Notes under the pieces: model-generated
Told to the model about the DNA's origin: nothing
The model's input: the letters and a program-made list of their open reading frames with translations, nothing else
Database searches by the model: none
Position numbers and translations under genes: made by a program
Source: a virus
Lineage: Duplodnaviria > Caudoviricetes
Strand: one strand, 5' to 3'
DNA length: 57,310 nt
IMG/VR virus record: IMGVR_UViG_3300005805_000104
Span: 1 to 57,310 of that record
Part shown: piece after piece, positions 1-57,310 of the stretch
Layout: every line of letters begins with the position of its first letter
Position numbering within the stretch: position 1 is the stretch's first letter

Positions 1-997
1 CGATTTGTGCTTTGAACTCTGCGACTTGCGTTACAGTTTCTATGTCTATAACGTGAAAAGCAGAGTAGTCAGCGCCATCGCCGCGTGCTACGTCGGCCAC
101 TACCGCGTAATGCTTAACGGGATCAGGGTATTCCCAAATCCAATAAGCTTTGTCCATTCCTCGCCGTTCTACAGGCTCTGAGATCATGTTCATCTCGTAC
201 CATGTCATGACCTCTGGATCTATTACCGTAGCTCCTGATGTTGCGAAATCGCAATCACACTCTTGTGCTGCGTTGCGTACTCCAAGTTCTTTAGTTTGTT
301 GGTCCCTCCAAATTTGATCTCTTTCTGGATGGACGGTCCAAGGTAGTGATATGGGTAAGAAGTTGTTTTCCTTCTTTTGAGCTTTTGTATATGTCTTATG
401 AAACCAGTTACCTACGCCGTTTGGAGTAGATAACGCGATGCACCTACCACCGGTTGCAAGTGTTTGTTGAGCTGCGGTAAATATGTCATCGATTCTGTCT
501 ATGAATGCCGCTTCGTCCATTATTAGCAACGATACGGCTTCTGAACGTGTCGCGTCTCCTGCGCCTGATACGGCTTTTATTTGAGATCCGTTTACCAATC
601 TTAGACTGAGGCGGTTGTCTTCTGATGCACCTATTTTCAACCACGTGGGTAAGTTTTGATAAGCAAAACGAACCTTAGTCACCATATTTTTTGCTGTTGC
701 CTGTGTAGTCGCTACAACGAGTATGTTCTTATCTTTGTTAAACAACATCATCCACAGCGATATAGCGGACACAAGTGTCGATATACCTAATTGTCTAGAT
801 TTGTTTATGATTGTATAATCGTGGGCTTCTAATAGCTTCAGCGTTTTTTCCTGAAATGGATAGAGATCAAAGAGTTGTCTACCCCTGGTCGGGTGTTGGA
901 TCATGTAGTACTTGCGCATAAAGTACACAGGATCCGATGCGCACTTTACAAACTCGGCTTTTATTCTATCTCGTATCTGTTGGGTAGATTCGCTCAT
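1..997 (-). CDS. terL: Terminase large subunit (T4 gp17-like), truncated by the window edge
   Basis: Manual translation from the ATG at 997: MSESTQQIRDRIKAEFVKCASDPVYFMRKY...LYPFQ...KSRQLGIST (Walker A-like), LLIMDEAAF (Walker B), STPNG (coupling motif), QECDCDF, and a nuclease DVARGDGADYS. Confidence 0.95.
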   Translation of the reverse strand, partial: MSESTQQIRDRIKAEFVKCASDPVYFMRKYYMIQHPTRGRQLFDLYPFQEKTLKLLEAHDYTIINKSRQLGISTLVSAISLWMMLFNKDKNILVVATTQATAKNMVTKVRFAYQNLPTWLKIGASEDNRLSLRLVNGSQIKAVSGAGDATRSEAVSLLIMDEAAFIDRIDDIFTAAQQTLATGGRCIALSTPNGVGNWFHKTYTKAQKKENNFLPISLPWTVHPERDQIWRDQQTKELGVRNAAQECDCDFATSGATVIDPEVMTWYEMNMISEPVERRGMDKAYWIWEYPDPVKHYAVVADVARGDGADYSAFHVIDIETVTQVAEFKAQI

Positions 998-998
998 A

Positions 999-1388
999 TC
1001 AATTTAAGAGTGTTACCCCTAGAACTATAGCAAGTCCGCCAACTATGTACTTCTGATACTTATTTACGTTTTTCTGTATCACGTAATTTCTATATACATC
1101 TTCGTACTTCGTTCTCCAAAGTTCTGTCTTTTGTTTTTCTGTATCAACCTGTTTCAAATAGTTGATCTCCTTTTTTTCGTGAATACCAATTATGGTGTCT
1201 TTGACCACCATTTTTTGTTCAAGCAATCGAACTATCTCCTCTGAATTTTTTAGTTGCTCCTTGTATTTGTCTTTGTCTATCAACTCTTTTACAACGTCTC
1301 TAGCTACAGGCACTGGAAGGTTTATGGTCTCTTGCGAATAGGCAAGAGCGGTGACGAACACTAATATTGCTGCTATTCTCATACTCAA
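999..1388 (-). CDS. Membrane/secreted coiled-coil protein (possible lysis accessory)
   Basis: N-terminal signal-like segment, central coiled coil, C-terminal hydrophobic YIVGGLAIVLGVTLL. Confidence 0.5.
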   Translation of the reverse strand: MSMRIAAILVFVTALAYSQETINLPVPVARDVVKELIDKDKYKEQLKNSEEIVRLLEQKMVVKDTIIGIHEKKEINYLKQVDTEKQKTELWRTKYEDVYRNYVIQKNVNKYQKYIVGGLAIVLGVTLLN

Positions 1389-1717
1389 TACTTATATCTC
1401 TGTCTAAAAAATGAGTCCACTTGAGTGGGAGTGTATTTACCCACTTTGTCTCTTAAGTCATTGAACTTTTTATTGAGTTTGGCTTCGTTCTCTTTGACTT
1501 GTTGAAGCTTGCCCTCTATCTCTTGCAATTTTGTCTGCTCGCTTTTAAGTAGACTATCGTACGCCTTTTGTTGGTTATTAAGCTGGTTAGACAGTGAATC
1601 AAGCTTATTTATCTCGTTTTTGAAATCTTCTGATAGCGATTGCATAGCGAAATAATCTACCAAAACTCTGGCGGACAACAGCACCAATACGACCACTAAT
1701 ATGTATTTCTTAACCAT
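1385..1717 (-). CDS. N-terminal TM plus coiled-coil protein (i-spanin-like topology)
   Basis: MVKKYILVVVLVLLSA TM followed by heptads; start placed at 1717, downstream of the ATATTTAT motif. Confidence 0.5.
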   Translation of the reverse strand: MVKKYILVVVLVLLSARVLVDYFAMQSLSEDFKNEINKLDSLSNQLNNQQKAYDSLLKSEQTKLQEIEGKLQQVKENEAKLNKKFNDLRDKVGKYTPTQVDSFFRQRYKY

Positions 1718-1748
1718 TGAAAGTCGGCGTTTTCTATAAATATGTAAA

Positions 1749-2216
1749 CTACGCAATCCAGGCCGGTTGTTTGGCCTTGGCGTACTTTAGCTTCTTCACT
1801 TCCAGTTTATCCTTGATATAGAATTTACGGTACGCAGTAATGGTATCTGGATTCTTAAACTCTTCGGGCATACACTGGGGAGGTGGTACAAAACCCTTGT
1901 CTTCCAATTTCGGTTCGTTAACGATAAGCCAATCAACAATGTCTTCAGTCTTGTGTCGCTTACCGTAGCGTTCGGTAAATTCAACCAATATGGCTTTTGC
2001 GTGTGTGGCCAGCCACCTGTAGTGTTGTATGGATTCTCTAGTCCACTTAGTAGACGGATGATTTACGTGAGCTTTCTTGTAGGGGGCTTCTGATCCGTTC
2101 ATCCAGTGAGCGGTGCTGAGCATCTGTGCTGACTCGATGCCCATTTTGAGTACGTGTTGATCGGTCAAGTCTTTGGCCGATTGAATGGGATCTTCGTGAA
2201 TGTAGAATATGTTCAT
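1749..2216 (-). CDS. denV: Pyrimidine dimer DNA glycosylase / endonuclease V family
   Basis: MNIFY...DQHVLKMGIESAQMLSTAH, H.NHP..KW.R, PPPQCMP, AYRKFY are typical of this family. Confidence 0.85.
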   Translation of the reverse strand: MNIFYIHEDPIQSAKDLTDQHVLKMGIESAQMLSTAHWMNGSEAPYKKAHVNHPSTKWTRESIQHYRWLATHAKAILVEFTERYGKRHKTEDIVDWLIVNEPKLEDKGFVPPPQCMPEEFKNPDTITAYRKFYIKDKLEVKKLKYAKAKQPAWIA

Positions 2217-2280
2217 AACTTTTTAGGAATATACATAATACATTCCTATCCGTAAAATTTTAGTTTTTACTAGAAACTAA

Positions 2281-4230
2281 TTACGCTAATTCTCCGAAAT
2301 CTATAATGCCGTCGTTTTCTACGGTGACTTCAGGTTCTATTCCTAAAGCCCCCAATAAACCATCTACGCCCTGTTTAATCAAATCTGTTGCTGCTTTAAG
2401 AGCGTTTGATATCCAATCAATCAACTGATTCCACTTCTGTTTTAACCAATTCCACGCTTTATTTATTACGGATATCGCATCGTCCCACAGACCTTCTTGC
2501 ATTAGCGTTTTTTTGTTTTCGCGCAATTTTTGTTCCTTTTGAACTACTTTTTCTTGTTCTTTGGCATAATCGTTCAATCCAATTCTTACTGTGGTGTAAA
2601 AACTGTATCCCAATTTTTCTTTACCTCCATAAGATCCTGTCTTAAAATTGACCGCGAACTTCAGTCTTCCTGAGAGATCTTCTATTCCTTTATCGGATGG
2701 TTTTTTTACAGGTTTAATATGACATTTTGTCGCAGCTAAATTTGTTGCTAATAGCCATTCGGCTCTTGAATTTCCATCTCCGCCTTTTCCTCCAAATTTT
2801 ACTGCCCCCGTAGCAGCCTCATATACAAATGCGCGTTGTAATTTTGGATTATTATCAAAAAGTTTCATCATTTTTTCAGAGTACGCTCTATGTACCTCTT
2901 CAACCTCTTCAATGTATTTTAGTACCTTTTTATTGTGAGCGCTCAATTCTTTTTTTGAAATTCCTGTCTCTTCTTCAGCTTTTTTTCTAGCTCTAGCGGC
3001 CGCTTCAGGGCCTTTACCTTTGCCTCCTAGACCGCCGATATCTTTAAGTTCACCAGTTTCTAAACCTTGATCTGTCCTTGATAAAGGATTTGCTACCATC
3101 ACAGGTTTTCCCTTTTTATTTAACACAGGATTTCCTTCAGGATCTAATTGCGGTTCTGCTTTTTTAACGAAGCCTGGAACTCCTTTTTCTTTTTTGCCCT
3201 TAGTAATGGCTTCTAATTTGTCTATTTCTTGTTGAGCCAACTCTTTTGCTTCTTCGTCTAAACGAGACAGTTTTAGTGCGGCTTTCCATGTCGCGTTTAA
3301 TTCTGCTGTTTCAGGACTCATCAGTTGAGCTGCGCCTTTTTTAACAGATACTCTTAGATCTTTTCCGTAAATATCTGTTTTTGGAACATCCGTTTCTTTT
3401 TTTGTCCAATCTTTCCACTCTACTGATGTGGGATGGTTATTTGCGTACTTTTCGATTGTTTTTTTACCACCAATACTGTTGTTTTCTACTTCTATTTTCA
3501 ATTGATCGTAAAGCTCTTTACCTAACTTTAGAGGAACTCCTTTTATTGTTGATTTTGTGTTTTCGTTCCACTTTTCTTTATTCAACACCATCGTTAGTAC
3601 ATGTGCGGCATAAACTTCAAAATCTGAGGCTTCCATGCTCTCTAAAGCATTTTTTTCCTTCTTTTCATTTAGCTGTAATATGCCTTCAAGCAGTTCTTTA
3701 ACCACTAATTGTTCGCTTAGGGCTTCTTCTCCGCCGCCTGTTGTGTCTTCACCGGCTACACCGCTTGTAAGATCATCTGCCTCAGCGGCTGAGGTTCCCG
3801 CATCAGTTGCTCCATCAGTTCCTTGCTCAGCTCCTTCCGGACCTTTTGTTTTCAACGGGGATCCAAATCTTAGTAATCTGGCTATGGCTTGCATGCAACG
3901 CTCTTTTTCTCCTATCGTCATTAAATAGTAGTCTTTACCCTGTATGGTAGCTTGATAGGCTTTTCCTAGAAATGTAAGAAAGAAGAACTGACCGTTGTGT
4001 AATAGCACCTTGAAAGTCGTAGGTTTGGGCGCTACGATGAATATGGCGTTAAGATACTGTTGAAAGGAGGGTGTCATGAGCTCAGTAAGCACCTCGTTTA
4101 ACGTTGTGTACTTACGTAATATGAATCCCATGGGATCCTTCTCAAAAGGACTCTTGGCTTGAAGGCCGGGGTTTTCTTTATCAGCCTCCTTTAATATCTC
4201 AGCCAATATTTTACTTTTTAGGCTTTGCAT
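2281..4230 (-). CDS. Hypothetical multi-segment protein, likely virion-internal
   Basis: 649 aa ORF with several (I/L)xE motifs: ILAEILKE, ALSE...LLEG...QLNE, LMQE. Confidence 0.6.
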   Translation of the reverse strand: MQSLKSKILAEILKEADKENPGLQAKSPFEKDPMGFILRKYTTLNEVLTELMTPSFQQYLNAIFIVAPKPTTFKVLLHNGQFFFLTFLGKAYQATIQGKDYYLMTIGEKERCMQAIARLLRFGSPLKTKGPEGAEQGTDGATDAGTSAAEADDLTSGVAGEDTTGGGEEALSEQLVVKELLEGILQLNEKKEKNALESMEASDFEVYAAHVLTMVLNKEKWNENTKSTIKGVPLKLGKELYDQLKIEVENNSIGGKKTIEKYANNHPTSVEWKDWTKKETDVPKTDIYGKDLRVSVKKGAAQLMSPETAELNATWKAALKLSRLDEEAKELAQQEIDKLEAITKGKKEKGVPGFVKKAEPQLDPEGNPVLNKKGKPVMVANPLSRTDQGLETGELKDIGGLGGKGKGPEAAARARKKAEEETGISKKELSAHNKKVLKYIEEVEEVHRAYSEKMMKLFDNNPKLQRAFVYEAATGAVKFGGKGGDGNSRAEWLLATNLAATKCHIKPVKKPSDKGIEDLSGRLKFAVNFKTGSYGGKEKLGYSFYTTVRIGLNDYAKEQEKVVQKEQKLRENKKTLMQEGLWDDAISVINKAWNWLKQKWNQLIDWISNALKAATDLIKQGVDGLLGALGIEPEVTVENDGIIDFGELA

Positions 4231-4702
4231 TTCTGAGTATGTGTTCTAATACGCTTTTATCCATTTCGGTGTCCCTTTCATCGGGCCACTGTGAATCTAC
4301 ATCTGACATATCTGAGAAGTTATCATCGTAGTTGTCCAGCGTGTCTGTGTACTCCTCAGCTGAGTCTTGCTCGTACTCGTGATAGTTCTTATTAGCATGA
4401 GATATGTAGTTCTCAGCGTTAGTTATGTGATCTTGGATCCACGCCGGTATGTCTTTTTCTTCTGATCCTAGTTTGTCCATCAACTGGCTAGCTGCGCTGA
4501 TAATGGATTTTAGGCTATTAGTGGCCATAGAAACCTCATGATCTTGACCTTCGTGATTCTCGTTCTTTTTTTGAAGAGCTTTGAAATCCGCGCCGGTGAT
4601 TTTGTCTTTCGGTGCGGCTTGTTTGGCGATGTCTTTTTGTTTATCGCTCAGTTCCTGTTCTTCTAATAACAGGCTTCTATAGTAATTGAGGCTTTTTTCC
4701 AT
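4211..4702 (-). CDS. Hypothetical phage protein
   Basis: 163 aa; LLLEEQE near the N-terminus; PAWIQDHIT segment; ATATTTAT motif upstream. Confidence 0.65.
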   Translation of the reverse strand: MEKSLNYYRSLLLEEQELSDKQKDIAKQAAPKDKITGADFKALQKKNENHEGQDHEVSMATNSLKSIISAASQLMDKLGSEEKDIPAWIQDHITNAENYISHANKNYHEYEQDSAEEYTDTLDNYDDNFSDMSDVDSQWPDERDTEMDKSVLEHILRNAKPKK

Positions 4703-4713
4703 GTCTATAAATA

Positions 4714-4872
4714 TCAGGATGCTTTATTGATTTCTTTCGCGGCCTTTTTGGCTTGTTTGAAGGCTTTTGACCCCTTTCTAGCGGGTTTAGCACCTCTAGC
4801 CTGTTTTGCTCTTATATTAGCCCACAATCCTTGTGATTCTTCGATTATGAGATGCTTAAGTACTTTGTCCAT
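4714..4872 (-). CDS. Small basic protein, 52 aa (not in ORF track)
   Basis: MDKVLKHLIIEESQGLWANIRAKQARGAKPARKGSKAFKQAKKAAKEINKAS*; fills the gap in the minus-strand operon. Confidence 0.65.
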   Translation of the reverse strand: MDKVLKHLIIEESQGLWANIRAKQARGAKPARKGSKAFKQAKKAAKEINKAS

Positions 4873-4877
4873 ATGTG

Positions 4878-5105
4878 TTATAGTTTATTTGAATATCGTT
4901 TCAATAAGAAATACAAGCCAAGAAAAAACAGTGCAACGCCATAAAAAATAAAATCCGTAATCCAATAGCTGCCCGTCAAGTCCATCACCGCTTTGAAAAG
5001 CGCGTCGAATCCAAGCGGATTGAAGAACATTCCCAACATTAAACATGTCGTCGCTATGTTCTGTATCAAGGTTTTTCTCCAGGTTTTTATTTGTTTTACT
5101 GCCAT
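4878..5105 (-). CDS. Small two-TM membrane protein (holin-like topology)
   Basis: Two hydrophobic segments and a basic C-terminus. Confidence 0.55.
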   Translation of the reverse strand: MAVKQIKTWRKTLIQNIATTCLMLGMFFNPLGFDALFKAVMDLTGSYWITDFIFYGVALFFLGLYFLLKRYSNKL

Positions 5106-5145
5106 CGTCCATATTTACGGGGTGAAATGCCTAATACGTTAACCT

Positions 5146-6165
5146 TTACCACTTTCTACATGACCAATATCGTGCTGTGGTACGATCTTTTGCTGTGTCG
5201 CAGCGGTGTCTTGCCCGGAAATTTTTTCTTCTTCCCGGATTGTTCTTCTTTATTTTTACGCCTTTCTGACCGAAGTTAACTTTTACAACATTTCCCTTTT
5301 TGTTCTTAACATATACTTTGAATTTTTTTACATCGCCGGCCATGGGTTTTCCAAGGGGTACTTTACGCCCTTGATACTCTGCTTCTGCGATAAGATTAGC
5401 GTGCGCAACAATGTATTCAGCTAAACACTGTGGACAATATTCCCCTTCGTGGAGTTGGTCGATGTTTTCTTTCGCAAGGTTGAGATTTGCGTTGCTTTTT
5501 TCTTTGCCTTGATAGTTTTGCAAATAGTCCTTAAAATCCGCTATCGTGTTTGATATAGCTTTCTTTACGTAATTTATGATGCTTCCTATCTTACTCAACC
5601 AACTTACTACTTCTCCGAATCCTGCAGTTGCGGCAGAGATCAGTGATTTAACTGCTTCATCTGATATAAATTGACCGAATAGCTGCGCTATTTCTTTTGG
5701 GTTTTTATTTGCAAATTTTTCGTATATGAAAGTTGCGGCAGTGGCGATGCCAATGGCAGCAAACATTCTAACTGTGTCGTTCGAGATTTCTAATATCTTT
5801 TTTATGACGTCGGAAAGTTTTTTTCCGGTAGCAGCCATTTTTTCTTCGATCCACTTTCCAAGATCTGGACGATTACCTGGTTTTCCAAACGTTCTATGTA
5901 AAACGTTGTTAGCAAATTTATCTGATATTCCACTCTTTATTACCCCGTACATGACGGCCGCGAAATCCTTGAGCTCATCTATCTTGATAACAACCTTATC
6001 TTTAAGATCTCCAGCAGCTTTAGCTACTGAATCTAGAATGCTTTCCGTTAGTAATTGTTGTTCGAGTATTTCTCGGAGTATACGGCGATCGTACGCAAAT
6101 TTGGGGTCAAGAGGATAATTCAATCCCAATGCATCCAACTTGCGTAAATTGTATATATGTGACAT
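5146..6165 (-). CDS. Hypothetical protein with basic C-terminal domain
   Basis: C-terminal AEYQGRKVPLGKP...RRKNFRARHRCD...ARYWSCRKW domain; ILREILE/LLTE and LIAE motifs. Confidence 0.7.
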   Translation of the reverse strand: MSHIYNLRKLDALGLNYPLDPKFAYDRRILREILEQQLLTESILDSVAKAAGDLKDKVVIKIDELKDFAAVMYGVIKSGISDKFANNVLHRTFGKPGNRPDLGKWIEEKMAATGKKLSDVIKKILEISNDTVRMFAAIGIATAATFIYEKFANKNPKEIAQLFGQFISDEAVKSLISAATAGFGEVVSWLSKIGSIINYVKKAISNTIADFKDYLQNYQGKEKSNANLNLAKENIDQLHEGEYCPQCLAEYIVAHANLIAEAEYQGRKVPLGKPMAGDVKKFKVYVKNKKGNVVKVNFGQKGVKIKKNNPGRRKNFRARHRCDTAKDRTTARYWSCRKW

Positions 6166-6167
6166 CG

Positions 6168-6536
6168 TTAATGCAAGAACTTAAGTTTGTACTTAGTCGA
6201 CTCTATCAAGGACACTATCTCGTCTATCTGATTTTGTATGTATGAGTCTTGCGGTATTTGAAATCTTGCTGTCTCTACGAATTTGCATAAAGCCTCGAAA
6301 TAAGTTTCAGGATTTCCATCCTCTTTTATAGAAGCCGCCATGTTGTATCCTCTTAGTATTCCGTACCGACCTTGATAAGATTCAACTACTCCGTCTATAA
6401 GAGGTATAATGCCTTCATAGTACGCTTGTAAAGCTGTGTGGCCGGCGAATGACTCAGTCTGCAAGTGGTATATGTGCGCTTGATTTCGGCTCTGCATTAG
6501 AGTGCCTATGAAAACGCCCAATTGATTTTGGTTCAT
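6168..6536 (-). CDS. Ferritin/Dps-like four-helix protein (DUF5856-like)
   Basis: AHIYHLQT...H.AL..YYE....ID..VESYQG pattern of Dps-like metal ligands. Confidence 0.7.
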   Translation of the reverse strand: MNQNQLGVFIGTLMQSRNQAHIYHLQTESFAGHTALQAYYEGIIPLIDGVVESYQGRYGILRGYNMAASIKEDGNPETYFEALCKFVETARFQIPQDSYIQNQIDEIVSLIESTKYKLKFLH

Positions 6537-7042
6537 TTGGCCTTTTCTTTTGTTTTTTCCTCGGCTTTTTTAGACTTTTCTACCTTTTCGAGTTTTGTCA
6601 TGTAATCGTCGATTTTGGTAGCTAATTGTGCAACTTTATCTTTGTGTTGAGAGGCGTTTTTAGGATCCTCTTTTGCCATATTGATGTGTTCTTTTCTCTG
6701 TTTTTCTAACTTGTCTATGGCCTTTTTTATTTTATCTACTACGTCTCCCTTTTTTTCTTCTAACATGGACTCGTATTTCATACACTCCGTACAGAGGCCT
6801 TCAGCAACTTGTAGAGCCATTTCCTTGTCTGGATACACTCCGTGAACTTGATCGGGAACTATTTGAGATCCCTGTAAACCAACTAGAGGATCCAGTTGAT
6901 TAACTAAGCCCTTATTTGCGCATCCTTCGCCTGGTTTTTTAACCAGGAACAATTGTGATAGCGCGCCGTCCATATTTTCTTTTTTGGCAGCATGCTTTTC
7001 CAGATGCGATTCCAATAGTCTAAGTTGTTTCTTTGTGAGCAT
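6533..7042 (-). CDS. Hypothetical protein with coiled-coil C-terminus
   Basis: 169 aa ORF; LRLLES at the N-terminus; ATATTTAT motif upstream. Confidence 0.6.
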   Translation of the reverse strand: MLTKKQLRLLESHLEKHAAKKENMDGALSQLFLVKKPGEGCANKGLVNQLDPLVGLQGSQIVPDQVHGVYPDKEMALQVAEGLCTECMKYESMLEEKKGDVVDKIKKAIDKLEKQRKEHINMAKEDPKNASQHKDKVAQLATKIDDYMTKLEKVEKSKKAEEKTKEKAK

Positions 7043-7064
7043 AAGAATAATTTTTTATAAATAT

Positions 7065-7634
7065 CTACTCCCGGTCGCTTTTTATCTTTTCTAATTGCTG
7101 TTTTACGCTATCGTAGACAGCTTTTTTATTTCCTCCTACCCAAGATTCAATGTGACCGTCTTCGGTTACGTGACTTTCGTTGGCTTTGTACCACGCTTCT
7201 AGGGCTACTTCTATATCATCCAAGTAAGTTGCATGATTATTTTTTGCGGCTTGTAAATCGTAATTTTGCCACTCTCCGCGCTTTTTTATTTCTGCTTCTG
7301 TTTCTATTACGCAATCAAAACATGTTCTGTGTATAGCGTACATCTTCTTATTCAAATCGTTAATCTTCATGTGTTTTTTACACTTTGGACAATTCAACGG
7401 AAATTGTATTAGACTCTTTATTGTGTCTAGCTTAGTAATGTTTTGTTTGATTCCGCTCTTAATTGTCCAAGTTTTTCCATTTTCTTCCCACACATCTCCC
7501 TCTTTTCTATCTAGCTTCTGCTTATCCCATCCTGATTGTACTCTGGTCTTTTCTCCAAAATTTCCAGATATGAGATTTCTCATTCTCTGCACTTCTCTTT
7601 TACTAAATTCTCGTACTAAATTGCTCTCTTTCAT
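7065..7634 (-). CDS. Zn-finger-containing hypothetical protein
   Basis: CPKC...H..CFDC; KEGDVWEENGKTWTIK segment. Confidence 0.6.
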   Translation of the reverse strand: MKESNLVREFSKREVQRMRNLISGNFGEKTRVQSGWDKQKLDRKEGDVWEENGKTWTIKSGIKQNITKLDTIKSLIQFPLNCPKCKKHMKINDLNKKMYAIHRTCFDCVIETEAEIKKRGEWQNYDLQAAKNNHATYLDDIEVALEAWYKANESHVTEDGHIESWVGGNKKAVYDSVKQQLEKIKSDRE

Positions 7635-8557
7635 GACTTTTTCGGTTCTTCTTTGCTATCTAAATCTAATTTATCTATTTGATAATGTGCTGGGTGTTCG
7701 TCTACATGCAGTATACCGACTCCTCCGCTTTTTTTCCACGGAATTATGTTATCGTTCCAATCATCTATTAGTACAGATTTTTCGACTTCTTCTGGACTTT
7801 TGTTTACCAGTATGGTGTGTTTCTCTCCAGTTTGTCTAAATATGATTGCCTTAGGGGCTGGTGTTAGGTGTAAATTGATCCACTCTAATTTTCCAGGTTT
7901 CGCGTCCTTGAAAGTAGAAGGGCTGGTCAATATTATTACACCGTGTTTTCCTATTTTTTCCCAAAGTCTTTTTCCAGCAGACATCCACGGCATTTCTGCC
8001 CAAAACTCACGACCAGCTTTATCTATTGCATTTTTAAGACCTGGATAACCGTGTTCATTTTCGTATGTTGCTGGATCTGTTCCATAGTAGTGTTCAAACT
8101 GGGCTACGAAATCGCACAGTACACCGTCCATATCGCAATATAGTTGGTATTTTGAAGTGTCCTCGGCCTCCAATAAATCCATCATTCTCATGGATTCATA
8201 TATTAGAGGATTTGTTTTACCGTATTTTCTTAGCAGCACTCCCGCTTTGCTATTGGCTTCGTTCTCGTAGTTAGATCCATCTGATCCATCTAATGTATCT
8301 GCTGGGCCCATGAGTTCTTTTTGTTGGTGGTGAACCAATTCATGTGCAAGCGTTCTAAGTATATCGGCCAAATTTCTGTTCTTGATGTATACTTCTATGT
8401 TCCCATCGTTTGGATAATACCCTCCAAAGCTAGTTTGCGATTTTACGAACTTATTATCGCTGTGCAAACGGATTTTAGGGGCGTTTTTTATCTGAAGTTC
8501 ATGGTAACAGTACTTCAGAAAGTCTTTTATTATAGGTATTCTTTCTTCTTCTTTCAT
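7631..8557 (-). CDS. Fusion of a zincin-like HExxH domain and a HAD 5'(3')-deoxyribonucleotidase-like domain
   Basis: RTLAHELVHHQQ...E.EAN; then CDMDGVLCDF, ILTSP, K..W, LIDD. Confidence 0.8.
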   Translation of the reverse strand: MKEEERIPIIKDFLKYCYHELQIKNAPKIRLHSDNKFVKSQTSFGGYYPNDGNIEVYIKNRNLADILRTLAHELVHHQQKELMGPADTLDGSDGSNYENEANSKAGVLLRKYGKTNPLIYESMRMMDLLEAEDTSKYQLYCDMDGVLCDFVAQFEHYYGTDPATYENEHGYPGLKNAIDKAGREFWAEMPWMSAGKRLWEKIGKHGVIILTSPSTFKDAKPGKLEWINLHLTPAPKAIIFRQTGEKHTILVNKSPEEVEKSVLIDDWNDNIIPWKKSGGVGILHVDEHPAHYQIDKLDLDSKEEPKKS

Positions 8558-8558
8558 G

Positions 8559-10286
8559 TTATTTGTTGAAAGATGATTCTAATCCGCGTGTTATGAACGA
8601 TCCAGTAATTTTATAAGGAACGCTAGAAACGCTCTTGTTATCAGGTATGACTACGCCTTCTTGAGTATTTAGTGGTCCTAGAGGAGAATCCATGGATTTC
8701 AATAATGCGTCTCCGAGTTTTATAGTGGCTAAATACATGAGATATGAATCTACGGCCACTTTATAATCTTTAGGATCTTGAACAAGGTCAGATACACTTT
8801 TACCTTCATTGATCCACATATACACCTGTTTACTAAGAGCGTCCACGGTTCTGCCGTCTTTGAGTTTTAGTTTTATGCCTTTAGTGTTTTTAGCTGAGGA
8901 TAGCCACTGAGCTAGTGATTTACTTTCCTTTTGCTTTTTGTCGATGTTAACAGTATATGTCTTAGAAAGTTCCGAGGTCATATCAGATTTCTTACTTAGT
9001 TTTGCAGGTATTACGTTGAATACATCAAAACCCCGTTTCTTAGCAGTTGGTTTTAGACCATCTACCAAATCTTGTAAATCTTTGAGATTATAAGAAACAG
9101 GTTCAGACGCTCTTCTGTTCGGCGTGACTTGATCTATCCTAAGCAGATTATGAATTACTATGAAATTGCCTTTGTATTGCTGTACGTTAGATTTACCCTC
9201 TACGTACTCTATATTCAATAAGATATTAGGATCATCTATAAGTCCCAATTTTTTTAACGGGCCTTTTATGGAAGATAGAGCTTCATTGAATATGCTAAGA
9301 ACTGTTCCCCCAATTTGTATCATACCATGACCTTTATCAAACCGCTTATTTAGATCCTTAGCGGTCACACCCTTAACGTCTAAAGGTTTATTAGAACCCC
9401 TATCTAATGCAAACTCTTTGCCTTTTCCAGAATCTATGAGCCTTATTGACGAATTTATGCCATCTATTTTTACTGGCACTTCTTTTCGTTGTAGATAATT
9501 TTCTGTCTCTTGAAATACTTTTATGAGATCTTTACCTGATTTTACAGCGGGTATATCGAATGGATGGGCCATGTGACCAGCTGCTCCGCCTTCGTTGAGT
9601 ATTTGTCTTATCGCTGTTCTAAATACTGCTCTGTTTTCTAGTATATCCGCGAATTCGCGAAGCCTTTTTCTACCAACTCGAACTCTCGACTTTTTTTTTG
9701 TTAGAATGTCGTAAATTTGAGTGATGATATTGCGAGGTATTCCTGGATAGTTGGTGGCGAACTTGTTTATATTGCCGGCCTTTATGTCTTTTCTTAATAC
9801 GCTAGCGCTTACTCCTGTACCATCTAATTGGTCTCTTCTACCTTTATACAGCAGTGGCTGAGTGTCCATAGATAGCATTACGGGTATAATGCCTCTAGGG
9901 GTCATCTTTTTATCTCTTACAGTAGGAACATTCTTGTGTTTATTCAAGTAACTAACGAACGCTTTTGATCTCTCAGCGTCTGATCCTTTTGAGCTTGCAC
10001 CCATGGCATATCTACCTGTAGCGTTTTTGTTCAAATTTAAGACAGTTTCAAATGCCGCTTCCATGGGATTATCTACTGGGGATCTCACTACTTGGACTTT
10101 TGGATGAGTAGGAAGCAGAGCCCAGACTTTTAGAGAATCTTGCATTGTGATACCATCTCTTTCAGATGGTCCTACGAGCACTATAACTTTTTCCACTGCG
10201 GGGTGGTTTGCGTATGCGTTGGCCAATTGTAAGTGTCCTGCGTGTGGGGGCTTAAATCCTCCAGGAAGTAATACAGTAGTCTTCAT
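8559..10286 (-). CDS. Fusion of a HIGH-family cytidylyltransferase-like domain and a ligase-superfamily nucleotidyltransferase-like domain
   Basis: PGGFKPPHAGH (HxGH) and SASVLR; C-terminal KIDG, NIEY, EGVVI, YKITG. Confidence 0.7.
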   Translation of the reverse strand: MKTTVLLPGGFKPPHAGHLQLANAYANHPAVEKVIVLVGPSERDGITMQDSLKVWALLPTHPKVQVVRSPVDNPMEAAFETVLNLNKNATGRYAMGASSKGSDAERSKAFVSYLNKHKNVPTVRDKKMTPRGIIPVMLSMDTQPLLYKGRRDQLDGTGVSASVLRKDIKAGNINKFATNYPGIPRNIITQIYDILTKKKSRVRVGRKRLREFADILENRAVFRTAIRQILNEGGAAGHMAHPFDIPAVKSGKDLIKVFQETENYLQRKEVPVKIDGINSSIRLIDSGKGKEFALDRGSNKPLDVKGVTAKDLNKRFDKGHGMIQIGGTVLSIFNEALSSIKGPLKKLGLIDDPNILLNIEYVEGKSNVQQYKGNFIVIHNLLRIDQVTPNRRASEPVSYNLKDLQDLVDGLKPTAKKRGFDVFNVIPAKLSKKSDMTSELSKTYTVNIDKKQKESKSLAQWLSSAKNTKGIKLKLKDGRTVDALSKQVYMWINEGKSVSDLVQDPKDYKVAVDSYLMYLATIKLGDALLKSMDSPLGPLNTQEGVVIPDNKSVSSVPYKITGSFITRGLESSFNK

Positions 10287-10298
10287 ACGTATAAATAT

Positions 10299-13200
10299 CT
10301 ACTGGTGCTTAACTAGCGATTTATCTTTTACTTTGTGTATGTCTATGTGGGAATCCACTACGTCCCTCATTGAATCTATGTGTGATATTATGACTAAAAA
10401 TTTGAATTGGGTCTTAAGATAGTCAAACAATAACGACATGGAACTCAAATTTGACTTGTCTAGAGTGCCAAAGCCCTCATCTATGGCTATGAAATTTGGC
10501 CTGGGAAGGGTTGATATATTGATGAGAGACGTCCTAATTGCTAGTGAGGATATGAATTTCTCCATTCCAGAAGTCAATTCAAGAGGCCAAAATCTGTCTT
10601 CGCTGTACGCTATATAGGCATTTACGTCCTTATCATCGGTTTCAAAGACCACTCTAAAATCAACTAGTTGAGACAATATGTTGTTGACCTCTTCTTCGAT
10701 CTGCGGTATAGTCACCGAGATGATGTCATGAGGAATTCCGTTTCTGTGAGTTGCATCAAGATAATATTGATAGTGTTCGTTATCCTTCTCCAAATCTTTT
10801 CTTTTCTGGATCTCTTTTTTTGTGTCATCTATGCTCTTTTCCAGTATTTTTATCTGGACTTGACAATCTGAAACGCCTGCGTTTGTCGCCCTTAGTTGTG
10901 TTTCCAGATCTGTTAAGGTCTTTTTTAGAAGCGCTATTTTTTCGTTAAGGTCTTGGTTATTTTTTATCGTAGAAAGCTGTTTTTCTCTCAGTTCTAGCTT
11001 GTCTTGTGCTTCTTTTAATTGCAGTTGATCCCTTAATTTTTTAGACTCGTTTCTTTCTAATTCTGCGTTTAGGCTAATCAGTTTGTTCTCTAGCTCTGCG
11101 ATTTGTTTACGAGTCTTGATGTACGCTAGACGCTCTACTTCTGCGTCTTCACACTCGGAAAGTTTCACTTCTATCTTAAGCTTATTTGTCTTAAGTATCT
11201 TCAACTTTTCTTCATCCTCTTGTATATCGTTCTTCGTTTTTATAGCGTCTTTAACAAACACGTTTTCCATACAAAACTTACAACTAGGGTCGTATTTAAG
11301 CTCTTTGAGCTTTTCCATCTTGTCGTTTTTGTGTTTCATGTGGCTCTCTAGCTGTTGTAATTCTAGATCAGCCGAGTGGAATTTATCCTTTAAGGCGTTG
11401 CACGCTTTTTCGTTTTCCTCGAGTTCTTTTTCGTCTATTTTAGCTATGGATTGCTTTAGTTTTTGCAAACTAGTGTCTGTCTCTTGAACAATTACACTGA
11501 CCTGTTGCATGTTCAACTCTATAGCTCTTATGCTATTTTTTAGGCTAACTATGTTTCTCTGAATGCTCTCTTCATCGACTATAGAATCATCGACTTTTTG
11601 CAGTTTAGTGGCTAAATCAAGCAATTTTTCGTTGTACTTCGCTTTGTCTTTTTCCTGTTTCTCTTTCGTTGCGGTGTTTGTTTTGAGAAGCTCTTGATAC
11701 GTTAACAGGTCTTCTCCGTATTGTTTTAGTTTAGACTCGTAATCTGTCTTTTGATAGTGCCTTAACAGCGCATTTGTATCTCTAGCGGTTTCATTGGCTA
11801 TTGTATACATCTCTTCGAATACGCCGATGTCCATGAACTGACTGAGAAGATCCTTGCGATCCTTCTGGTTCATGTCTATGAAGCCGGTGTTGTTACTTTG
11901 AGTGGATAACGTGGTCAGAATGAAATCCTCGTAGGTGCCAAGCAGGTTGCGTACGCTTGCGTTGGTGTCCGATCTGTCCTTACCGTTCAGCGATACTTTA
12001 TCGCCCTTCTCATCGTAGTAATAGAAATCGACTTCTACTCTAACATTTCCTGATTTCTGCCTTTTTGCCGTTCTTTTTATGACGTAGTCAAGCCCGTTAA
12101 GTTCGAAACTCAATTTGCAATTAAAAGTATCGCTATTAGAATTCATGACTTGATGACCTCTATTGGTCTTTGTGCACTTATCAAATATGCAATAGGTCAA
12201 TGAATCAAGTAACGTAGATTTTCCGCTAGCGTTCGGCGCAAATAGTCCGTAAATTCCTTTCATGTTAGTAAAATCTACTACGTTATCTTTACCGTAGCTA
12301 AACATGTCTTCGAACTCAAATCGTTTAGGTATCCACATAGAATTCCTAGGCACTTCGCTCTTCTTTAACGATTTATGCACCGTGTCGTTGATCTCTAGTA
12401 TCTTAGCAAGATCTTCATCTTTTATCTTGTGTTTCTGCTTTAGATACTTCGTTATGAGCTCGCGCTGTTGTTCAAGAGACCTAAAATCTAAACCTTTGGA
12501 TTCGTTAACGGATTTCTCTCTAATAGAGAATGTGTTTATGCGTTGGGTGGTTAACTCAACCACGTTTCTTTGTTTCCTTAGATCCTCTACTATCTCTCGG
12601 AGAACGGTTTGATCTGTGTTCCTGTATCTTACCCTGAGATATAGATTTTTCGGAAGTGTCTCGTCTATGGGCGTATAGTTTCCAGAATCTATGTCGACAG
12701 TGTAAAAAGCTGTATCATTCTCTATAGGCACAAATTCTGCGAGTCGGCTATTAACTTCCCAAAGTAAGTATCCATGATTGCGTTCTTCTCCGTGATTCTG
12801 TTGTATTAGAGAGCCGGGATACGCTATAGTTTTTTGAGGATTTAGGAATTGCGTCTTGTGAATGTCACCCAACAATACCATATCAAAGCCATTGAAGTTC
12901 TCGACTTTCATGCTCTCGTTTTCTATAACGAATCCCACCTCAGTAGAAGAATCATTGACTGGCCCATGATATAGAGCTATTCTAGTTTGAGAATCCTCTA
13001 GTGGAAAAGGATAGTTCTCTGCGGTATCAAACACAGACCAGTGATAAAAATCCACATTATTTAGTCTTAGTATGGCGGATTTTTCACAGTATTCCAACCT
13101 AGGATTTGCCATTGCATTTACTATGGGTGTCAATGCATCCATTCTGTGAGAATTGTTTAGATTGGCGTCATGGTTACCAGGAATCATGAGCACCGGCGCT

Positions 13201-13457
13201 ATATCACACAGGGCTTTTAGAAAGTCTTGGACTTCGTTAACTAGTTCGGGCGTTACGTCTGTCTTTGAGTGAACGATATCGCCAGTGAGTACAATCAAAT
13301 CGTTCTCGTTAGTAGTCTCTTTAATTTTGTTGTAAAGCGTTTCAAACACTCTACGATATTCTGCGTGACGCTTATAATTGCGTATGTGTATATCGGATAT
13401 GTGGTGTATCCGATCTAGCTTCTTTATCTTTAACTTTGATTTAATTATTTCACTCAT
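10299..13457 (-). CDS. Fused Mre11/SbcD nuclease and Rad50/SbcC ATPase (gp47-gp46-like)
   Basis: SDIH, GDIVH, GNHD, GDIH, YPGS; Walker A APNASGKST, zinc hook CKFC, signature SGME, IDEGFG, ISH. Confidence 0.93.
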   Translation of the reverse strand: MSEIIKSKLKIKKLDRIHHISDIHIRNYKRHAEYRRVFETLYNKIKETTNENDLIVLTGDIVHSKTDVTPELVNEVQDFLKALCDIAPVLMIPGNHDANLNNSHRMDALTPIVNAMANPRLEYCEKSAILRLNNVDFYHWSVFDTAENYPFPLEDSQTRIALYHGPVNDSSTEVGFVIENESMKVENFNGFDMVLLGDIHKTQFLNPQKTIAYPGSLIQQNHGEERNHGYLLWEVNSRLAEFVPIENDTAFYTVDIDSGNYTPIDETLPKNLYLRVRYRNTDQTVLREIVEDLRKQRNVVELTTQRINTFSIREKSVNESKGLDFRSLEQQRELITKYLKQKHKIKDEDLAKILEINDTVHKSLKKSEVPRNSMWIPKRFEFEDMFSYGKDNVVDFTNMKGIYGLFAPNASGKSTLLDSLTYCIFDKCTKTNRGHQVMNSNSDTFNCKLSFELNGLDYVIKRTAKRQKSGNVRVEVDFYYYDEKGDKVSLNGKDRSDTNASVRNLLGTYEDFILTTLSTQSNNTGFIDMNQKDRKDLLSQFMDIGVFEEMYTIANETARDTNALLRHYQKTDYESKLKQYGEDLLTYQELLKTNTATKEKQEKDKAKYNEKLLDLATKLQKVDDSIVDEESIQRNIVSLKNSIRAIELNMQQVSVIVQETDTSLQKLKQSIAKIDEKELEENEKACNALKDKFHSADLELQQLESHMKHKNDKMEKLKELKYDPSCKFCMENVFVKDAIKTKNDIQEDEEKLKILKTNKLKIEVKLSECEDAEVERLAYIKTRKQIAELENKLISLNAELERNESKKLRDQLQLKEAQDKLELREKQLSTIKNNQDLNEKIALLKKTLTDLETQLRATNAGVSDCQVQIKILEKSIDDTKKEIQKRKDLEKDNEHYQYYLDATHRNGIPHDIISVTIPQIEEEVNNILSQLVDFRVVFETDDKDVNAYIAYSEDRFWPLELTSGMEKFISSLAIRTSLINISTLPRPNFIAIDEGFGTLDKSNLSSMSLLFDYLKTQFKFLVIISHIDSMRDVVDSHIDIHKVKDKSLVKHQ

Positions 13458-14422
13458 GCTCTATATAATACCATTTGCATCTTCTTAAAAAATAGGTCTT
13501 GCGAAGTCAGTGGCTTCGCTGATTGTAGCATTTCTACCATCTTTTTGAATCCCAATTGCGATGGATCTTTGTCTTCCATGTTCAAAAAATACACTTCTTT
13601 TCCCATATTCAATAGCTCTTCGGCGTAGGCGTAGCTCTCTTTCAAAGCGTCCCTATCCAATGCCAAATATATCGTTTTTACTTGAGATTGTACAAGTTTC
13701 ATCATGAGTGACTTAGGAATGGTTTTTCCAAACAACGGTATAGCATTTCTTTTTATGGCTATTGCATCGAATGCACCTTCGCATAGAACTACGGGGGTGT
13801 TAAAATTAACGTGGTGCTCAAACCCTATGATGTCTGTTTTCTTTACACTAGGCGCGTCGTAAGTCGGCTTTGTGTTAGAATCTAATGCTCTTGCAACAAA
13901 GTAATTTAGCTTTCCATTTGCATCGTACGAGGGTATAATGACTCTGTCTCTATATCTACCCTTCATGCAATAACCTATTTGGTACTTCAAAATGTCTTGT
14001 TCGTCGATGCCTCTCTTTCTTAAATATGATAGCACACGCTTTTCATACAAATCATTATTAGAGAAGGAAATCGGCATGAACTCTTTAGGAAGCTCAACGA
14101 TTGTGCTCTTCTGTTCAACATCCTCCTTAGTAGTTTTCATACCGAAGTATTGCTTCATCTCTATAATAGACGATGATGGAGCTGAGATTTTCTTAAGTAG
14201 GGAAACTGGTGTTCTGCCCTTTGTTGCAGGGTGGCACGTCCAACAGTTGTACACACCTGTCTTAATGTTAACAACCAATTTTGGTTTCTTGTGTTTACAA
14301 ACTGGGCAGTGGAAGGTGTAATTGCTCAACTTATCAGGTTTACCCTTTCCCAATTGGGACTCTAAAACTCCTAATATGAGTTTCTGCACTTCGGGATCTT
14401 GTATCTCAGTTTTTACAGTCAT
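13454..14422 (-). CDS. DNA primase (Zn finger plus TOPRIM)
   Basis: CPVC..H, CWTC, YLRKRGI, RVIIP, CEGAFDA, LALDRDA, KDP. Confidence 0.9.
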   Translation of the reverse strand: MTVKTEIQDPEVQKLILGVLESQLGKGKPDKLSNYTFHCPVCKHKKPKLVVNIKTGVYNCWTCHPATKGRTPVSLLKKISAPSSSIIEMKQYFGMKTTKEDVEQKSTIVELPKEFMPISFSNNDLYEKRVLSYLRKRGIDEQDILKYQIGYCMKGRYRDRVIIPSYDANGKLNYFVARALDSNTKPTYDAPSVKKTDIIGFEHHVNFNTPVVLCEGAFDAIAIKRNAIPLFGKTIPKSLMMKLVQSQVKTIYLALDRDALKESYAYAEELLNMGKEVYFLNMEDKDPSQLGFKKMVEMLQSAKPLTSQDLFFKKMQMVLYRA

Positions 14423-14479
14423 AGTGAAAATAATGTAACAAAAATTTTCAAATCTCAAAAATTTTGTTATATTGTGTAA

Positions 14480-14700
14480 AAGTATCTATTCCATGGTCTA
14501 TACTCGTAGCTCGGTGTGATTCCGTGAGCGAGTTTTAGAGTGGATGTTAATGATACTACCAGGCGTTAAGACGAAGTATAATGCGTCAGGTATATAAATA
14601 GAGTGTAGGCATAAAGTAAATACCAATATCGGGTGACCCGACGGAAATAGCCGCTAAGGGGGTATTTATATAAACCGGTACTCAAAATGTGGTCAAAATA
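14480..14700. other. Structured non-coding region at the strand switch (candidate ncRNA or origin)
   Basis: No ORF; several nested inverted repeats (see findings). Confidence 0.45.
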
Positions 14701-14723
14701 TTTTGCAACCCTTAAAGCTTACT

Positions 14724-14897
14724 ATGCAACTAAATGAAGAACTAAACGATATAATAAAGAACAAAGACTTACAGCTACTATACGCATACATTGATATGAT
14801 GCAAGGAACACTGAGCGAGGAGGAATTATTGGCTATAGCGGTGTTTCTAGAACAGAACGATAAAGACTTTTATGATTATGAAGAAGAACCAAATTAA
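14724..14897 (+). CDS. Small acidic hypothetical protein
   Basis: ATG at 14724; overlaps the next gene. Confidence 0.55.
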   Translation: MQLNEELNDIIKNKDLQLLYAYIDMMQGTLSEEELLAIAVFLEQNDKDFYDYEEEPN

Positions 14898-15204
14898 GAT
14901 TTATGGCCTTGCTGGATGCGAGAAATGTGAAAATACAGCAAGAAAATTATCAAGCTTAAGTATCCCATACGAATTCATCGAGTGCTCCGGATACAACGAC
15001 GAATGCCACAATTTAGAGATGTTGACAGGCGCAGTTGACTACCCAATGATAGTTATCGATAATAACATATATTACTTAGCACTAAATTACAATTCTAATT
15101 CTACAAATAAGGTGTACGAAAACGGCTACAGTGGAATAGATTCGCTTACCATCCACGAATTACTTGGAAAAGTCGTAGATCACTACAAAAAAGAACGTAA
15201 CTAG
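14872..15204 (+). CDS. Glutaredoxin-like protein
   Basis: IKIYGLAGCEKC (CxxC) and YPMIVI cis-Pro segment. Confidence 0.75.
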   Translation: MIMKKNQIKIYGLAGCEKCENTARKLSSLSIPYEFIECSGYNDECHNLEMLTGAVDYPMIVIDNNIYYLALNYNSNSTNKVYENGYSGIDSLTIHELLGKVVDHYKKERN

Positions 15205-15260
15205 AATCGTAAATTGTAAGTATACAGCAGTATTTTGTATTTTTCTAAAAAACACACCAT

Positions 15261-15905
15261 ATGAAAATGAAGGTTTTGACAGAAGAACAGATCAATGCTA
15301 ATCTAAAGTCGTTCTACGAGTACATCGATACGTACATAAGCGAACCCAGGGCTAGCGAATTACACGCTTTCTACAAAAGCATAGAGCTTACACTAGCCAC
15401 TTCCCCAGCGTCTGCGAAAATAACAAGACACAATTGTTTCGCTGGAGGATATTTGGATCACGTTTTGCGGGTAACCCAGGCCGCCATCGTGTATCACAGG
15501 GTTTGGGAAAAATACGGACAATCTCAGGATTACACTATGGAAGAACTTGTCTTCTCAGCTATTAACCACGATTTAGGTAAATTGGGCACAAATGAAGAAC
15601 CATTTTACCTTCCGAATGACATACAGTGGCAATTAGACAAAGGCACTTATTACAAATATAATAGTAAATTGCCACACATGAGAATAGCCGATAGAAGTTT
15701 GTTTTACCTCCAACAAGCTGGATTGTATGTAACAGCAAACGAATTTTTGGCCATCAAATTACACGACGGGCTGTATGAAGAAGGAAATAAAGATTACTAC
15801 ATTACATATAACGAAGACTTTGAAATAAAATCAAACCTGCCATACATCCTACACCAAGCAGACTTGATGGCGAGTAGAGTAGAAACACAAACACAAAAAC
15901 AATGA
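15261..15905 (+). CDS. HD-domain phosphohydrolase
   Basis: GGYLDHVLRV, NHDLGK, AIKLHDG, LHQAD. Confidence 0.88.
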   Translation: MKMKVLTEEQINANLKSFYEYIDTYISEPRASELHAFYKSIELTLATSPASAKITRHNCFAGGYLDHVLRVTQAAIVYHRVWEKYGQSQDYTMEELVFSAINHDLGKLGTNEEPFYLPNDIQWQLDKGTYYKYNSKLPHMRIADRSLFYLQQAGLYVTANEFLAIKLHDGLYEEGNKDYYITYNEDFEIKSNLPYILHQADLMASRVETQTQKQ

Positions 15906-16171
15906 TAATAGGAATAATAGCAATATCACTATGGATAGTGTCCGTAGTAGCGTGGATAATTTTTAATTTGTACAATAAGAACAAAAAATTGGAAGTGATG
16001 GTAAACAATTACGCTTCGTTTTCTAATGACATGATCATATTGATTAAAGAGTTCGATGAGGTAGTGAACAAAATAGATTCTCATATATGGGTTCAATCAG
16101 ACCCTGAACTACTTGCTCTATTTGACAAGATTCGAGAGATGCAAAAGAAGTCAAAAGAGTTCTTAGGATAA
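15902..16171 (+). CDS. Small single-pass membrane protein
   Basis: N-terminal hydrophobic helix. Confidence 0.6.
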   Translation: MIIGIIAISLWIVSVVAWIIFNLYNKNKKLEVMVNNYASFSNDMIILIKEFDEVVNKIDSHIWVQSDPELLALFDKIREMQKKSKEFLG

Positions 16172-16172
16172 T

Positions 16173-16925
16173 ATGGAAAATCTAATATCTGAAGAGGTTA
16201 TACAGTATACAAAAAAGGGTACTATACGTAAGAGGAAACCCAAAAAGAATAATAACTACTTTACTGAAGATACGCAAAATGCTATTATAGAGTATAGGAA
16301 AACGCTTGATTCCACTAAGAGGAATTTAATATACAACCAACGAATACACTCTGGATTCTACAAATTGGTAGAAAACATCATACACACTTTCAAATTCTAT
16401 CACATGGATGCTGATTCCATAGAAGATTTGAAGTACGAAGTCATATCGTTTTTGCTTCAAAAGCTGGACAAGTACGATTCTAATTTGGGTAAAGCCTACT
16501 CTTATTTTGGTACGATAGCCAAACGATATTTAATAGTCTATAATCAAAAGAATTACAAGAGCAAAATATCTAAAGTCGCGGTATCAGAAGTAGATAACGA
16601 GGACAACACTATAGACGTACTGATTAGTAGTAATGATTATGAAAACGACGTCGACGCAGAGGTTATAATGAACGCGTTCGTTGAGAAAGTCAATACTGAC
16701 ATGTTTGAGATATTTCAATCTCCCCAAGACATTAAAATAGCCATTGCTATAATGGAAATATTTGAAAAAAGAAGTAACTTAGACATATTCAACAAGAAAC
16801 TAATATACATTTACGTAAAAGAGATGGTAGAGGTACAAACTAATGCTATCACCAAAGTCATAAAAAAGCTGAAAACCGTTTATAAAGAGGTATTAGAAGA
16901 ACATATACAAAAATCAGACTTCTAG
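16173..16925 (+). CDS. Phage sigma factor, gp55-like late sigma (putative)
   Basis: NYF...IIEY; EDLKYE...LLQKLDKYD...KAYSYFGTIAKRYL resembles sigma region 2; lies at the head of the structural block. Confidence 0.7.
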   Translation: MENLISEEVIQYTKKGTIRKRKPKKNNNYFTEDTQNAIIEYRKTLDSTKRNLIYNQRIHSGFYKLVENIIHTFKFYHMDADSIEDLKYEVISFLLQKLDKYDSNLGKAYSYFGTIAKRYLIVYNQKNYKSKISKVAVSEVDNEDNTIDVLISSNDYENDVDAEVIMNAFVEKVNTDMFEIFQSPQDIKIAIAIMEIFEKRSNLDIFNKKLIYIYVKEMVEVQTNAITKVIKKLKTVYKEVLEEHIQKSDF

Positions 16926-16926
16926 G

Positions 16927-16935
16927 ATATTTATA
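16927..16935 (+). promoter_or_regulatory. Representative ATATTTAT(A/T) putative late promoter
   Basis: Recurs on the coding strand shortly before at least 14 start codons. Confidence 0.7.
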
Positions 16936-16947
16936 AGAAAACACATT

Positions 16948-17304
16948 ATGGACTTACAAAAGGAAGTGTTTTCTGGGAAAAACGTGTCCGATCTAATAAA
17001 AGAGATCTACGATAGGCAAAAAGAGCAGGATTCTGTTATAAAAGAGAAGATGTCGCTCTTGACTTCTTTCATAGAAGGCCCTGGAGATGCTATAGCCATG
17101 ATACCGCTAATAAAAGATCTGTCGGATACAGGTGTTAAGAATAATGAAGTGCTTTTGAAATTACTGCAACTGTTTAAGCAAAACGAAGCCAAATCGACTG
17201 ATCCAACCAATGGATTGCTCAGCGATAAAGACATAGCCCAGTTGTTTGAAGACGTAACTGTGAAACCATTTAGTCAAAAGCAACCTCAAAAACTAATTGA
17301 GTAA
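16948..17304 (+). CDS. Hypothetical protein
   Basis: 118 aa ORF with ATATTTATA upstream. Confidence 0.6.
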   Translation: MDLQKEVFSGKNVSDLIKEIYDRQKEQDSVIKEKMSLLTSFIEGPGDAIAMIPLIKDLSDTGVKNNEVLLKLLQLFKQNEAKSTDPTNGLLSDKDIAQLFEDVTVKPFSQKQPQKLIE

Positions 17305-18473
17305 TGGCTAGTTATATCTATGGAGGTACATATTCCAACTCTGGAAAAAATTCTGGCCCTGCATGGATAGTGGGACGAGTCAAGGACATCGTACTCCAAA
17401 TAGGCCGCGATACAAAATATACTAGAAAAGATTTGGGCAAGATATTTTTTGAGCCCATGTACAGCAATACAAATTTATCTCTAGCTGATTCCGTATCAAA
17501 GCCCGCGTATCCCATATTCACATCAATAAAGCAGTATCCGCTTATAGGCGAAATAGTCTTCATTATTCCAGGACCGGATTCGGCGTTGAATGATTCCATA
17601 GATGTTCAATCTTACTATTACTTTCCGCCTTATTCTACATGGAATTTTGTTAATCATGGAGCTTTTCCAAATTTAACAGAAGCCGCGTTGTATTATAAAG
17701 CTTCTACTGGGGAAAGAACATCAAGATCAGTTGATAGACGAAGCGCAAAGACTAGAAATATGAAACCCATCCCTCTAGGAAAAACATTTGAGGAGCGCAC
17801 AGATATACGATCTCTAATGCCGTTTGAGGGCGATATAATAGTAGAGGGAAGATTTGGCCAATCAATAAGATTTGGAAGCACTGTAAAAAACGCTGCGGAT
17901 TATCCACAAAACCCGTGGTCTACTGGATCGGCGGCTAACTCTCCTATCACCATAATTAGAAATGGTCAAGGGCAAAGAGAATCTATAAATTATCAAGATC
18001 TATTACTCGAGGATATAAACCTGGATCCGACTTCTATATGGCTAACCTCCAATCAGTACATAAACATTGATAATCAAGATACGTATCCATTATCAACGTA
18101 TGATCTATTTCCTAATGACATTAGAAAAGCTAATGAAATAGTGGTAGCAAATTCAATTCCCACAATTAACGCTGTTGAATCGGCTGCCCAACAAGATTTA
18201 CGTAGCATACAAACGAGCAATAATGGATCTCTAAATGGCTCAAAAAGCGTTGTGGTAACGGGTCAAGGCACATCTATGAGAGAGAACGTAGCTCAAGCTT
18301 TCGCAGAGCAAGACGCTAAATCCAAAGCTCTAATACAATTGAATGTACAATCTCAAGCAACAGTTAATCTAACCTCCAGAACCATAAGCAAGAAGTTCTT
18401 CAAGACAGATGACGACAAGTTCAGATGCGAAATAGTAATAGAATTTACAATACTAGAAACAAAGTCTACATAA
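17304..18473 (+). CDS. Putative baseplate hub/spike N-terminal (gp5 OB-fold-like) protein
   Basis: GRVKDI...YPLIGEIVFI and PFEGDIIVEGRFGQSIRFGS; baseplate context. Confidence 0.5.
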   Translation: MASYIYGGTYSNSGKNSGPAWIVGRVKDIVLQIGRDTKYTRKDLGKIFFEPMYSNTNLSLADSVSKPAYPIFTSIKQYPLIGEIVFIIPGPDSALNDSIDVQSYYYFPPYSTWNFVNHGAFPNLTEAALYYKASTGERTSRSVDRRSAKTRNMKPIPLGKTFEERTDIRSLMPFEGDIIVEGRFGQSIRFGSTVKNAADYPQNPWSTGSAANSPITIIRNGQGQRESINYQDLLLEDINLDPTSIWLTSNQYINIDNQDTYPLSTYDLFPNDIRKANEIVVANSIPTINAVESAAQQDLRSIQTSNNGSLNGSKSVVVTGQGTSMRENVAQAFAEQDAKSKALIQLNVQSQATVNLTSRTISKKFFKTDDDKFRCEIVIEFTILETKST

Positions 18474-18474
18474 T

Positions 18475-18939
18475 ATGGCCACACTAATACAAACAGGATT
18501 CACTAAAAATCCTTACAAACCTTTCCCTTATTCTGGTAGTCAAGCCATAACTGTTAGCGACAGAATACAATTAAATGCCAAGAGAGATTCAATAATGTTA
18601 TTTGGAAATAATTCCATAGGGCTATCATCAAAAGGCACAATAAATTTAGAAAGTCGAGAATACACTATTATACAAAGTCCTTACATATTGCTAGGAAATC
18701 AAGCCACAGAACCGCTGGTGAAGGGAGAGGAATTGAAAAATATGTTGATTACGTTCGCGAACAAAATGAAATTGGCGGCTTCGCAGTTAACATCAGCTGC
18801 AAAAAAGGATCAAAATACAGGCAATGTATACGCTGAGGGAGGTAACATTACGTTGGCTGGACAGTTTATTAACTCGGCGTGTGGTGAACTTATCAGCGAT
18901 ATAGATAAAATACTCTCACAAAAATCATATACAGAATAA
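18475..18939 (+). CDS. Putative baseplate spike (gp5 C-terminal-like)
   Basis: Beta-repeat-like SDRIQLNAK..IGLSS...INL, then LG..ATEPLVKG. Confidence 0.5.
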   Translation: MATLIQTGFTKNPYKPFPYSGSQAITVSDRIQLNAKRDSIMLFGNNSIGLSSKGTINLESREYTIIQSPYILLGNQATEPLVKGEELKNMLITFANKMKLAASQLTSAAKKDQNTGNVYAEGGNITLAGQFINSACGELISDIDKILSQKSYTE

Positions 18940-18941
18940 CC

Positions 18942-21176
18942 ATGTCTTTTAGCGCATCATATGGAAGTATCGTAGAAAAGGCTTTTCCTCCTTTGAAGGA
19001 CGTTAAGGGCATAGACAAGCTTGTATTAAAAGCGTGTTTGGGCACAATTAAAATAGCAGATTTTTTAGGTAACGTATTTTATGGATTCCCTGTAGAGGTC
19101 AATAACTACAAAACAAATAAGAAGAAACCTCAAGACCCCATGAGATTGGGAATCATACCCATAATACGCTTATTTGCGAAAGTTAACTATTGCGATTTGG
19201 TCAACTATGCGTTCTCCAAAATACCGAAGTCAGGATCTAAATTTGATCCCGATAACCCCCCAAAAGACGACGCTCCGATAGCCGTTCAAAAACTATGGAA
19301 ACTACAATTTCAAGCGTATAAAGCTGAAAAAAAGATAGACAAATTCTATTCAGTAGTATCGTTATTAGACACAAATAGATCAAAGGAAACGTTTTTAGAG
19401 ACGATGAATAGCATAAAAATCGATTTAGGATCGAGTTTTCAAGATCTTCTTAATGAACCAATAAAAATACAGACTTATGAAGGATCAGGAGTATACGTAC
19501 CCGGTATAAATCCCAATCCGGCCGCAGCACAGACGCTCATAAATTCATTTCCCGGCCTAACTAGATTAAACAATTACATTAACGGATTTTTTAGGTATTT
19601 AGATGGATACGTAGACGCGCGCGCGATTCCTGATGAAGAGTTCAAGAAGGCTCTCAAAAAGCTTGATAAGCTTAAATCCATTATTACGATAATTAAATCC
19701 CTTTCTTCTCCATTAGGTATATTTGGAACCGCGTTCTTAGGATTTTTTGGAGACTACATAAAAAAGGATTTGCAAAGGCTAGTTGATTTATTTCCTCCCC
19801 AAAAAGCATTGCCGATGCTTAGAAAACTAGTTCAAACATGCGTAAAAATACAAACTACGTGTCAAAACTTACTTAACTTCATTCAAACTGCTCAACTAAT
19901 GATCAGCATAGTAATGATCATCATTACCGTGGTATTGAAGATATTAGCTTTCTTTAAGATTATGCCAATACCAAACCTGTATACGACTGTTGGTGTTACA
20001 AATACTATGACAGGCATACAAGAAAACGTATTGAAAGTTAGACTCATTTGGAGAATAATGGGCACACTAGGCAGAATATTATTACTGTTACAGATGATAC
20101 AGCTGCTTATATTAAGTATAATAGGACCAATAAATGAAATCATTAGAAACTTAAATATCATAATAGCGAATCTAAGTAACTGTAGTGGAGTTGATCAAGA
20201 CGTTATCAACGAGCTTACCAATGCTCGAAATGGATTACAAAAGGCCTCTGATTTGATGTATCTTTTTGTAAAGAATAAGGAGATAAACGACCGAGAGGAC
20301 GGAATATTTAATCCAAACATTCCCCCGGTTGACGAAGCTATAAAAAACAATGTTTACGATGATAACGGATTGGGAGCTTTTTGGGACGTAAATCCCACTT
20401 TAGAAACACCAGAAGGCAACAATTATAGAAATAACGTTACAGATCCAACAAAAAAAATCGGAAATTACACCATACAGATAGTCACTGAGGAAGTAACGGA
20501 TTCTGAGATTAGATTAAGACGTAGATACGGTGTAGCTCTTGATTCTAACGGTATAGTGATAGTGCAATCTATGCCCACGTTCGCCTCAGACAGTCAGGTT
20601 ATCATAAGAGAGGTCGAACAAATGCTTGCATCTAAAGGTTTAATAAAGTCTGTAGGCAGCGACGAGGCTATAAATAACGAGCAAAGAGATACCATAGAAT
20701 CAGCATCAAATTATCTATTTAACAAAGACTTAAACGTTCCTGAATTTAGAGATCTATTCATGCGTAATAGAAAGGTCGCATCCGGGGATGTTAGTGCTGC
20801 TACAGCAGCATCAGAGTACAGTGACGAACTTCCAGATTCGTTTAAGGCTACGGAGGTAGGATTTGAGGACTTTACGGTTGATAACGATATATTTGACGAC
20901 GATAATTTCGTTTTGGATGAATTTGACTTGGACGGCCCTGACAATGAGAATGAAAACGAAGGCTTGGGTTTGAACGCATTCGCTAACAAGCTTAGTGGAG
21001 GAAAAAAACTAAGAAACAGAGTTAGAAAGCTACTTGCACAGCGTTTAAGTAAATTGAAAAATGATACTCAAAACACAGGTTACAAAGGAAACGTCACCGA
21101 CAAAGTAACAAATACTAGCAGTAATGTTGGAGGAATAGCTCCCACGCCTACTAGAGCTGTAACAGGACCCAGGTAA
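18942..21176 (+). CDS. Large hypothetical structural protein with hydrophobic central region
   Basis: 744 aa ORF in the baseplate block. Confidence 0.55.
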   Translation: MSFSASYGSIVEKAFPPLKDVKGIDKLVLKACLGTIKIADFLGNVFYGFPVEVNNYKTNKKKPQDPMRLGIIPIIRLFAKVNYCDLVNYAFSKIPKSGSKFDPDNPPKDDAPIAVQKLWKLQFQAYKAEKKIDKFYSVVSLLDTNRSKETFLETMNSIKIDLGSSFQDLLNEPIKIQTYEGSGVYVPGINPNPAAAQTLINSFPGLTRLNNYINGFFRYLDGYVDARAIPDEEFKKALKKLDKLKSIITIIKSLSSPLGIFGTAFLGFFGDYIKKDLQRLVDLFPPQKALPMLRKLVQTCVKIQTTCQNLLNFIQTAQLMISIVMIIITVVLKILAFFKIMPIPNLYTTVGVTNTMTGIQENVLKVRLIWRIMGTLGRILLLLQMIQLLILSIIGPINEIIRNLNIIIANLSNCSGVDQDVINELTNARNGLQKASDLMYLFVKNKEINDREDGIFNPNIPPVDEAIKNNVYDDNGLGAFWDVNPTLETPEGNNYRNNVTDPTKKIGNYTIQIVTEEVTDSEIRLRRRYGVALDSNGIVIVQSMPTFASDSQVIIREVEQMLASKGLIKSVGSDEAINNEQRDTIESASNYLFNKDLNVPEFRDLFMRNRKVASGDVSAATAASEYSDELPDSFKATEVGFEDFTVDNDIFDDDNFVLDEFDLDGPDNENENEGLGLNAFANKLSGGKKLRNRVRKLLAQRLSKLKNDTQNTGYKGNVTDKVTNTSSNVGGIAPTPTRAVTGPR

Positions 21177-21208
21177 CGCGGATAGAATAATTAACTATAT
21201 TTATTAGT

Positions 21209-21628
21209 ATGAGCAAATTAGACGCCCTAAGAAGACTTATAAGAGAGGAAATACGATCAGCCATAAGGGAAGAACTACCTAGACTTCTCTCAGAAAACTC
21301 TGCGCCCCAAAAAAACGCTGATTACAAGAAAAAGTTGAGGGATCAAGTAAGTAAAAGCGTTACTGGTGGAATTCCAATGACTCTAAACACCGGTCCCATG
21401 CAACTACCAAAGTTTAGTGGCAACGATCCATTGTCTAAAATACTTAATGAAACTGCCATGAGCATGACTCCCAAAGATATGGGTGAGGAAGTAGAACCAG
21501 AAACCGGATCTGTAAACGAAATGCTATCTACGGCAAGAAAAAGCTCGAATTTAGAAGCCGTAGAAATAGACACAGTACCAGATTTCTCAGAAATCATGCA
21601 TAGATTGAAAGCTAAAGGTCAGATATAA
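21209..21628 (+). CDS. Hypothetical protein
   Basis: N-terminal LRRLIREEIRSAIREE; ATATTTAT upstream. Confidence 0.6.
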   Translation: MSKLDALRRLIREEIRSAIREELPRLLSENSAPQKNADYKKKLRDQVSKSVTGGIPMTLNTGPMQLPKFSGNDPLSKILNETAMSMTPKDMGEEVEPETGSVNEMLSTARKSSNLEAVEIDTVPDFSEIMHRLKAKGQI

Positions 21629-22041
21629 TGGCTTATGGATTAAAAAAAATAGCCCCCGTAGATCTTAAAAAATCTACCGCGCTTGGAGTTAAAGTGCCAT
21701 TTAATGCTCCAAGTGTTTTCCAAAGCGCATATACCACAAAGGATCAGATTAGATATAACATAATAAACTACTTGCTTACAAATCACAGAGAGCGAGTTTT
21801 TGATCCTAACTTCGGGGCAAATCTCAGGGCAAAAATATTTGAGCAAATTGCCATCGAAAACATATCTGACATAGAAACGTCTATAAAATCAAACATAGAA
21901 AGCAATTTTCCAGTGCAACTAACCCAAATAGTCATAACTCCAATGATAGACACTGATAACGCCATAATAATACAATTTAGTTATCGACTGCTCTCTTCAA
22001 ATGCCTATGACAACGTTATAATAACTATACAAAATTCTTAA
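21628..22041 (+). CDS. Baseplate wedge protein, gp25/GPW-like
   Basis: IRYNIINYLLT..RERVFDPNFGANL..IFE. Confidence 0.88.
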   Translation: MAYGLKKIAPVDLKKSTALGVKVPFNAPSVFQSAYTTKDQIRYNIINYLLTNHRERVFDPNFGANLRAKIFEQIAIENISDIETSIKSNIESNFPVQLTQIVITPMIDTDNAIIIQFSYRLLSSNAYDNVIITIQNS

Positions 22042-22042
22042 A

Positions 22043-23896
22043 ATGGAAAATAACATAGACATTAAGTATCTAAACAAAGACTTCTCAACATTTAAGAGAG
22101 ATCTAATAGAATACGCAAAGGCCTATTATCCCACTGTATATACAGACTTCACAAAAGCTTCGCCGGGAACTTTGTTCATAGACATGGCGTCATACGTGGG
22201 AGATGTGCTATCGTTCTATCTGGACAATCAAATACAAGAGACTTTTCTCCCTTACGCAAAGCAAAAAAGCAATTTATTTGCTCTAGCTTACACGTTGGGA
22301 TATCGACCTAAGGTGGTGTCTTCTGCCATAGTAAATCTTGAAGTATATCAAATAGTCCCAGCGGTGACCATCGCCGGCTTAAAATATCCAGATTTCAGTT
22401 ACGCTATGATAGTAAATCCAGGGATGGTTATAGCGTCTAATCAATCTTCAAATGTTACTTTTTACGCCCCAAGCAAAGTAGACTTTACATCGTCTTCATC
22501 GCTTGATGACACAGACGTAACTATATATGAAACTGACGGCACGGGAGCTCCCGTAAATTACTTGTTGAGAAAATATACAACAGCAATATCAGGAAAAGTA
22601 AGATCGGCCACTTTTAATTTCGGCGCAGCCCAAAGATTTTCCACTATAACTATAAACGATACCGATATAGTGTCGGTACTCAGCATCGTAGATTCATCAA
22701 ACAACACGTGGTATGAAGTACCGTATTTAGCACAGGACTACATTTACAATCCTGTAGCGAACACGGCTCAAAGTTATCCCGATTTGCATCAATATGCTAA
22801 TCAAGTACCATATGTTTTAGAAAAAGTTAGAGTTGACAGAAGATTTACCACTAGGTTCACTGATACTAATCAATTAGTAATAGAGTTTGGGTCTGGTGTA
22901 AATAGCGTTGCGGACGATACCATCATTCCAAATCCAGCATCTGTCGGCCTAGGATTAACATCTGGATCTACGACTATTAACACGGCGTTTGATCCCACTA
23001 ATTTTGTTACGACCACTACATATGGACTAGCTCCATACAACACAACACTCACTGTAACCTACTTAGCTGGCGGTGGAGCAGAGTATAACGTTAGAGCCGG
23101 TGAATTGACAAAGCTGGTTAATTATGGCGTTTCTGGAAACCCAGCGCAAGAAAATACACTCATAACAAATAATAGCGAGCCAGCAAGCGGTGGCGCGGAT
23201 GGAGATACTATCGAAGATTTAAGATTGAACATTCGTAACGCGTTTTCTTCCCAAATGAGGGCAATAACTCAGCAAGATTACATAGAAAAAACGCTGAACA
23301 TGCCTCCAAAGTACGGAAAAATATCAAAAGTTTACATGTCTAAAGATGCATCTACATTTGCAAATTACGAAAGAAGCTATTCTCAAATGAAAGATCCATC
23401 TTCTATTAGTATGTATGTACTGTCTTTAGATAATCAAGGGAATTTAGACTATCCCACCCCCGCCCTTTTACAAAATCTATCTACTCATCTATCTGAGTAT
23501 AGAAGCATGACAGATTCCATAGATCTGAAAACCGCGTACATCATCAACATAGCGTGTAGTTTTGATATAGTCATAAGACCCAATTTCAATTCACAAGATG
23601 TTCTAGCGCGGTGCATAACATCATTGACTAATTATTTTAATATAGATAATTGGCAAATCAACGAACCTATAATGTTAGGTGACGTATATTCACAACTAGA
23701 CTTAGTTGAAGGGGTACAAATGGTCAAACACGTAAAAATAGTCAACAAGCAAGGCGAAGAATTGGGATATTCAAGATACGCCTATGATATAGAAGGCGCC
23801 ACAATAAACAATGTTATATACCCATCTCTAGACCCTTCCATATTTGAATTGAAGTTTCCAAATACAAACATACAAGGTAGAGTCGTAACATTCTAA
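22043..23896 (+). CDS. Baseplate wedge protein, gp6/baseplate-J-like
   Basis: YLNKDF, DMASYVGDVLSFYLD, LAYTLGYRP, FGSG, GGADG.TIEDLR, RAIT..DY. Confidence 0.88.
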   Translation: MENNIDIKYLNKDFSTFKRDLIEYAKAYYPTVYTDFTKASPGTLFIDMASYVGDVLSFYLDNQIQETFLPYAKQKSNLFALAYTLGYRPKVVSSAIVNLEVYQIVPAVTIAGLKYPDFSYAMIVNPGMVIASNQSSNVTFYAPSKVDFTSSSSLDDTDVTIYETDGTGAPVNYLLRKYTTAISGKVRSATFNFGAAQRFSTITINDTDIVSVLSIVDSSNNTWYEVPYLAQDYIYNPVANTAQSYPDLHQYANQVPYVLEKVRVDRRFTTRFTDTNQLVIEFGSGVNSVADDTIIPNPASVGLGLTSGSTTINTAFDPTNFVTTTTYGLAPYNTTLTVTYLAGGGAEYNVRAGELTKLVNYGVSGNPAQENTLITNNSEPASGGADGDTIEDLRLNIRNAFSSQMRAITQQDYIEKTLNMPPKYGKISKVYMSKDASTFANYERSYSQMKDPSSISMYVLSLDNQGNLDYPTPALLQNLSTHLSEYRSMTDSIDLKTAYIINIACSFDIVIRPNFNSQDVLARCITSLTNYFNIDNWQINEPIMLGDVYSQLDLVEGVQMVKHVKIVNKQGEELGYSRYAYDIEGATINNVIYPSLDPSIFELKFPNTNIQGRVVTF

Positions 23897-23907
23897 AAGA
23901 TTAAAAC

Positions 23908-25008
23908 ATGGCAGTATATAAAATTTTCGCAGAGGCAGATGCTACATTGTACTCAAAATTTCCTAGACAAAACACAGGTCTGGACGAGATACTTGAAGTC
24001 GCGGTAAAGAACAGTGAAAATATAGGAGAATCTCTCCCCGGCAGTGTAGATCAAATAACTAACGATGACATTAGACGATCTCTGATAAAATTTTCTAATA
24101 GAGACATACAGAGGCTGTACAGCTACAGCACAGGATCTTGGAAATCATACTTAAAAGTTTATGTTGCGAACGCAGAGAACTTAAACACCACTTACGATTT
24201 AGAAATAAGACAAGTGTCCCAATCCTGGGAAATGGGAACGGGCAAATTTGCAGACTCCCCAGAAGTAAAAAACGGTGTAAACTGGTACAATACGCAATCG
24301 TGGTATTCAGACACTACAGATTGGGTTAGTCCAAGTTACTATCTGACTTCTGGTGGAGGATCGTGGACAAACAATTACGTTACGCAATCTTTCGATTATC
24401 AGAATAGCAAAGACATAGATGTCGACGTGACCTCTATAGTCACAACGTGGTTCGATAATACAATTGATAATAACGGATTTATAATTAAACACTCGACCGC
24501 CGTAGAAAATAATTCAGGAAGCTACTTAAGCTTAAACTTCTATAGTACTGACACCAATACCATATATCCTCCCACTTTAGAGATAAGATGGGATGACAGT
24601 GAATATATTACGGGATCCTTACAAGTTGTAGACAGCAGTGATTCTGTTGTTACATTCTCTAATAATATTTTCAATTTCAACAAAAATACGGAGCTCTATA
24701 AGTTCAAAATAAACTGTAGAGATAGATATCCAGTAAGGGTCTTTACAACCAATTCACTATATACAACAAACAAAAGGCTACCTAGTCGCTCTTATTGGTC
24801 TATGGTAGATGCAAAAACAAACGAAGTGGTGGTAGATTATGATGATAACTATACTAAAATAAGTTGCGATGGAACAAGCAGTTACTTCGGGATTTATTTT
24901 GCTGGTTTAGAACCCGAAAGGTATTACAAATTTAGAATCAAGACCTATTTATCATCAGGAGAAGTGGTTAGTTTTGAGAACGACGGAACATTCAAACTGG
25001 CGAACTAA
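23908..25008 (+). CDS. Structural protein with DNRLRE-like beta domain
   Basis: DATLYS...NTGLDEILE, RSLIKF, SWEMGTG, DVTSIV..W, NNGFIIK, P.LEIRWDD. Confidence 0.55.
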   Translation: MAVYKIFAEADATLYSKFPRQNTGLDEILEVAVKNSENIGESLPGSVDQITNDDIRRSLIKFSNRDIQRLYSYSTGSWKSYLKVYVANAENLNTTYDLEIRQVSQSWEMGTGKFADSPEVKNGVNWYNTQSWYSDTTDWVSPSYYLTSGGGSWTNNYVTQSFDYQNSKDIDVDVTSIVTTWFDNTIDNNGFIIKHSTAVENNSGSYLSLNFYSTDTNTIYPPTLEIRWDDSEYITGSLQVVDSSDSVVTFSNNIFNFNKNTELYKFKINCRDRYPVRVFTTNSLYTTNKRLPSRSYWSMVDAKTNEVVVDYDDNYTKISCDGTSSYFGIYFAGLEPERYYKFRIKTYLSSGEVVSFENDGTFKLAN

Positions 25009-25349
25009 TGGAGAAGGTAACTTTTATTAAACAGGTAAAGGGATTAAACACGTACACCAGTGTTATAGACACTAGATTCACAGAATTAGTGCAACCCACA
25101 GCCCAAACCGAGGAAGAAGAAATTACGGTTGCGAAGTTTTTTGAGTATTACGATAGACTATTCTACGATATACCCGCAGAAGGTGATATAAACTCGCACA
25201 AATACATAGTAGAAAGAAGCTCAGAGTACCTTGGAGGATCTGGTGTGGATTCAGAGAAGGCAGCGTTAATTGAAGAAATCAACTCTCTGCGTCAACAGTT
25301 GCTTGATATAGGTGACGCGTATACTACCATAAATAAAACCACATTCTAA
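25008..25349 (+). CDS. Hypothetical structural protein
   Basis: Translationally coupled within the baseplate block. Confidence 0.6.
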   Translation: MEKVTFIKQVKGLNTYTSVIDTRFTELVQPTAQTEEEEITVAKFFEYYDRLFYDIPAEGDINSHKYIVERSSEYLGGSGVDSEKAALIEEINSLRQQLLDIGDAYTTINKTTF

Positions 25350-28300
25350 TGGAAATAGTAGGCATAGTTCCTAATGGACAGGGTGTAATATACCAAACCT
25401 ATAATCCAAACGACGATGGTTTGATAACTACAAGTGTAATAAGCGGATCCTTTGCAGGACCGAACACTGATGATGTTATAGAAGCTATTGTATACGATGA
25501 AAACTTCACCTTACTCAATCTAAACTATAGATTAAATAGTTATTCTCCGGCCTCGGATACCATCGATAGCACCACAGGAAATTACACCTCGATATTATTA
25601 GATCCTGTAGAAGACATAAAATCCCTGGGATTTAACAGAGGCAATCTAAACATACAGTACAATTTTCAAAGGTATTTATTCGGATCTAGTGTAACAAATA
25701 GATATTGGATAAAAGATATCTCTAAATCAAGGACAGAGATCAGATTAGCCAGCCAAACTATAAGCGAGCTCGGTATAGAACGTGGTTTTCAATCATACCA
25801 AAGTATATTGGGTTTACGAAACTATTACGTAGACTTCTATCTAAATTTTGGGCTCAATAAACTGGTTATAGCAAACAATGCTGCGGTTGAATCTACGGAC
25901 GACGGCGTGTATCTATTGATAAAGTTATACGAACCTCTACCCATAGAGTTTTCTGAAAAGGCCACACTTTGGATAGTAGAGAAGATCGGGGATTCAATAA
26001 GCTATAACGTATCCATTCAGTTAGAAGCCGGAGAAGATCAACAAGTGTTTAGTCTTCGCGGACCAAATTTTAATATTGAGCTCACAAACAGAATTGGTCA
26101 AACAACACAATACTATAATTACAACGATCTTTTTTCAAGCGAAGTATCGTCATCGATGCAAAAACTCGCTAGCTACTACGATGATAAAGCGATATCAATA
26201 AATGTTGACTACTCCAATTTTGAGAACTTCATTCACTTCTCTAGCGCCAAAGAAAGAATAAATAACTTTGTATACAAACTAACCCTAATAGAAGATTACA
26301 ACAATCAGATATACTCTAGTTCTTTTATCACACAACTTAGCAATCGTTCTCTAGCGTACGTAAGTCAATCAAACCAATTGACTAAAGAGAAAATTGATAC
26401 CATTATAAGGAAGTTTGATCCCTACGAGTATTATCTATACTACAGCTCAGAATCTTTTGCTTGGCCAAAAGTTAATTCTACTGCGCCGTATCAACTTAGA
26501 TCTGTGACTTCTTCGCAAGCTTTAGGCTGGTTAGGCGGAGAGGATATTGTTCCGAGTTCTCCCCTATCTGTATCTATTCTATATTCTGCGTCAATGTACG
26601 ACGCAACAAATAAAGATATCATAAGCTATACGATACCTCAGTATCTGTATGAAGATCCAGAGAATCAGCCTATGATGATGTTCTTATACATGATATCTCA
26701 ACACTTTGACAACATATGGTTGTATTACAAAGACGTTACTAGTAGGTATGATAGCACAAATAATCCAAATACAGGTATTTCAATGGATTTGGTTGCTGAC
26801 GCACTAAAGAGCATTGGATTCAACCTATACACAAATACCAGCATATCAGACAATCTATACTATTCTCTATTTGGAATAAATGCGGACGGGAGTCTCTTAC
26901 CGCCCACAGGATCTGAATTGATTGAGGTGAATGATTTGGGAAATAGGGGATACGTGACATCTAGTTTACAAACGCTATCGTCAAACGATATACAGAAAGA
27001 ATTCTATAAACGATTATACCACAACGCGGCGTATCTTTACAAAACAAAGGGAACTCAAAGAGGCATCAAAGCTCTCATAGCGTGTTACGGTATACCTGAA
27101 GATATATTGGATGTTAACGAATTCGGCGCGTATCAAAACTATACGCTATCGGGGTTACAAAGTGCTAACAACAATAAAGTAAATGTAGTCTATCAAACAA
27201 ACGAACTATCCGCGTCTGTATTATCTCCATATGTCACCAACCAAACTTTAGATACTAGCTATAGAAAAAATAGCTATGATATAGAAGTAGCATTTTCTCC
27301 CTCAAATAAAATAGACGCAAATATAAGTTCTTCTGAGGGTTTCATATATCTTGATGATTACATAGGAAATCCTCTGGATCAGTATAAGACACAATATCCG
27401 GATTTGGAGAGCTACAAAAACACGTATTTCGCTACTTACGAATATCCTCACCGAATCTCAGAATACATAAGACTTGTAAAATACTACAACAATTCGTTGT
27501 TCAAACTCATAAAAGATTTTGTTCCGGCTCGAGCCAATGTTTTAACTGGTATTGTTGTAAAGAGTCATTTACTTGAAAGAAATAAGTACGCAAGAAAAGA
27601 ACCAGACGTAATAATATCAGGATCTTTTGGAAATGTACTATTGGGTTCCATATCCGCATCAGCCGCAAACACTTCAGCGTATACGTCTTCTTGGCAATCG
27701 AATATAACAACACCGAGCGGATCAGTTAGATTCATATCTAATCAGTCTGTAGAAATGTTTACGGGTCAATTTAGTGGATCGAACATAGTATTTACTACGG
27801 GAGGATATTTAAGTCAATTGGAACTGTCGAAAAATTACACGGTGTCTAACAACGGAGACCCAGTGTATGTCAACTATGGAGCAATCCACAACAATATAAC
27901 GTCATCAGTAAGATCAGTAAAATACTTCAACTTAGATTACTCGACCAACCAATTCAGACCCGTTAACATAGATCTGGTATCAGAGTCGTTGAACGCCATA
28001 ATATCGGCATCTCGTAGTGCTCTTAATGCTCCTGTATACTGCAATACAATATACCCTTACGCAGAATTGCAGGATTCAAACTACAATTTGATATCGTTCA
28101 CGAATCCCAGATACCAAGGAAGTAAGATAGAAAGTCCAGAATACAACGCCGTAAGCGGATCTTGTATTGATAAGATAGTCAACTCTTTTGCATATTTGGT
28201 GGACATATCAACGGCCTCTATATACTTACCAAACAGATCTAACGCCCAAATAAAGTTTTTAATTGATACTAATCAAAATGTATTAGATCTAACCAAAGCA

Positions 28301-29569
28301 AATAATCACGTATTTGATGTTCAAAACATATTTAAGAGCCAACAAAACGTTGATATAGCGCTGTTTAACTACGATACAAACAACGTATACGTGAATAGAT
28401 TAGTAAACAATCCCACCATAAAGATCCACGACGGAGGATTTAAGTACATTCCAATTTTACATAATCTATCATCTAGTGTATCTACGTTTGGATTTAATTT
28501 GCAAACACCAATAGCATTTCTTATACCCAATAACGGAAACTCTTTCAACTCTAGTGACGCGCAGTGGAAATTAAGTAATTATGCTATCGCTTACGACGAA
28601 GGTGGATTTGAGGGTTTTAACGTCATTAGTAGATACCCCTCGCAAAACTCCGATTACATACAAGCCACTATGGGAATCACAGCTTCCTATTTACCTGACT
28701 CTACTTTCCCCCCGGGAGTAGGTCAGGGATTTAGTGCGTCTTTAGTGATAAACATTCCTAGATTAGACGGACAATTCACAGAAAAAGTTCCCATAGTATT
28801 CACTCCAGGCCAAGGATATTTAGTGTCCACGTCCTTCGCGTATCTATATGATAACAATGGAGAACCAGATCCCGTTGAATTTTCTCTTAGAGATAGGTTG
28901 CCGTACGTATCAGATTTGAAATTGTATTCCCAAGACACAACGTCTAATGTAAAATCTGTGTACGTTAATACTACATACACATCTCAATCTGGATTATATT
29001 ATCACACGGGTTCAAAATTTGCAGTATTAAACCTATCAGATCAGTACGGCACTGAAGACCTGTATAGGAATTATGGACTTGTATATAGTTCTTCTTCTGA
29101 CACAGAATTTCAAACATCAGAGCTAAATAACGTTGTAAGTCGTTTTATTCTAGAACCTGGCGATAAAATCTGTCTAAAGGATACAGCGTCCATTGGATAT
29201 CTTTGGAATGAAAACTATGAGTTCACCGTAAAATCAGTGTCCTTTTCAGGGAGTTACAATGAAACTGGATCTAGGCTATTGATATATTTTGATAGGGAGG
29301 TGCCAATAAACTTATTGAAAGGTCCTATAAATGCATCGTATGTAGATAGAACTACAAGCGCGAACTACAGTTCTTCAAATTTCATAATATTCAAAAAAGC
29401 TTCTGATGAAACTAACGTTATACTAGAGTTTGATCCCACTGATCCAACAGTTGTGGAAGAGGGCTTATTATATCCCCAGTACATATCGAATGAACTAAAA
29501 AGAGAATCAGGAAACATCATAAAATCTCTAAGGGCTCAGAATCTAATACAAGTTAGTCAAAATCCATAA
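25349..29569 (+). CDS. Large baseplate/tail structural protein
   Basis: 1406 aa; YLYKTKGTQRGIKALIACYGIP resembles tail/baseplate P2 gpI-like segments. Confidence 0.6.
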   Translation: MEIVGIVPNGQGVIYQTYNPNDDGLITTSVISGSFAGPNTDDVIEAIVYDENFTLLNLNYRLNSYSPASDTIDSTTGNYTSILLDPVEDIKSLGFNRGNLNIQYNFQRYLFGSSVTNRYWIKDISKSRTEIRLASQTISELGIERGFQSYQSILGLRNYYVDFYLNFGLNKLVIANNAAVESTDDGVYLLIKLYEPLPIEFSEKATLWIVEKIGDSISYNVSIQLEAGEDQQVFSLRGPNFNIELTNRIGQTTQYYNYNDLFSSEVSSSMQKLASYYDDKAISINVDYSNFENFIHFSSAKERINNFVYKLTLIEDYNNQIYSSSFITQLSNRSLAYVSQSNQLTKEKIDTIIRKFDPYEYYLYYSSESFAWPKVNSTAPYQLRSVTSSQALGWLGGEDIVPSSPLSVSILYSASMYDATNKDIISYTIPQYLYEDPENQPMMMFLYMISQHFDNIWLYYKDVTSRYDSTNNPNTGISMDLVADALKSIGFNLYTNTSISDNLYYSLFGINADGSLLPPTGSELIEVNDLGNRGYVTSSLQTLSSNDIQKEFYKRLYHNAAYLYKTKGTQRGIKALIACYGIPEDILDVNEFGAYQNYTLSGLQSANNNKVNVVYQTNELSASVLSPYVTNQTLDTSYRKNSYDIEVAFSPSNKIDANISSSEGFIYLDDYIGNPLDQYKTQYPDLESYKNTYFATYEYPHRISEYIRLVKYYNNSLFKLIKDFVPARANVLTGIVVKSHLLERNKYARKEPDVIISGSFGNVLLGSISASAANTSAYTSSWQSNITTPSGSVRFISNQSVEMFTGQFSGSNIVFTTGGYLSQLELSKNYTVSNNGDPVYVNYGAIHNNITSSVRSVKYFNLDYSTNQFRPVNIDLVSESLNAIISASRSALNAPVYCNTIYPYAELQDSNYNLISFTNPRYQGSKIESPEYNAVSGSCIDKIVNSFAYLVDISTASIYLPNRSNAQIKFLIDTNQNVLDLTKANNHVFDVQNIFKSQQNVDIALFNYDTNNVYVNRLVNNPTIKIHDGGFKYIPILHNLSSSVSTFGFNLQTPIAFLIPNNGNSFNSSDAQWKLSNYAIAYDEGGFEGFNVISRYPSQNSDYIQATMGITASYLPDSTFPPGVGQGFSASLVINIPRLDGQFTEKVPIVFTPGQGYLVSTSFAYLYDNNGEPDPVEFSLRDRLPYVSDLKLYSQDTTSNVKSVYVNTTYTSQSGLYYHTGSKFAVLNLSDQYGTEDLYRNYGLVYSSSSDTEFQTSELNNVVSRFILEPGDKICLKDTASIGYLWNENYEFTVKSVSFSGSYNETGSRLLIYFDREVPINLLKGPINASYVDRTTSANYSSSNFIIFKKASDETNVILEFDPTDPTVVEEGLLYPQYISNELKRESGNIIKSLRAQNLIQVSQNP

Positions 29570-29626
29570 TTGATCACTCAAGATGACAATTTGCAGGAAC
29601 ACTATATTTATTAAAAACGATTAAAC

Positions 29627-30295
29627 ATGCCATATTTAAGCTCAACATCGGTGGTGGTAGATGCCATTCTAACAAAAAAAGGTAGAGAACTATTGTCTAG
29701 AAACGATGGATCCTTTAGAATCACCCAATTTTCTTTAGCCGACGACGAAGTAGACTACACTTTATACAACCCTAATCACCCCTCTGGATCAGCATTTTAT
29801 GGAGAAGCTATAGAGGCGATGCCCATACTTCAAGCATATCCAGATGACACCGAGATAATGAAATCTAAACTCATTACTCTTCCAAGGGGAACGGCGAAAA
29901 TACCATCAGTTTTCATACCCAACAGTACTATCTCATTACCTCAAGGATCTAGCACATCTGTAACACCACAAACTCTCAATTACTTGGGAGGAAATAGCCA
30001 ATTTGAACCTTCTGGATACACTTTCACCATAGGTGACGTTAGAACAATGTCATCGTTTTCTGCAATAGGCATAAATACGACCGCGGCGCAAGAAGCAAAT
30101 ACTACAAATACAATAGGCACAAACGTCAGTAAAACTGTAATAGGTACCACGCTAAATCTAACGGCTACTACGGTAAACACACTGTTTGGAAACGCTTCAG
30201 GAGATCTAACGCAATTGCAAACCACTCTAATAATAGTGGGAAGAGATTCAGGCGCCAGACTATCTGTACCTATTGTTGTTAAGAAATCAATATAA
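29627..30295 (+). CDS. Virion structural protein
   Basis: DAILTKKGRELL...ITQFSLADDEVDY; ATATTTAT upstream. Confidence 0.6.
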   Translation: MPYLSSTSVVVDAILTKKGRELLSRNDGSFRITQFSLADDEVDYTLYNPNHPSGSAFYGEAIEAMPILQAYPDDTEIMKSKLITLPRGTAKIPSVFIPNSTISLPQGSSTSVTPQTLNYLGGNSQFEPSGYTFTIGDVRTMSSFSAIGINTTAAQEANTTNTIGTNVSKTVIGTTLNLTATTVNTLFGNASGDLTQLQTTLIIVGRDSGARLSVPIVVKKSI

Positions 30296-30306
30296 TCGAC
30301 TAAAAT

Positions 30307-31347
30307 ATGTCATTCAAAGCCTTAGATACACAAGATTTTGTAATCTCTGCGGATTCCATAACCGCCCCCGCGTGGAGCACAAACTCTCCGACACTGACCG
30401 TATTTTATACGGGTTCCACCTGTTATAACACGAGCAGCTTCTACTTAGACGTTTATAATGCCCCGTGCTCTAGTACAAACGCAGCTGTACAATTCTCTGT
30501 AGCATACGGCCACTATGCGGGATCCGGATCGTATCCCCTAAATCCCCTCATCGCTGAAAATACGCCTACAAGAATAACATACGGCCAATATAGAAATATC
30601 ATCTACGGCGATTCAGAGGGAAATGGAAACGTCGGAGGCGGTCGATTTAATTTTGGAGGACTGGCAAACAACGCGGAGTCCATAATCGCGATGCCAATAG
30701 ACCGAAATAGATACAAGGAGAGCATAATGCCCGGGTCATTTAATATAGTGATAGCTAGTGGATCTACGGTATTGAACTTAACTGATAACTCTAATGACGT
30801 AAGCACGGTCACATTTTTAGATTGTGGTAGGGCGTTTGATATAGTTTATGGAACAAACGGAACAGCTAACACGGGATGGAAGGAGTCCGGATACACAGTC
30901 TCAGGATCATACGGCCTATTTTTACCCGATGTTGGATTGATTGTATTGAATCCTCACGCCCTTGGACTATCCGTATCCGACGGCGGATTGGGACACCAAT
31001 TCTACACGGGTTCAGAAGCCGCGTATCAAGGACTAAATAATGCCGCAATATATAATTTCATAGACAACGGAAATAGTTTCCAATTGCTGTCAAAAGAGAC
31101 CGTATCTTCAAATTTTGTGTTTGTGAGAGTTAGAAACAATGAGTTTAATTACACTTCAAACCCATCATTTGTTACCTCATCAGGAACACTGATATACGAT
31201 AATTTCATAAATAGTCCACAAACATTTATTACAACTGTTGGATTGTACAATGACAACAACGATCTATTGGCCGTAGCGAAACTTTCTAAACCGCTAGTAA
31301 AAGATTTTACGAAAGAAGCTTTAATTAGGACCAAATTAGATTGGTAA
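30307..31347 (+). CDS. Virion structural protein with tail-collar-like C-terminal domain
   Basis: EFNYTSNPSF...ITTVGLYNDNNDLLAVAKLSKP. Confidence 0.6.
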   Translation: MSFKALDTQDFVISADSITAPAWSTNSPTLTVFYTGSTCYNTSSFYLDVYNAPCSSTNAAVQFSVAYGHYAGSGSYPLNPLIAENTPTRITYGQYRNIIYGDSEGNGNVGGGRFNFGGLANNAESIIAMPIDRNRYKESIMPGSFNIVIASGSTVLNLTDNSNDVSTVTFLDCGRAFDIVYGTNGTANTGWKESGYTVSGSYGLFLPDVGLIVLNPHALGLSVSDGGLGHQFYTGSEAAYQGLNNAAIYNFIDNGNSFQLLSKETVSSNFVFVRVRNNEFNYTSNPSFVTSSGTLIYDNFINSPQTFITTVGLYNDNNDLLAVAKLSKPLVKDFTKEALIRTKLDW

Positions 31348-31350
31348 CAA

Positions 31351-33132
31351 ATGAGTCTATGCAAGAATACGGTAGAAAGTTCGGACATATCAAGCAATCC
31401 GATACTATTAAAGTATTCTCAACAATTAGATTGTGGAGGAGAAGCGGGTATTGAGTTTACTCGCGGAGTAAACGGACAAATACAAACTTCAGGATCAGTA
31501 AACTACAAGATACTCGTATATAGAACTATACGACAACTTTACTATATGAACTACATTTCTGGATCTCTATTGGGATCCGGAAGCGGTTGGGACTCGTTTC
31601 TACAATCAACAGCAGCATCAGGAACTTACGAATACGACAACAGATATTTTCCTACGGAGTCAAATGCGCAGATATCTGTCATGACGATTCCAAAAACGGT
31701 TTTTGGAGAAAAAATAAGCCCAAAAACTTTCAATTACTTTGATATTAACGTAACTCTGGCGGACGACGGAAACGGAAATATCATAGATCTACAAAACAAT
31801 AATACGCACGTAGGAAACATTATATATCCGCACGGCGTAGTTGTTCTAACTAACCAAAATTATCAAAACGTATTTCCAGAAAAACCAATACTGGTCGGAT
31901 ACTATGGAACATTTAACGAAAGCGTATCTCCAAAAACTTTTTCTATAACGTCATATGATTCATACGGATCTGGACAATTTGACTATTCAACGTTACAATT
32001 ATTTGGAACCGATCAATCGAACCTATTCTCTGTAAATCTTACAAACGGACAGGTAACTCTTAACACAACAGAACCTGGGGAATACACAACTTATTATTCC
32101 ATATCAAACTATTATGGACCCGGCTGCGCGCTTAAGAGTGATCCAGCAAAGTGTGTGATAGTCGTAAATGATGAATTGGTCGAATCTTTAGATGGAGCTG
32201 TCAATCAGAATGACTGTAGAATTACGGGCTCCGCATACTACAATGATTGCGTAATACAAGGCAACGCATACATAACTTTGGCTCCCACTCCAAGTATAAC
32301 GCCCACAATAACCACGACTCCAACAGTAACAACTACAATAAGTATAACTAAAACTCCCACAAAAACTCCTACAAACACAAGAACGGTCTCCATAACTCCA
32401 ACTATCACTGTTACAATATCTAACACTCCCCAACCTACAAGAACTCCTACGGTTACTATAACTCCATTCCTTTCCATAACTCCAACAGTGTCAGTAACAC
32501 CAACAAGAACCCCCACAATAACAGTCACCGCGACCACCAGCAACACTCCAACGCCTACTGCCACATTTAGCACTACGCCAACAACGACGCCTAGTATAAC
32601 TGTAACACCGGCGAATTATTGGAGCATATCAGGAAACACTTCCGCGACATCGACCTTTGGTCCAATAATAACGGTTAGAATAAAAAACAACGCGTCTGAT
32701 CCAAATTCTGGATACATAACGTTGTACAACTCAACGTTAGCCACTTTTCCGTACGTGTTTAATGGACAAACATCATTAGGCGCAACTAGTAATGCCGCCG
32801 TAGATATTTCCATTTCTAATGGCGCTCTATTCTCTGCGGCGTCTTTAACTGACGGTGGAGGCACAAAAACGGCTTCTGTAGGAACAGGCGTAAGTAATTA
32901 TACATGGACAGGTATAAACTCCAATTTTAGCATAAGCATAACTACAAAGGTTCAGTGTTATACCTACATAAATACGTCTTTTAGTGATAACGTAGTAGTT
33001 TCTTATTACGATTGTAGCAATGTATTACAATCGAATAAGACTATCGGTCCTAGAGCGACATTCTGCGCAAGATACGCATCAGTTACTTATGTGTCTGGAA
33101 ACGGTTATTATCAGGGGATAACAAATTGTTAA
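31351..33132 (+). CDS. Structural protein N-half fused to a Thr/Pro stalk and C-terminal head
   Basis: DDGNGNI...HVGNIIYPHG domain, then TPTIT repeats and a Cys-containing tip. Confidence 0.65.
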   Translation: MSLCKNTVESSDISSNPILLKYSQQLDCGGEAGIEFTRGVNGQIQTSGSVNYKILVYRTIRQLYYMNYISGSLLGSGSGWDSFLQSTAASGTYEYDNRYFPTESNAQISVMTIPKTVFGEKISPKTFNYFDINVTLADDGNGNIIDLQNNNTHVGNIIYPHGVVVLTNQNYQNVFPEKPILVGYYGTFNESVSPKTFSITSYDSYGSGQFDYSTLQLFGTDQSNLFSVNLTNGQVTLNTTEPGEYTTYYSISNYYGPGCALKSDPAKCVIVVNDELVESLDGAVNQNDCRITGSAYYNDCVIQGNAYITLAPTPSITPTITTTPTVTTTISITKTPTKTPTNTRTVSITPTITVTISNTPQPTRTPTVTITPFLSITPTVSVTPTRTPTITVTATTSNTPTPTATFSTTPTTTPSITVTPANYWSISGNTSATSTFGPIITVRIKNNASDPNSGYITLYNSTLATFPYVFNGQTSLGATSNAAVDISISNGALFSAASLTDGGGTKTASVGTGVSNYTWTGINSNFSISITTKVQCYTYINTSFSDNVVVSYYDCSNVLQSNKTIGPRATFCARYASVTYVSGNGYYQGITNC

Positions 33133-33135
33133 TAG

Positions 33136-36100
33136 ATGGTAAACGAACCAAGATATATATCGCTAACAATAACAATGAGCACTATAGGTGTTGATTCTGA
33201 GTATTGCGATTTGTTTACCAATTATGACGGATTTACATATCCAATAGCTCGTAAAGTACCTAGACAAAGTTTATTAAGCGGTTATAGAATAAACACAGTT
33301 CCTGAAGAAGCTACGATTATGAGAGTGGCTGCTCATTGCTCTGGATGTACTAATTACATTGATTTGTCTATCGGAGTTGTCGCCACTACCCCGTCTCCTA
33401 CTAAAACTATTAGTACGACTCCAACGCCCACTTCAACAACCACGCCTACAATAACCGTAACCGCAACAGCATCTGTAACTCCAACAAGCACGCCAACAAT
33501 ATCCGTTACATCCACAGTTAGTATTACTCCCACCAGTACTGTAAGCGTAACACCTAGCCACACAGCGACTATAAGTGTTACTCCGACGCTTAGCGTAACG
33601 AGCACAGTAAGCGTTACAGCAACTATGAGTGTAACGCCGACTAGCACAATAAGTGTAACGCCTACGAGCACAATTAGTGAAACTCCCATACCTAGTTTAA
33701 CGGCCACGCCTACGCTATCGATCACATCGACTTTAAGTGTAACTCCATCAATTAGCATAACGTCTACAATAAGTTCAACTCCCACGTTAACAGTTACTGC
33801 AACACTTAGCGTAACTCCTACGATATCAATAACAGCAACAACAAGTGTAACTCCGACAATATCAGTTACGTTAACTCCTGGACTATCTAATACTCCCACG
33901 ATATCTGTAACTCCGACTGTAAGTATAACTTCTACCATATCAATAACTCCGACGAATACAATAAGCGTTACACCAACTAGAACCATATCGGTAACTTCTA
34001 CAATAAGCGTTACTCCAACAATATCTCGCACTCCTACAATAAGTGTCACTTCAACAGTAAGCGTTACTCCGACTATAAGTGCAACTCCTACTCAAACTGT
34101 AAGCGTTACGCCAACTAGAACCATATCAGTCACGTCGACGATAAGCGCAACAGCCACAATAAGCGTTACTCCTACTAGAACCATCAGCGTCACTCCAACG
34201 ATAACAGTTACTTTAACGCCAAATCTTTCTGTTACTCCAACTACGAGCGTTACGCCCACTATAAGCATTACTTCAACAGCGAGTGTTACGCCTACAAGAA
34301 CTATCAGCGTTACTCCAACCATTAGCGTTACTTCCACCATTAGCGTTACTCCCACAATCAGTAACACGCCTACAATCAGTAACACGCCTACAATATCTGT
34401 AACGCAGACAGTGTCTATCACATCCACAATCAGTAACACACCTACAAGAACTATAAGCGTTACACCAACACAAACTATTAGCGTTACGCCAACGCTTAGC
34501 GTAACTTCTACAGCATCTGTAACTCCGACTATTAGTATAACCGCAACAATTAGTAACACTCCCACAGTTTCAGTTACCTCAACAGTTAGCGTTACACCAA
34601 CTAGAACCATATCGGTAACTTCTACAATAAGCGTTACGCCTACACAAACTATAAGTGTTACTCCAACGAGAACGATATCCGTAACACCCACCATCAGTGT
34701 CACTCCAACTCAAACCATCAGTGTCACTCCCACCAGCACCATTAGCCTTACTCCAACCATAAGCGCCACTCCTACGCAAACTATTAGCGTTACCCCCACT
34801 AGAACTATAAGCGTTACTTCAACCATCAGTGTCACTCCCACAAGTACGATATCAATTACGCCTACACGCACAGTTAGTGTAACTTCAACTATAAGCATCA
34901 CACCTACACAAACTATTAGTGTTACGCCTACAAGCACAATTAGCGTTACACAAACAATAAGTGTCACTCCCACAAGTACGATATCAGTTACTCCCACTCG
35001 TACAATCAGTGTTACACCTACTATAAGTGTAACGCCCACAAGAACAATAAGTGTAACGCCTACGAGCACAATCAGCGTTACTTCAACTATCAGCTCTACA
35101 CCTACATCGACCATCAGCTTAACGCCCACAAGAACAATCAGCGTTACTCAAACGATATCTATTACTCCGACTCAAACAATAAGTGTTACGCCAACAATTA
35201 GTGTAACTCCTACGCAAACAATATCTATTACCCCAACTGTTACTAGAACTATATCATCTACTCCCACTCCTACAAGAACAATTAGTGTTACTCCCACGCC
35301 TTCTCCTACGGATTACGCGACAGACGCAACATTAAGCTTTGCTTCGTTTGATCCAATAACAGATACATTTTTCTTTAATCTATCTTCTGCTGTAGACGAG
35401 GATGTCACAGTAACATACGCCTCTGTCACGGCGTACACAAACTCAGATTGTACTGGAGATAGTAATCAGAGTTACATATTGAGTACGGTGACATGGTTAA
35501 CTGGTGAATCTGGCACAAAGAGCGCTCCTGGTATAGATGTGGCTTCTACTTGGTCGCACATAAAAGATAATTCGTTAACCATAAATCACGGATCTGTTAT
35601 TGGAGATGTAAAATCTAATGGACAATCTTGGGTAACTAATAATAGCGCGGGTCAATCTACAGTAACAGTTAGCATAAGTAACGCTTGTGTACCTCCTCCG
35701 ACTCCTACAAGAACCCCCACTCCTACAAGAACAATAAGCTCAACAGCTACACCTACAATATCAGTAACTCCTACTAGAACTATAAGCATTACTCCAACAA
35801 TAACTGTTACACGTACAACTACGCCTACGATATCTGTAACACCAACAAGAACTATCACTGTCACTGCCACTATTAGTATAACTCCTACACCAACTAGAAC
35901 AGTGACCACGGTGCCCTTGGGAGTTACAGCATACGGATCTGACGGACAATGTGCAAGTCAAACAATATGTACCGCCACTGCAAGTCCCTACGTAATAGCT
36001 ACGGGCGGAGTTCCCCCATACACGTATCAGTGGACTAACGTATCTAATCCCAACGGACATGATTTTTCTGGTGATACAACGGCGCTGGAGTTTTTAGTGT

Positions 36101-36240
36101 TCGCGGATATCAGTTGCGGAGCTCCCACGGCTTGGTCGATTTCTACATGGTACTGTACTGTGACAGATTCAACATCGACCTTCGTTGTATCGAACCAAGT
36201 AGAAGCTAGACTGCAAAACACGGAAACTAATTGTCAATAG
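33136..36240 (+). CDS. Thr/Ser/Pro-repeat appendage protein with SprB/Ig-like C-terminal domain
   Basis: Roughly 640 aa of TISVTP-type repeats; GGVPPYTYQW...CTVTDS. Confidence 0.75.
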   Translation: MVNEPRYISLTITMSTIGVDSEYCDLFTNYDGFTYPIARKVPRQSLLSGYRINTVPEEATIMRVAAHCSGCTNYIDLSIGVVATTPSPTKTISTTPTPTSTTTPTITVTATASVTPTSTPTISVTSTVSITPTSTVSVTPSHTATISVTPTLSVTSTVSVTATMSVTPTSTISVTPTSTISETPIPSLTATPTLSITSTLSVTPSISITSTISSTPTLTVTATLSVTPTISITATTSVTPTISVTLTPGLSNTPTISVTPTVSITSTISITPTNTISVTPTRTISVTSTISVTPTISRTPTISVTSTVSVTPTISATPTQTVSVTPTRTISVTSTISATATISVTPTRTISVTPTITVTLTPNLSVTPTTSVTPTISITSTASVTPTRTISVTPTISVTSTISVTPTISNTPTISNTPTISVTQTVSITSTISNTPTRTISVTPTQTISVTPTLSVTSTASVTPTISITATISNTPTVSVTSTVSVTPTRTISVTSTISVTPTQTISVTPTRTISVTPTISVTPTQTISVTPTSTISLTPTISATPTQTISVTPTRTISVTSTISVTPTSTISITPTRTVSVTSTISITPTQTISVTPTSTISVTQTISVTPTSTISVTPTRTISVTPTISVTPTRTISVTPTSTISVTSTISSTPTSTISLTPTRTISVTQTISITPTQTISVTPTISVTPTQTISITPTVTRTISSTPTPTRTISVTPTPSPTDYATDATLSFASFDPITDTFFFNLSSAVDEDVTVTYASVTAYTNSDCTGDSNQSYILSTVTWLTGESGTKSAPGIDVASTWSHIKDNSLTINHGSVIGDVKSNGQSWVTNNSAGQSTVTVSISNACVPPPTPTRTPTPTRTISSTATPTISVTPTRTISITPTITVTRTTTPTISVTPTRTITVTATISITPTPTRTVTTVPLGVTAYGSDGQCASQTICTATASPYVIATGGVPPYTYQWTNVSNPNGHDFSGDTTALEFLVFADISCGAPTAWSISTWYCTVTDSTSTFVVSNQVEARLQNTETNCQ
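33382..35310 (+). repeat. Degenerate coding tandem repeat (TISVTP / TRTISVTP units)
   Basis: Protein-level repeat with synonymously scrambled DNA. Confidence 0.9.
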
Positions 36241-36258
36241 TATTTATAATAAACGGAT

Positions 36259-37212
36259 ATGTCAACAGTAACCGCAATAGTAACATTAACAAACGTAGGT
36301 AACGATGCTGGTACCTATTTTGACATCTATTCCGATGCGGACGGATACTGTAAACCAATTATTACGAACATTACAAAAGCCGAGCTCATCGCAGGATATG
36401 TGTTATTGAATATACCAAGTTTCGCGAACGCCCTAAAAGTTTGTTCAAAAGGTACGTGTACAAATTGCGGATTGGTGTATCTCATTCAACCTAGTCCAAC
36501 TCCTACAGTAACGCCAACGGTGTCTATAACATCCACTGTGAGTGTTACCCCGACCATCAGCATAACGCCCACAAGAACAATCAGCGTGACCCCTACGATA
36601 TCTGTAACACCTACGATAACAACAACAGCCACAGTATCTGTCACCCCTACCGCCACAATAAGCAAAACACCTACGATATCTGTAACACCTACAAGAACGA
36701 TATCTGTAACTCCTACACCAACAATAAGTGTTACTCGAACTCCTACAGTCTCTGTAACGCCAACTAGGACTATTAGCGTCACTCCCACTGCTACGATATC
36801 TGTAACGCCTACAAGAACGATAAGCGTAACTCCAAGTACAACATATATAGCACCACTAGAATTAACCTTGAGCCGCACATCAGACTCTAGATCTTGTACT
36901 GAATGTAATCCTGTGGGTTGTACGCCTCCACAAACCGCGCTGTTTACCGCCACTGTAACCGGCGGTGTTGCTCCATACACGTATCTTTGGGAAGCAGTAT
37001 CGGGAGACACATCAGAAGTGTTCCCCACCGCTAGCACATCAAATAGCACGAGATTTTATACAGACACAATTTTATATTGCGTTAATGGAGGCCCCGCAGC
37101 TTCAAGATCGGCCGTATACAGATTAAAAGTAACGGATTCTAATTCAGCCATCATATACGGAGATAATTGCGATTCAACGTTCTCCAACTCATGTACAACC
37201 TGCCCAGAATAA
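36259..37212 (+). CDS. Thr-rich appendage paralog with SprB/Ig-like C-terminal domain
   Basis: Shared N-domain FDIYSDADGY; GGVAPYTYLW...LKVTDS. Confidence 0.72.
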   Translation: MSTVTAIVTLTNVGNDAGTYFDIYSDADGYCKPIITNITKAELIAGYVLLNIPSFANALKVCSKGTCTNCGLVYLIQPSPTPTVTPTVSITSTVSVTPTISITPTRTISVTPTISVTPTITTTATVSVTPTATISKTPTISVTPTRTISVTPTPTISVTRTPTVSVTPTRTISVTPTATISVTPTRTISVTPSTTYIAPLELTLSRTSDSRSCTECNPVGCTPPQTALFTATVTGGVAPYTYLWEAVSGDTSEVFPTASTSNSTRFYTDTILYCVNGGPAASRSAVYRLKVTDSNSAIIYGDNCDSTFSNSCTTCPE

Positions 37213-37227
37213 TGAAAAATAATTGAT

Positions 37228-38439
37228 ATGCCATTCTCAGTATATACAGACTATTCAGTGACCATCTCAGCGACATTCGGATTTTTTCCGGGTGACACTA
37301 GAGGACCTGCAGGCCCATTCGATCTGTATTCTGATGTAGATGGTTTCACCGAACCCTTTCAGTGTTGTGTATTAAGATCGGAATTGGAAGCAGGTTACAT
37401 ATCGCATATCGTACCTTTTGGAACCAGCATAATACGAATAAAGACAGACTGTTTCGATTGCAAGAGTTGGACAGACGCGTATCTGTTGGGATATCCTCCA
37501 ATAACGCCAAGCATAACTCCCACCGTGTCAGTTACCGTTACTCTATCCGTTACTCCAACTAGAACTATAAGTGTAACCCCTACCATATCTACGACCCCTA
37601 CGATAACAACCACGCCTACAATAAGTACGACTCCTACTCCTACGATAACCGTTACCAGAACTCCTACAACGACAGTTTCTATAACGGCCACAGTCAGCAT
37701 TACGCCTTCGATAAGCATCACTCCTACGGTGACGCCAACTATCACTTACACAGCAACTCCTACACCGACCATACAATTGAGTCCTTCGATAACTCCTACT
37801 CCTACAAAGACTATAAGCATTACACCAAGTCTGACTCCGTCAAGTCAGTACTTCAATAATGGCATTCAACTTATAGCCGGAAATAGCGTAGAAGAAGTGT
37901 GTGGTAAATCTGATAGCGATACAATAACAGTATACACAGATACAGGATATTTCCCAAATTGCAATTATGTATTCGCAACCCCGATAAACGTAGATACTGA
38001 TCCTTGCATATATTATGGCACTTGTTCAAAGATACCGTATACTCATTTGAGGATTCCTAATGCAAGTAACAACGTGTGGTTGGTGAATCCTACAAATAAT
38101 GAAGTGTCAAATACTACAGCGTGTTCCAACATACCCAGCAAAACAAGATTCGCTTTAGTACAGTGTGGAACGAATAATACATCGGCTTATACACAACTTT
38201 TAACAGACGCAGAATTGCCGTATTCTTCTAGAGCAACAACACAAGTAGTATTTGTTAACGGAGCTCCTATAGTATCCGTAAAATCCGGAGAAATATTACA
38301 GGGAGAAGACGGTAATTATTATAGAGCGCTAAACTCCCAAAATACATATCCTGGATCTGAAATAAGAATAATGAACGTTTCTAGAACTGGAGTATTTGTG
38401 GGCTCGAGTGGAACCGATTGTCCTCCTCAGTATAGATGA
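37228..38439 (+). CDS. Thr-rich appendage paralog with Cys-rich C-terminus
   Basis: Shared N-domain GPFDLYSDVDGF, then TP stalk. Confidence 0.72.
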   Translation: MPFSVYTDYSVTISATFGFFPGDTRGPAGPFDLYSDVDGFTEPFQCCVLRSELEAGYISHIVPFGTSIIRIKTDCFDCKSWTDAYLLGYPPITPSITPTVSVTVTLSVTPTRTISVTPTISTTPTITTTPTISTTPTPTITVTRTPTTTVSITATVSITPSISITPTVTPTITYTATPTPTIQLSPSITPTPTKTISITPSLTPSSQYFNNGIQLIAGNSVEEVCGKSDSDTITVYTDTGYFPNCNYVFATPINVDTDPCIYYGTCSKIPYTHLRIPNASNNVWLVNPTNNEVSNTTACSNIPSKTRFALVQCGTNNTSAYTQLLTDAELPYSSRATTQVVFVNGAPIVSVKSGEILQGEDGNYYRALNSQNTYPGSEIRIMNVSRTGVFVGSSGTDCPPQYR

Positions 38440-38457
38440 TATGTATAATAAACAGCT

Positions 38458-38742
38458 ATGGCTAGAATAGATTTTAAGTCAGAGACTACTATATACGAAA
38501 ACGTGGTAAGGTGCCGCGTTTCTGAAAACGATTTTAACTATACTCTAAATAAAAGTGCGATACAATCTGGAACGAGCGGTTCGTACATCGATGCAGTTAC
38601 GGGATCTAATTTTCATCCTTACGCTACGACTATTGGTCTATACAACGAAGCAGATGAATTACTGGTGGTTGGCAAATTATCCTCGCCTCATCCGATTCCT
38701 CCAAACACTGATGTGACCTTCGTAATAAAATGGGACAGCTAA
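38458..38742 (+). CDS. Stand-alone tail-collar-like C-terminal domain
   Basis: DFNYTLN...YATTIGLYNEADELLVVGKLSSP; paralogous to the C-terminus of 30307..31347. Confidence 0.7.
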   Translation: MARIDFKSETTIYENVVRCRVSENDFNYTLNKSAIQSGTSGSYIDAVTGSNFHPYATTIGLYNEADELLVVGKLSSPHPIPPNTDVTFVIKWDS

Positions 38743-39413
38743 GGCTTCTAAACCACCTTTTTGAAATAAGAACCATGAACGTGGGTTCTAACGCCATTAT
38801 TTATGGTGTCGTACATAACGATATGCAACAGGCCGACGAAGTAATACAACACGCACTATCAAAGTTTGATACTAAGAAGAAGACTGTGTTTCTAGGAGAG
38901 GGAGGAGATCCCAACAACGTGTATCCTCGAGGAAGCGAATCCGAATACATCTACGAAAAGTTAAAAAGAGAATTTTCTAATCTTCTAAACGATTCCTGGG
39001 ACGGTAAAGATTTCGACGTAACAGATCCTGATTCGTTTGTGTTCTCGGCAATACAAAGATTAACGGGGTACGATCAAGATTTGGTGAACGCCGGAATATA
39101 CGCCGCAATGGTTGGACAGGGACAAGATCCCATAGAAGTCAGTAGATTGCTTAATAAGAGGGGTAAAGATGTGTTAAGATCTTTCGGCGTGCAAGATGCA
39201 AAAAATCCCTCTAACGAGGACATACAGATCATGTACGATCTCTGTTTTCCACAAGATACAGGAAAACCTGCGCAACAAATATCCAAAATAACGGACGCAT
39301 TCAACGAAGTCAGAGACAAAAACTTAATTCGAAAGGTGAATAAGTACTCTTCTCTCGGCTATCAAGTCATAGCTTGCGCGGGAGAGAGTCACCTTGATTT
39401 ACTACAGAATTAG
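38730..39413 (+). CDS. Hypothetical protein
   Basis: 227 aa; GVVH, EG, RD..L, G.SH pattern loosely like TraB/erythromycin-esterase folds. Confidence 0.55.
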   Translation: MGQLRLLNHLFEIRTMNVGSNAIIYGVVHNDMQQADEVIQHALSKFDTKKKTVFLGEGGDPNNVYPRGSESEYIYEKLKREFSNLLNDSWDGKDFDVTDPDSFVFSAIQRLTGYDQDLVNAGIYAAMVGQGQDPIEVSRLLNKRGKDVLRSFGVQDAKNPSNEDIQIMYDLCFPQDTGKPAQQISKITDAFNEVRDKNLIRKVNKYSSLGYQVIACAGESHLDLLQN

Positions 39414-39432
39414 ATATTTATAATAAACGGCT

Positions 39433-40413
39433 ATGGCAAAGAAGACTAAATCCCACCTGCTGGGAGACACTACACCCACTCAAGCACAGATAGACAGGGT
39501 AAAAACCAACCTAAGGAACCTCATACAGCTTAACTCAGACCTGCTAGTTGGAGGAAATCTCAAAATTGAAAATGCTTTCGCGCTGTTGAGTCTCAAAGAC
39601 CAAAAGGATTTAGGAACTCAGATCGGGATCAACCTTCTCGACGGAGCTTTTTGGGCCGCTAGCGCCATGACCGACGGACCCATAGCGGATCCTCTCGCGG
39701 CCGCAGCGGCAAACTTCTGTTGCGGAGTTGTATCGCAGTACGCTTCGAACACACCGCCAAGCCTATTGTCGGCAACATCCCAACTCATAACACGATTTCA
39801 AAACACCTCTAACCAGTTTCAAAAAGATCTAGAGCTCTTCGAACAGGATCCAGTAACTTATTGGAACGTTGAGTACAAAGGATCTGTGTGCACGCCTTTC
39901 GGTACCCACGATGTATCAGGGTCTTTGGCAGATCTTTCCACCGTAGACGTTCCGAGCAAATTAGATCCGTCATACACCGACATCGAAGTGCGGTGCGAGT
40001 ACGGCTTGGACCAGGGCGTATGGAACGTGTTGCTCCCCAATTTTGTTATCACAGCGTATTATCCAGAAACAGAATTCCCTACGAAACAGTACAACGAACA
40101 GTATGTCAAGGACTGGTCCGCAGGATTTTGTGAAAACAACCCGTCTTATTGGACCAGTTATAAGTACGAACAGGATAAGGGATTATTTGGTGGAGACAAG
40201 TCGGCCTATTGGCTCACCGAGTACAACATAGGAACGGGATGGGTGCCTCTAGGAGATGGACACCTCAGCCAACAAGCTTGTAACTACCTCTTCTCTGACC
40301 TCATAGATGGATATTCAAATCCAAGCGCAGTCAACGGAGGTCTGTTTCAAAGATCTTTCGTCTTCACCAAAATGCCCAACATAAGGAAAACCAGTCACGT
40401 TTACAGTTACTAA
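39433..40413 (+). CDS. Hypothetical protein
   Basis: 326 aa ORF with its own ATATTTATA leader. Confidence 0.6.
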   Translation: MAKKTKSHLLGDTTPTQAQIDRVKTNLRNLIQLNSDLLVGGNLKIENAFALLSLKDQKDLGTQIGINLLDGAFWAASAMTDGPIADPLAAAAANFCCGVVSQYASNTPPSLLSATSQLITRFQNTSNQFQKDLELFEQDPVTYWNVEYKGSVCTPFGTHDVSGSLADLSTVDVPSKLDPSYTDIEVRCEYGLDQGVWNVLLPNFVITAYYPETEFPTKQYNEQYVKDWSAGFCENNPSYWTSYKYEQDKGLFGGDKSAYWLTEYNIGTGWVPLGDGHLSQQACNYLFSDLIDGYSNPSAVNGGLFQRSFVFTKMPNIRKTSHVYSY

Positions 40414-40418
40414 TTTTT

Positions 40419-40937
40419 ATGCCCAATTGGTTATACAAAAACACAGAGATCTCCGAGCTCTCACAATTCCCATCAGCTGCCGTGGGATTCGTTTATCTAA
40501 TAACAAACACCACCAACGGAAAGGTGTACGTAGGTAAAAAGATCCTACACAATAGGCTCACAAAGAAACTCACAAAAAAAGAGATATCGGAATGGGAAAA
40601 ACCCGGTAGGGTACCCAAGAAAAAGAAAATAGTCAAAGAAAGCAATTGGTTGGAGTACAACGGTAGTAACCAAAATCTATTAGAGGACATCAAAAACCTC
40701 GGTATAAATCACTTCACTAAAGAGATCCTCGAAATCTGTTACACCAAAAAACAATTGACCTACTACGAAGAATACTGGCAATTTAAGTTAGAGGTGTTAC
40801 ACACCGATGCCTATAACGATTCTATAGCTGGGAGGTTCTTTAAGAGAGACGTTAAGAAGAATCCTGAGCTGCACCCGTCTAACCCAGAGTATCACAACTC
40901 AGGATCCATAGATAGTTTATTCGCATCCCTAAAGTAG
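40419..40937 (+). CDS. GIY-YIG family endonuclease
   Basis: GFVYLITNTTNGKVYVGKK, FTKEILE, YYEE, YN. Confidence 0.85.
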   Translation: MPNWLYKNTEISELSQFPSAAVGFVYLITNTTNGKVYVGKKILHNRLTKKLTKKEISEWEKPGRVPKKKKIVKESNWLEYNGSNQNLLEDIKNLGINHFTKEILEICYTKKQLTYYEEYWQFKLEVLHTDAYNDSIAGRFFKRDVKKNPELHPSNPEYHNSGSIDSLFASLK

Positions 40938-40994
40938 CGCCATACGTGATTGTATGAAACACTTGATATTTATTATTAGTTAACACTGAAAACT

Positions 40995-41933
40995 ATGAAT
41001 AAGGGTATTTTACTAGAAAAAATAGTCAGAAGAATCTTAGAAGCGGAAGAAGAATCTGCTCCCGGATCTAAGAAATCCAGTGATGCAGAGAACGATAGAC
41101 GAAGCCCCGCGGGAAGGATAAATGCGGCATTCAATAAACCACTTCCTGGTTTTGTGGCGGATCTAAAGACAATCATAGCGGATCCCAAGGTGCAAGCCGT
41201 ATTGAAAGCGGGTCAGACGGACGCAGCGGGCCCCAAGGACGAAGCTCTACCCTACGAGAGCACTAGCCTGCCGGTGTTGAACCTGAAACCCACGCAAAAC
41301 GAAATAGGTTTCGACCAGAGCATCAAGAACATTTTGACAGACCAGTACGGCAGCCTCAAGAGCATACTAGACGGAAACGCCGACGTTGGTGGCCCGATAG
41401 TTACTTACAATTCTCAGTACGTCATAGACGGCCACCACAGGTGGAGCCAAGTGTTCGCCGCGAATCCAAAAGCCAAGATGCAGGCTCTCAACATCAAGGG
41501 CAAACTCAAGCCGACGGAAATACTAAAACTTGTGCACGCTGCGGTAGCCATAAAGATGGGAGAGGTACCAGGAAATAATCCCAAGGGCATAAACATACTC
41601 AACGGCGTGACCGAAAATCAAGTGCTCGATTCAGTTAACGCCAACCTCTCCGAAGGGGCCAAAAAACTGTGGGCGGAGAACGGACAGAAGAGCAACGAGG
41701 ATATCGCCAAGTACATCAACGACAACCTGCAAAAATTGATCAAGAGCAACAAGCCCGTTCCAGGTGCACCTGGTAGGGTAGACATGCCGCAGACCGACGC
41801 GGACAAGGGTCCAGCTACCACAAAGTTGGACATACTTTCCAAGGGCGCCGTTAACTTCGATGCGCCGAAGGTCAAGGACGCAGAGGATTTGAAGGAACAA
41901 AGAGAAAGATTGATGAAAAGAGCGGGACTCTAA
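40995..41933 (+). CDS. ParB/Srx-like domain protein
   Basis: LKPTQ...PIVT....VIDGHHRW; N-terminal LLEKIVRRILEAEEE. Confidence 0.75.
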   Translation: MNKGILLEKIVRRILEAEEESAPGSKKSSDAENDRRSPAGRINAAFNKPLPGFVADLKTIIADPKVQAVLKAGQTDAAGPKDEALPYESTSLPVLNLKPTQNEIGFDQSIKNILTDQYGSLKSILDGNADVGGPIVTYNSQYVIDGHHRWSQVFAANPKAKMQALNIKGKLKPTEILKLVHAAVAIKMGEVPGNNPKGINILNGVTENQVLDSVNANLSEGAKKLWAENGQKSNEDIAKYINDNLQKLIKSNKPVPGAPGRVDMPQTDADKGPATTKLDILSKGAVNFDAPKVKDAEDLKEQRERLMKRAGL

Positions 41934-42943
41934 TACATAAGTTCTCGCTCTTTGATGGCTTCCAAAAACATTTGATTATTAGATAGACTAAAATTATCCG
42001 GGAATATCCACGTGTATGGGATGTTCTTGGTCGGACGCTTCTCTCCGTGAGATATAGCGATGTGCTTCCAAAAGAAACACGTCTTGTCCTCCACGTTGAG
42101 ATACTTCTGCGCCACCATGGGATTGTTAGGGTGATTTACTAAGTAATCCATTTGATACAACCACGTCCCCGCGTGTATATTCTCCGGTATGAATTGACCG
42201 AACTCATCTATCTTATACTTTACTTTTCCGTTTAGATTAACGCCTCCGAATATTTGGTGTAAACCGTCGAAGTGTCCGGTACCTCCAAAAAGTATGGATT
42301 CTGGATTAACTAGATGCGGATACGACATCGCGATGTAACGAGCGGTGTTCTTACAGGGATAGAGCGGACTTCTGAAACCCTGTTTGGTTTTGAAATATGC
42401 CTCTAATTTCTTTGCAAATTCCATCATGGTGTAGGGTCTACTTACATTTCTCCAATCAGATCCTGCCGCTTCTAAATCATCGAACAAATACCGTAAATCC
42501 TTAGCAGCTTTTCTTGGCCCATCAAGCACCCACTCTTTTACGTTTGTGCCTTTGGGGTAATATATCTGGAATAGGTCGTTACGAGCGTGTCGATTGTCAA
42601 CGAAGTGTTCGCGAGTTGCGTCTATACCCTCGTTGTACAATTTCATGAATGTCCCCCAGTGTTCGTTGGTAAAGGAGAACACAAGAGTCAAAAACAAACG
42701 CTGTTCGTTGTCTGTAACTTTTTGCATGTATTGACAGAACGGATGCTCGTGCCAGTGTAATCTGTGAGAGAATATCTGGTACTCTTGACTGAGCAACTGA
42801 TCTTGGCGATTGTCAAACACTCTACAGAACTCGAAGAATTTATCAACGCGGTCCTCAAGAGGCCAATCCTTCATCCAACTGTCTTTCGGTTTCTTACCCT
42901 TGAATTCTACTTCACAGGTATTATTGTACGTTATGTTGCTCAT
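41930..42943 (-). CDS. Putative DNA-modifying enzyme (aGPT-pyrophosphorylase/HhH-like), paralog B
   Basis: FFEFC...D.LL..YQIF, YPHLVNPES..FGG, NVEDKTCFF; resembles the neighbouring gene. Confidence 0.45.
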   Translation of the reverse strand: MSNITYNNTCEVEFKGKKPKDSWMKDWPLEDRVDKFFEFCRVFDNRQDQLLSQEYQIFSHRLHWHEHPFCQYMQKVTDNEQRLFLTLVFSFTNEHWGTFMKLYNEGIDATREHFVDNRHARNDLFQIYYPKGTNVKEWVLDGPRKAAKDLRYLFDDLEAAGSDWRNVSRPYTMMEFAKKLEAYFKTKQGFRSPLYPCKNTARYIAMSYPHLVNPESILFGGTGHFDGLHQIFGGVNLNGKVKYKIDEFGQFIPENIHAGTWLYQMDYLVNHPNNPMVAQKYLNVEDKTCFFWKHIAISHGEKRPTKNIPYTWIFPDNFSLSNNQMFLEAIKERELMY

Positions 42944-44120
42944 AGTATTCTTTTACTTTTTGTTTATATTGATCTTCTGTTAAGCTGACTTCTTTCAAAA
43001 CTTTATCGTCAGATGGATGTTCCTCTATGTACTTAAACGTTTTCACTAGGCCCAAATCCAGCATGGCCTTTTGTCTTCCGTACGGGTGGTCCTTTATGCT
43101 TGAACTATTCCACACCTCATCGTAATTGAGGTGAGCGTAGTCCTTTCCGGGTTTTACGTAGTTCTCAATCCATCGAATGAAATCGCACGCAACGTCCTCT
43201 GCATTGTAAGGCAAAGATCCCGTATCGTCGTATATTTTCATCATCACGGCGTCTAAGAAAACCTCTTCTTGCATTCTCGTGCCCTTCTCTGCTAAATAAC
43301 TTATGCACTCCTTCGCATTAGATCCGTAATAAAACAGACTCTCTCTGTTAACGTACTGAGGAAACCAATCACAGATGTCTGATATGAACGCTGCGTATTG
43401 GAATTTATACTGCCTAAAGCCATGATCCACATTCCATTTGAACATGAAATCTCCGATCTCTCTGATGTCTTTCTTTGGACCCTCTTCCAAAAATTTAGCC
43501 ACGTCTTCCGCCAGCTTAGGCGCGAATTCACAAAGGAAGTAATCTCCTCCTCGCTTGTAATTTTCAGTGGGTTTTGGAAAGGCAGGAAACTGGTAACCGA
43601 CAGAAGTGTAAAAGGGTTTGTGATACGTCTTGATCATCTTTATCATCTGAGGTATATCGTCGCACTTGTGCAGATCGAACAACATAGTGTTGTAATATCC
43701 CGATGGTTTATAGGCGTAATTGATACCAGATCCTGTGAGTCGGTGAAAAAGAAACACATATAACCATTCTACCAACCCGAACTTGTCTTTTTTGCCAGTC
43801 CAATTCTTAGCGATGATTTCACGTGGTTTCGAATGCATGCCGATCTTCATTTTGTTCCAATACGGGTGTTCTTCTGTCCATCCGTAAAAGATGTCGTTAA
43901 CTATCTGCGAAAATCCCGCGTACTTCCTTTCTACTACGTCGTACAACTCTACGTGTTTCATTAGATCGTCTTCGACCGTTGATTGCGTGTGTGTAAGCGT
44001 ACCGAGGTTGCATTCTTCTTGTTGCTTACTCGCTAATTTGAAGTAGTGCAAAAACTCGTCGTAGTATCTGGTCGGCTTGATGTATTTCACCATCGACCTA
44101 GCGTCTTGGACATTTTTCAT
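42921..44120 (-). CDS. Putative DNA-modifying enzyme (aGPT-pyrophosphorylase/HhH-like), paralog A
   Basis: DDLMKHVELYDVVER, FHRLTGS, FYTS..YQ, FPQYVNRES..YYG.NA, NAEDVACDF. Confidence 0.5.
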   Translation of the reverse strand: MKNVQDARSMVKYIKPTRYYDEFLHYFKLASKQQEECNLGTLTHTQSTVEDDLMKHVELYDVVERKYAGFSQIVNDIFYGWTEEHPYWNKMKIGMHSKPREIIAKNWTGKKDKFGLVEWLYVFLFHRLTGSGINYAYKPSGYYNTMLFDLHKCDDIPQMIKMIKTYHKPFYTSVGYQFPAFPKPTENYKRGGDYFLCEFAPKLAEDVAKFLEEGPKKDIREIGDFMFKWNVDHGFRQYKFQYAAFISDICDWFPQYVNRESLFYYGSNAKECISYLAEKGTRMQEEVFLDAVMMKIYDDTGSLPYNAEDVACDFIRWIENYVKPGKDYAHLNYDEVWNSSSIKDHPYGRQKAMLDLGLVKTFKYIEEHPSDDKVLKEVSLTEDQYKQKVKEYYEQHNVQ

Positions 44121-45220
44121 TGTATTATTCTTGTGTTAGGTAAGTCGTTCTCGTAATCCCAAAAATGGAATTCCCTTGATATGTGCACTGATTGGGGTTT
44201 CTCCATCATGTTCATATTCAATTCTCCGTTCTCGTTAAAGAAATTTGTAGGAACTTTGTATACAAACCAATCGTTTCTTTCGCACATCTCGTCTATCTTC
44301 ATGTTGATGTACTTAGACAACGCAGCGCGTTCCTTTTGAGTTCCAAAGAATGGTGACTTTTTGTACCATCCGGTTTTAGGAATTTTTCTGCTTTCGCTTT
44401 CAACTGGCAGCACGTGAGACACAGTAATCTCGTCGAGGTTTAGATCTTTCAACTGTGTTTCGTAATCTGCCATAAGTTTGTCTATGGAAGCTATGGGATC
44501 CTGCTGTCTCATTAGATGGTGTCTCACATCTATGTTACCGAAGTAAACCATTAACGCTTTAATACCCGGTAAAATGTAGTTCGATAAGCGACGCTCTAAT
44601 ACGCCGTGAAGCGTTAAACCATCGTAACGTGTAACATTATAACCAGGTCTATACAAGCTAAAGGAGTGGGAATCGCCAAGTATTTGCTTTTCGCTGCGAT
44701 CTATGAAATCTATTCTAGGTATTCTACTGCAAATGTCCTTGATCCTATCGAGCGACGTCTCTAACGTCTTAAACCTCTCCGTACCCGTTCTCAATCTCAC
44801 TCGTACAAGTTCTGATACGTTGGGCATGTTGCAGTGTAGAGAGTACATGCGTGTGTTATGAGGGTCGTATCGGAATATCCGTGAAATCTGCATGTACAGG
44901 TCGTCATTGGCTCCACCAAATATATTGAAGGCACCTTTATATTCCATACCGTGTTCTATGAGGATCACATCGTAGTTTGACCAATCGTCCTCTACTCGGT
45001 GAATCACATGAGAATTCTGGTATCCGGCTGTCTTGAGTTGATTCTGAATCATGAACGCCCATCCCGCTTTGTGAGATGCGAGTTGCTTACTGATCTTCCC
45101 CACCAGAGGACATATGCCTATCTTAATCGATTTGTCTTTTTCGTGATCAGTAAAATAATTGAAGAAGGCAGATTTCAAATTCTCTGATGTAACCTCTTCG
45201 AAACTGTTTGGCATTATCAT
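44117..45220 (-). CDS. SGNH/GDSL-like domain protein
   Basis: LGDSH, YFGNID, and C-terminal SVH. Confidence 0.55.
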   Translation of the reverse strand: MIMPNSFEEVTSENLKSAFFNYFTDHEKDKSIKIGICPLVGKISKQLASHKAGWAFMIQNQLKTAGYQNSHVIHRVEDDWSNYDVILIEHGMEYKGAFNIFGGANDDLYMQISRIFRYDPHNTRMYSLHCNMPNVSELVRVRLRTGTERFKTLETSLDRIKDICSRIPRIDFIDRSEKQILGDSHSFSLYRPGYNVTRYDGLTLHGVLERRLSNYILPGIKALMVYFGNIDVRHHLMRQQDPIASIDKLMADYETQLKDLNLDEITVSHVLPVESESRKIPKTGWYKKSPFFGTQKERAALSKYINMKIDEMCERNDWFVYKVPTNFFNENGELNMNMMEKPQSVHISREFHFWDYENDLPNTRIIQ

Positions 45221-45981
45221 ATGCTAGTTGTTTTGTTTAGTATGATGTCGTTGAAAACCCTTGTGGCTCGTTTGCGATACTCTTTTTCGTCTGTGAATAT
45301 GGGACTCTCTTCGTTCACCCAATCCGGTTCGCCTTTACATATACCAACCACTTTTATCTTTACTGCGCCGTCTTGTCGCATAGCTATCTCCTCTACTTTG
45401 TCTCGCGCCTCTTTCTCTGTCCTTGCCATGACACACGCTGCGTAATCTTGGCACTGCATCCAATTAGGATCCATGTCTCGATTGTCTTTGTAGTGTAAGT
45501 AATACACAACGTAAGGCGTGGCTTCTTTGCCCTCTCGCTTGATCCTCTCTACTTCCTCTCTCGCCCAATCTACGTACCAATTAAGGACATGATCATCTAC
45601 GTCTATGCTGTAATCGCACAGCTGGAAGACGACCCATGAATCTAGGGCGTATTTACCCACGCCACTCATATTCTCTAATACCTCAAGAGGCACGTTAGTT
45701 CCATGAGTCTCTGTTGCGTTGATCCACTCTTGACAAAACTTCTTCCAAGTCTTAGCACGTCGGTTATAGAATCCCAAAGGTTTTATGATGGATACTATGT
45801 CCTCGTCTTTGGCGTTTAGTAGTGATTGGGCGTCTGGATGCTTATCGAAGAACTCGTGTCGTACTTTGTCCACCTGTTTGTGAGATGTTTGGTTTAGCAT
45901 GAAGCAAACCATCAACATCTTCCATGGATCCTCTCGGTACTCTTCTTGCCGAGTGTTATACGGTGAGATTTGTAATTTCAT
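45217..45981 (-). CDS. MBD4-like HhH-GPD DNA glycosylase with C-terminal extension
   Basis: DPWKMLMVCFMLNQT, KPLGFYNRRA, MSGVGKYALDS, DDHVLNWY. Confidence 0.85.
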   Translation of the reverse strand: MKLQISPYNTRQEEYREDPWKMLMVCFMLNQTSHKQVDKVRHEFFDKHPDAQSLLNAKDEDIVSIIKPLGFYNRRAKTWKKFCQEWINATETHGTNVPLEVLENMSGVGKYALDSWVVFQLCDYSIDVDDHVLNWYVDWAREEVERIKREGKEATPYVVYYLHYKDNRDMDPNWMQCQDYAACVMARTEKEARDKVEEIAMRQDGAVKIKVVGICKGEPDWVNEESPIFTDEKEYRKRATRVFNDIILNKTTSI

Positions 45982-46056
45982 AACTCTAATTGCTCTAATC
46001 TAATAAAAAGAGCCCTATAAAAAAAGTAAATGTTTTAAGTATACTGAAAGAGTCGA

Positions 46057-46428
46057 CTATATTCCACGTGACCGCATATAAGGCGCCCCGGCCTGTGTTA
46101 TTTGGTCCATAAGATATTCTGCCACTTCCTCGGCTTCAAATCCGTCGGCAGTTAGATCGTCGAATATCCTCTGCGCAGAAGCTCTTATGACCGATATATC
46201 CCTTTTGCTTATGAGACTCTCTAATCTACCGCCTAGTTGTTCCTCTCCGCTATTGTCACCGGCGTCAATGAATTTTTCGGAATTATCAACCGGGTTTGCT
46301 GGATCCCATTCGTCACCAAAGGTTTCTTTTAGAGATCCAATTGGTTTTAGATCTACGTATCCACCAATAGATTCTTTTAGAAGCGTTTTCTTTGATAGGA
46401 ATTTTACTATGTTGAAATTGTCTTTCAT
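46057..46428 (-). CDS. Hypothetical acidic protein
   Basis: LLKES / SLKE motifs; ATATTTAT upstream. Confidence 0.6.
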   Translation of the reverse strand: MKDNFNIVKFLSKKTLLKESIGGYVDLKPIGSLKETFGDEWDPANPVDNSEKFIDAGDNSGEEQLGGRLESLISKRDISVIRASAQRIFDDLTADGFEAEEVAEYLMDQITQAGAPYMRSRGI

Positions 46429-46464
46429 ACGGCTTTGTTTATATAGATAAATATCGAGTAAAAT

Positions 46465-46488
46465 AAAAAAAGGGCCTTGCGGCCCTTA
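46465..46488 (-). terminator. Rho-independent terminator
   Basis: Minus strand AAGGGCC-GCAA-GGCCCTT followed by a T run. Confidence 0.85.
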
Positions 46489-46522
46489 TAAGTCGTGCTC
46501 ATCGCCATAGGCGAGAGGAGGA

Positions 46523-46672
46523 TTACTTCTGCACAGCAGCAGTGTCCACGGCAACGCTATCAACGCCAGGAAGAGCTACCGTTGTGGAGTCCGTAGCCTG
46601 TTCGGTCTTGGTACCACTGGTGCATGCGACGATTGATGCAGAGATCAAGATTGCAAAGATTACCTTTTTCAT
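46523..46672 (-). CDS. Small lipoprotein, 49 aa (not in ORF track)
   Basis: MKKVIFAILISASIVA-C-TSGTKTEQATDSTTVALPGVDSVAVDTAAVQK*; lipobox IVAC. Confidence 0.8.
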   Translation of the reverse strand: MKKVIFAILISASIVACTSGTKTEQATDSTTVALPGVDSVAVDTAAVQK

Positions 46673-46751
46673 TTGTGTTTAATTGTTTAACTTGTTGTAA
46701 TATAACGATCGAAAGTCTATTTATAAAATATAGAAATTCGGTCTATCATAA

Positions 46752-47405
46752 TTATGCTGCTATTGCTTTTGCCCGCCTTAACCAACCCTTCAAGTAAATT
46801 TGCAACTCTGGATTTCTGTCCGCCACACCGTAATAGAAGTCCATTCTGATTTCTCTTAGGTGTAACACAAAGATTATGGGATTGATCTTATTCAACGCGT
46901 GTATGGTTTTGATGTTCATCTCCGCGCTATTACCAACTTTGAAACCGTGGAGCTGCAACACACGCTTAACGTGCTTGTACGCCACAGGCCCCGTGTTTCT
47001 ATAATCGAATACGTAACTGCGTACCATCGGATCCTTGATAAGGTAATACATATCGCGATTGTAAACGTTCCAATAGTATTCTTCCACCTGCTTCTCTACG
47101 GTTGGAATGCTATCGTTCCAACCAACATCGTTCCACATCTTGTACCTATCGATGGTTTTCCAACCTTCCCACTTTTTGTTGGCGTTCCTTGCAATACCTG
47201 CGTATGTCTCTCCGCCCTTATCAAATTCCAAATGGGCATAGTTTCCCTCCCACTCGCGCACGTTTTTGTAACACGTTAAGAAATCTTTGTATCGATCTTT
47301 CATTACAAAATCGTATGCATCTCTTAAATCCAAACTCTCACCAATAGAATGGCTACAGAGTATTAGAGGCACGCATAACACTAAAGTTCTCAATATCGTT
47401 TTCAT
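46752..47405 (-). CDS. Glycoside hydrolase family 108 endolysin with signal-like N-terminus
   Basis: EGNY...DKGGETYAGI and C-terminal GWLRR peptidoglycan-binding segment. Confidence 0.85.
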   Translation of the reverse strand: MKTILRTLVLCVPLILCSHSIGESLDLRDAYDFVMKDRYKDFLTCYKNVREWEGNYAHLEFDKGGETYAGIARNANKKWEGWKTIDRYKMWNDVGWNDSIPTVEKQVEEYYWNVYNRDMYYLIKDPMVRSYVFDYRNTGPVAYKHVKRVLQLHGFKVGNSAEMNIKTIHALNKINPIIFVLHLREIRMDFYYGVADRNPELQIYLKGWLRRAKAIAA

Positions 47406-47472
47406 AGTTTTTGGGTTTAGTGTTTATGGAATAAATATGCACCGAAAACTTATAAGTGCATTGTTGAAATTG

Positions 47473-47542
47473 AAACCGGGGTCGGATTCGAACCGACGTT
47501 CACACCTTAAATGTAGGCCGCCTACCTCTTGGCTACCCGGTT
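47473..47542 (-). tRNA. tRNA-like element with aberrant anticodon arm (undetermined)
   Basis: Acceptor AACCGGG/CCCGGTT, D arm, T arm GTCGG-TTCGAAT-CCGAC; anticodon arm has only 4 bp with loop ACATTTA. Confidence 0.65.
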
Positions 47543-47616
47543 TACCGCAGAGTACTATCAACCTGGATCTCCTGCTGCAATGTAATAATACTAAAAGTTT
47601 GCGTAATAAGGAAGTT

Positions 47617-48042
47617 TTAGAATTCGGTCCAATACTGAAAAGCGGCCTCGTAAGAGTCCTGCATTGGGTTGCCTATGAACATGTAATTCTTTGCGGTCTC
47701 TTGTACTTTTCGTTCTAAGTCATATACTGTGGCCTGTGCCATGATCACGGTGACTTGAGAATAAGGATCGCCATTGCCTATGGTTTCGAAATCTTCTGAT
47801 TTATGTTTCTTACCCCTATCATCTACGAAATACCTTTTGTGAAACGGATCTAACGGTCTTAAATTCCAAACAGAGGGTTTGAAAGACTCAGAATCTGCTG
47901 TGCGGTAATAAAGATCGTCTGCGGCTCCGTATATTATTTCTACGAAATCCTCTGAAGCCAAATTTTTCATCCCAGTAACAGTGTAAGATTTTATCACTGT
48001 ATATTTGTTGAGATCTGGTTTCTCTTTTCCTGGGCGCTTCAT
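47617..48042 (-). CDS. Hypothetical protein
   Basis: ORF track; start moved to MKRPGK to avoid overlap. Confidence 0.55.
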   Translation of the reverse strand: MKRPGKEKPDLNKYTVIKSYTVTGMKNLASEDFVEIIYGAADDLYYRTADSESFKPSVWNLRPLDPFHKRYFVDDRGKKHKSEDFETIGNGDPYSQVTVIMAQATVYDLERKVQETAKNYMFIGNPMQDSYEAAFQYWTEF

Positions 48043-48044
48043 GT

Positions 48045-48251
48045 TTATTCCGTGTATTCTACTTCTAGGATTCCATTTTGTTTTATTTTTATGCAAGCTC
48101 TGTAATACTTGTCTGATTTAACGAATGATCTTGTGATAATTGATACGCCTTCTTCGTTTTTTAGTGGTTCTACTGATTCTATAATTGAACCAATTAACAT
48201 CTTTTGTAAATTTTGGGCATTTACCACTTCTAATTTTTGTAACTTTTTCAT
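48045..48251 (-). CDS. Hypothetical protein
   Basis: ATATTTAT upstream. Confidence 0.55.
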   Translation of the reverse strand: MKKLQKLEVVNAQNLQKMLIGSIIESVEPLKNEEGVSIITRSFVKSDKYYRACIKIKQNGILEVEYTE

Positions 48252-48295
48252 AGGCTTTTATAATAAATATAACGTCGCCGCTCTTCAACTAGTTT

Positions 48296-48580
48296 TTAAT
48301 TTTTAGTTGATGATTTAGTTAACTTGGTTTCCAGTTTATCTAGTCTGGAATCTAGTTGTGAGAATACTTCCCTTTCGAGGTCATCTACTCTTCTGTATAT
48401 ATCGCCGCTTCCACGGCCAATCGATTGGTACATTTCGTTCATCTCTGCACCCAGTTGCCTGCGCAACTCTTCTAGTTCTCTTTCTATTTTCAATACCCTA
48501 AAGAAAGCGTAAGTGGCAACCACAGCGATGCCGATGACCACCACAGATGCGATCCCTAAAACGAATGATAGTGTTTCCAT
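48296..48580 (-). CDS. TM plus coiled-coil protein
   Basis: METLSFVLGIASVVVIGIAVVA then heptads. Confidence 0.6.
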   Translation of the reverse strand: METLSFVLGIASVVVIGIAVVATYAFFRVLKIERELEELRRQLGAEMNEMYQSIGRGSGDIYRRVDDLEREVFSQLDSRLDKLETKLTKSSTKN

Positions 48581-48618
48581 GTTTTGTTTCCTCCTATATG
48601 TCAAAGAACGACGACGTG

Positions 48619-48690
48619 TACTCAGTAGGGGAATCGAACCCCTATTACCAGAATGAAAATCTGATGTCCTAACCTTTAGACGAACCGAGC
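48619..48690 (-). tRNA. tRNA-Glu(UUC)
   Basis: Cloverleaf; TCAGA-TT-TTC-AT-TCTGG. Confidence 0.9.
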
Positions 48691-48694
48691 TCTG

Positions 48695-48777
48695 AGCCCC
48701 CTGCCGGATTCGAACCCGCGTGTTCCGAAGAATCCTGATTACAAATCAGGCGCAATCGACCACTATGCGAAGGAGGC
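48695..48777 (-). tRNA. tRNA-Thr(UGU) with long variable arm
   Basis: CCTGA-TT-TGT-AA-TCAGG; variable region ATTCTTCGGAACAC. Confidence 0.8.
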
Positions 48778-48939
48778 TTATCTATGTACTGAATGTACAC
48801 TATTGTGGGTTAAACGTAATTGCTTTTGTTTTGAGTAGCACGGATTATTTCTCAAATGTACCACTTCGATGGTCATGATAATGAGCATGATGCTCAAAAA
48901 AATCAATAACACGTTGCGAAAATCTTCTAAGAACTTCAT
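48778..48939 (-). CDS. Small membrane protein (53 aa) inside the tRNA array
   Basis: MKFLEDFRNVLLIFLSIMLIIMTIEVVHL...; ATATTTAT at 48950-48957. Confidence 0.55.
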   Translation of the reverse strand: MKFLEDFRNVLLIFLSIMLIIMTIEVVHLRNNPCYSKQKQLRLTHNSVHSVHR

Positions 48940-48959
48940 AGTCTTTCTAATAAATATCG

Positions 48960-49031
48960 TAGCTCCACCAAGACTCGAACTTGGAATAACTGCTTAGAAG
49001 GCAGTGGGTATATCCCTTTACCTATGGAGCC
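48960..49031 (-). tRNA. tRNA-Arg(UCU)
   Basis: ACTGC-CT-TCT-AA-GCAGT. Confidence 0.9.
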
Positions 49032-49175
49032 ATATTTTAGGAAAGCTGGAGATGGTTGCGTGGACACCAGCTTTTACGATCGGCTTTACTTAGCGGTGAA
49101 TACCTGCCAACTCCTATTATGCCAGCCGATATTCACTCTCGAGCTATCGACATAATCATTCCCCGATCAACCTTG

Positions 49176-49257
49176 TACCCATAGAGGGACTCGAACCCCC
49201 ACGAATTACTTCATTAGATCCTAAGTCTAACGCGGCTACCAATTACGCCATATGGGC
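49176..49257 (-). tRNA. tRNA-Leu(UAG)
   Basis: TTAGA-CT-TAG-GA-TCTAA with class II variable arm. Confidence 0.92.
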
Positions 49258-49264
49258 AAAAATG

Positions 49265-49338
49265 TGGGCCCTGTAGGGATCGAACCTACGACCCGCAGAT
49301 TATGAGTCTGCTGCTCTAACCGACTGAGCTAAGGGCCC
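49265..49338 (-). tRNA. tRNA-CAU, probably Ile2 (lysidine type)
   Basis: GGGCCCTTAGCTCAG...GCAGA-CT-CAT-AA-TCTGC; paired 1-72 and no GGG/CCC anticodon stem, so not the initiator. Confidence 0.85.
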
Positions 49339-49512
49339 AAATGTCAGTCTTTCCTGACCGTCACCTTGCCTCCCGCAGGTATGAGCCCGCATCGTGCCAT
49401 TGCCCGGTTAGCATCTGAGGGAAGAGTTAATTACTCTCTTCTCGTTTCTACTCGTCCTCAAGCCTAGGTTGCGCACCCCACTGCTGTCTTGGCTTTCGTC
49501 TACCTCTCATTG

Positions 49513-49586
49513 TAGTCCGGGTTGGACTTGAACCAACATCCTTGATGGTATAAGCATCCTGCGCCAACCAATTGCGCCACCGGACT
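49513..49586 (-). tRNA. tRNA-Ile(UAU)
   Basis: GGATG-CT-TAT-AC-CATCA; full cloverleaf. Confidence 0.82.
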
Positions 49587-49594
49587 GTATGCTA

Positions 49595-50281
49595 TTATAC
49601 AACTAAATTGCTATCGTTGTTAATCTGAAACTCTAGTGGCTTATTTACCATGTTGTATCTGTGATTCAGTTGCGAAGCGTTAGCGTATACTGTGCCTACG
49701 TGTTGTTCTACGCCGTACGACTCGTGTATGTGACCAAAGAAATGGTACATAGGATTCACTCGTTGAATGTGATAAGATAACGACGGACAACCCGCTAAAT
49801 CCCCGTTAACGCACCAATCCAACACATGAGCACACGGTCCGTGAGTTATTAGAACATCAGTATTATCGGGAATGGTGTTCCAATGTTGTTCGATCAACTT
49901 AGAGTTACGATTGAACGCCCAGTGTTGGGGATAAAAGTCTGGCGTTATAGGAGATCCCCAAAAATTTACTCCGTCTATCGTAACGCCTGTACCCTCTAAG
50001 TACACCAATCCCAAATCCTCTACTTTGCCCAGCGCGTAATCCAACCAATACTTGTCTTTCTTGCTGCGATGAAACTTCGGATCGAAAGATCTATCGTGGT
50101 TTCCCGCTATGAAGATCTTGTGTTTGTGAGGATGTTCGGAAAACCATCGAAGGAAATCTATCACTTCTTCCCGCTCTCCCACGTTACTGAAGTCTCCACA
50201 GTGGATCAGTACATCACCTTCCGGCAATTCAGCCATTTCGTGATGCATGCCGTGCGTATCAGATATTACTACAAGATTCAT
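49595..50281 (-). CDS. Calcineurin-like metallophosphoesterase (MPPED type)
   Basis: SDTH, HCGD, AGNHD, THGP, FGHIHE. Confidence 0.92.
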   Translation of the reverse strand: MNLVVISDTHGMHHEMAELPEGDVLIHCGDFSNVGEREEVIDFLRWFSEHPHKHKIFIAGNHDRSFDPKFHRSKKDKYWLDYALGKVEDLGLVYLEGTGVTIDGVNFWGSPITPDFYPQHWAFNRNSKLIEQHWNTIPDNTDVLITHGPCAHVLDWCVNGDLAGCPSLSYHIQRVNPMYHFFGHIHESYGVEQHVGTVYANASQLNHRYNMVNKPLEFQINNDSNLVV

Positions 50282-50453
50282 TTTTCCTTCTTAACGGTTG
50301 TTTATTCCAAAAATATCCATTGATATCCATGTAACGAATTGCTCTCGTATCGCCTTCGATAAACAAGTTACCGTCCTTAGACTTTAGTGCAACCACTTCG
50401 AATCCGTCGCTGTTAAGCAACCACTTTGCTAATCTGAATTTTAGTTTGTTCAT
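50259..50453 (-). CDS. Hypothetical protein
   Basis: ATATTTAT upstream. Confidence 0.5.
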   Translation of the reverse strand: MNKLKFRLAKWLLNSDGFEVVALKSKDGNLFIEGDTRAIRYMDINGYFWNKQPLRRKNESCSNI

Positions 50454-50469
50454 AGTAATAAATATTTTG

Positions 50470-50555
50470 TACCTCCGGCCGGAGTCGAACCGGCACGACC
50501 ATTACTGATCAAGGGATTTTAAGTCCATCTTGTCTACCATTTCCAACACGGAGGC
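50470..50555 (-). tRNA. tRNA-Leu(UAA)
   Basis: ATGGA-CT-TAA-AA-TCCCT with long variable arm. Confidence 0.88.
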
Positions 50556-50566
50556 GATCGTTTTTA

Positions 50567-50818
50567 TCATCGAAACATTTTGTACGTCGTGTCGTCTGCG
50601 ATCTCGTACGGAACGGATTCTACCGCCCCTTCGCGATTACGATACAAAAAGTGTTTGGATCGATCAAGGTTCTTCTGAAGTCCACAGAACCCGAAGCCCT
50701 CGCAAATAACGGAGACGAATTCCCCAGGTTGAAGCTTGTCAAACTCTTCCTCGATGTCGAAGTCCCATGTCCACTCGGGCATGTAGTTTTCCACGTACTG
50801 TTTGCTGTATTCTGCCAT
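50567..50818 (-). CDS. Hypothetical protein
   Basis: MAEYSKQY...ICEGFGF. Confidence 0.6.
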   Translation of the reverse strand: MAEYSKQYVENYMPEWTWDFDIEEEFDKLQPGEFVSVICEGFGFCGLQKNLDRSKHFLYRNREGAVESVPYEIADDTTYKMFR

Positions 50819-50819
50819 G

Positions 50820-51221
50820 TTAATTTTTGTTTGTGTATTCGTACTCGATCAATAAATCTATATAGTGCTTCGCTTTCTGTAAGTCCTGCAATCCGCCCTT
50901 TTTACGGTGACGCATCACATACTTGATGACGTTGCCTTCGATGAAACCCAAGTTATTCTTGAATATGAATTCCGTGGGTTGAATGACGTAATCTTTGTAG
51001 TGAGATCCGCCCTCTTGTTTTGCCGAAGCCACGGCTAACGCACGCTCTTCGTCATCGTCTGTCCATATGTCGCCTTCGTCCACTGTGTCTATGTACCCTG
51101 CAGGCTTATCGTCCCATTCAAATTCACCACCGATTTCTCGCATAAGGGTTTCAGCGTCCAATTTATTTTTGAAAAACCCGATCACTCGGTTGTTTTTCTT
51201 GAGCGCATATATGTTTTTCAT
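50820..51221 (-). CDS. DUF3310-domain protein
   Basis: QEGGSHY...QPTEFI...GNVIKYVMR...QDLQKAKHYIDLL; start moved to MKNIYA. Confidence 0.8.
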   Translation of the reverse strand: MKNIYALKKNNRVIGFFKNKLDAETLMREIGGEFEWDDKPAGYIDTVDEGDIWTDDDEERALAVASAKQEGGSHYKDYVIQPTEFIFKNNLGFIEGNVIKYVMRHRKKGGLQDLQKAKHYIDLLIEYEYTNKN

Positions 51222-51223
51222 AC

Positions 51224-51412
51224 TTAACTTTTGTTTTTGTTTCTTTGATACGCGCACTCGTCGCAGTACATCGCTTTGATCTTTGGTTTGCCTGTGCGGG
51301 CGTACGACCACTCGTCCTGATTCCACGAGTGACTCTCTTTTATGGCCACGCTGCAGTGGGAACAGAGTATTGCACCCCGATCCCCTTTCATTTTCACTTT
51401 CGCTTTGCTCAT
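51224..51412 (-). CDS. Small Zn-binding protein
   Basis: CSHC...YCDEC. Confidence 0.6.
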   Translation of the reverse strand: MSKAKVKMKGDRGAILCSHCSVAIKESHSWNQDEWSYARTGKPKIKAMYCDECAYQRNKNKS

Positions 51413-51443
51413 ACGTAAATATAATCAAATACCAATCTAGGGA

Positions 51444-51680
51444 TCAATTATCATTTTTAGTGGCCTTAGAAAGTTCCCATATGTCCTCTACGGTGTTGGT
51501 CAATGAAATCAGTTTCAAATCCCACCCCGCACGGTAATCGTCCGGATTGGCCGCTTTCCAAGCATCTAACGCACTCTTCTGCGCGTCCTTGTCCAGGGAT
51601 TTCCACCAGACTCTCGCGGCTTTAGAGTTATCGAACATTCGTTTACGAATCCGCTCGATGTGTTCAGGAAATGGTTGCAT
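51444..51680 (-). CDS. Hypothetical early protein
   Basis: A-rich leader; tightly packed minus-strand cluster. Confidence 0.55.
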   Translation of the reverse strand: MQPFPEHIERIRKRMFDNSKAARVWWKSLDKDAQKSALDAWKAANPDDYRAGWDLKLISLTNTVEDIWELSKATKNDN

Positions 51681-51690
51681 GTTTTTGTGG

Positions 51691-51912
51691 TTATATTAGG
51701 TTTTCGGTGGCCTTACGGCATACCGAATAAAATTTATGGGAAGATTTTGGGCGCGTCCTAAGTCTCCTGATAGCAGATTGACAACGCTTCAGATTAGGAT
51801 TTGACCCGCGTGAGCCGGTGCGTCCCCTTATGATGTCGTAAAGCAGTATGCCAATCATGCTGCAAAATATCAATACAGGTACGTACAGCGTGTTGAAACT
51901 GGCGTCGTTCAT
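51691..51912 (-). CDS. Small membrane protein
   Basis: TM segment then basic tail. Confidence 0.5.
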   Translation of the reverse strand: MNDASFNTLYVPVLIFCSMIGILLYDIIRGRTGSRGSNPNLKRCQSAIRRLRTRPKSSHKFYSVCRKATENLI

Positions 51913-52148
51913 CGCGATCGCTTTGTGTCCCAAGATTTGTGGTACTCAACACTGTTATCGGTGAGGTTAATCACTTGAACCAACCTGTCTCCGCACTCTC
52001 TGATCAGCTTGTGTGTGTAAGCACCAGGAGTTTTGATTCGTGGGTAAGTTTCGCTTCTACCGTCGGTGAAATCCGCCCTAAGCGTTGCACCGCCGGGTTG
52101 GAGGGTGAGATCATTCATCACCCGTCCCTTTTTTGTGATGTGTGGCAT
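51909..52148 (-). CDS. Hypothetical protein
   Basis: Coupled ORF. Confidence 0.5.
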   Translation of the reverse strand: MPHITKKGRVMNDLTLQPGGATLRADFTDGRSETYPRIKTPGAYTHKLIRECGDRLVQVINLTDNSVEYHKSWDTKRSR

Positions 52149-52149
52149 G

Positions 52150-52467
52150 TTATTTGGTTTTGTTTAAGTATTCCTTTATCCTTGCGCAGAGCTCGTATTT
52201 CTCCGCTTTCTCTAGGTCTTTGATGGATTCCTGCATGGACAATCGCAGATCTTCTGCCTTATTGTCAGCAAAGTCCATGATAGCGTAGGATCCGTCGTCG
52301 AAGTTCATCGTGATAGATTCTGGTACTCCGCCCTTTGCAGAGAGTATCGACTCGCATATGATCTCTGTGAATCGTACGTCCCTCGATTCCATCATGCGCG
52401 ACAATTCTTCGTCGTTGTGCACGTCTATCTGAAGGCGAGTCTTATCGTTTTTCCTATTTAGTGACAT
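52150..52467 (-). CDS. Hypothetical protein with UVR-like C-terminal motif
   Basis: EKYELCARIKE. Confidence 0.55.
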   Translation of the reverse strand: MSLNRKNDKTRLQIDVHNDEELSRMMESRDVRFTEIICESILSAKGGVPESITMNFDDGSYAIMDFADNKAEDLRLSMQESIKDLEKAEKYELCARIKEYLNKTK

Positions 52468-52468
52468 G

Positions 52469-52693
52469 TTAGTATCGTTTGATTCGGTTTCTGGCTTCAA
52501 TGTAGTCGCCGTTCAATTCGGTAGGATCCACCTCTATGTTGTATTTCTCCTTGACGTATTCGATCCACTTTGCGTCGCGTTCCGCAACGAGTTCTACCAT
52601 TGCCACTGCAAGTTCCATGGCGTAATTGAGTTTCGGATTGTGGGCCAACGCCGTAAGAGTGATGCTAGCGGTGTCTTTTTCAGTAAGTCTCAT
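52469..52693 (-). CDS. Hypothetical protein
   Basis: Coupled ORF. Confidence 0.5.
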   Translation of the reverse strand: MRLTEKDTASITLTALAHNPKLNYAMELAVAMVELVAERDAKWIEYVKEKYNIEVDPTELNGDYIEARNRIKRY

Positions 52694-52895
52694 CTTTGTT
52701 TGGTTTGTCTATCATTTCGTATACGACCTCTAGAAAAGCATCGTATTCCGCGTTGGCGATGTCGATGATCTCGAGAGCGGCAGCTTTGTCCACCCACGGC
52801 CAATCGATCACCGTCAACTTGGATACGTTGTACTTACCGTCTATGCACTCGAGGTCCGAGAGCTGCACGCGGTTGCGCTTGTACTTTTTGGGCAT
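52680..52895 (-). CDS. Hypothetical protein
   Basis: Coupled ORF. Confidence 0.5.
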   Translation of the reverse strand: MPKKYKRNRVQLSDLECIDGKYNVSKLTVIDWPWVDKAAALEIIDIANAEYDAFLEVVYEMIDKPNKDETY

Positions 52896-53095
52896 TAGCG
52901 CACGTCGCAGTAGTCCATCATGATTCCAAGGGCTTCTGAGTAACTGCCCGCTTTGAACACGCGAGCAGTCATTTCCTTTGCTTGCTCGTGTTGACCCGCT
53001 TGCTTAAGAGCCTTAGAACAAATGCCGATCAGATTAAACACGTTGCCGTCTTTACCTGACAGCTTGACTTTTGGTTTTTGAATGGTAGTTTCCAT
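52895..53095 (-). CDS. Conserved small phage protein
   Basis: KVKLSGKDGNVFNLIG...SYSEAL pattern familiar from many phages. Confidence 0.65.
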   Translation of the reverse strand: METTIQKPKVKLSGKDGNVFNLIGICSKALKQAGQHEQAKEMTARVFKAGSYSEALGIMMDYCDVR

Positions 53096-53103
53096 GTTGA
53101 TTG

Positions 53104-53337
53104 TTATTGTTGTTGATTGTCTAAAAATGCCATAGCGTCGTAGTAGGCCCAGGTAAAAGAAGAAGCGGGATCACTGCCCGCTTCAACCATTTCCACAAAA
53201 CCTTTCAGAAATTCCCGCAAGACGCCTTTATTGTTTACTTGCCCGGCCAATTCCAAGAACTGTTGAAAGTCCTCGGGACCGAGCAGCTTGGAAACCTCCA
53301 CTAAGGAGGCCTCCAAATTGCTTACTCCGTCTTGCAT
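53104..53337 (-). CDS. Hypothetical protein
   Basis: ORF track. Confidence 0.5.
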   Translation of the reverse strand: MQDGVSNLEASLVEVSKLLGPEDFQQFLELAGQVNNKGVLREFLKGFVEMVEAGSDPASSFTWAYYDAMAFLDNQQQ

Positions 53338-53341
53338 CGTA

Positions 53342-53521
53342 TTAAGCAGCTGGTGCCTCGTAGATCACGCCTTGTAAGAACAGCGGCATGTCAGACGCTG
53401 TGCGACCGGCAACGTACACGAAGGTACCCGCCAGTTTCCAGCCCTTTGCGAGCCGCTCGTTGACAAGGTTTTCAAGCTCAGCGGCGGTGAATGCCCTAAG
53501 CAATGCGAATTGTGTTTTCAT
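53342..53521 (-). CDS. DUF1737-like small protein (59 aa, not in ORF track)
   Basis: MKTQFALL...LENLVNERLAKGWKLAG...FLQGVI; A-rich leader. Confidence 0.6.
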   Translation of the reverse strand: MKTQFALLRAFTAAELENLVNERLAKGWKLAGTFVYVAGRTASDMPLFLQGVIYEAPAA

Positions 53522-53618
53522 GGTTTTTGTTTGTTTGTTGTAATGTAACTAAATTTTATCGAAGAAGGAAATTTGCGTTTCGAGTCCCGCACCAGGCCCG
53601 TACCCGTATACGCGAGTA

Positions 53619-53852
53619 TTAGGGTCGGAACCTCTCGCGTTCGGCGGCCAACAGCTTACCCCACACCCGACTCGCAAGACCCAAGTTATCGACCTTCACG
53701 TACACGGCGCGGTTCGAAGTGGTGTTACCGGGTTCCTCGTAGTAGAAGACCCCGGCCGCAGCTAGCGCAGACTCTAAAAGTTTCATGCGTTTGCGCCCCG
53801 AATTGGTGCTCACGTTGAACTGTTGTATGTAGACTTTTTCGTTATTTTCCAT
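53619..53852 (-). CDS. Hypothetical protein (MENNEK...)
   Basis: Starts in an ATGGAAAATAA overlap. Confidence 0.55.
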   Translation of the reverse strand: MENNEKVYIQQFNVSTNSGRKRMKLLESALAAAGVFYYEEPGNTTSNRAVYVKVDNLGLASRVWGKLLAAERERFRP

Positions 53853-54039
53853 GCGTGTTAGTTTCTTGTTTTGTGTAAAATTCCCGATTTGGGTCATCGC
53901 TTTGATCTGCCAAAACCAGTGCTTGTAACACCAACTCGGCGTGAAATTTGGTTTCACAGACAGCGATTAAAATGTCCTGTGATACATCTCCCGTATCGGG
54001 GTCGATGTCTCTAAATCTTACCTCGTATTTATTTTCCAT
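53842..54039 (-). CDS. Hypothetical protein (MENKYE...)
   Basis: Starts in an ATGGAAAATAA overlap. Confidence 0.55.
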   Translation of the reverse strand: MENKYEVRFRDIDPDTGDVSQDILIAVCETKFHAELVLQALVLADQSDDPNREFYTKQETNTHGK

Positions 54040-54274
54040 ATGTTTCGTTGTAGTATTGTTCAAATGTCTGCCAATTTTCTTCTGCTATCCCCTTACCTTC
54101 AAATCTACCTGCTTGATGAGCAGTATCCCAACACTGTTGTATCTGCTCCTTCTCCATTTGTTTGGCTTGTTCAATTAAATCAATAGATATATAAGTTTGA
54201 CCGAACGCTATTTGATATTGTTCGGAATTTACTTGTGCGATTAACCACTCTACTGCTGTTTGTTTATTTTCCAT
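54029..54274 (-). CDS. KQTAVEWL-type small phage protein
   Basis: MENKQTAVEWL...QAKQMEKEQI...EQYYNETY. Confidence 0.65.
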   Translation of the reverse strand: MENKQTAVEWLIAQVNSEQYQIAFGQTYISIDLIEQAKQMEKEQIQQCWDTAHQAGRFEGKGIAEENWQTFEQYYNETYGK

Positions 54275-55373
54275 GCGTATTGGGTTTCATGTTCTTTGCG
54301 CTTTCTATAGATCGTTTGTAAGAGCTCAACGCTTGCTTTTTGGAACGCTCGTACTCCTCGCGGGTGAACCACTGCGATTCGGCCACGTAGTAGTTCGCCA
54401 ACCTTTTCAGTGTGCTCGCCAACCGGTTCGTGGCGTACGCGACCTTCTCCTGCTTGGTGTAGTACTTGGCGTAGTACTTGCCGTCATTCTTGTAGATGCC
54501 GCAGATGCCCGCGCCGTTTATCAAGTAACCCTTGCCGGAGTTTCCGTAGAAAGCGTCGGAGAACCAACCGCGGTCGGAACTCTTGTAGTCGTACACGTAG
54601 TCCTCGCCGTGTTCGATCTTGAGCAGGTGCTTGATCACGTCGGTGTACGAAATGCCTTTGTTGCCGTCGGCGATCATGCGATCCACCAACGTCTGCTTCA
54701 CGTAGCCCTTCGGCCGCTGGGATCTGGGATGTCGGTACGGTGCCAACTCTTTAGCTCGAAGGACTTGGTAACCCATGAGGCTGATCTCGTTAAGGAAGAG
54801 CTCTGACGGTATCTCGAACTCCGACTTGAAGTCGTGGTTGAAGATCACCATGCCTGTTCGCACACCGGGCAGGGACTCGATGACCGTGTAGCCATAACGG
54901 AAGCCTTTACTCTTGAGGTACTCTTCGACCTCGGACGGTTTGGCCTCCTTGGGCCGCAGCACTTCCTTGTACTTTTTCGCCGCTGCGACCAGCTTTTCGT
55001 TGGGCCTTTCGAAGCGACTCATCTCCTGTTTGTACACGTACTTTGCGACTTCAACGCACTGAAGCACGGTGTCCAACGCATCGATGCTGTCACAGGTCGA
55101 GTGAGCGCCGATGTGCCAGTGCACCATCTCGTCACCGTCCAAAGGTCTGTATTCCTTCCAATCGTAAACGGTGAAGACGATGCCCTCGCCGGGGCACTGA
55201 TCCTCGTTAAGCAGTTCGAGCGACCATTCGAAGTTCGTCTTGTCCGAACCGTCGTTGCCATCGTAATCCGCTGGGCCGAAGGCCTCTATGAGCTGGTTCG
55301 GTGTGGCTTCGAAGTCGATGCCGTGGTACGAGGTGCCGTTGATCCGCGATGATTTTGTTTTGACTATTTTCAT
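54264..55373 (-). CDS. Hypothetical multi-domain early protein
   Basis: 369 aa; N-terminal GTSYHG...DKTNFEW...TVYDWK...WHIG domain. Confidence 0.6.
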   Translation of the reverse strand: MKIVKTKSSRINGTSYHGIDFEATPNQLIEAFGPADYDGNDGSDKTNFEWSLELLNEDQCPGEGIVFTVYDWKEYRPLDGDEMVHWHIGAHSTCDSIDALDTVLQCVEVAKYVYKQEMSRFERPNEKLVAAAKKYKEVLRPKEAKPSEVEEYLKSKGFRYGYTVIESLPGVRTGMVIFNHDFKSEFEIPSELFLNEISLMGYQVLRAKELAPYRHPRSQRPKGYVKQTLVDRMIADGNKGISYTDVIKHLLKIEHGEDYVYDYKSSDRGWFSDAFYGNSGKGYLINGAGICGIYKNDGKYYAKYYTKQEKVAYATNRLASTLKRLANYYVAESQWFTREEYERSKKQALSSYKRSIESAKNMKPNTHGK

Positions 55374-55391
55374 GTTGTGTGTTGGTTACGG

Positions 55392-55751
55392 TTATTGGTT
55401 GGCTGCTACGGGTGCGATCGGTGTCAGTTTCGGAAAGACTTCGTCCACAGCGATATCAAAGCTCTCTTCTACCTCATTGAGTATCGCACGCTCGTCGATG
55501 TTGATGTCTATGCGGTTGTCGTAGTTGAGCTCGAGTGCCACGCAATTCTCGAAATCGATGTTACTAACGCCCTCGAGCAGGCTTTGCTTGATGCCTTCTA
55601 AAATCACTATGTCAAAAGGCGCCCGGGCCTGGTCTGCGTCCTCCACACCGGCTTGTATGTCTTTGATGAGTACGATGACGTCTTCCTTGGTGTAGACGGA
55701 GGGGTACGCTGCGTTAACGCTTGCGATGGCTTCTTCAAAAATGTGTTTCAT
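55392..55751 (-). CDS. Hypothetical acidic protein
   Basis: A-rich leader. Confidence 0.55.
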   Translation of the reverse strand: MKHIFEEAIASVNAAYPSVYTKEDVIVLIKDIQAGVEDADQARAPFDIVILEGIKQSLLEGVSNIDFENCVALELNYDNRIDINIDERAILNEVEESFDIAVDEVFPKLTPIAPVAANQ

Positions 55752-55797
55752 AACTGGTTTGTTTTGTTTGTTTTGTTTACTATAGAGAAGCGGACTA

Positions 55798-56043
55798 TCA
55801 CGCTCCCATTTCTATTTCCATGCGCTGGGTCTCGTCGATGTGACCGGCCTCGTACATTTCCCTGGCGTAGTCAGCTCTATCTGCCCAAACCTGCTGGGTA
55901 TAAGAAAGGCCACTGTCGTAGCACTCGCTCGTATCGTAGTTGGGATCGTAGTCGTCGGGTCCGTTGTAGCTGAAGCGGCAACGGCTGCGGCGGTTGAGTT
56001 CCTGTTGGAGAATGCGGGTCGGGATGTTTGTCAAATTATTCAT
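55798..56043 (-). CDS. Hypothetical protein
   Basis: ORF from MNNLTN. Confidence 0.5.
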   Translation of the reverse strand: MNNLTNIPTRILQQELNRRSRCRFSYNGPDDYDPNYDTSECYDSGLSYTQQVWADRADYAREMYEAGHIDETQRMEIEMGA

Positions 56044-56260
56044 GGTTTTGCCGAAGTTTTGTTTACGTGTTTTTGTATATATTACTTTGGGTGTGAAAAT
56101 TTCCAATGTTGGTAAATTGCACTAAGTGAAGGGGCCCCCTGGTAAAGGCCCCCTGTCTACAACAATTGTTGCTTTGGCGGGGCGCTAAGCGGGCGCCAAC
56201 ACGTCGCTTGCTATTTGCTTGCTTAGTGTTAGCGCTGCGCTAGCCCGTTAGTAGCGACCG

Positions 56261-57085
56261 TTAGGCAGCTACCTTCTCGTACTGCTCCGCGAGGGTCCAA
56301 AGGCCTTGGTTGAGTACCATGTCCTGTACGGGGTTGGTTATACCCCTTGCTACCCTGTTGTTGAGGTCGAATCCCCCCTTGATGAGGTTCTCCTGCACGA
56401 TGTTGTACGTCTTCCAAAGGGTGTTGCCCTTATCGGCGTCTCGCTTCGGCATGAGGATGGACTGGATCTCGTAGTTCTCGGGCTTCCGCTCCTCTCCTAT
56501 CCGCATCAGCAGTGCATCGATTGCAAACTGCGATTGCTCCTTAGGCGTCATGACCTTGCCGTTCCACGTGTTGATCTTGTCGATTACCTTGGGCAGAAGG
56601 TCCACCTTGCTGTCGATCAGTGCCTTGACCTCGTTGAAGGTGTACTTGGTGTGCCTCTCTCGGAAGCTGCCGAAGTCCATGCTCTTTACAACTAGGCCGT
56701 TGCTGCACACTAGGCGGAACAGGCCCATTTCGAATTGGATAGGGCGGCTGCCGTCGTGGCTGTTGAGGAGGATGATGGTCGGCCTTGCTTCTACGCCGCC
56801 GTCCTGATCTTTGATGTACAGCTGCGGGTGCTGGAACTGTACGATGTGGGTACCGAAGTCCCTACGCAGAGGCACGTTTGTCTTGCTCTGCTTGGCGTCG
56901 GTCAGTAAGTAACCGAGGTCCTGCATGTGGTTGATGATCTCGGTCGTAGGTGTGAACTTGTAACGGTTCAGGTTGATGTACGACGCGGGCTTCTCTGCCA
57001 TGATCGCCGGTGCCTTCTTTGCGGCTTCGGTGAGGGTGAGACTGGTCAGTACGTTGTTCTTGAATTTGTCTGCTGTGTTTGACAT
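56261..57085 (-). CDS. DUF932/DUF945 family protein
   Basis: LLNSHDGS...GLFRLVCSNG, RH, LWKTYNIVQENLIKGG, LNQGLW. Confidence 0.88.
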   Translation of the reverse strand: MSNTADKFKNNVLTSLTLTEAAKKAPAIMAEKPASYINLNRYKFTPTTEIINHMQDLGYLLTDAKQSKTNVPLRRDFGTHIVQFQHPQLYIKDQDGGVEARPTIILLNSHDGSRPIQFEMGLFRLVCSNGLVVKSMDFGSFRERHTKYTFNEVKALIDSKVDLLPKVIDKINTWNGKVMTPKEQSQFAIDALLMRIGEERKPENYEIQSILMPKRDADKGNTLWKTYNIVQENLIKGGFDLNNRVARGITNPVQDMVLNQGLWTLAEQYEKVAA

Positions 57086-57156
57086 AACCTTTGTTTGTTT
57101 AGTTAAATATAATCGTTTTGGTTGAGAAAAGAAAGTATTGGTTTTGGGTGTCGGTG

Positions 57157-57310
57157 TTACGAGACGCGCTCGATTTCCACGATATCGGTGGGTACCTCAC
57201 GCTTGCCGCGTTTCTCCCACAGCTGCTCGTTCTTTTCGATGCACTTCTCCATGATGAATGCGATGGCCTCGAGGCGGTTCTTCGCGTACGGGCTCATATC
57301 GGAGAAGGAA
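57157..57310 (-). CDS. 3' end of a hypothetical gene (truncated by the window edge)
   Basis: Open frame ...SPYAKNRLEAIAFIMEKC...EIERVS*. Confidence 0.5.
   Translation of the reverse strand, partial: SFSDMSPYAKNRLEAIAFIMEKCIEKNEQLWEKRGKREVPTDIVEIERVS

Follow-up and report, generated by a model that had tools for sequence, protein, structure and literature searches.

In phage T4, IPI, IPII and IPIII, which are internal proteins, bear at the N-terminus a capsid-targeting sequence (CTS), and the CTS and Alt propeptides are removed by the prohead protease gp21. The CTS is given as MKTYQEFIAE, and the T4 internal proteins are described as highly basic (PMC8442874). Residues 4 and 7 are assigned to targeting and residues 8 and 10 to processing, with gp21 cleaving after L/I-X-E (PMC9026906). 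The internal proteins of T-even phages are reported to be diverse, the CTS alone being conserved (PMC3012670). The N-termini of T4 gp22, gp67, gp68 and gp21 are short peptides ending in [LI]xE.

Polyvalent proteins of phages and conjugative elements were described by Iyer, Burroughs, Anand, de Souza and Aravind in 2017, who predicted that they are packaged, processed and delivered together with the DNA (PMC5512222). In phiKZ, 201phi2-1 and SPN3US, gp21-related proteases cut head and ejection proteins after S/A-x-E; the sections of PMC9026906 on these giant phages describe no shared short portable leader, whereas the lineage studied here has one.

The window, meaning the whole 57,310-nucleotide stretch of DNA analysed, is one piece of the genome of an uncultured myophage of distant T4 type ("far-T4"). 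The genes at 2281-10286 are a conserved cassette just upstream of the terminase gene and in the same direction. The original prediction had placed this block beside the terminase, which is confirmed (2-997, same strand):

2..997, minus strand: terminase large subunit, N-terminal part (Pfam Terminase_6N, E=7.8e-13; phrog_2, E=1.5e-40).

The window TerL is 62% identical to that of Flavobacterium phage immuto; immuto and Microcystis phage Mel-JY01 are cultured relatives. Since the record breaks off within the terminase gene, at the left end, the window lacks protease and head genes. The comparative set was composed of 79 related viral loci and two annotated phage loci (81 in total), with 843 unique gene products; the relatives' loci reach 10 kb to each side of a single gene. 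Past the terminase, the relatives have genes for portal, prohead protease, scaffold and capsid. A Peptidase_S77 (the T4-type prohead protease) is found just past the terminase in all four relatives' records searched. In immuto, the S77 protease is annotated downstream of the terminase, as are scaffold and gp23-type capsid genes, and the scaffold N-terminus is MSNKDLLKQAIAE. The presumed capsid-protein maturation site in the relatives has Val at P3 (L-V-V-E or I-V-S-E), and therefore the specificity of the lineage protease is an assumption. A literature search found no virion proteome or N-terminal data for the lineage.

The cassette features up to position 7634 are as follows:

2281..4230, minus strand: 649-aa protein, with a leader at residues 1-15 (DNA 4186-4230), a short spacer and a conserved module at about residues 27-138, then an acidic Gly/Thr/Glu-rich stretch, a helix and a lineage-specific C-terminal half.
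3664-3726, minus strand: that helix, EALSEQLVVKELLEGILQLNE, internal and leader-like (residues 169-189).
4211..4702, minus strand: 163-aa acidic protein, leader MEKSLNYYRSLLLEE (DNA 4658-4702).
4714..4872, minus strand: 52-aa protein, leader MDKVLKHLIIEE (DNA 4837-4872), then a very basic GLWANI module (phrog_11180, E=6e-7).
4878..5105, minus strand: 75-aa hydrophobic (membrane-like) protein without leader.
5146..6165, minus strand: 339-aa protein (phrog_7595, E=1.2e-12, on residues 261-339).
6043-6087, minus strand: leader-like RRILREILEQQLLTE of the 339-aa protein (residues 27-41).
5383-5385, minus strand: joint ..LIAE/AEYQG of the 339-aa protein, putative cut after residue 261.
5149-5382, minus strand: basic DUF5754-type module of the 339-aa protein (residues 262-339, pI 11.0).
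6168..6536, minus strand: DUF5856 (Dps/ferritin-like) protein of 122 aa without leader (Pfam DUF5856, E=8.4e-20; phrog_858, E=5e-23).
6533..7042, minus strand: 169-aa protein, leader MLTKKQLRLLE (DNA 7010-7042).
7065..7634, minus strand: 189-aa zinc-ribbon protein without leader, conserved beside the HExxH gene.

The 649-aa protein has no match in Pfam or PHROG. Its leader form, ILKxLLxE, is kept in 18 distinct N-termini among the homologues listed (22 loci matched; nine full-length homologues in the alignment). In immuto, the first module of the homologue closes one gene, and the next gene begins at that joint. Homologues of the 163-aa protein begin with MKLKD[IL]LKE or MKTSTKLKLALLKE. Past their leaders, the 163-aa protein has a pI of 4.6 and the 52-aa protein a pI of 11.3. 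The closest two relatives (L003 and L045) carry the 163-aa part fused behind the 52-aa module in a single ORF, with the DUF5754 module separate. The 75-aa protein is 76% identical to ORFs of the same two relatives, and an overlapping frame (4885-5112) is less conserved (64-66%). In the 339-aa protein, RRILREILEQQLLTE is followed by a middle part of 220 residues in which [LI]xE is frequent (7 sites vs 2.5 expected), a CPQC zinc-ribbon-like piece, the joint and the DUF5754-type module. The 169-aa leader is common only to the closest two relatives, and other homologues have a different N-terminal module, MPAVSKKQQ. The 189-aa protein has homologues in 71 loci and in immuto.

Leader-like starts are also found outside the block:

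21209..21628, plus strand: 139-aa protein, start MSKLDALRRLIREE.
40995..41933, plus strand: 312-aa protein, start MNKGILLEKIVRRILEAEEE.
46057..46428, minus strand: 123-aa protein, SKKTLLKE at residues 12-19.

The 139-aa protein sits in the baseplate module, which makes a head-cargo role doubtful. A promoter-like motif, ATATTTAT[AT], precedes cassette genes (4 nt upstream of the 163-aa and 575-aa genes, 14 nt upstream of the 169-aa gene), the genes for the 139-aa, 312-aa and 123-aa proteins (4, 21 and 18 nt upstream) and also baseplate and tail-fibre genes. In the relatives it stands before terminase, portal and head-completion genes. Late expression cannot be read from this motif, since it also precedes the small genes at 48045 and 50259, whose timing is not assigned.

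The original prediction held that many genes of the block start with an amphipathic segment ending in (I/L)-x-E, and that the motif recurs at domain junctions. Its cassette strings are all present in minus-strand ORFs: the starts ILAEILKE (2281-4230), LLLEE (4211-4702), LIIEE (4714-4872) and LLES (6533-7042), and the joints ILNE/GGAAGH, LIYES..DLLE/AED, LIAE/AEYQG and QLNE. LIREE (21209), ILEAEEE (40995) and LLKES (46057) were confirmed outside the block. ILREILE..LLTE (5146-6165) is present, but at residues 27-41 and not at the extreme start, and LMQE/GLW does not fit the motif because its P3 is Met. The "many genes" amount to five of the ten in the block; no N-terminal leader was found in the 75-aa, DUF5856, 189-aa, 308-aa and 575-aa products.

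Within the window, the bare motif is weak evidence. Set against shuffles of each protein, [LI]xE with its Glu in the first 30 residues occurs in 4 of 10 block genes (2.5 expected, p=0.23) and in 23 of the 59 other genes (14.9 expected, p=0.014). The block is no richer in the motif than the remaining window. By sites, the block has 7 vs 2.9 expected (p=0.03). Tightening the motif to hydrophobic-[LI]-x-E within residues 1-20 leaves 3 of 10 block genes (0.49 expected, p=0.01) and 7 of 59 others (3.5 expected, p=0.06; block vs others, Fisher p=0.15). Folded domains showed no significant avoidance of [LI]xE. When a position matrix of the relatives' leader was run over the 17,204 window positions, 7 of the 20 best matches fell within residues 1-12 of a protein, where about one is expected, and three of these seven are block genes. 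SKKTLLKE (46057..46428) is the top match (rank 1 of 17,204), and the 52-aa protein ranks sixth. The window's leaders have diverged from the relatives' consensus, scoring 4-6.5 bits vs 11.6 for the best match.

The relatives provide stronger N-terminal enrichment than the window alone. Their leader consensus is M-I-K-L-x-D-L-L-K-E. The pattern ^M-x(1-4)-hydrophobic-x-x-hydrophobic-[LI]-x-E opens 72 of these loci's 843 unique products, and shuffling the first 30 residues yields 4.15 +/- 1.8 (maximum 10 in 200 shuffles). At internal Met sites, 39 of 4,819 match (0.8%). The 72 products fall into about 20 families when sorted by their mature parts. Leaders of one genome differ in synonymous codons, which indicates that the peptide is conserved and not a DNA motif. 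The terminase of some relatives also fits the pattern (7 sequences), so amphipathic N-terminal helices do yield false positives. Comparison across the loci supports a real, portable, N-terminus-specific leader peptide in this phage lineage.

The two enzyme fusions of the cassette carry the element internally:

7631..8557, minus strand: 308-aa fusion (phrog_2643, E=2.7e-24; phrog_87 'metallo-protease', E=1e-4).
8198-8557, minus strand: HExxH zincin-like domain of the 308-aa protein (residues 1-120).
8159-8206, minus strand: disordered joint LIYE/SMRMMDLLE/AED of the 308-aa protein (residues 118-133).
Residues ~134-303 of the 308-aa protein, minus strand: 5'(3')-deoxyribonucleotidase-type HAD domain (Foldseek: human deoxyribonucleotidases, about E=1e-4).
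8559..10286, minus strand: 575-aa fusion of an NMN/NaMN-adenylyltransferase-like domain and an RNA-ligase/capping-enzyme-like nucleotidyltransferase.
9693-10286, minus strand: NMN/NaMN-adenylyltransferase-like domain (residues 1-198; Foldseek NadM/NadD at 2e-4 to 2e-3).
9591-9671, minus strand: free amphipathic helix RKRLRE/FADILE/NRAVFRTAIRQILNE of the 575-aa protein (residues 206-232).
8562-9590, minus strand: ligase-like domain (residues 233-575), starting GGAAGHMAHPFD, with lysine motif KIDG.

In the AlphaFold models, both joints are low-confidence flexible linkers between well-folded domains. In the 308-aa protein the pLDDT drops under 50 over residues 121-132, and in the 575-aa protein (pTM 0.56) it does so over residues 199-237. 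The 308-aa linker holds two of that protein's three [LI]xE sites. The 575-aa linker holds three of its protein's four (0.65 expected, p=0.005). All 14 sequences of the 308-aa family share I119, Y120 and E121, and E232 and G233 through D244 are invariant in the 27 sequences of the 575-aa family. By Foldseek, the ligase-like domain matches T. brucei REL1 (prob 0.91) and T4 Rnl1 (prob 0.66). This cytidylyltransferase-ligase fusion had been called odd, but its full-length architecture is widely conserved (828 homologues at E<=0.001; among the best 120, most have 560-575 aa).

The modules proved to be reshuffled among the relatives in stand-alone and fused forms, and to start after aliphatic-x-Glu, as predicted; the motif precedes the ligase-like, DUF5754 and NT5C modules regardless of the upstream partner. 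At the ligase-like joint, 114 homologues have Glu (108) or Cys (6) at P1, Leu (93), Ile (18) or Val (3) at P3 and ten different residues at P2. Of 45 distinct contexts upstream of this module in the loci, 43 end in x-E, and three of these are stand-alone proteins with a MIKL-type leader start. [LIV]xE precedes the DUF5754 module in 31 of 31 distinct contexts (P1 Glu in 31, P3 Leu/Ile in 30, P1' Ala in 30), and some proteins of 94-97 aa consist of this module with only the leader before it. For the GLW module, [LIV]xE lies 3-7 residues upstream in 5 of 5 contexts, and for NT5C, [LI]xE lies 4-7 residues upstream in all six contexts; the stand-alone NT5C enzyme of immuto starts MKKVMGNLADLLLEE. 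Of 39 relatives' ORFs with the HExxH domain, 32 have it by itself, six have it fused to NT5C and one has it fused to another domain. A conserved L-x-E ahead of a module could be part of the module's own fold, and the joint counts are not independent of one another, since homologues inherit the joint.

The lineage leader resembles the T4 CTS in its length of about 10 residues, its hydrophobic positions 4, 7 and 8 with Glu at 10, and its aliphatic-x-Glu end, after which Ala, Gly or Ser is frequent. As with the T4 internal proteins, it is found on unrelated, partly very basic proteins, and in the relatives the protease (S77) is T4-type, with a scaffold and a capsid protein of gp23 type also present. 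Unlike the CTS, it is MIKLxDLLKE-type in the relatives and more diverged in the window, is carried by many more families (about 20, enzymes included) and also lies internally between folded domains; the genes that bear it are grouped in a cassette located upstream of the terminase. Like gp22, gp67 and gp68 of T4, cassette proteins have N-termini ending in [LI]xE within 6-10 residues, with acidic stretches next. The leader and acidic spacer of the 649-aa family and the site-rich middle part of the 339-aa protein are reminiscent of T4 core proteins, which are cut at L/I-x-E. No sequence homology was detected between gp22, gp67 or gp68 and the cassette proteins, and the T4 core genes lie between the portal and protease genes, unlike the cassette.

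Compared with polyvalent proteins as presented in PMC5512222, the cassette likewise combines unrelated enzymatic or nucleic-acid-binding domains in one chain, near virion genes and with an HExxH zincin-like neighbour, which is only a candidate member of the MPTase family treated there. Its fusions are small (2-3 modules vs as many as 15), fusion to MuF or the portal was not seen in it, and its joints differ in having a CTS-like helix and an L/I-x-E signature of serine-protease type. The giant phages, as portrayed in PMC9026906, trim many head-internal proteins after the Glu of a three-residue motif with a gp21-related protease; the same is predicted here, with Leu/Ile instead of Ser/Ala at P3.

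The favoured reading, given a probability of about 0.5, is that T4-style capsid-targeting and cleavage tags mark prohead-core or internal proteins and have been retained within the enzyme fusions as joints. Alternatively, the L-L-x-E helix may be merely structural, an N-terminal cap or inter-domain linker at seams of gene fusion and fission. The proteins would then be neither cut nor packaged, and would act as cytoplasmic NAD/nucleotide-metabolism and RNA-repair enzymes and small nucleic-acid-binding proteins. This is possible, though on the unlikely side. It suits the NMNAT-ligase, full-length in most of its best 120 homologues as for a working two-domain enzyme, along with the untagged N-termini of the fusions, the terminase N-termini that fit the leader pattern, the weak window statistics and the presence of the motif in folded domains. 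It does not lead us to expect one N-terminal peptide shared by about 20 unrelated families and 20-fold commoner than in shuffles, fixed P3 and P1 with a free P2, an element unpacked from both domains in the models, or agreement with the 4-7-8-10 spacing of the CTS.

It is quite improbable that the window pattern is a by-product of composition (proteins rich in Leu, Ile, Glu and Lys with helical N-termini) and nothing specific to the block. The bare motif in 4/10 block vs 23/59 other genes, the Fisher p=0.15 and the misfit of LMQE speak for it; the relatives' leader counts and conserved P3 and P1 contradict it, as do the N-terminal matrix matches (7/20 vs ~1) and the clustering of sites in the two modelled linkers. 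Very improbable is processing of the joints by the cassette's own HExxH domain (308-aa residues 1-120) in place of the prohead protease. This domain lies directly behind the ligase-like gene in 40 loci, has invariant H72, E73, H76 and a downstream Glu (E98), and owes to phrog_87 its 'metallo-protease' match; zincin-like peptidases are predicted in PMC5512222 to process multidomain phage proteins. Against this, the domain matches no Pfam peptidase family (best DUF6782, E=0.096) and has no Foldseek match of its own, the whole 308-aa model giving HAD matches only. L/I-x-E followed by Ala/Gly is the documented signature of gp21-type serine proteases, and the leader pattern mirrors the N-termini of T4 core proteins. 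We know of no zincin with an L/I-x-E preference.

Under the tag reading, the short amphipathic helix ending in aliphatic-aliphatic-x-Glu that opens several cassette proteins would be the lineage's counterpart of the T4 CTS. It would bind the scaffolding core, and the protein would be enclosed in the prohead. A gp21-type serine protease would then cleave after the Glu, releasing small, very basic GLW and DUF5754 modules, akin to T4 internal proteins, as well as acidic core-like proteins. In the NMNAT-ligase and the HExxH-nucleotidase, the exposed linker would serve as internal tag and cut site, and the halves would be separated within the head. We infer such core binding and cleavage, as well as packaging in the virion and injection. 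The absence of an N-terminal tag from the 575-aa and 308-aa proteins counts against this reading, the T4 CTS being N-terminal, and so does the usual cytoplasmic site of action of NMNAT, RNA-ligase-like and nucleotidase enzymes. If the joints are cut, neighbouring genes would be free to fuse or split, and the relatives show such a pattern.

The cassette starts and domain joints resemble the tags with which T4 loads proteins into the head and marks where they are cut, and by this resemblance the phage may ship ready-made proteins along with its DNA.

The record is a complete IMG/VR entry of 57,310 bases, is estimated by CheckV to be ~35% complete, and ends inside the terminase gene. All genes from 2 to 14458 are on the minus strand. 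In order of transcription, they are a primase, a fused Mre11-Rad50-type nuclease, the ten genes of the cassette, a DenV-like gene, two small genes, and the N-terminal part of a T4-type large terminase that runs off the record. The main features of the window are as follows.

2-997 (minus strand): T4-type large terminase, N-terminal part
2281-10286 (minus strand): ten-gene cassette, encoding proteins of 649, 163, 52, 75 and 339 aa, a DUF5856 protein (122 aa), and proteins of 169, 189, 308 and 575 aa
4878-5112 (minus strand): two overlapping 75-aa frames, both open and both conserved in the relatives' loci L003 and L045
10299-13457 (minus strand): Mre11/SbcD-like nuclease and Rad50/SbcC-like ATPase in a single 1052-aa ORF
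14.7-42 kb (plus strand): baseplate and fibre genes
31351-38439 (plus strand): four consecutive proteins (593, 1034, 317 and 403 aa) with a common phrog_15511-matching repeat
52000-57310 (right end): G+C of 0.48-0.51 vs 0.36-0.43 elsewhere, with many small minus-strand ORFs without family matches

At 4878-5112, the hydrophobic frame (4878-5105) was taken as the gene because it is the better conserved of the two (76% vs 64-66%). T4 encodes its Mre11/Rad50 equivalents separately, by genes 47 and 46; the fusion found here is also kept in loci L022 and L045. One of the four repeat proteins also has a weak Hoc-like match, and the four are probably fibre or decoration paralogues.

Among named phages, the closest by terminase are Flavobacterium phage vB_FspM_immuto (62% identity) and Microcystis phage Mel-JY01 (57%); Rhodothermus phage RM378 and the T4-like cyanophages are more distant. 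Past the terminase, immuto and G001, a 183-kb complete relative, encode the portal and then small core-like genes, followed further along by a Peptidase_S77 prohead protease, an acidic scaffold and a gp23-type capsid protein. The cassette gene order is identical in relatives. A blastn search of the block against the phage collection gave no match. The lineage is large, with >800 homologues of one cassette protein and contigs of 170-190 kb; one contig of 177 kb encodes a protein identical to the 575-aa product.

The original prediction held that proteins of this block begin with an amphipathic segment ending in (I/L)-x-E, that the same element lies between fused enzymes, and that both are cut by the prohead protease. 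Every peptide string it quoted is present in the window, and one of its examples, the LMQE joint, does not fit (I/L)-x-E. The predicted enrichment at N-termini stood in part. The bare [LI]xE motif, with its Glu within the first 30 residues, occurs in 4 of 10 block genes vs 2.5 expected (p=0.23) and in 23 of 59 other genes vs 14.9 expected, which does not set the block apart. With the stricter hydrophobic-[LI]-x-E form in the first 20 residues, the block is enriched (3 of 10 vs 0.49 expected, p=0.01), but not significantly so relative to the rest of the window (Fisher p=0.15). Thus, the bare motif says little within the window alone. Four of the ten cassette proteins (649, 163, 52 and 169 aa) have a leader, a short amphipathic helix ending in L/I-x-E, within the first 15 residues. 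A fifth (339 aa) has a leader-like element at residues 27-41, and five of the ten products are without any leader.

The leader is clearer in relatives. ORFs were called in 79 viral loci around homologues of the 575-aa protein and in two annotated phage loci, and were compared with the proteins of the window. The pattern M-x(1-4)-hydrophobic-x-x-hydrophobic-[LI]-x-E starts 72 of the 843 unique gene products in these 81 loci, vs 4.15 +/- 1.8 when the first 30 residues are shuffled; internal Met sites match at 0.8%. The consensus is M-I-K-L-x-D-L-L-K-E. In immuto, leader-bearing products include the small proteins gp072, gp076, gp077 and gp080-084 as well as the NT5C, gp087. Within a single genome, leader coding sequences diverge at synonymous positions from gene to gene; the conserved entity is hence the peptide. 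By their mature parts, the 72 products form 20 families, and the tag is hence portable between unrelated proteins, with the caution that one of the 20 is the terminase, which starts MSQSLKDIIREEY in L043, L059 and five further loci and represents a false-positive class: N-terminal amphipathic helices can fit the pattern by accident. In the 649-aa family, all 18 distinct homologue N-termini listed carry the leader I-L-K-x-L-L-x-E, followed by an acidic spacer of variable length (10-45 residues).

A matrix built from 28 distinct leader 8-mers of the relatives was scanned over 17,204 positions of the window's proteins. The scores were modest, and 7 of the 20 best matches fell within the first 12 residues vs ~1 expected; therefore, the leaders of the window are real but diverged members. 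Among the seven are the cassette proteins of 52, 649 and 163 aa, and the best match of all is the product of the gene at 46057. A likeness by eye of this product to immuto gp069, a small gene beside the protease, was dropped because BLASTP gave no alignment.

A second leader type, M-K-x-E-L-I-x-E-x-x-R-L-Q-K-L-A-G-I-L-K-E, is found in loci L059, L061, L069, L077 and L002 (8656-9120) and is absent from the window. Its QKLAGI core is also the extreme C-terminus of scaffold proteins (ending WQKLAGIIK or WQKIAGIK) in L002 (22607-23848) and L086 (9030-10310). A cargo tag that copies the scaffold end would be a direct hint to the loading mechanism.

The capsid-targeting sequence (CTS) of T4 has been described for a few small internal proteins of T-even phages. 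In the T4 record, gp22, gp67, gp68 and gp21 (the prohead protease) each begin with a peptide of 4-9 residues that ends in [LI]xE, and in gp67 an acidic run follows. Likewise, MSNKDLLKQAIAE opens the immuto scaffold and MAKELLIE the G001 protease. The CTS is MKTYQEFIAE, and T4 internal proteins are highly basic (PMC8442874). T-even internal proteins are diverse, and the CTS alone is conserved (PMC3012670). A review (PMC9026906) assigns targeting mainly to residues 4 and 7 and processing to residues 8 and 10, gives the gp21 motif as L/I-X-E, first seen at a Glu-Ala bond, and describes T4 Alt as trimmed at both ends; with Asp at CTS position 10, processing in T4 is lost and targeting is retained. 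Its authors propose that the CTS may have evolved as a means of loading different proteins. The 4-7-8-10 spacing also holds for the lineage leader. Peptidase_S77 has no match in the window's record, a 57-kb fragment ending in the terminase gene, and control genomes gave none either; it is present in four of four relatives searched and is annotated in immuto. A search of the literature found no virion proteome paper on immuto or Mel-JY01.

The 575-aa protein carries the element as a joint between fused modules. An AlphaFold2 model (27-sequence alignment, mean pLDDT 85.7) bears out the domain boundary expected there: two confident domains flank segment 199-237, where pLDDT is below 50 and a free helix lies at 209-231. 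Three of the four [LI]xE sites of the protein are in this linker vs 0.65 expected (p=0.005). The N-domain is an HxGH nucleotidyltransferase of the NMNAT/NaMNAT/PPAT kind, with the Rossmann fold and motifs of that class. Its HxGH motif is PPHAGH at residues 13-18, and S160 and R165 of an ISxxxxR-type motif are at least 90% conserved. Foldseek finds NadM and NadD (NMN/NaMN adenylyltransferases) at 2e-4 to 2e-3, a profile search against the PDB finds PPAT (E=0.005), and Pfam CTP_transf_like is below threshold (E=0.013). The C-domain, which begins GGAAGHMAHPFD, is RNA-ligase-like. K273-I-D-G, a match to the KxDG lysine motif I, is invariant, and the remaining nucleotidyltransferase motifs were assigned by eye. 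It has no sequence match in Pfam, PHROG or PDB, and its Foldseek matches are weak (REL1, E=5.6e-3, probability 0.91; T4 Rnl1, 4.9e-3, probability 0.66; capping enzyme, 7e-3).

Joint residues were tallied in the 114 homologues with the module-start anchor among the best 120 of >800; the counts for this and the other modules are of sequences, not independent events. P1, the last residue before the presumed cut, is Glu in 108 of them and Cys in the other 6. At P3, Leu predominates (93), followed by Ile (18) and Val (3), and ten different residues occupy P2. Across the loci, x-Glu ends 43 of the 45 distinct contexts upstream of the ligase-like module. These contexts comprise at least ten unrelated sequences, with adenylyltransferase-like N-domains of two kinds among them; in three phages, the module directly follows a bare MIKL-type leader. 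Some homologues (P0039, P0096, P0113 and P0114, with a remnant in P0026; alignment A1, columns ~480-740) have an in-frame insertion of 60 to about 240 residues exactly at the L-x-E|GGAAGH joint. It is flanked by a partial GGAAGH copy before and ILLLC after, and part of it matches a ROS/MucR-type zinc finger and DUF7487. The ends of the insertion rule out a canonical intein, and it looks like a mobile, homing-endonuclease-like element that lands at the joint.

The 308-aa protein also conforms to the predicted boundary (14 sequences, mean pLDDT 84.3), with confident domains at 1-120 and 133-303 and a disordered joint at 121-132. The first is an HExxH domain that ends in I-Y-E, invariant in 14 of 14. 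It has no Pfam family, and Foldseek with the whole 308-aa model yielded no fold for it, as the HAD half dominates. In 32 of 39 relatives' ORFs it is a separate protein of 128-140 aa (nucleotidase-fused in six, joined to another domain in one), and a leader-like tail closes the stand-alone forms. The second domain is an NT5C-type HAD 5'(3')-deoxyribonucleotidase, with the DxDG-type motif CDMDGVL at residues 141-147, phrog_2643 at E=2.7e-24, and Foldseek matches to the human mitochondrial and cytosolic 5'(3')-deoxyribonucleotidases at about 1e-4; Pfam NT5C is just under its cut-off (21.5 vs 24.8 bits). A PDB profile search with the HExxH-NT5C alignment gave only noise, and Pfam searches with single domains at E<=1 gave nothing above threshold. 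The stand-alone NT5C of immuto begins MKKVMGNLADLLLEE, at the point where the fusion in the window has MRMMDLLEAE.

A basic DUF5754-type module follows the same rule. [LIV]-x-Glu lies directly upstream in 31 of 31 contexts, the first residue is Ala in 30 of 31, and the module occurs alone behind a bare leader in 94-97-aa proteins. The two closest relatives hold it apart from the rest of the 339-aa protein, and in them the 52-aa and 163-aa genes of the window are one ORF. Both the DUF5754 module and the 52-aa product after its leader have a pI of ~11. As anticipated, ligase-like, DUF5754, HExxH and NT5C modules thus occur both separate and fused in relatives.

A word shared with structural genes precedes several of these genes. 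On the coding strand, ATATTTAT[AT] occupies short gaps between genes and precedes 15 start codons by 4-33 nt; the window has 30 TATTTAT words in all, of which these are 15, and 11 of the 30 are inside genes.

Promoter-like words upstream of start codons (coding strand, window coordinates)
1736-1742
4707-4713
7057-7063
10291-10297
14663-14669
16928-16934
21198-21204
29605-29611
36241-36247
39415-39421
40967-40973
46447-46453
47431-47437
48263-48269
50458-50464

The word precedes cassette or neighbouring genes (8559-10286, 6533-7042, 4211-4702 and 1385-1717), structural genes (16948, 21209, 29627, 36259 and 39433), leader-bearing genes (40995 and 46057), an endolysin-like gene and three small genes. 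In relatives, it is found ahead of the terminase, portal and head-completion genes. By its placement, the word may reflect co-expression of the cassette with structural genes. If it is a -10 element, the copies only 4 nt from ATG would imply leaderless or near-leaderless mRNAs. The T4 late promoter TATAAATA was rejected: it has 11 matches vs 5.4 expected, but on the non-coding strand relative to the genes. The upstream word is its reverse complement, yet is oriented with the genes.

We put the probability at roughly 50% that the cassette encodes T4-style tagged prohead proteins and that, in the enzyme fusions, the linkers represent internally placed copies of this tag with its cut site. The P3/P1 pattern of the joints is the L/I-X-E motif of T4 gp21, and a fixed P3 and P1 with a free P2 would be expected of an extended peptide in a protease cleft. 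The main rival, possible at a lower probability, is a helix of purely structural role that remains where cytoplasmic enzymes became fused. The triplet before each module could belong to the module's own fold, and avoidance of [LI]xE inside folded domains, expected of protease-exposed cargo, is not significant for any domain; set against these are the unrelated contexts that share the triplet and the bare leaders at N-termini. A pure composition effect would suit the bare-motif counts of the window and is improbable given the shuffled N-termini of the relatives.

Processing could instead be carried out by the cassette's own HExxH domain, as PMC5512222 predicts for polyvalent proteins. The cassette shares with these proteins unrelated modules in one polypeptide near virion genes (multi-module products of 575, 308, 339 and 649 aa, with the terminase adjacent). 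Of the zincin-like MPTase domain or MuF/portal fusion of that class, the window has an HExxH domain without a Pfam family match, and no MuF or portal fusion is seen. We regard processing by the HExxH domain as highly improbable. That the enzymes are in fact cleaved into separate parts, kept in the head and injected is less likely than the tagged-prohead reading itself.

It is conceivable, though rather unlikely, that in this large, mostly uncultured T4-type branch the prohead is an evolvable delivery container for phage-made enzymes. On that view, a single short peptide, cleavable and serving as an address, would allow any gene product to be loaded, including whole enzymes such as the NMN-adenylyltransferase-like domain, the RNA-ligase-like domain and the deoxyribonucleotidase. 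With address and cut site in one element, genes could fuse or split freely without loss of function. The enzymes so delivered would be active within seconds of the start of infection, before phage gene expression, and one may speculate that they restore NAD+ or repair cleaved tRNA when host abortive-infection defences fire. No description of such leaders in uncultured T4-like phages was found in full-text literature searches, and the tagged-prohead reading is directly testable because cultured relatives (immuto and Mel-JY01) exist. If true, it would alter the sequence-based prediction of virion "cargo", explain the frequent gene fusion and fission beside the head module, point to pre-made enzymes delivered with the DNA, and offer tags and linkers of natural origin with which proteins could be loaded into T4-type capsids. 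A whole environmental lineage would then apply the CTS principle to dozens of protein families and to enzyme fusions.
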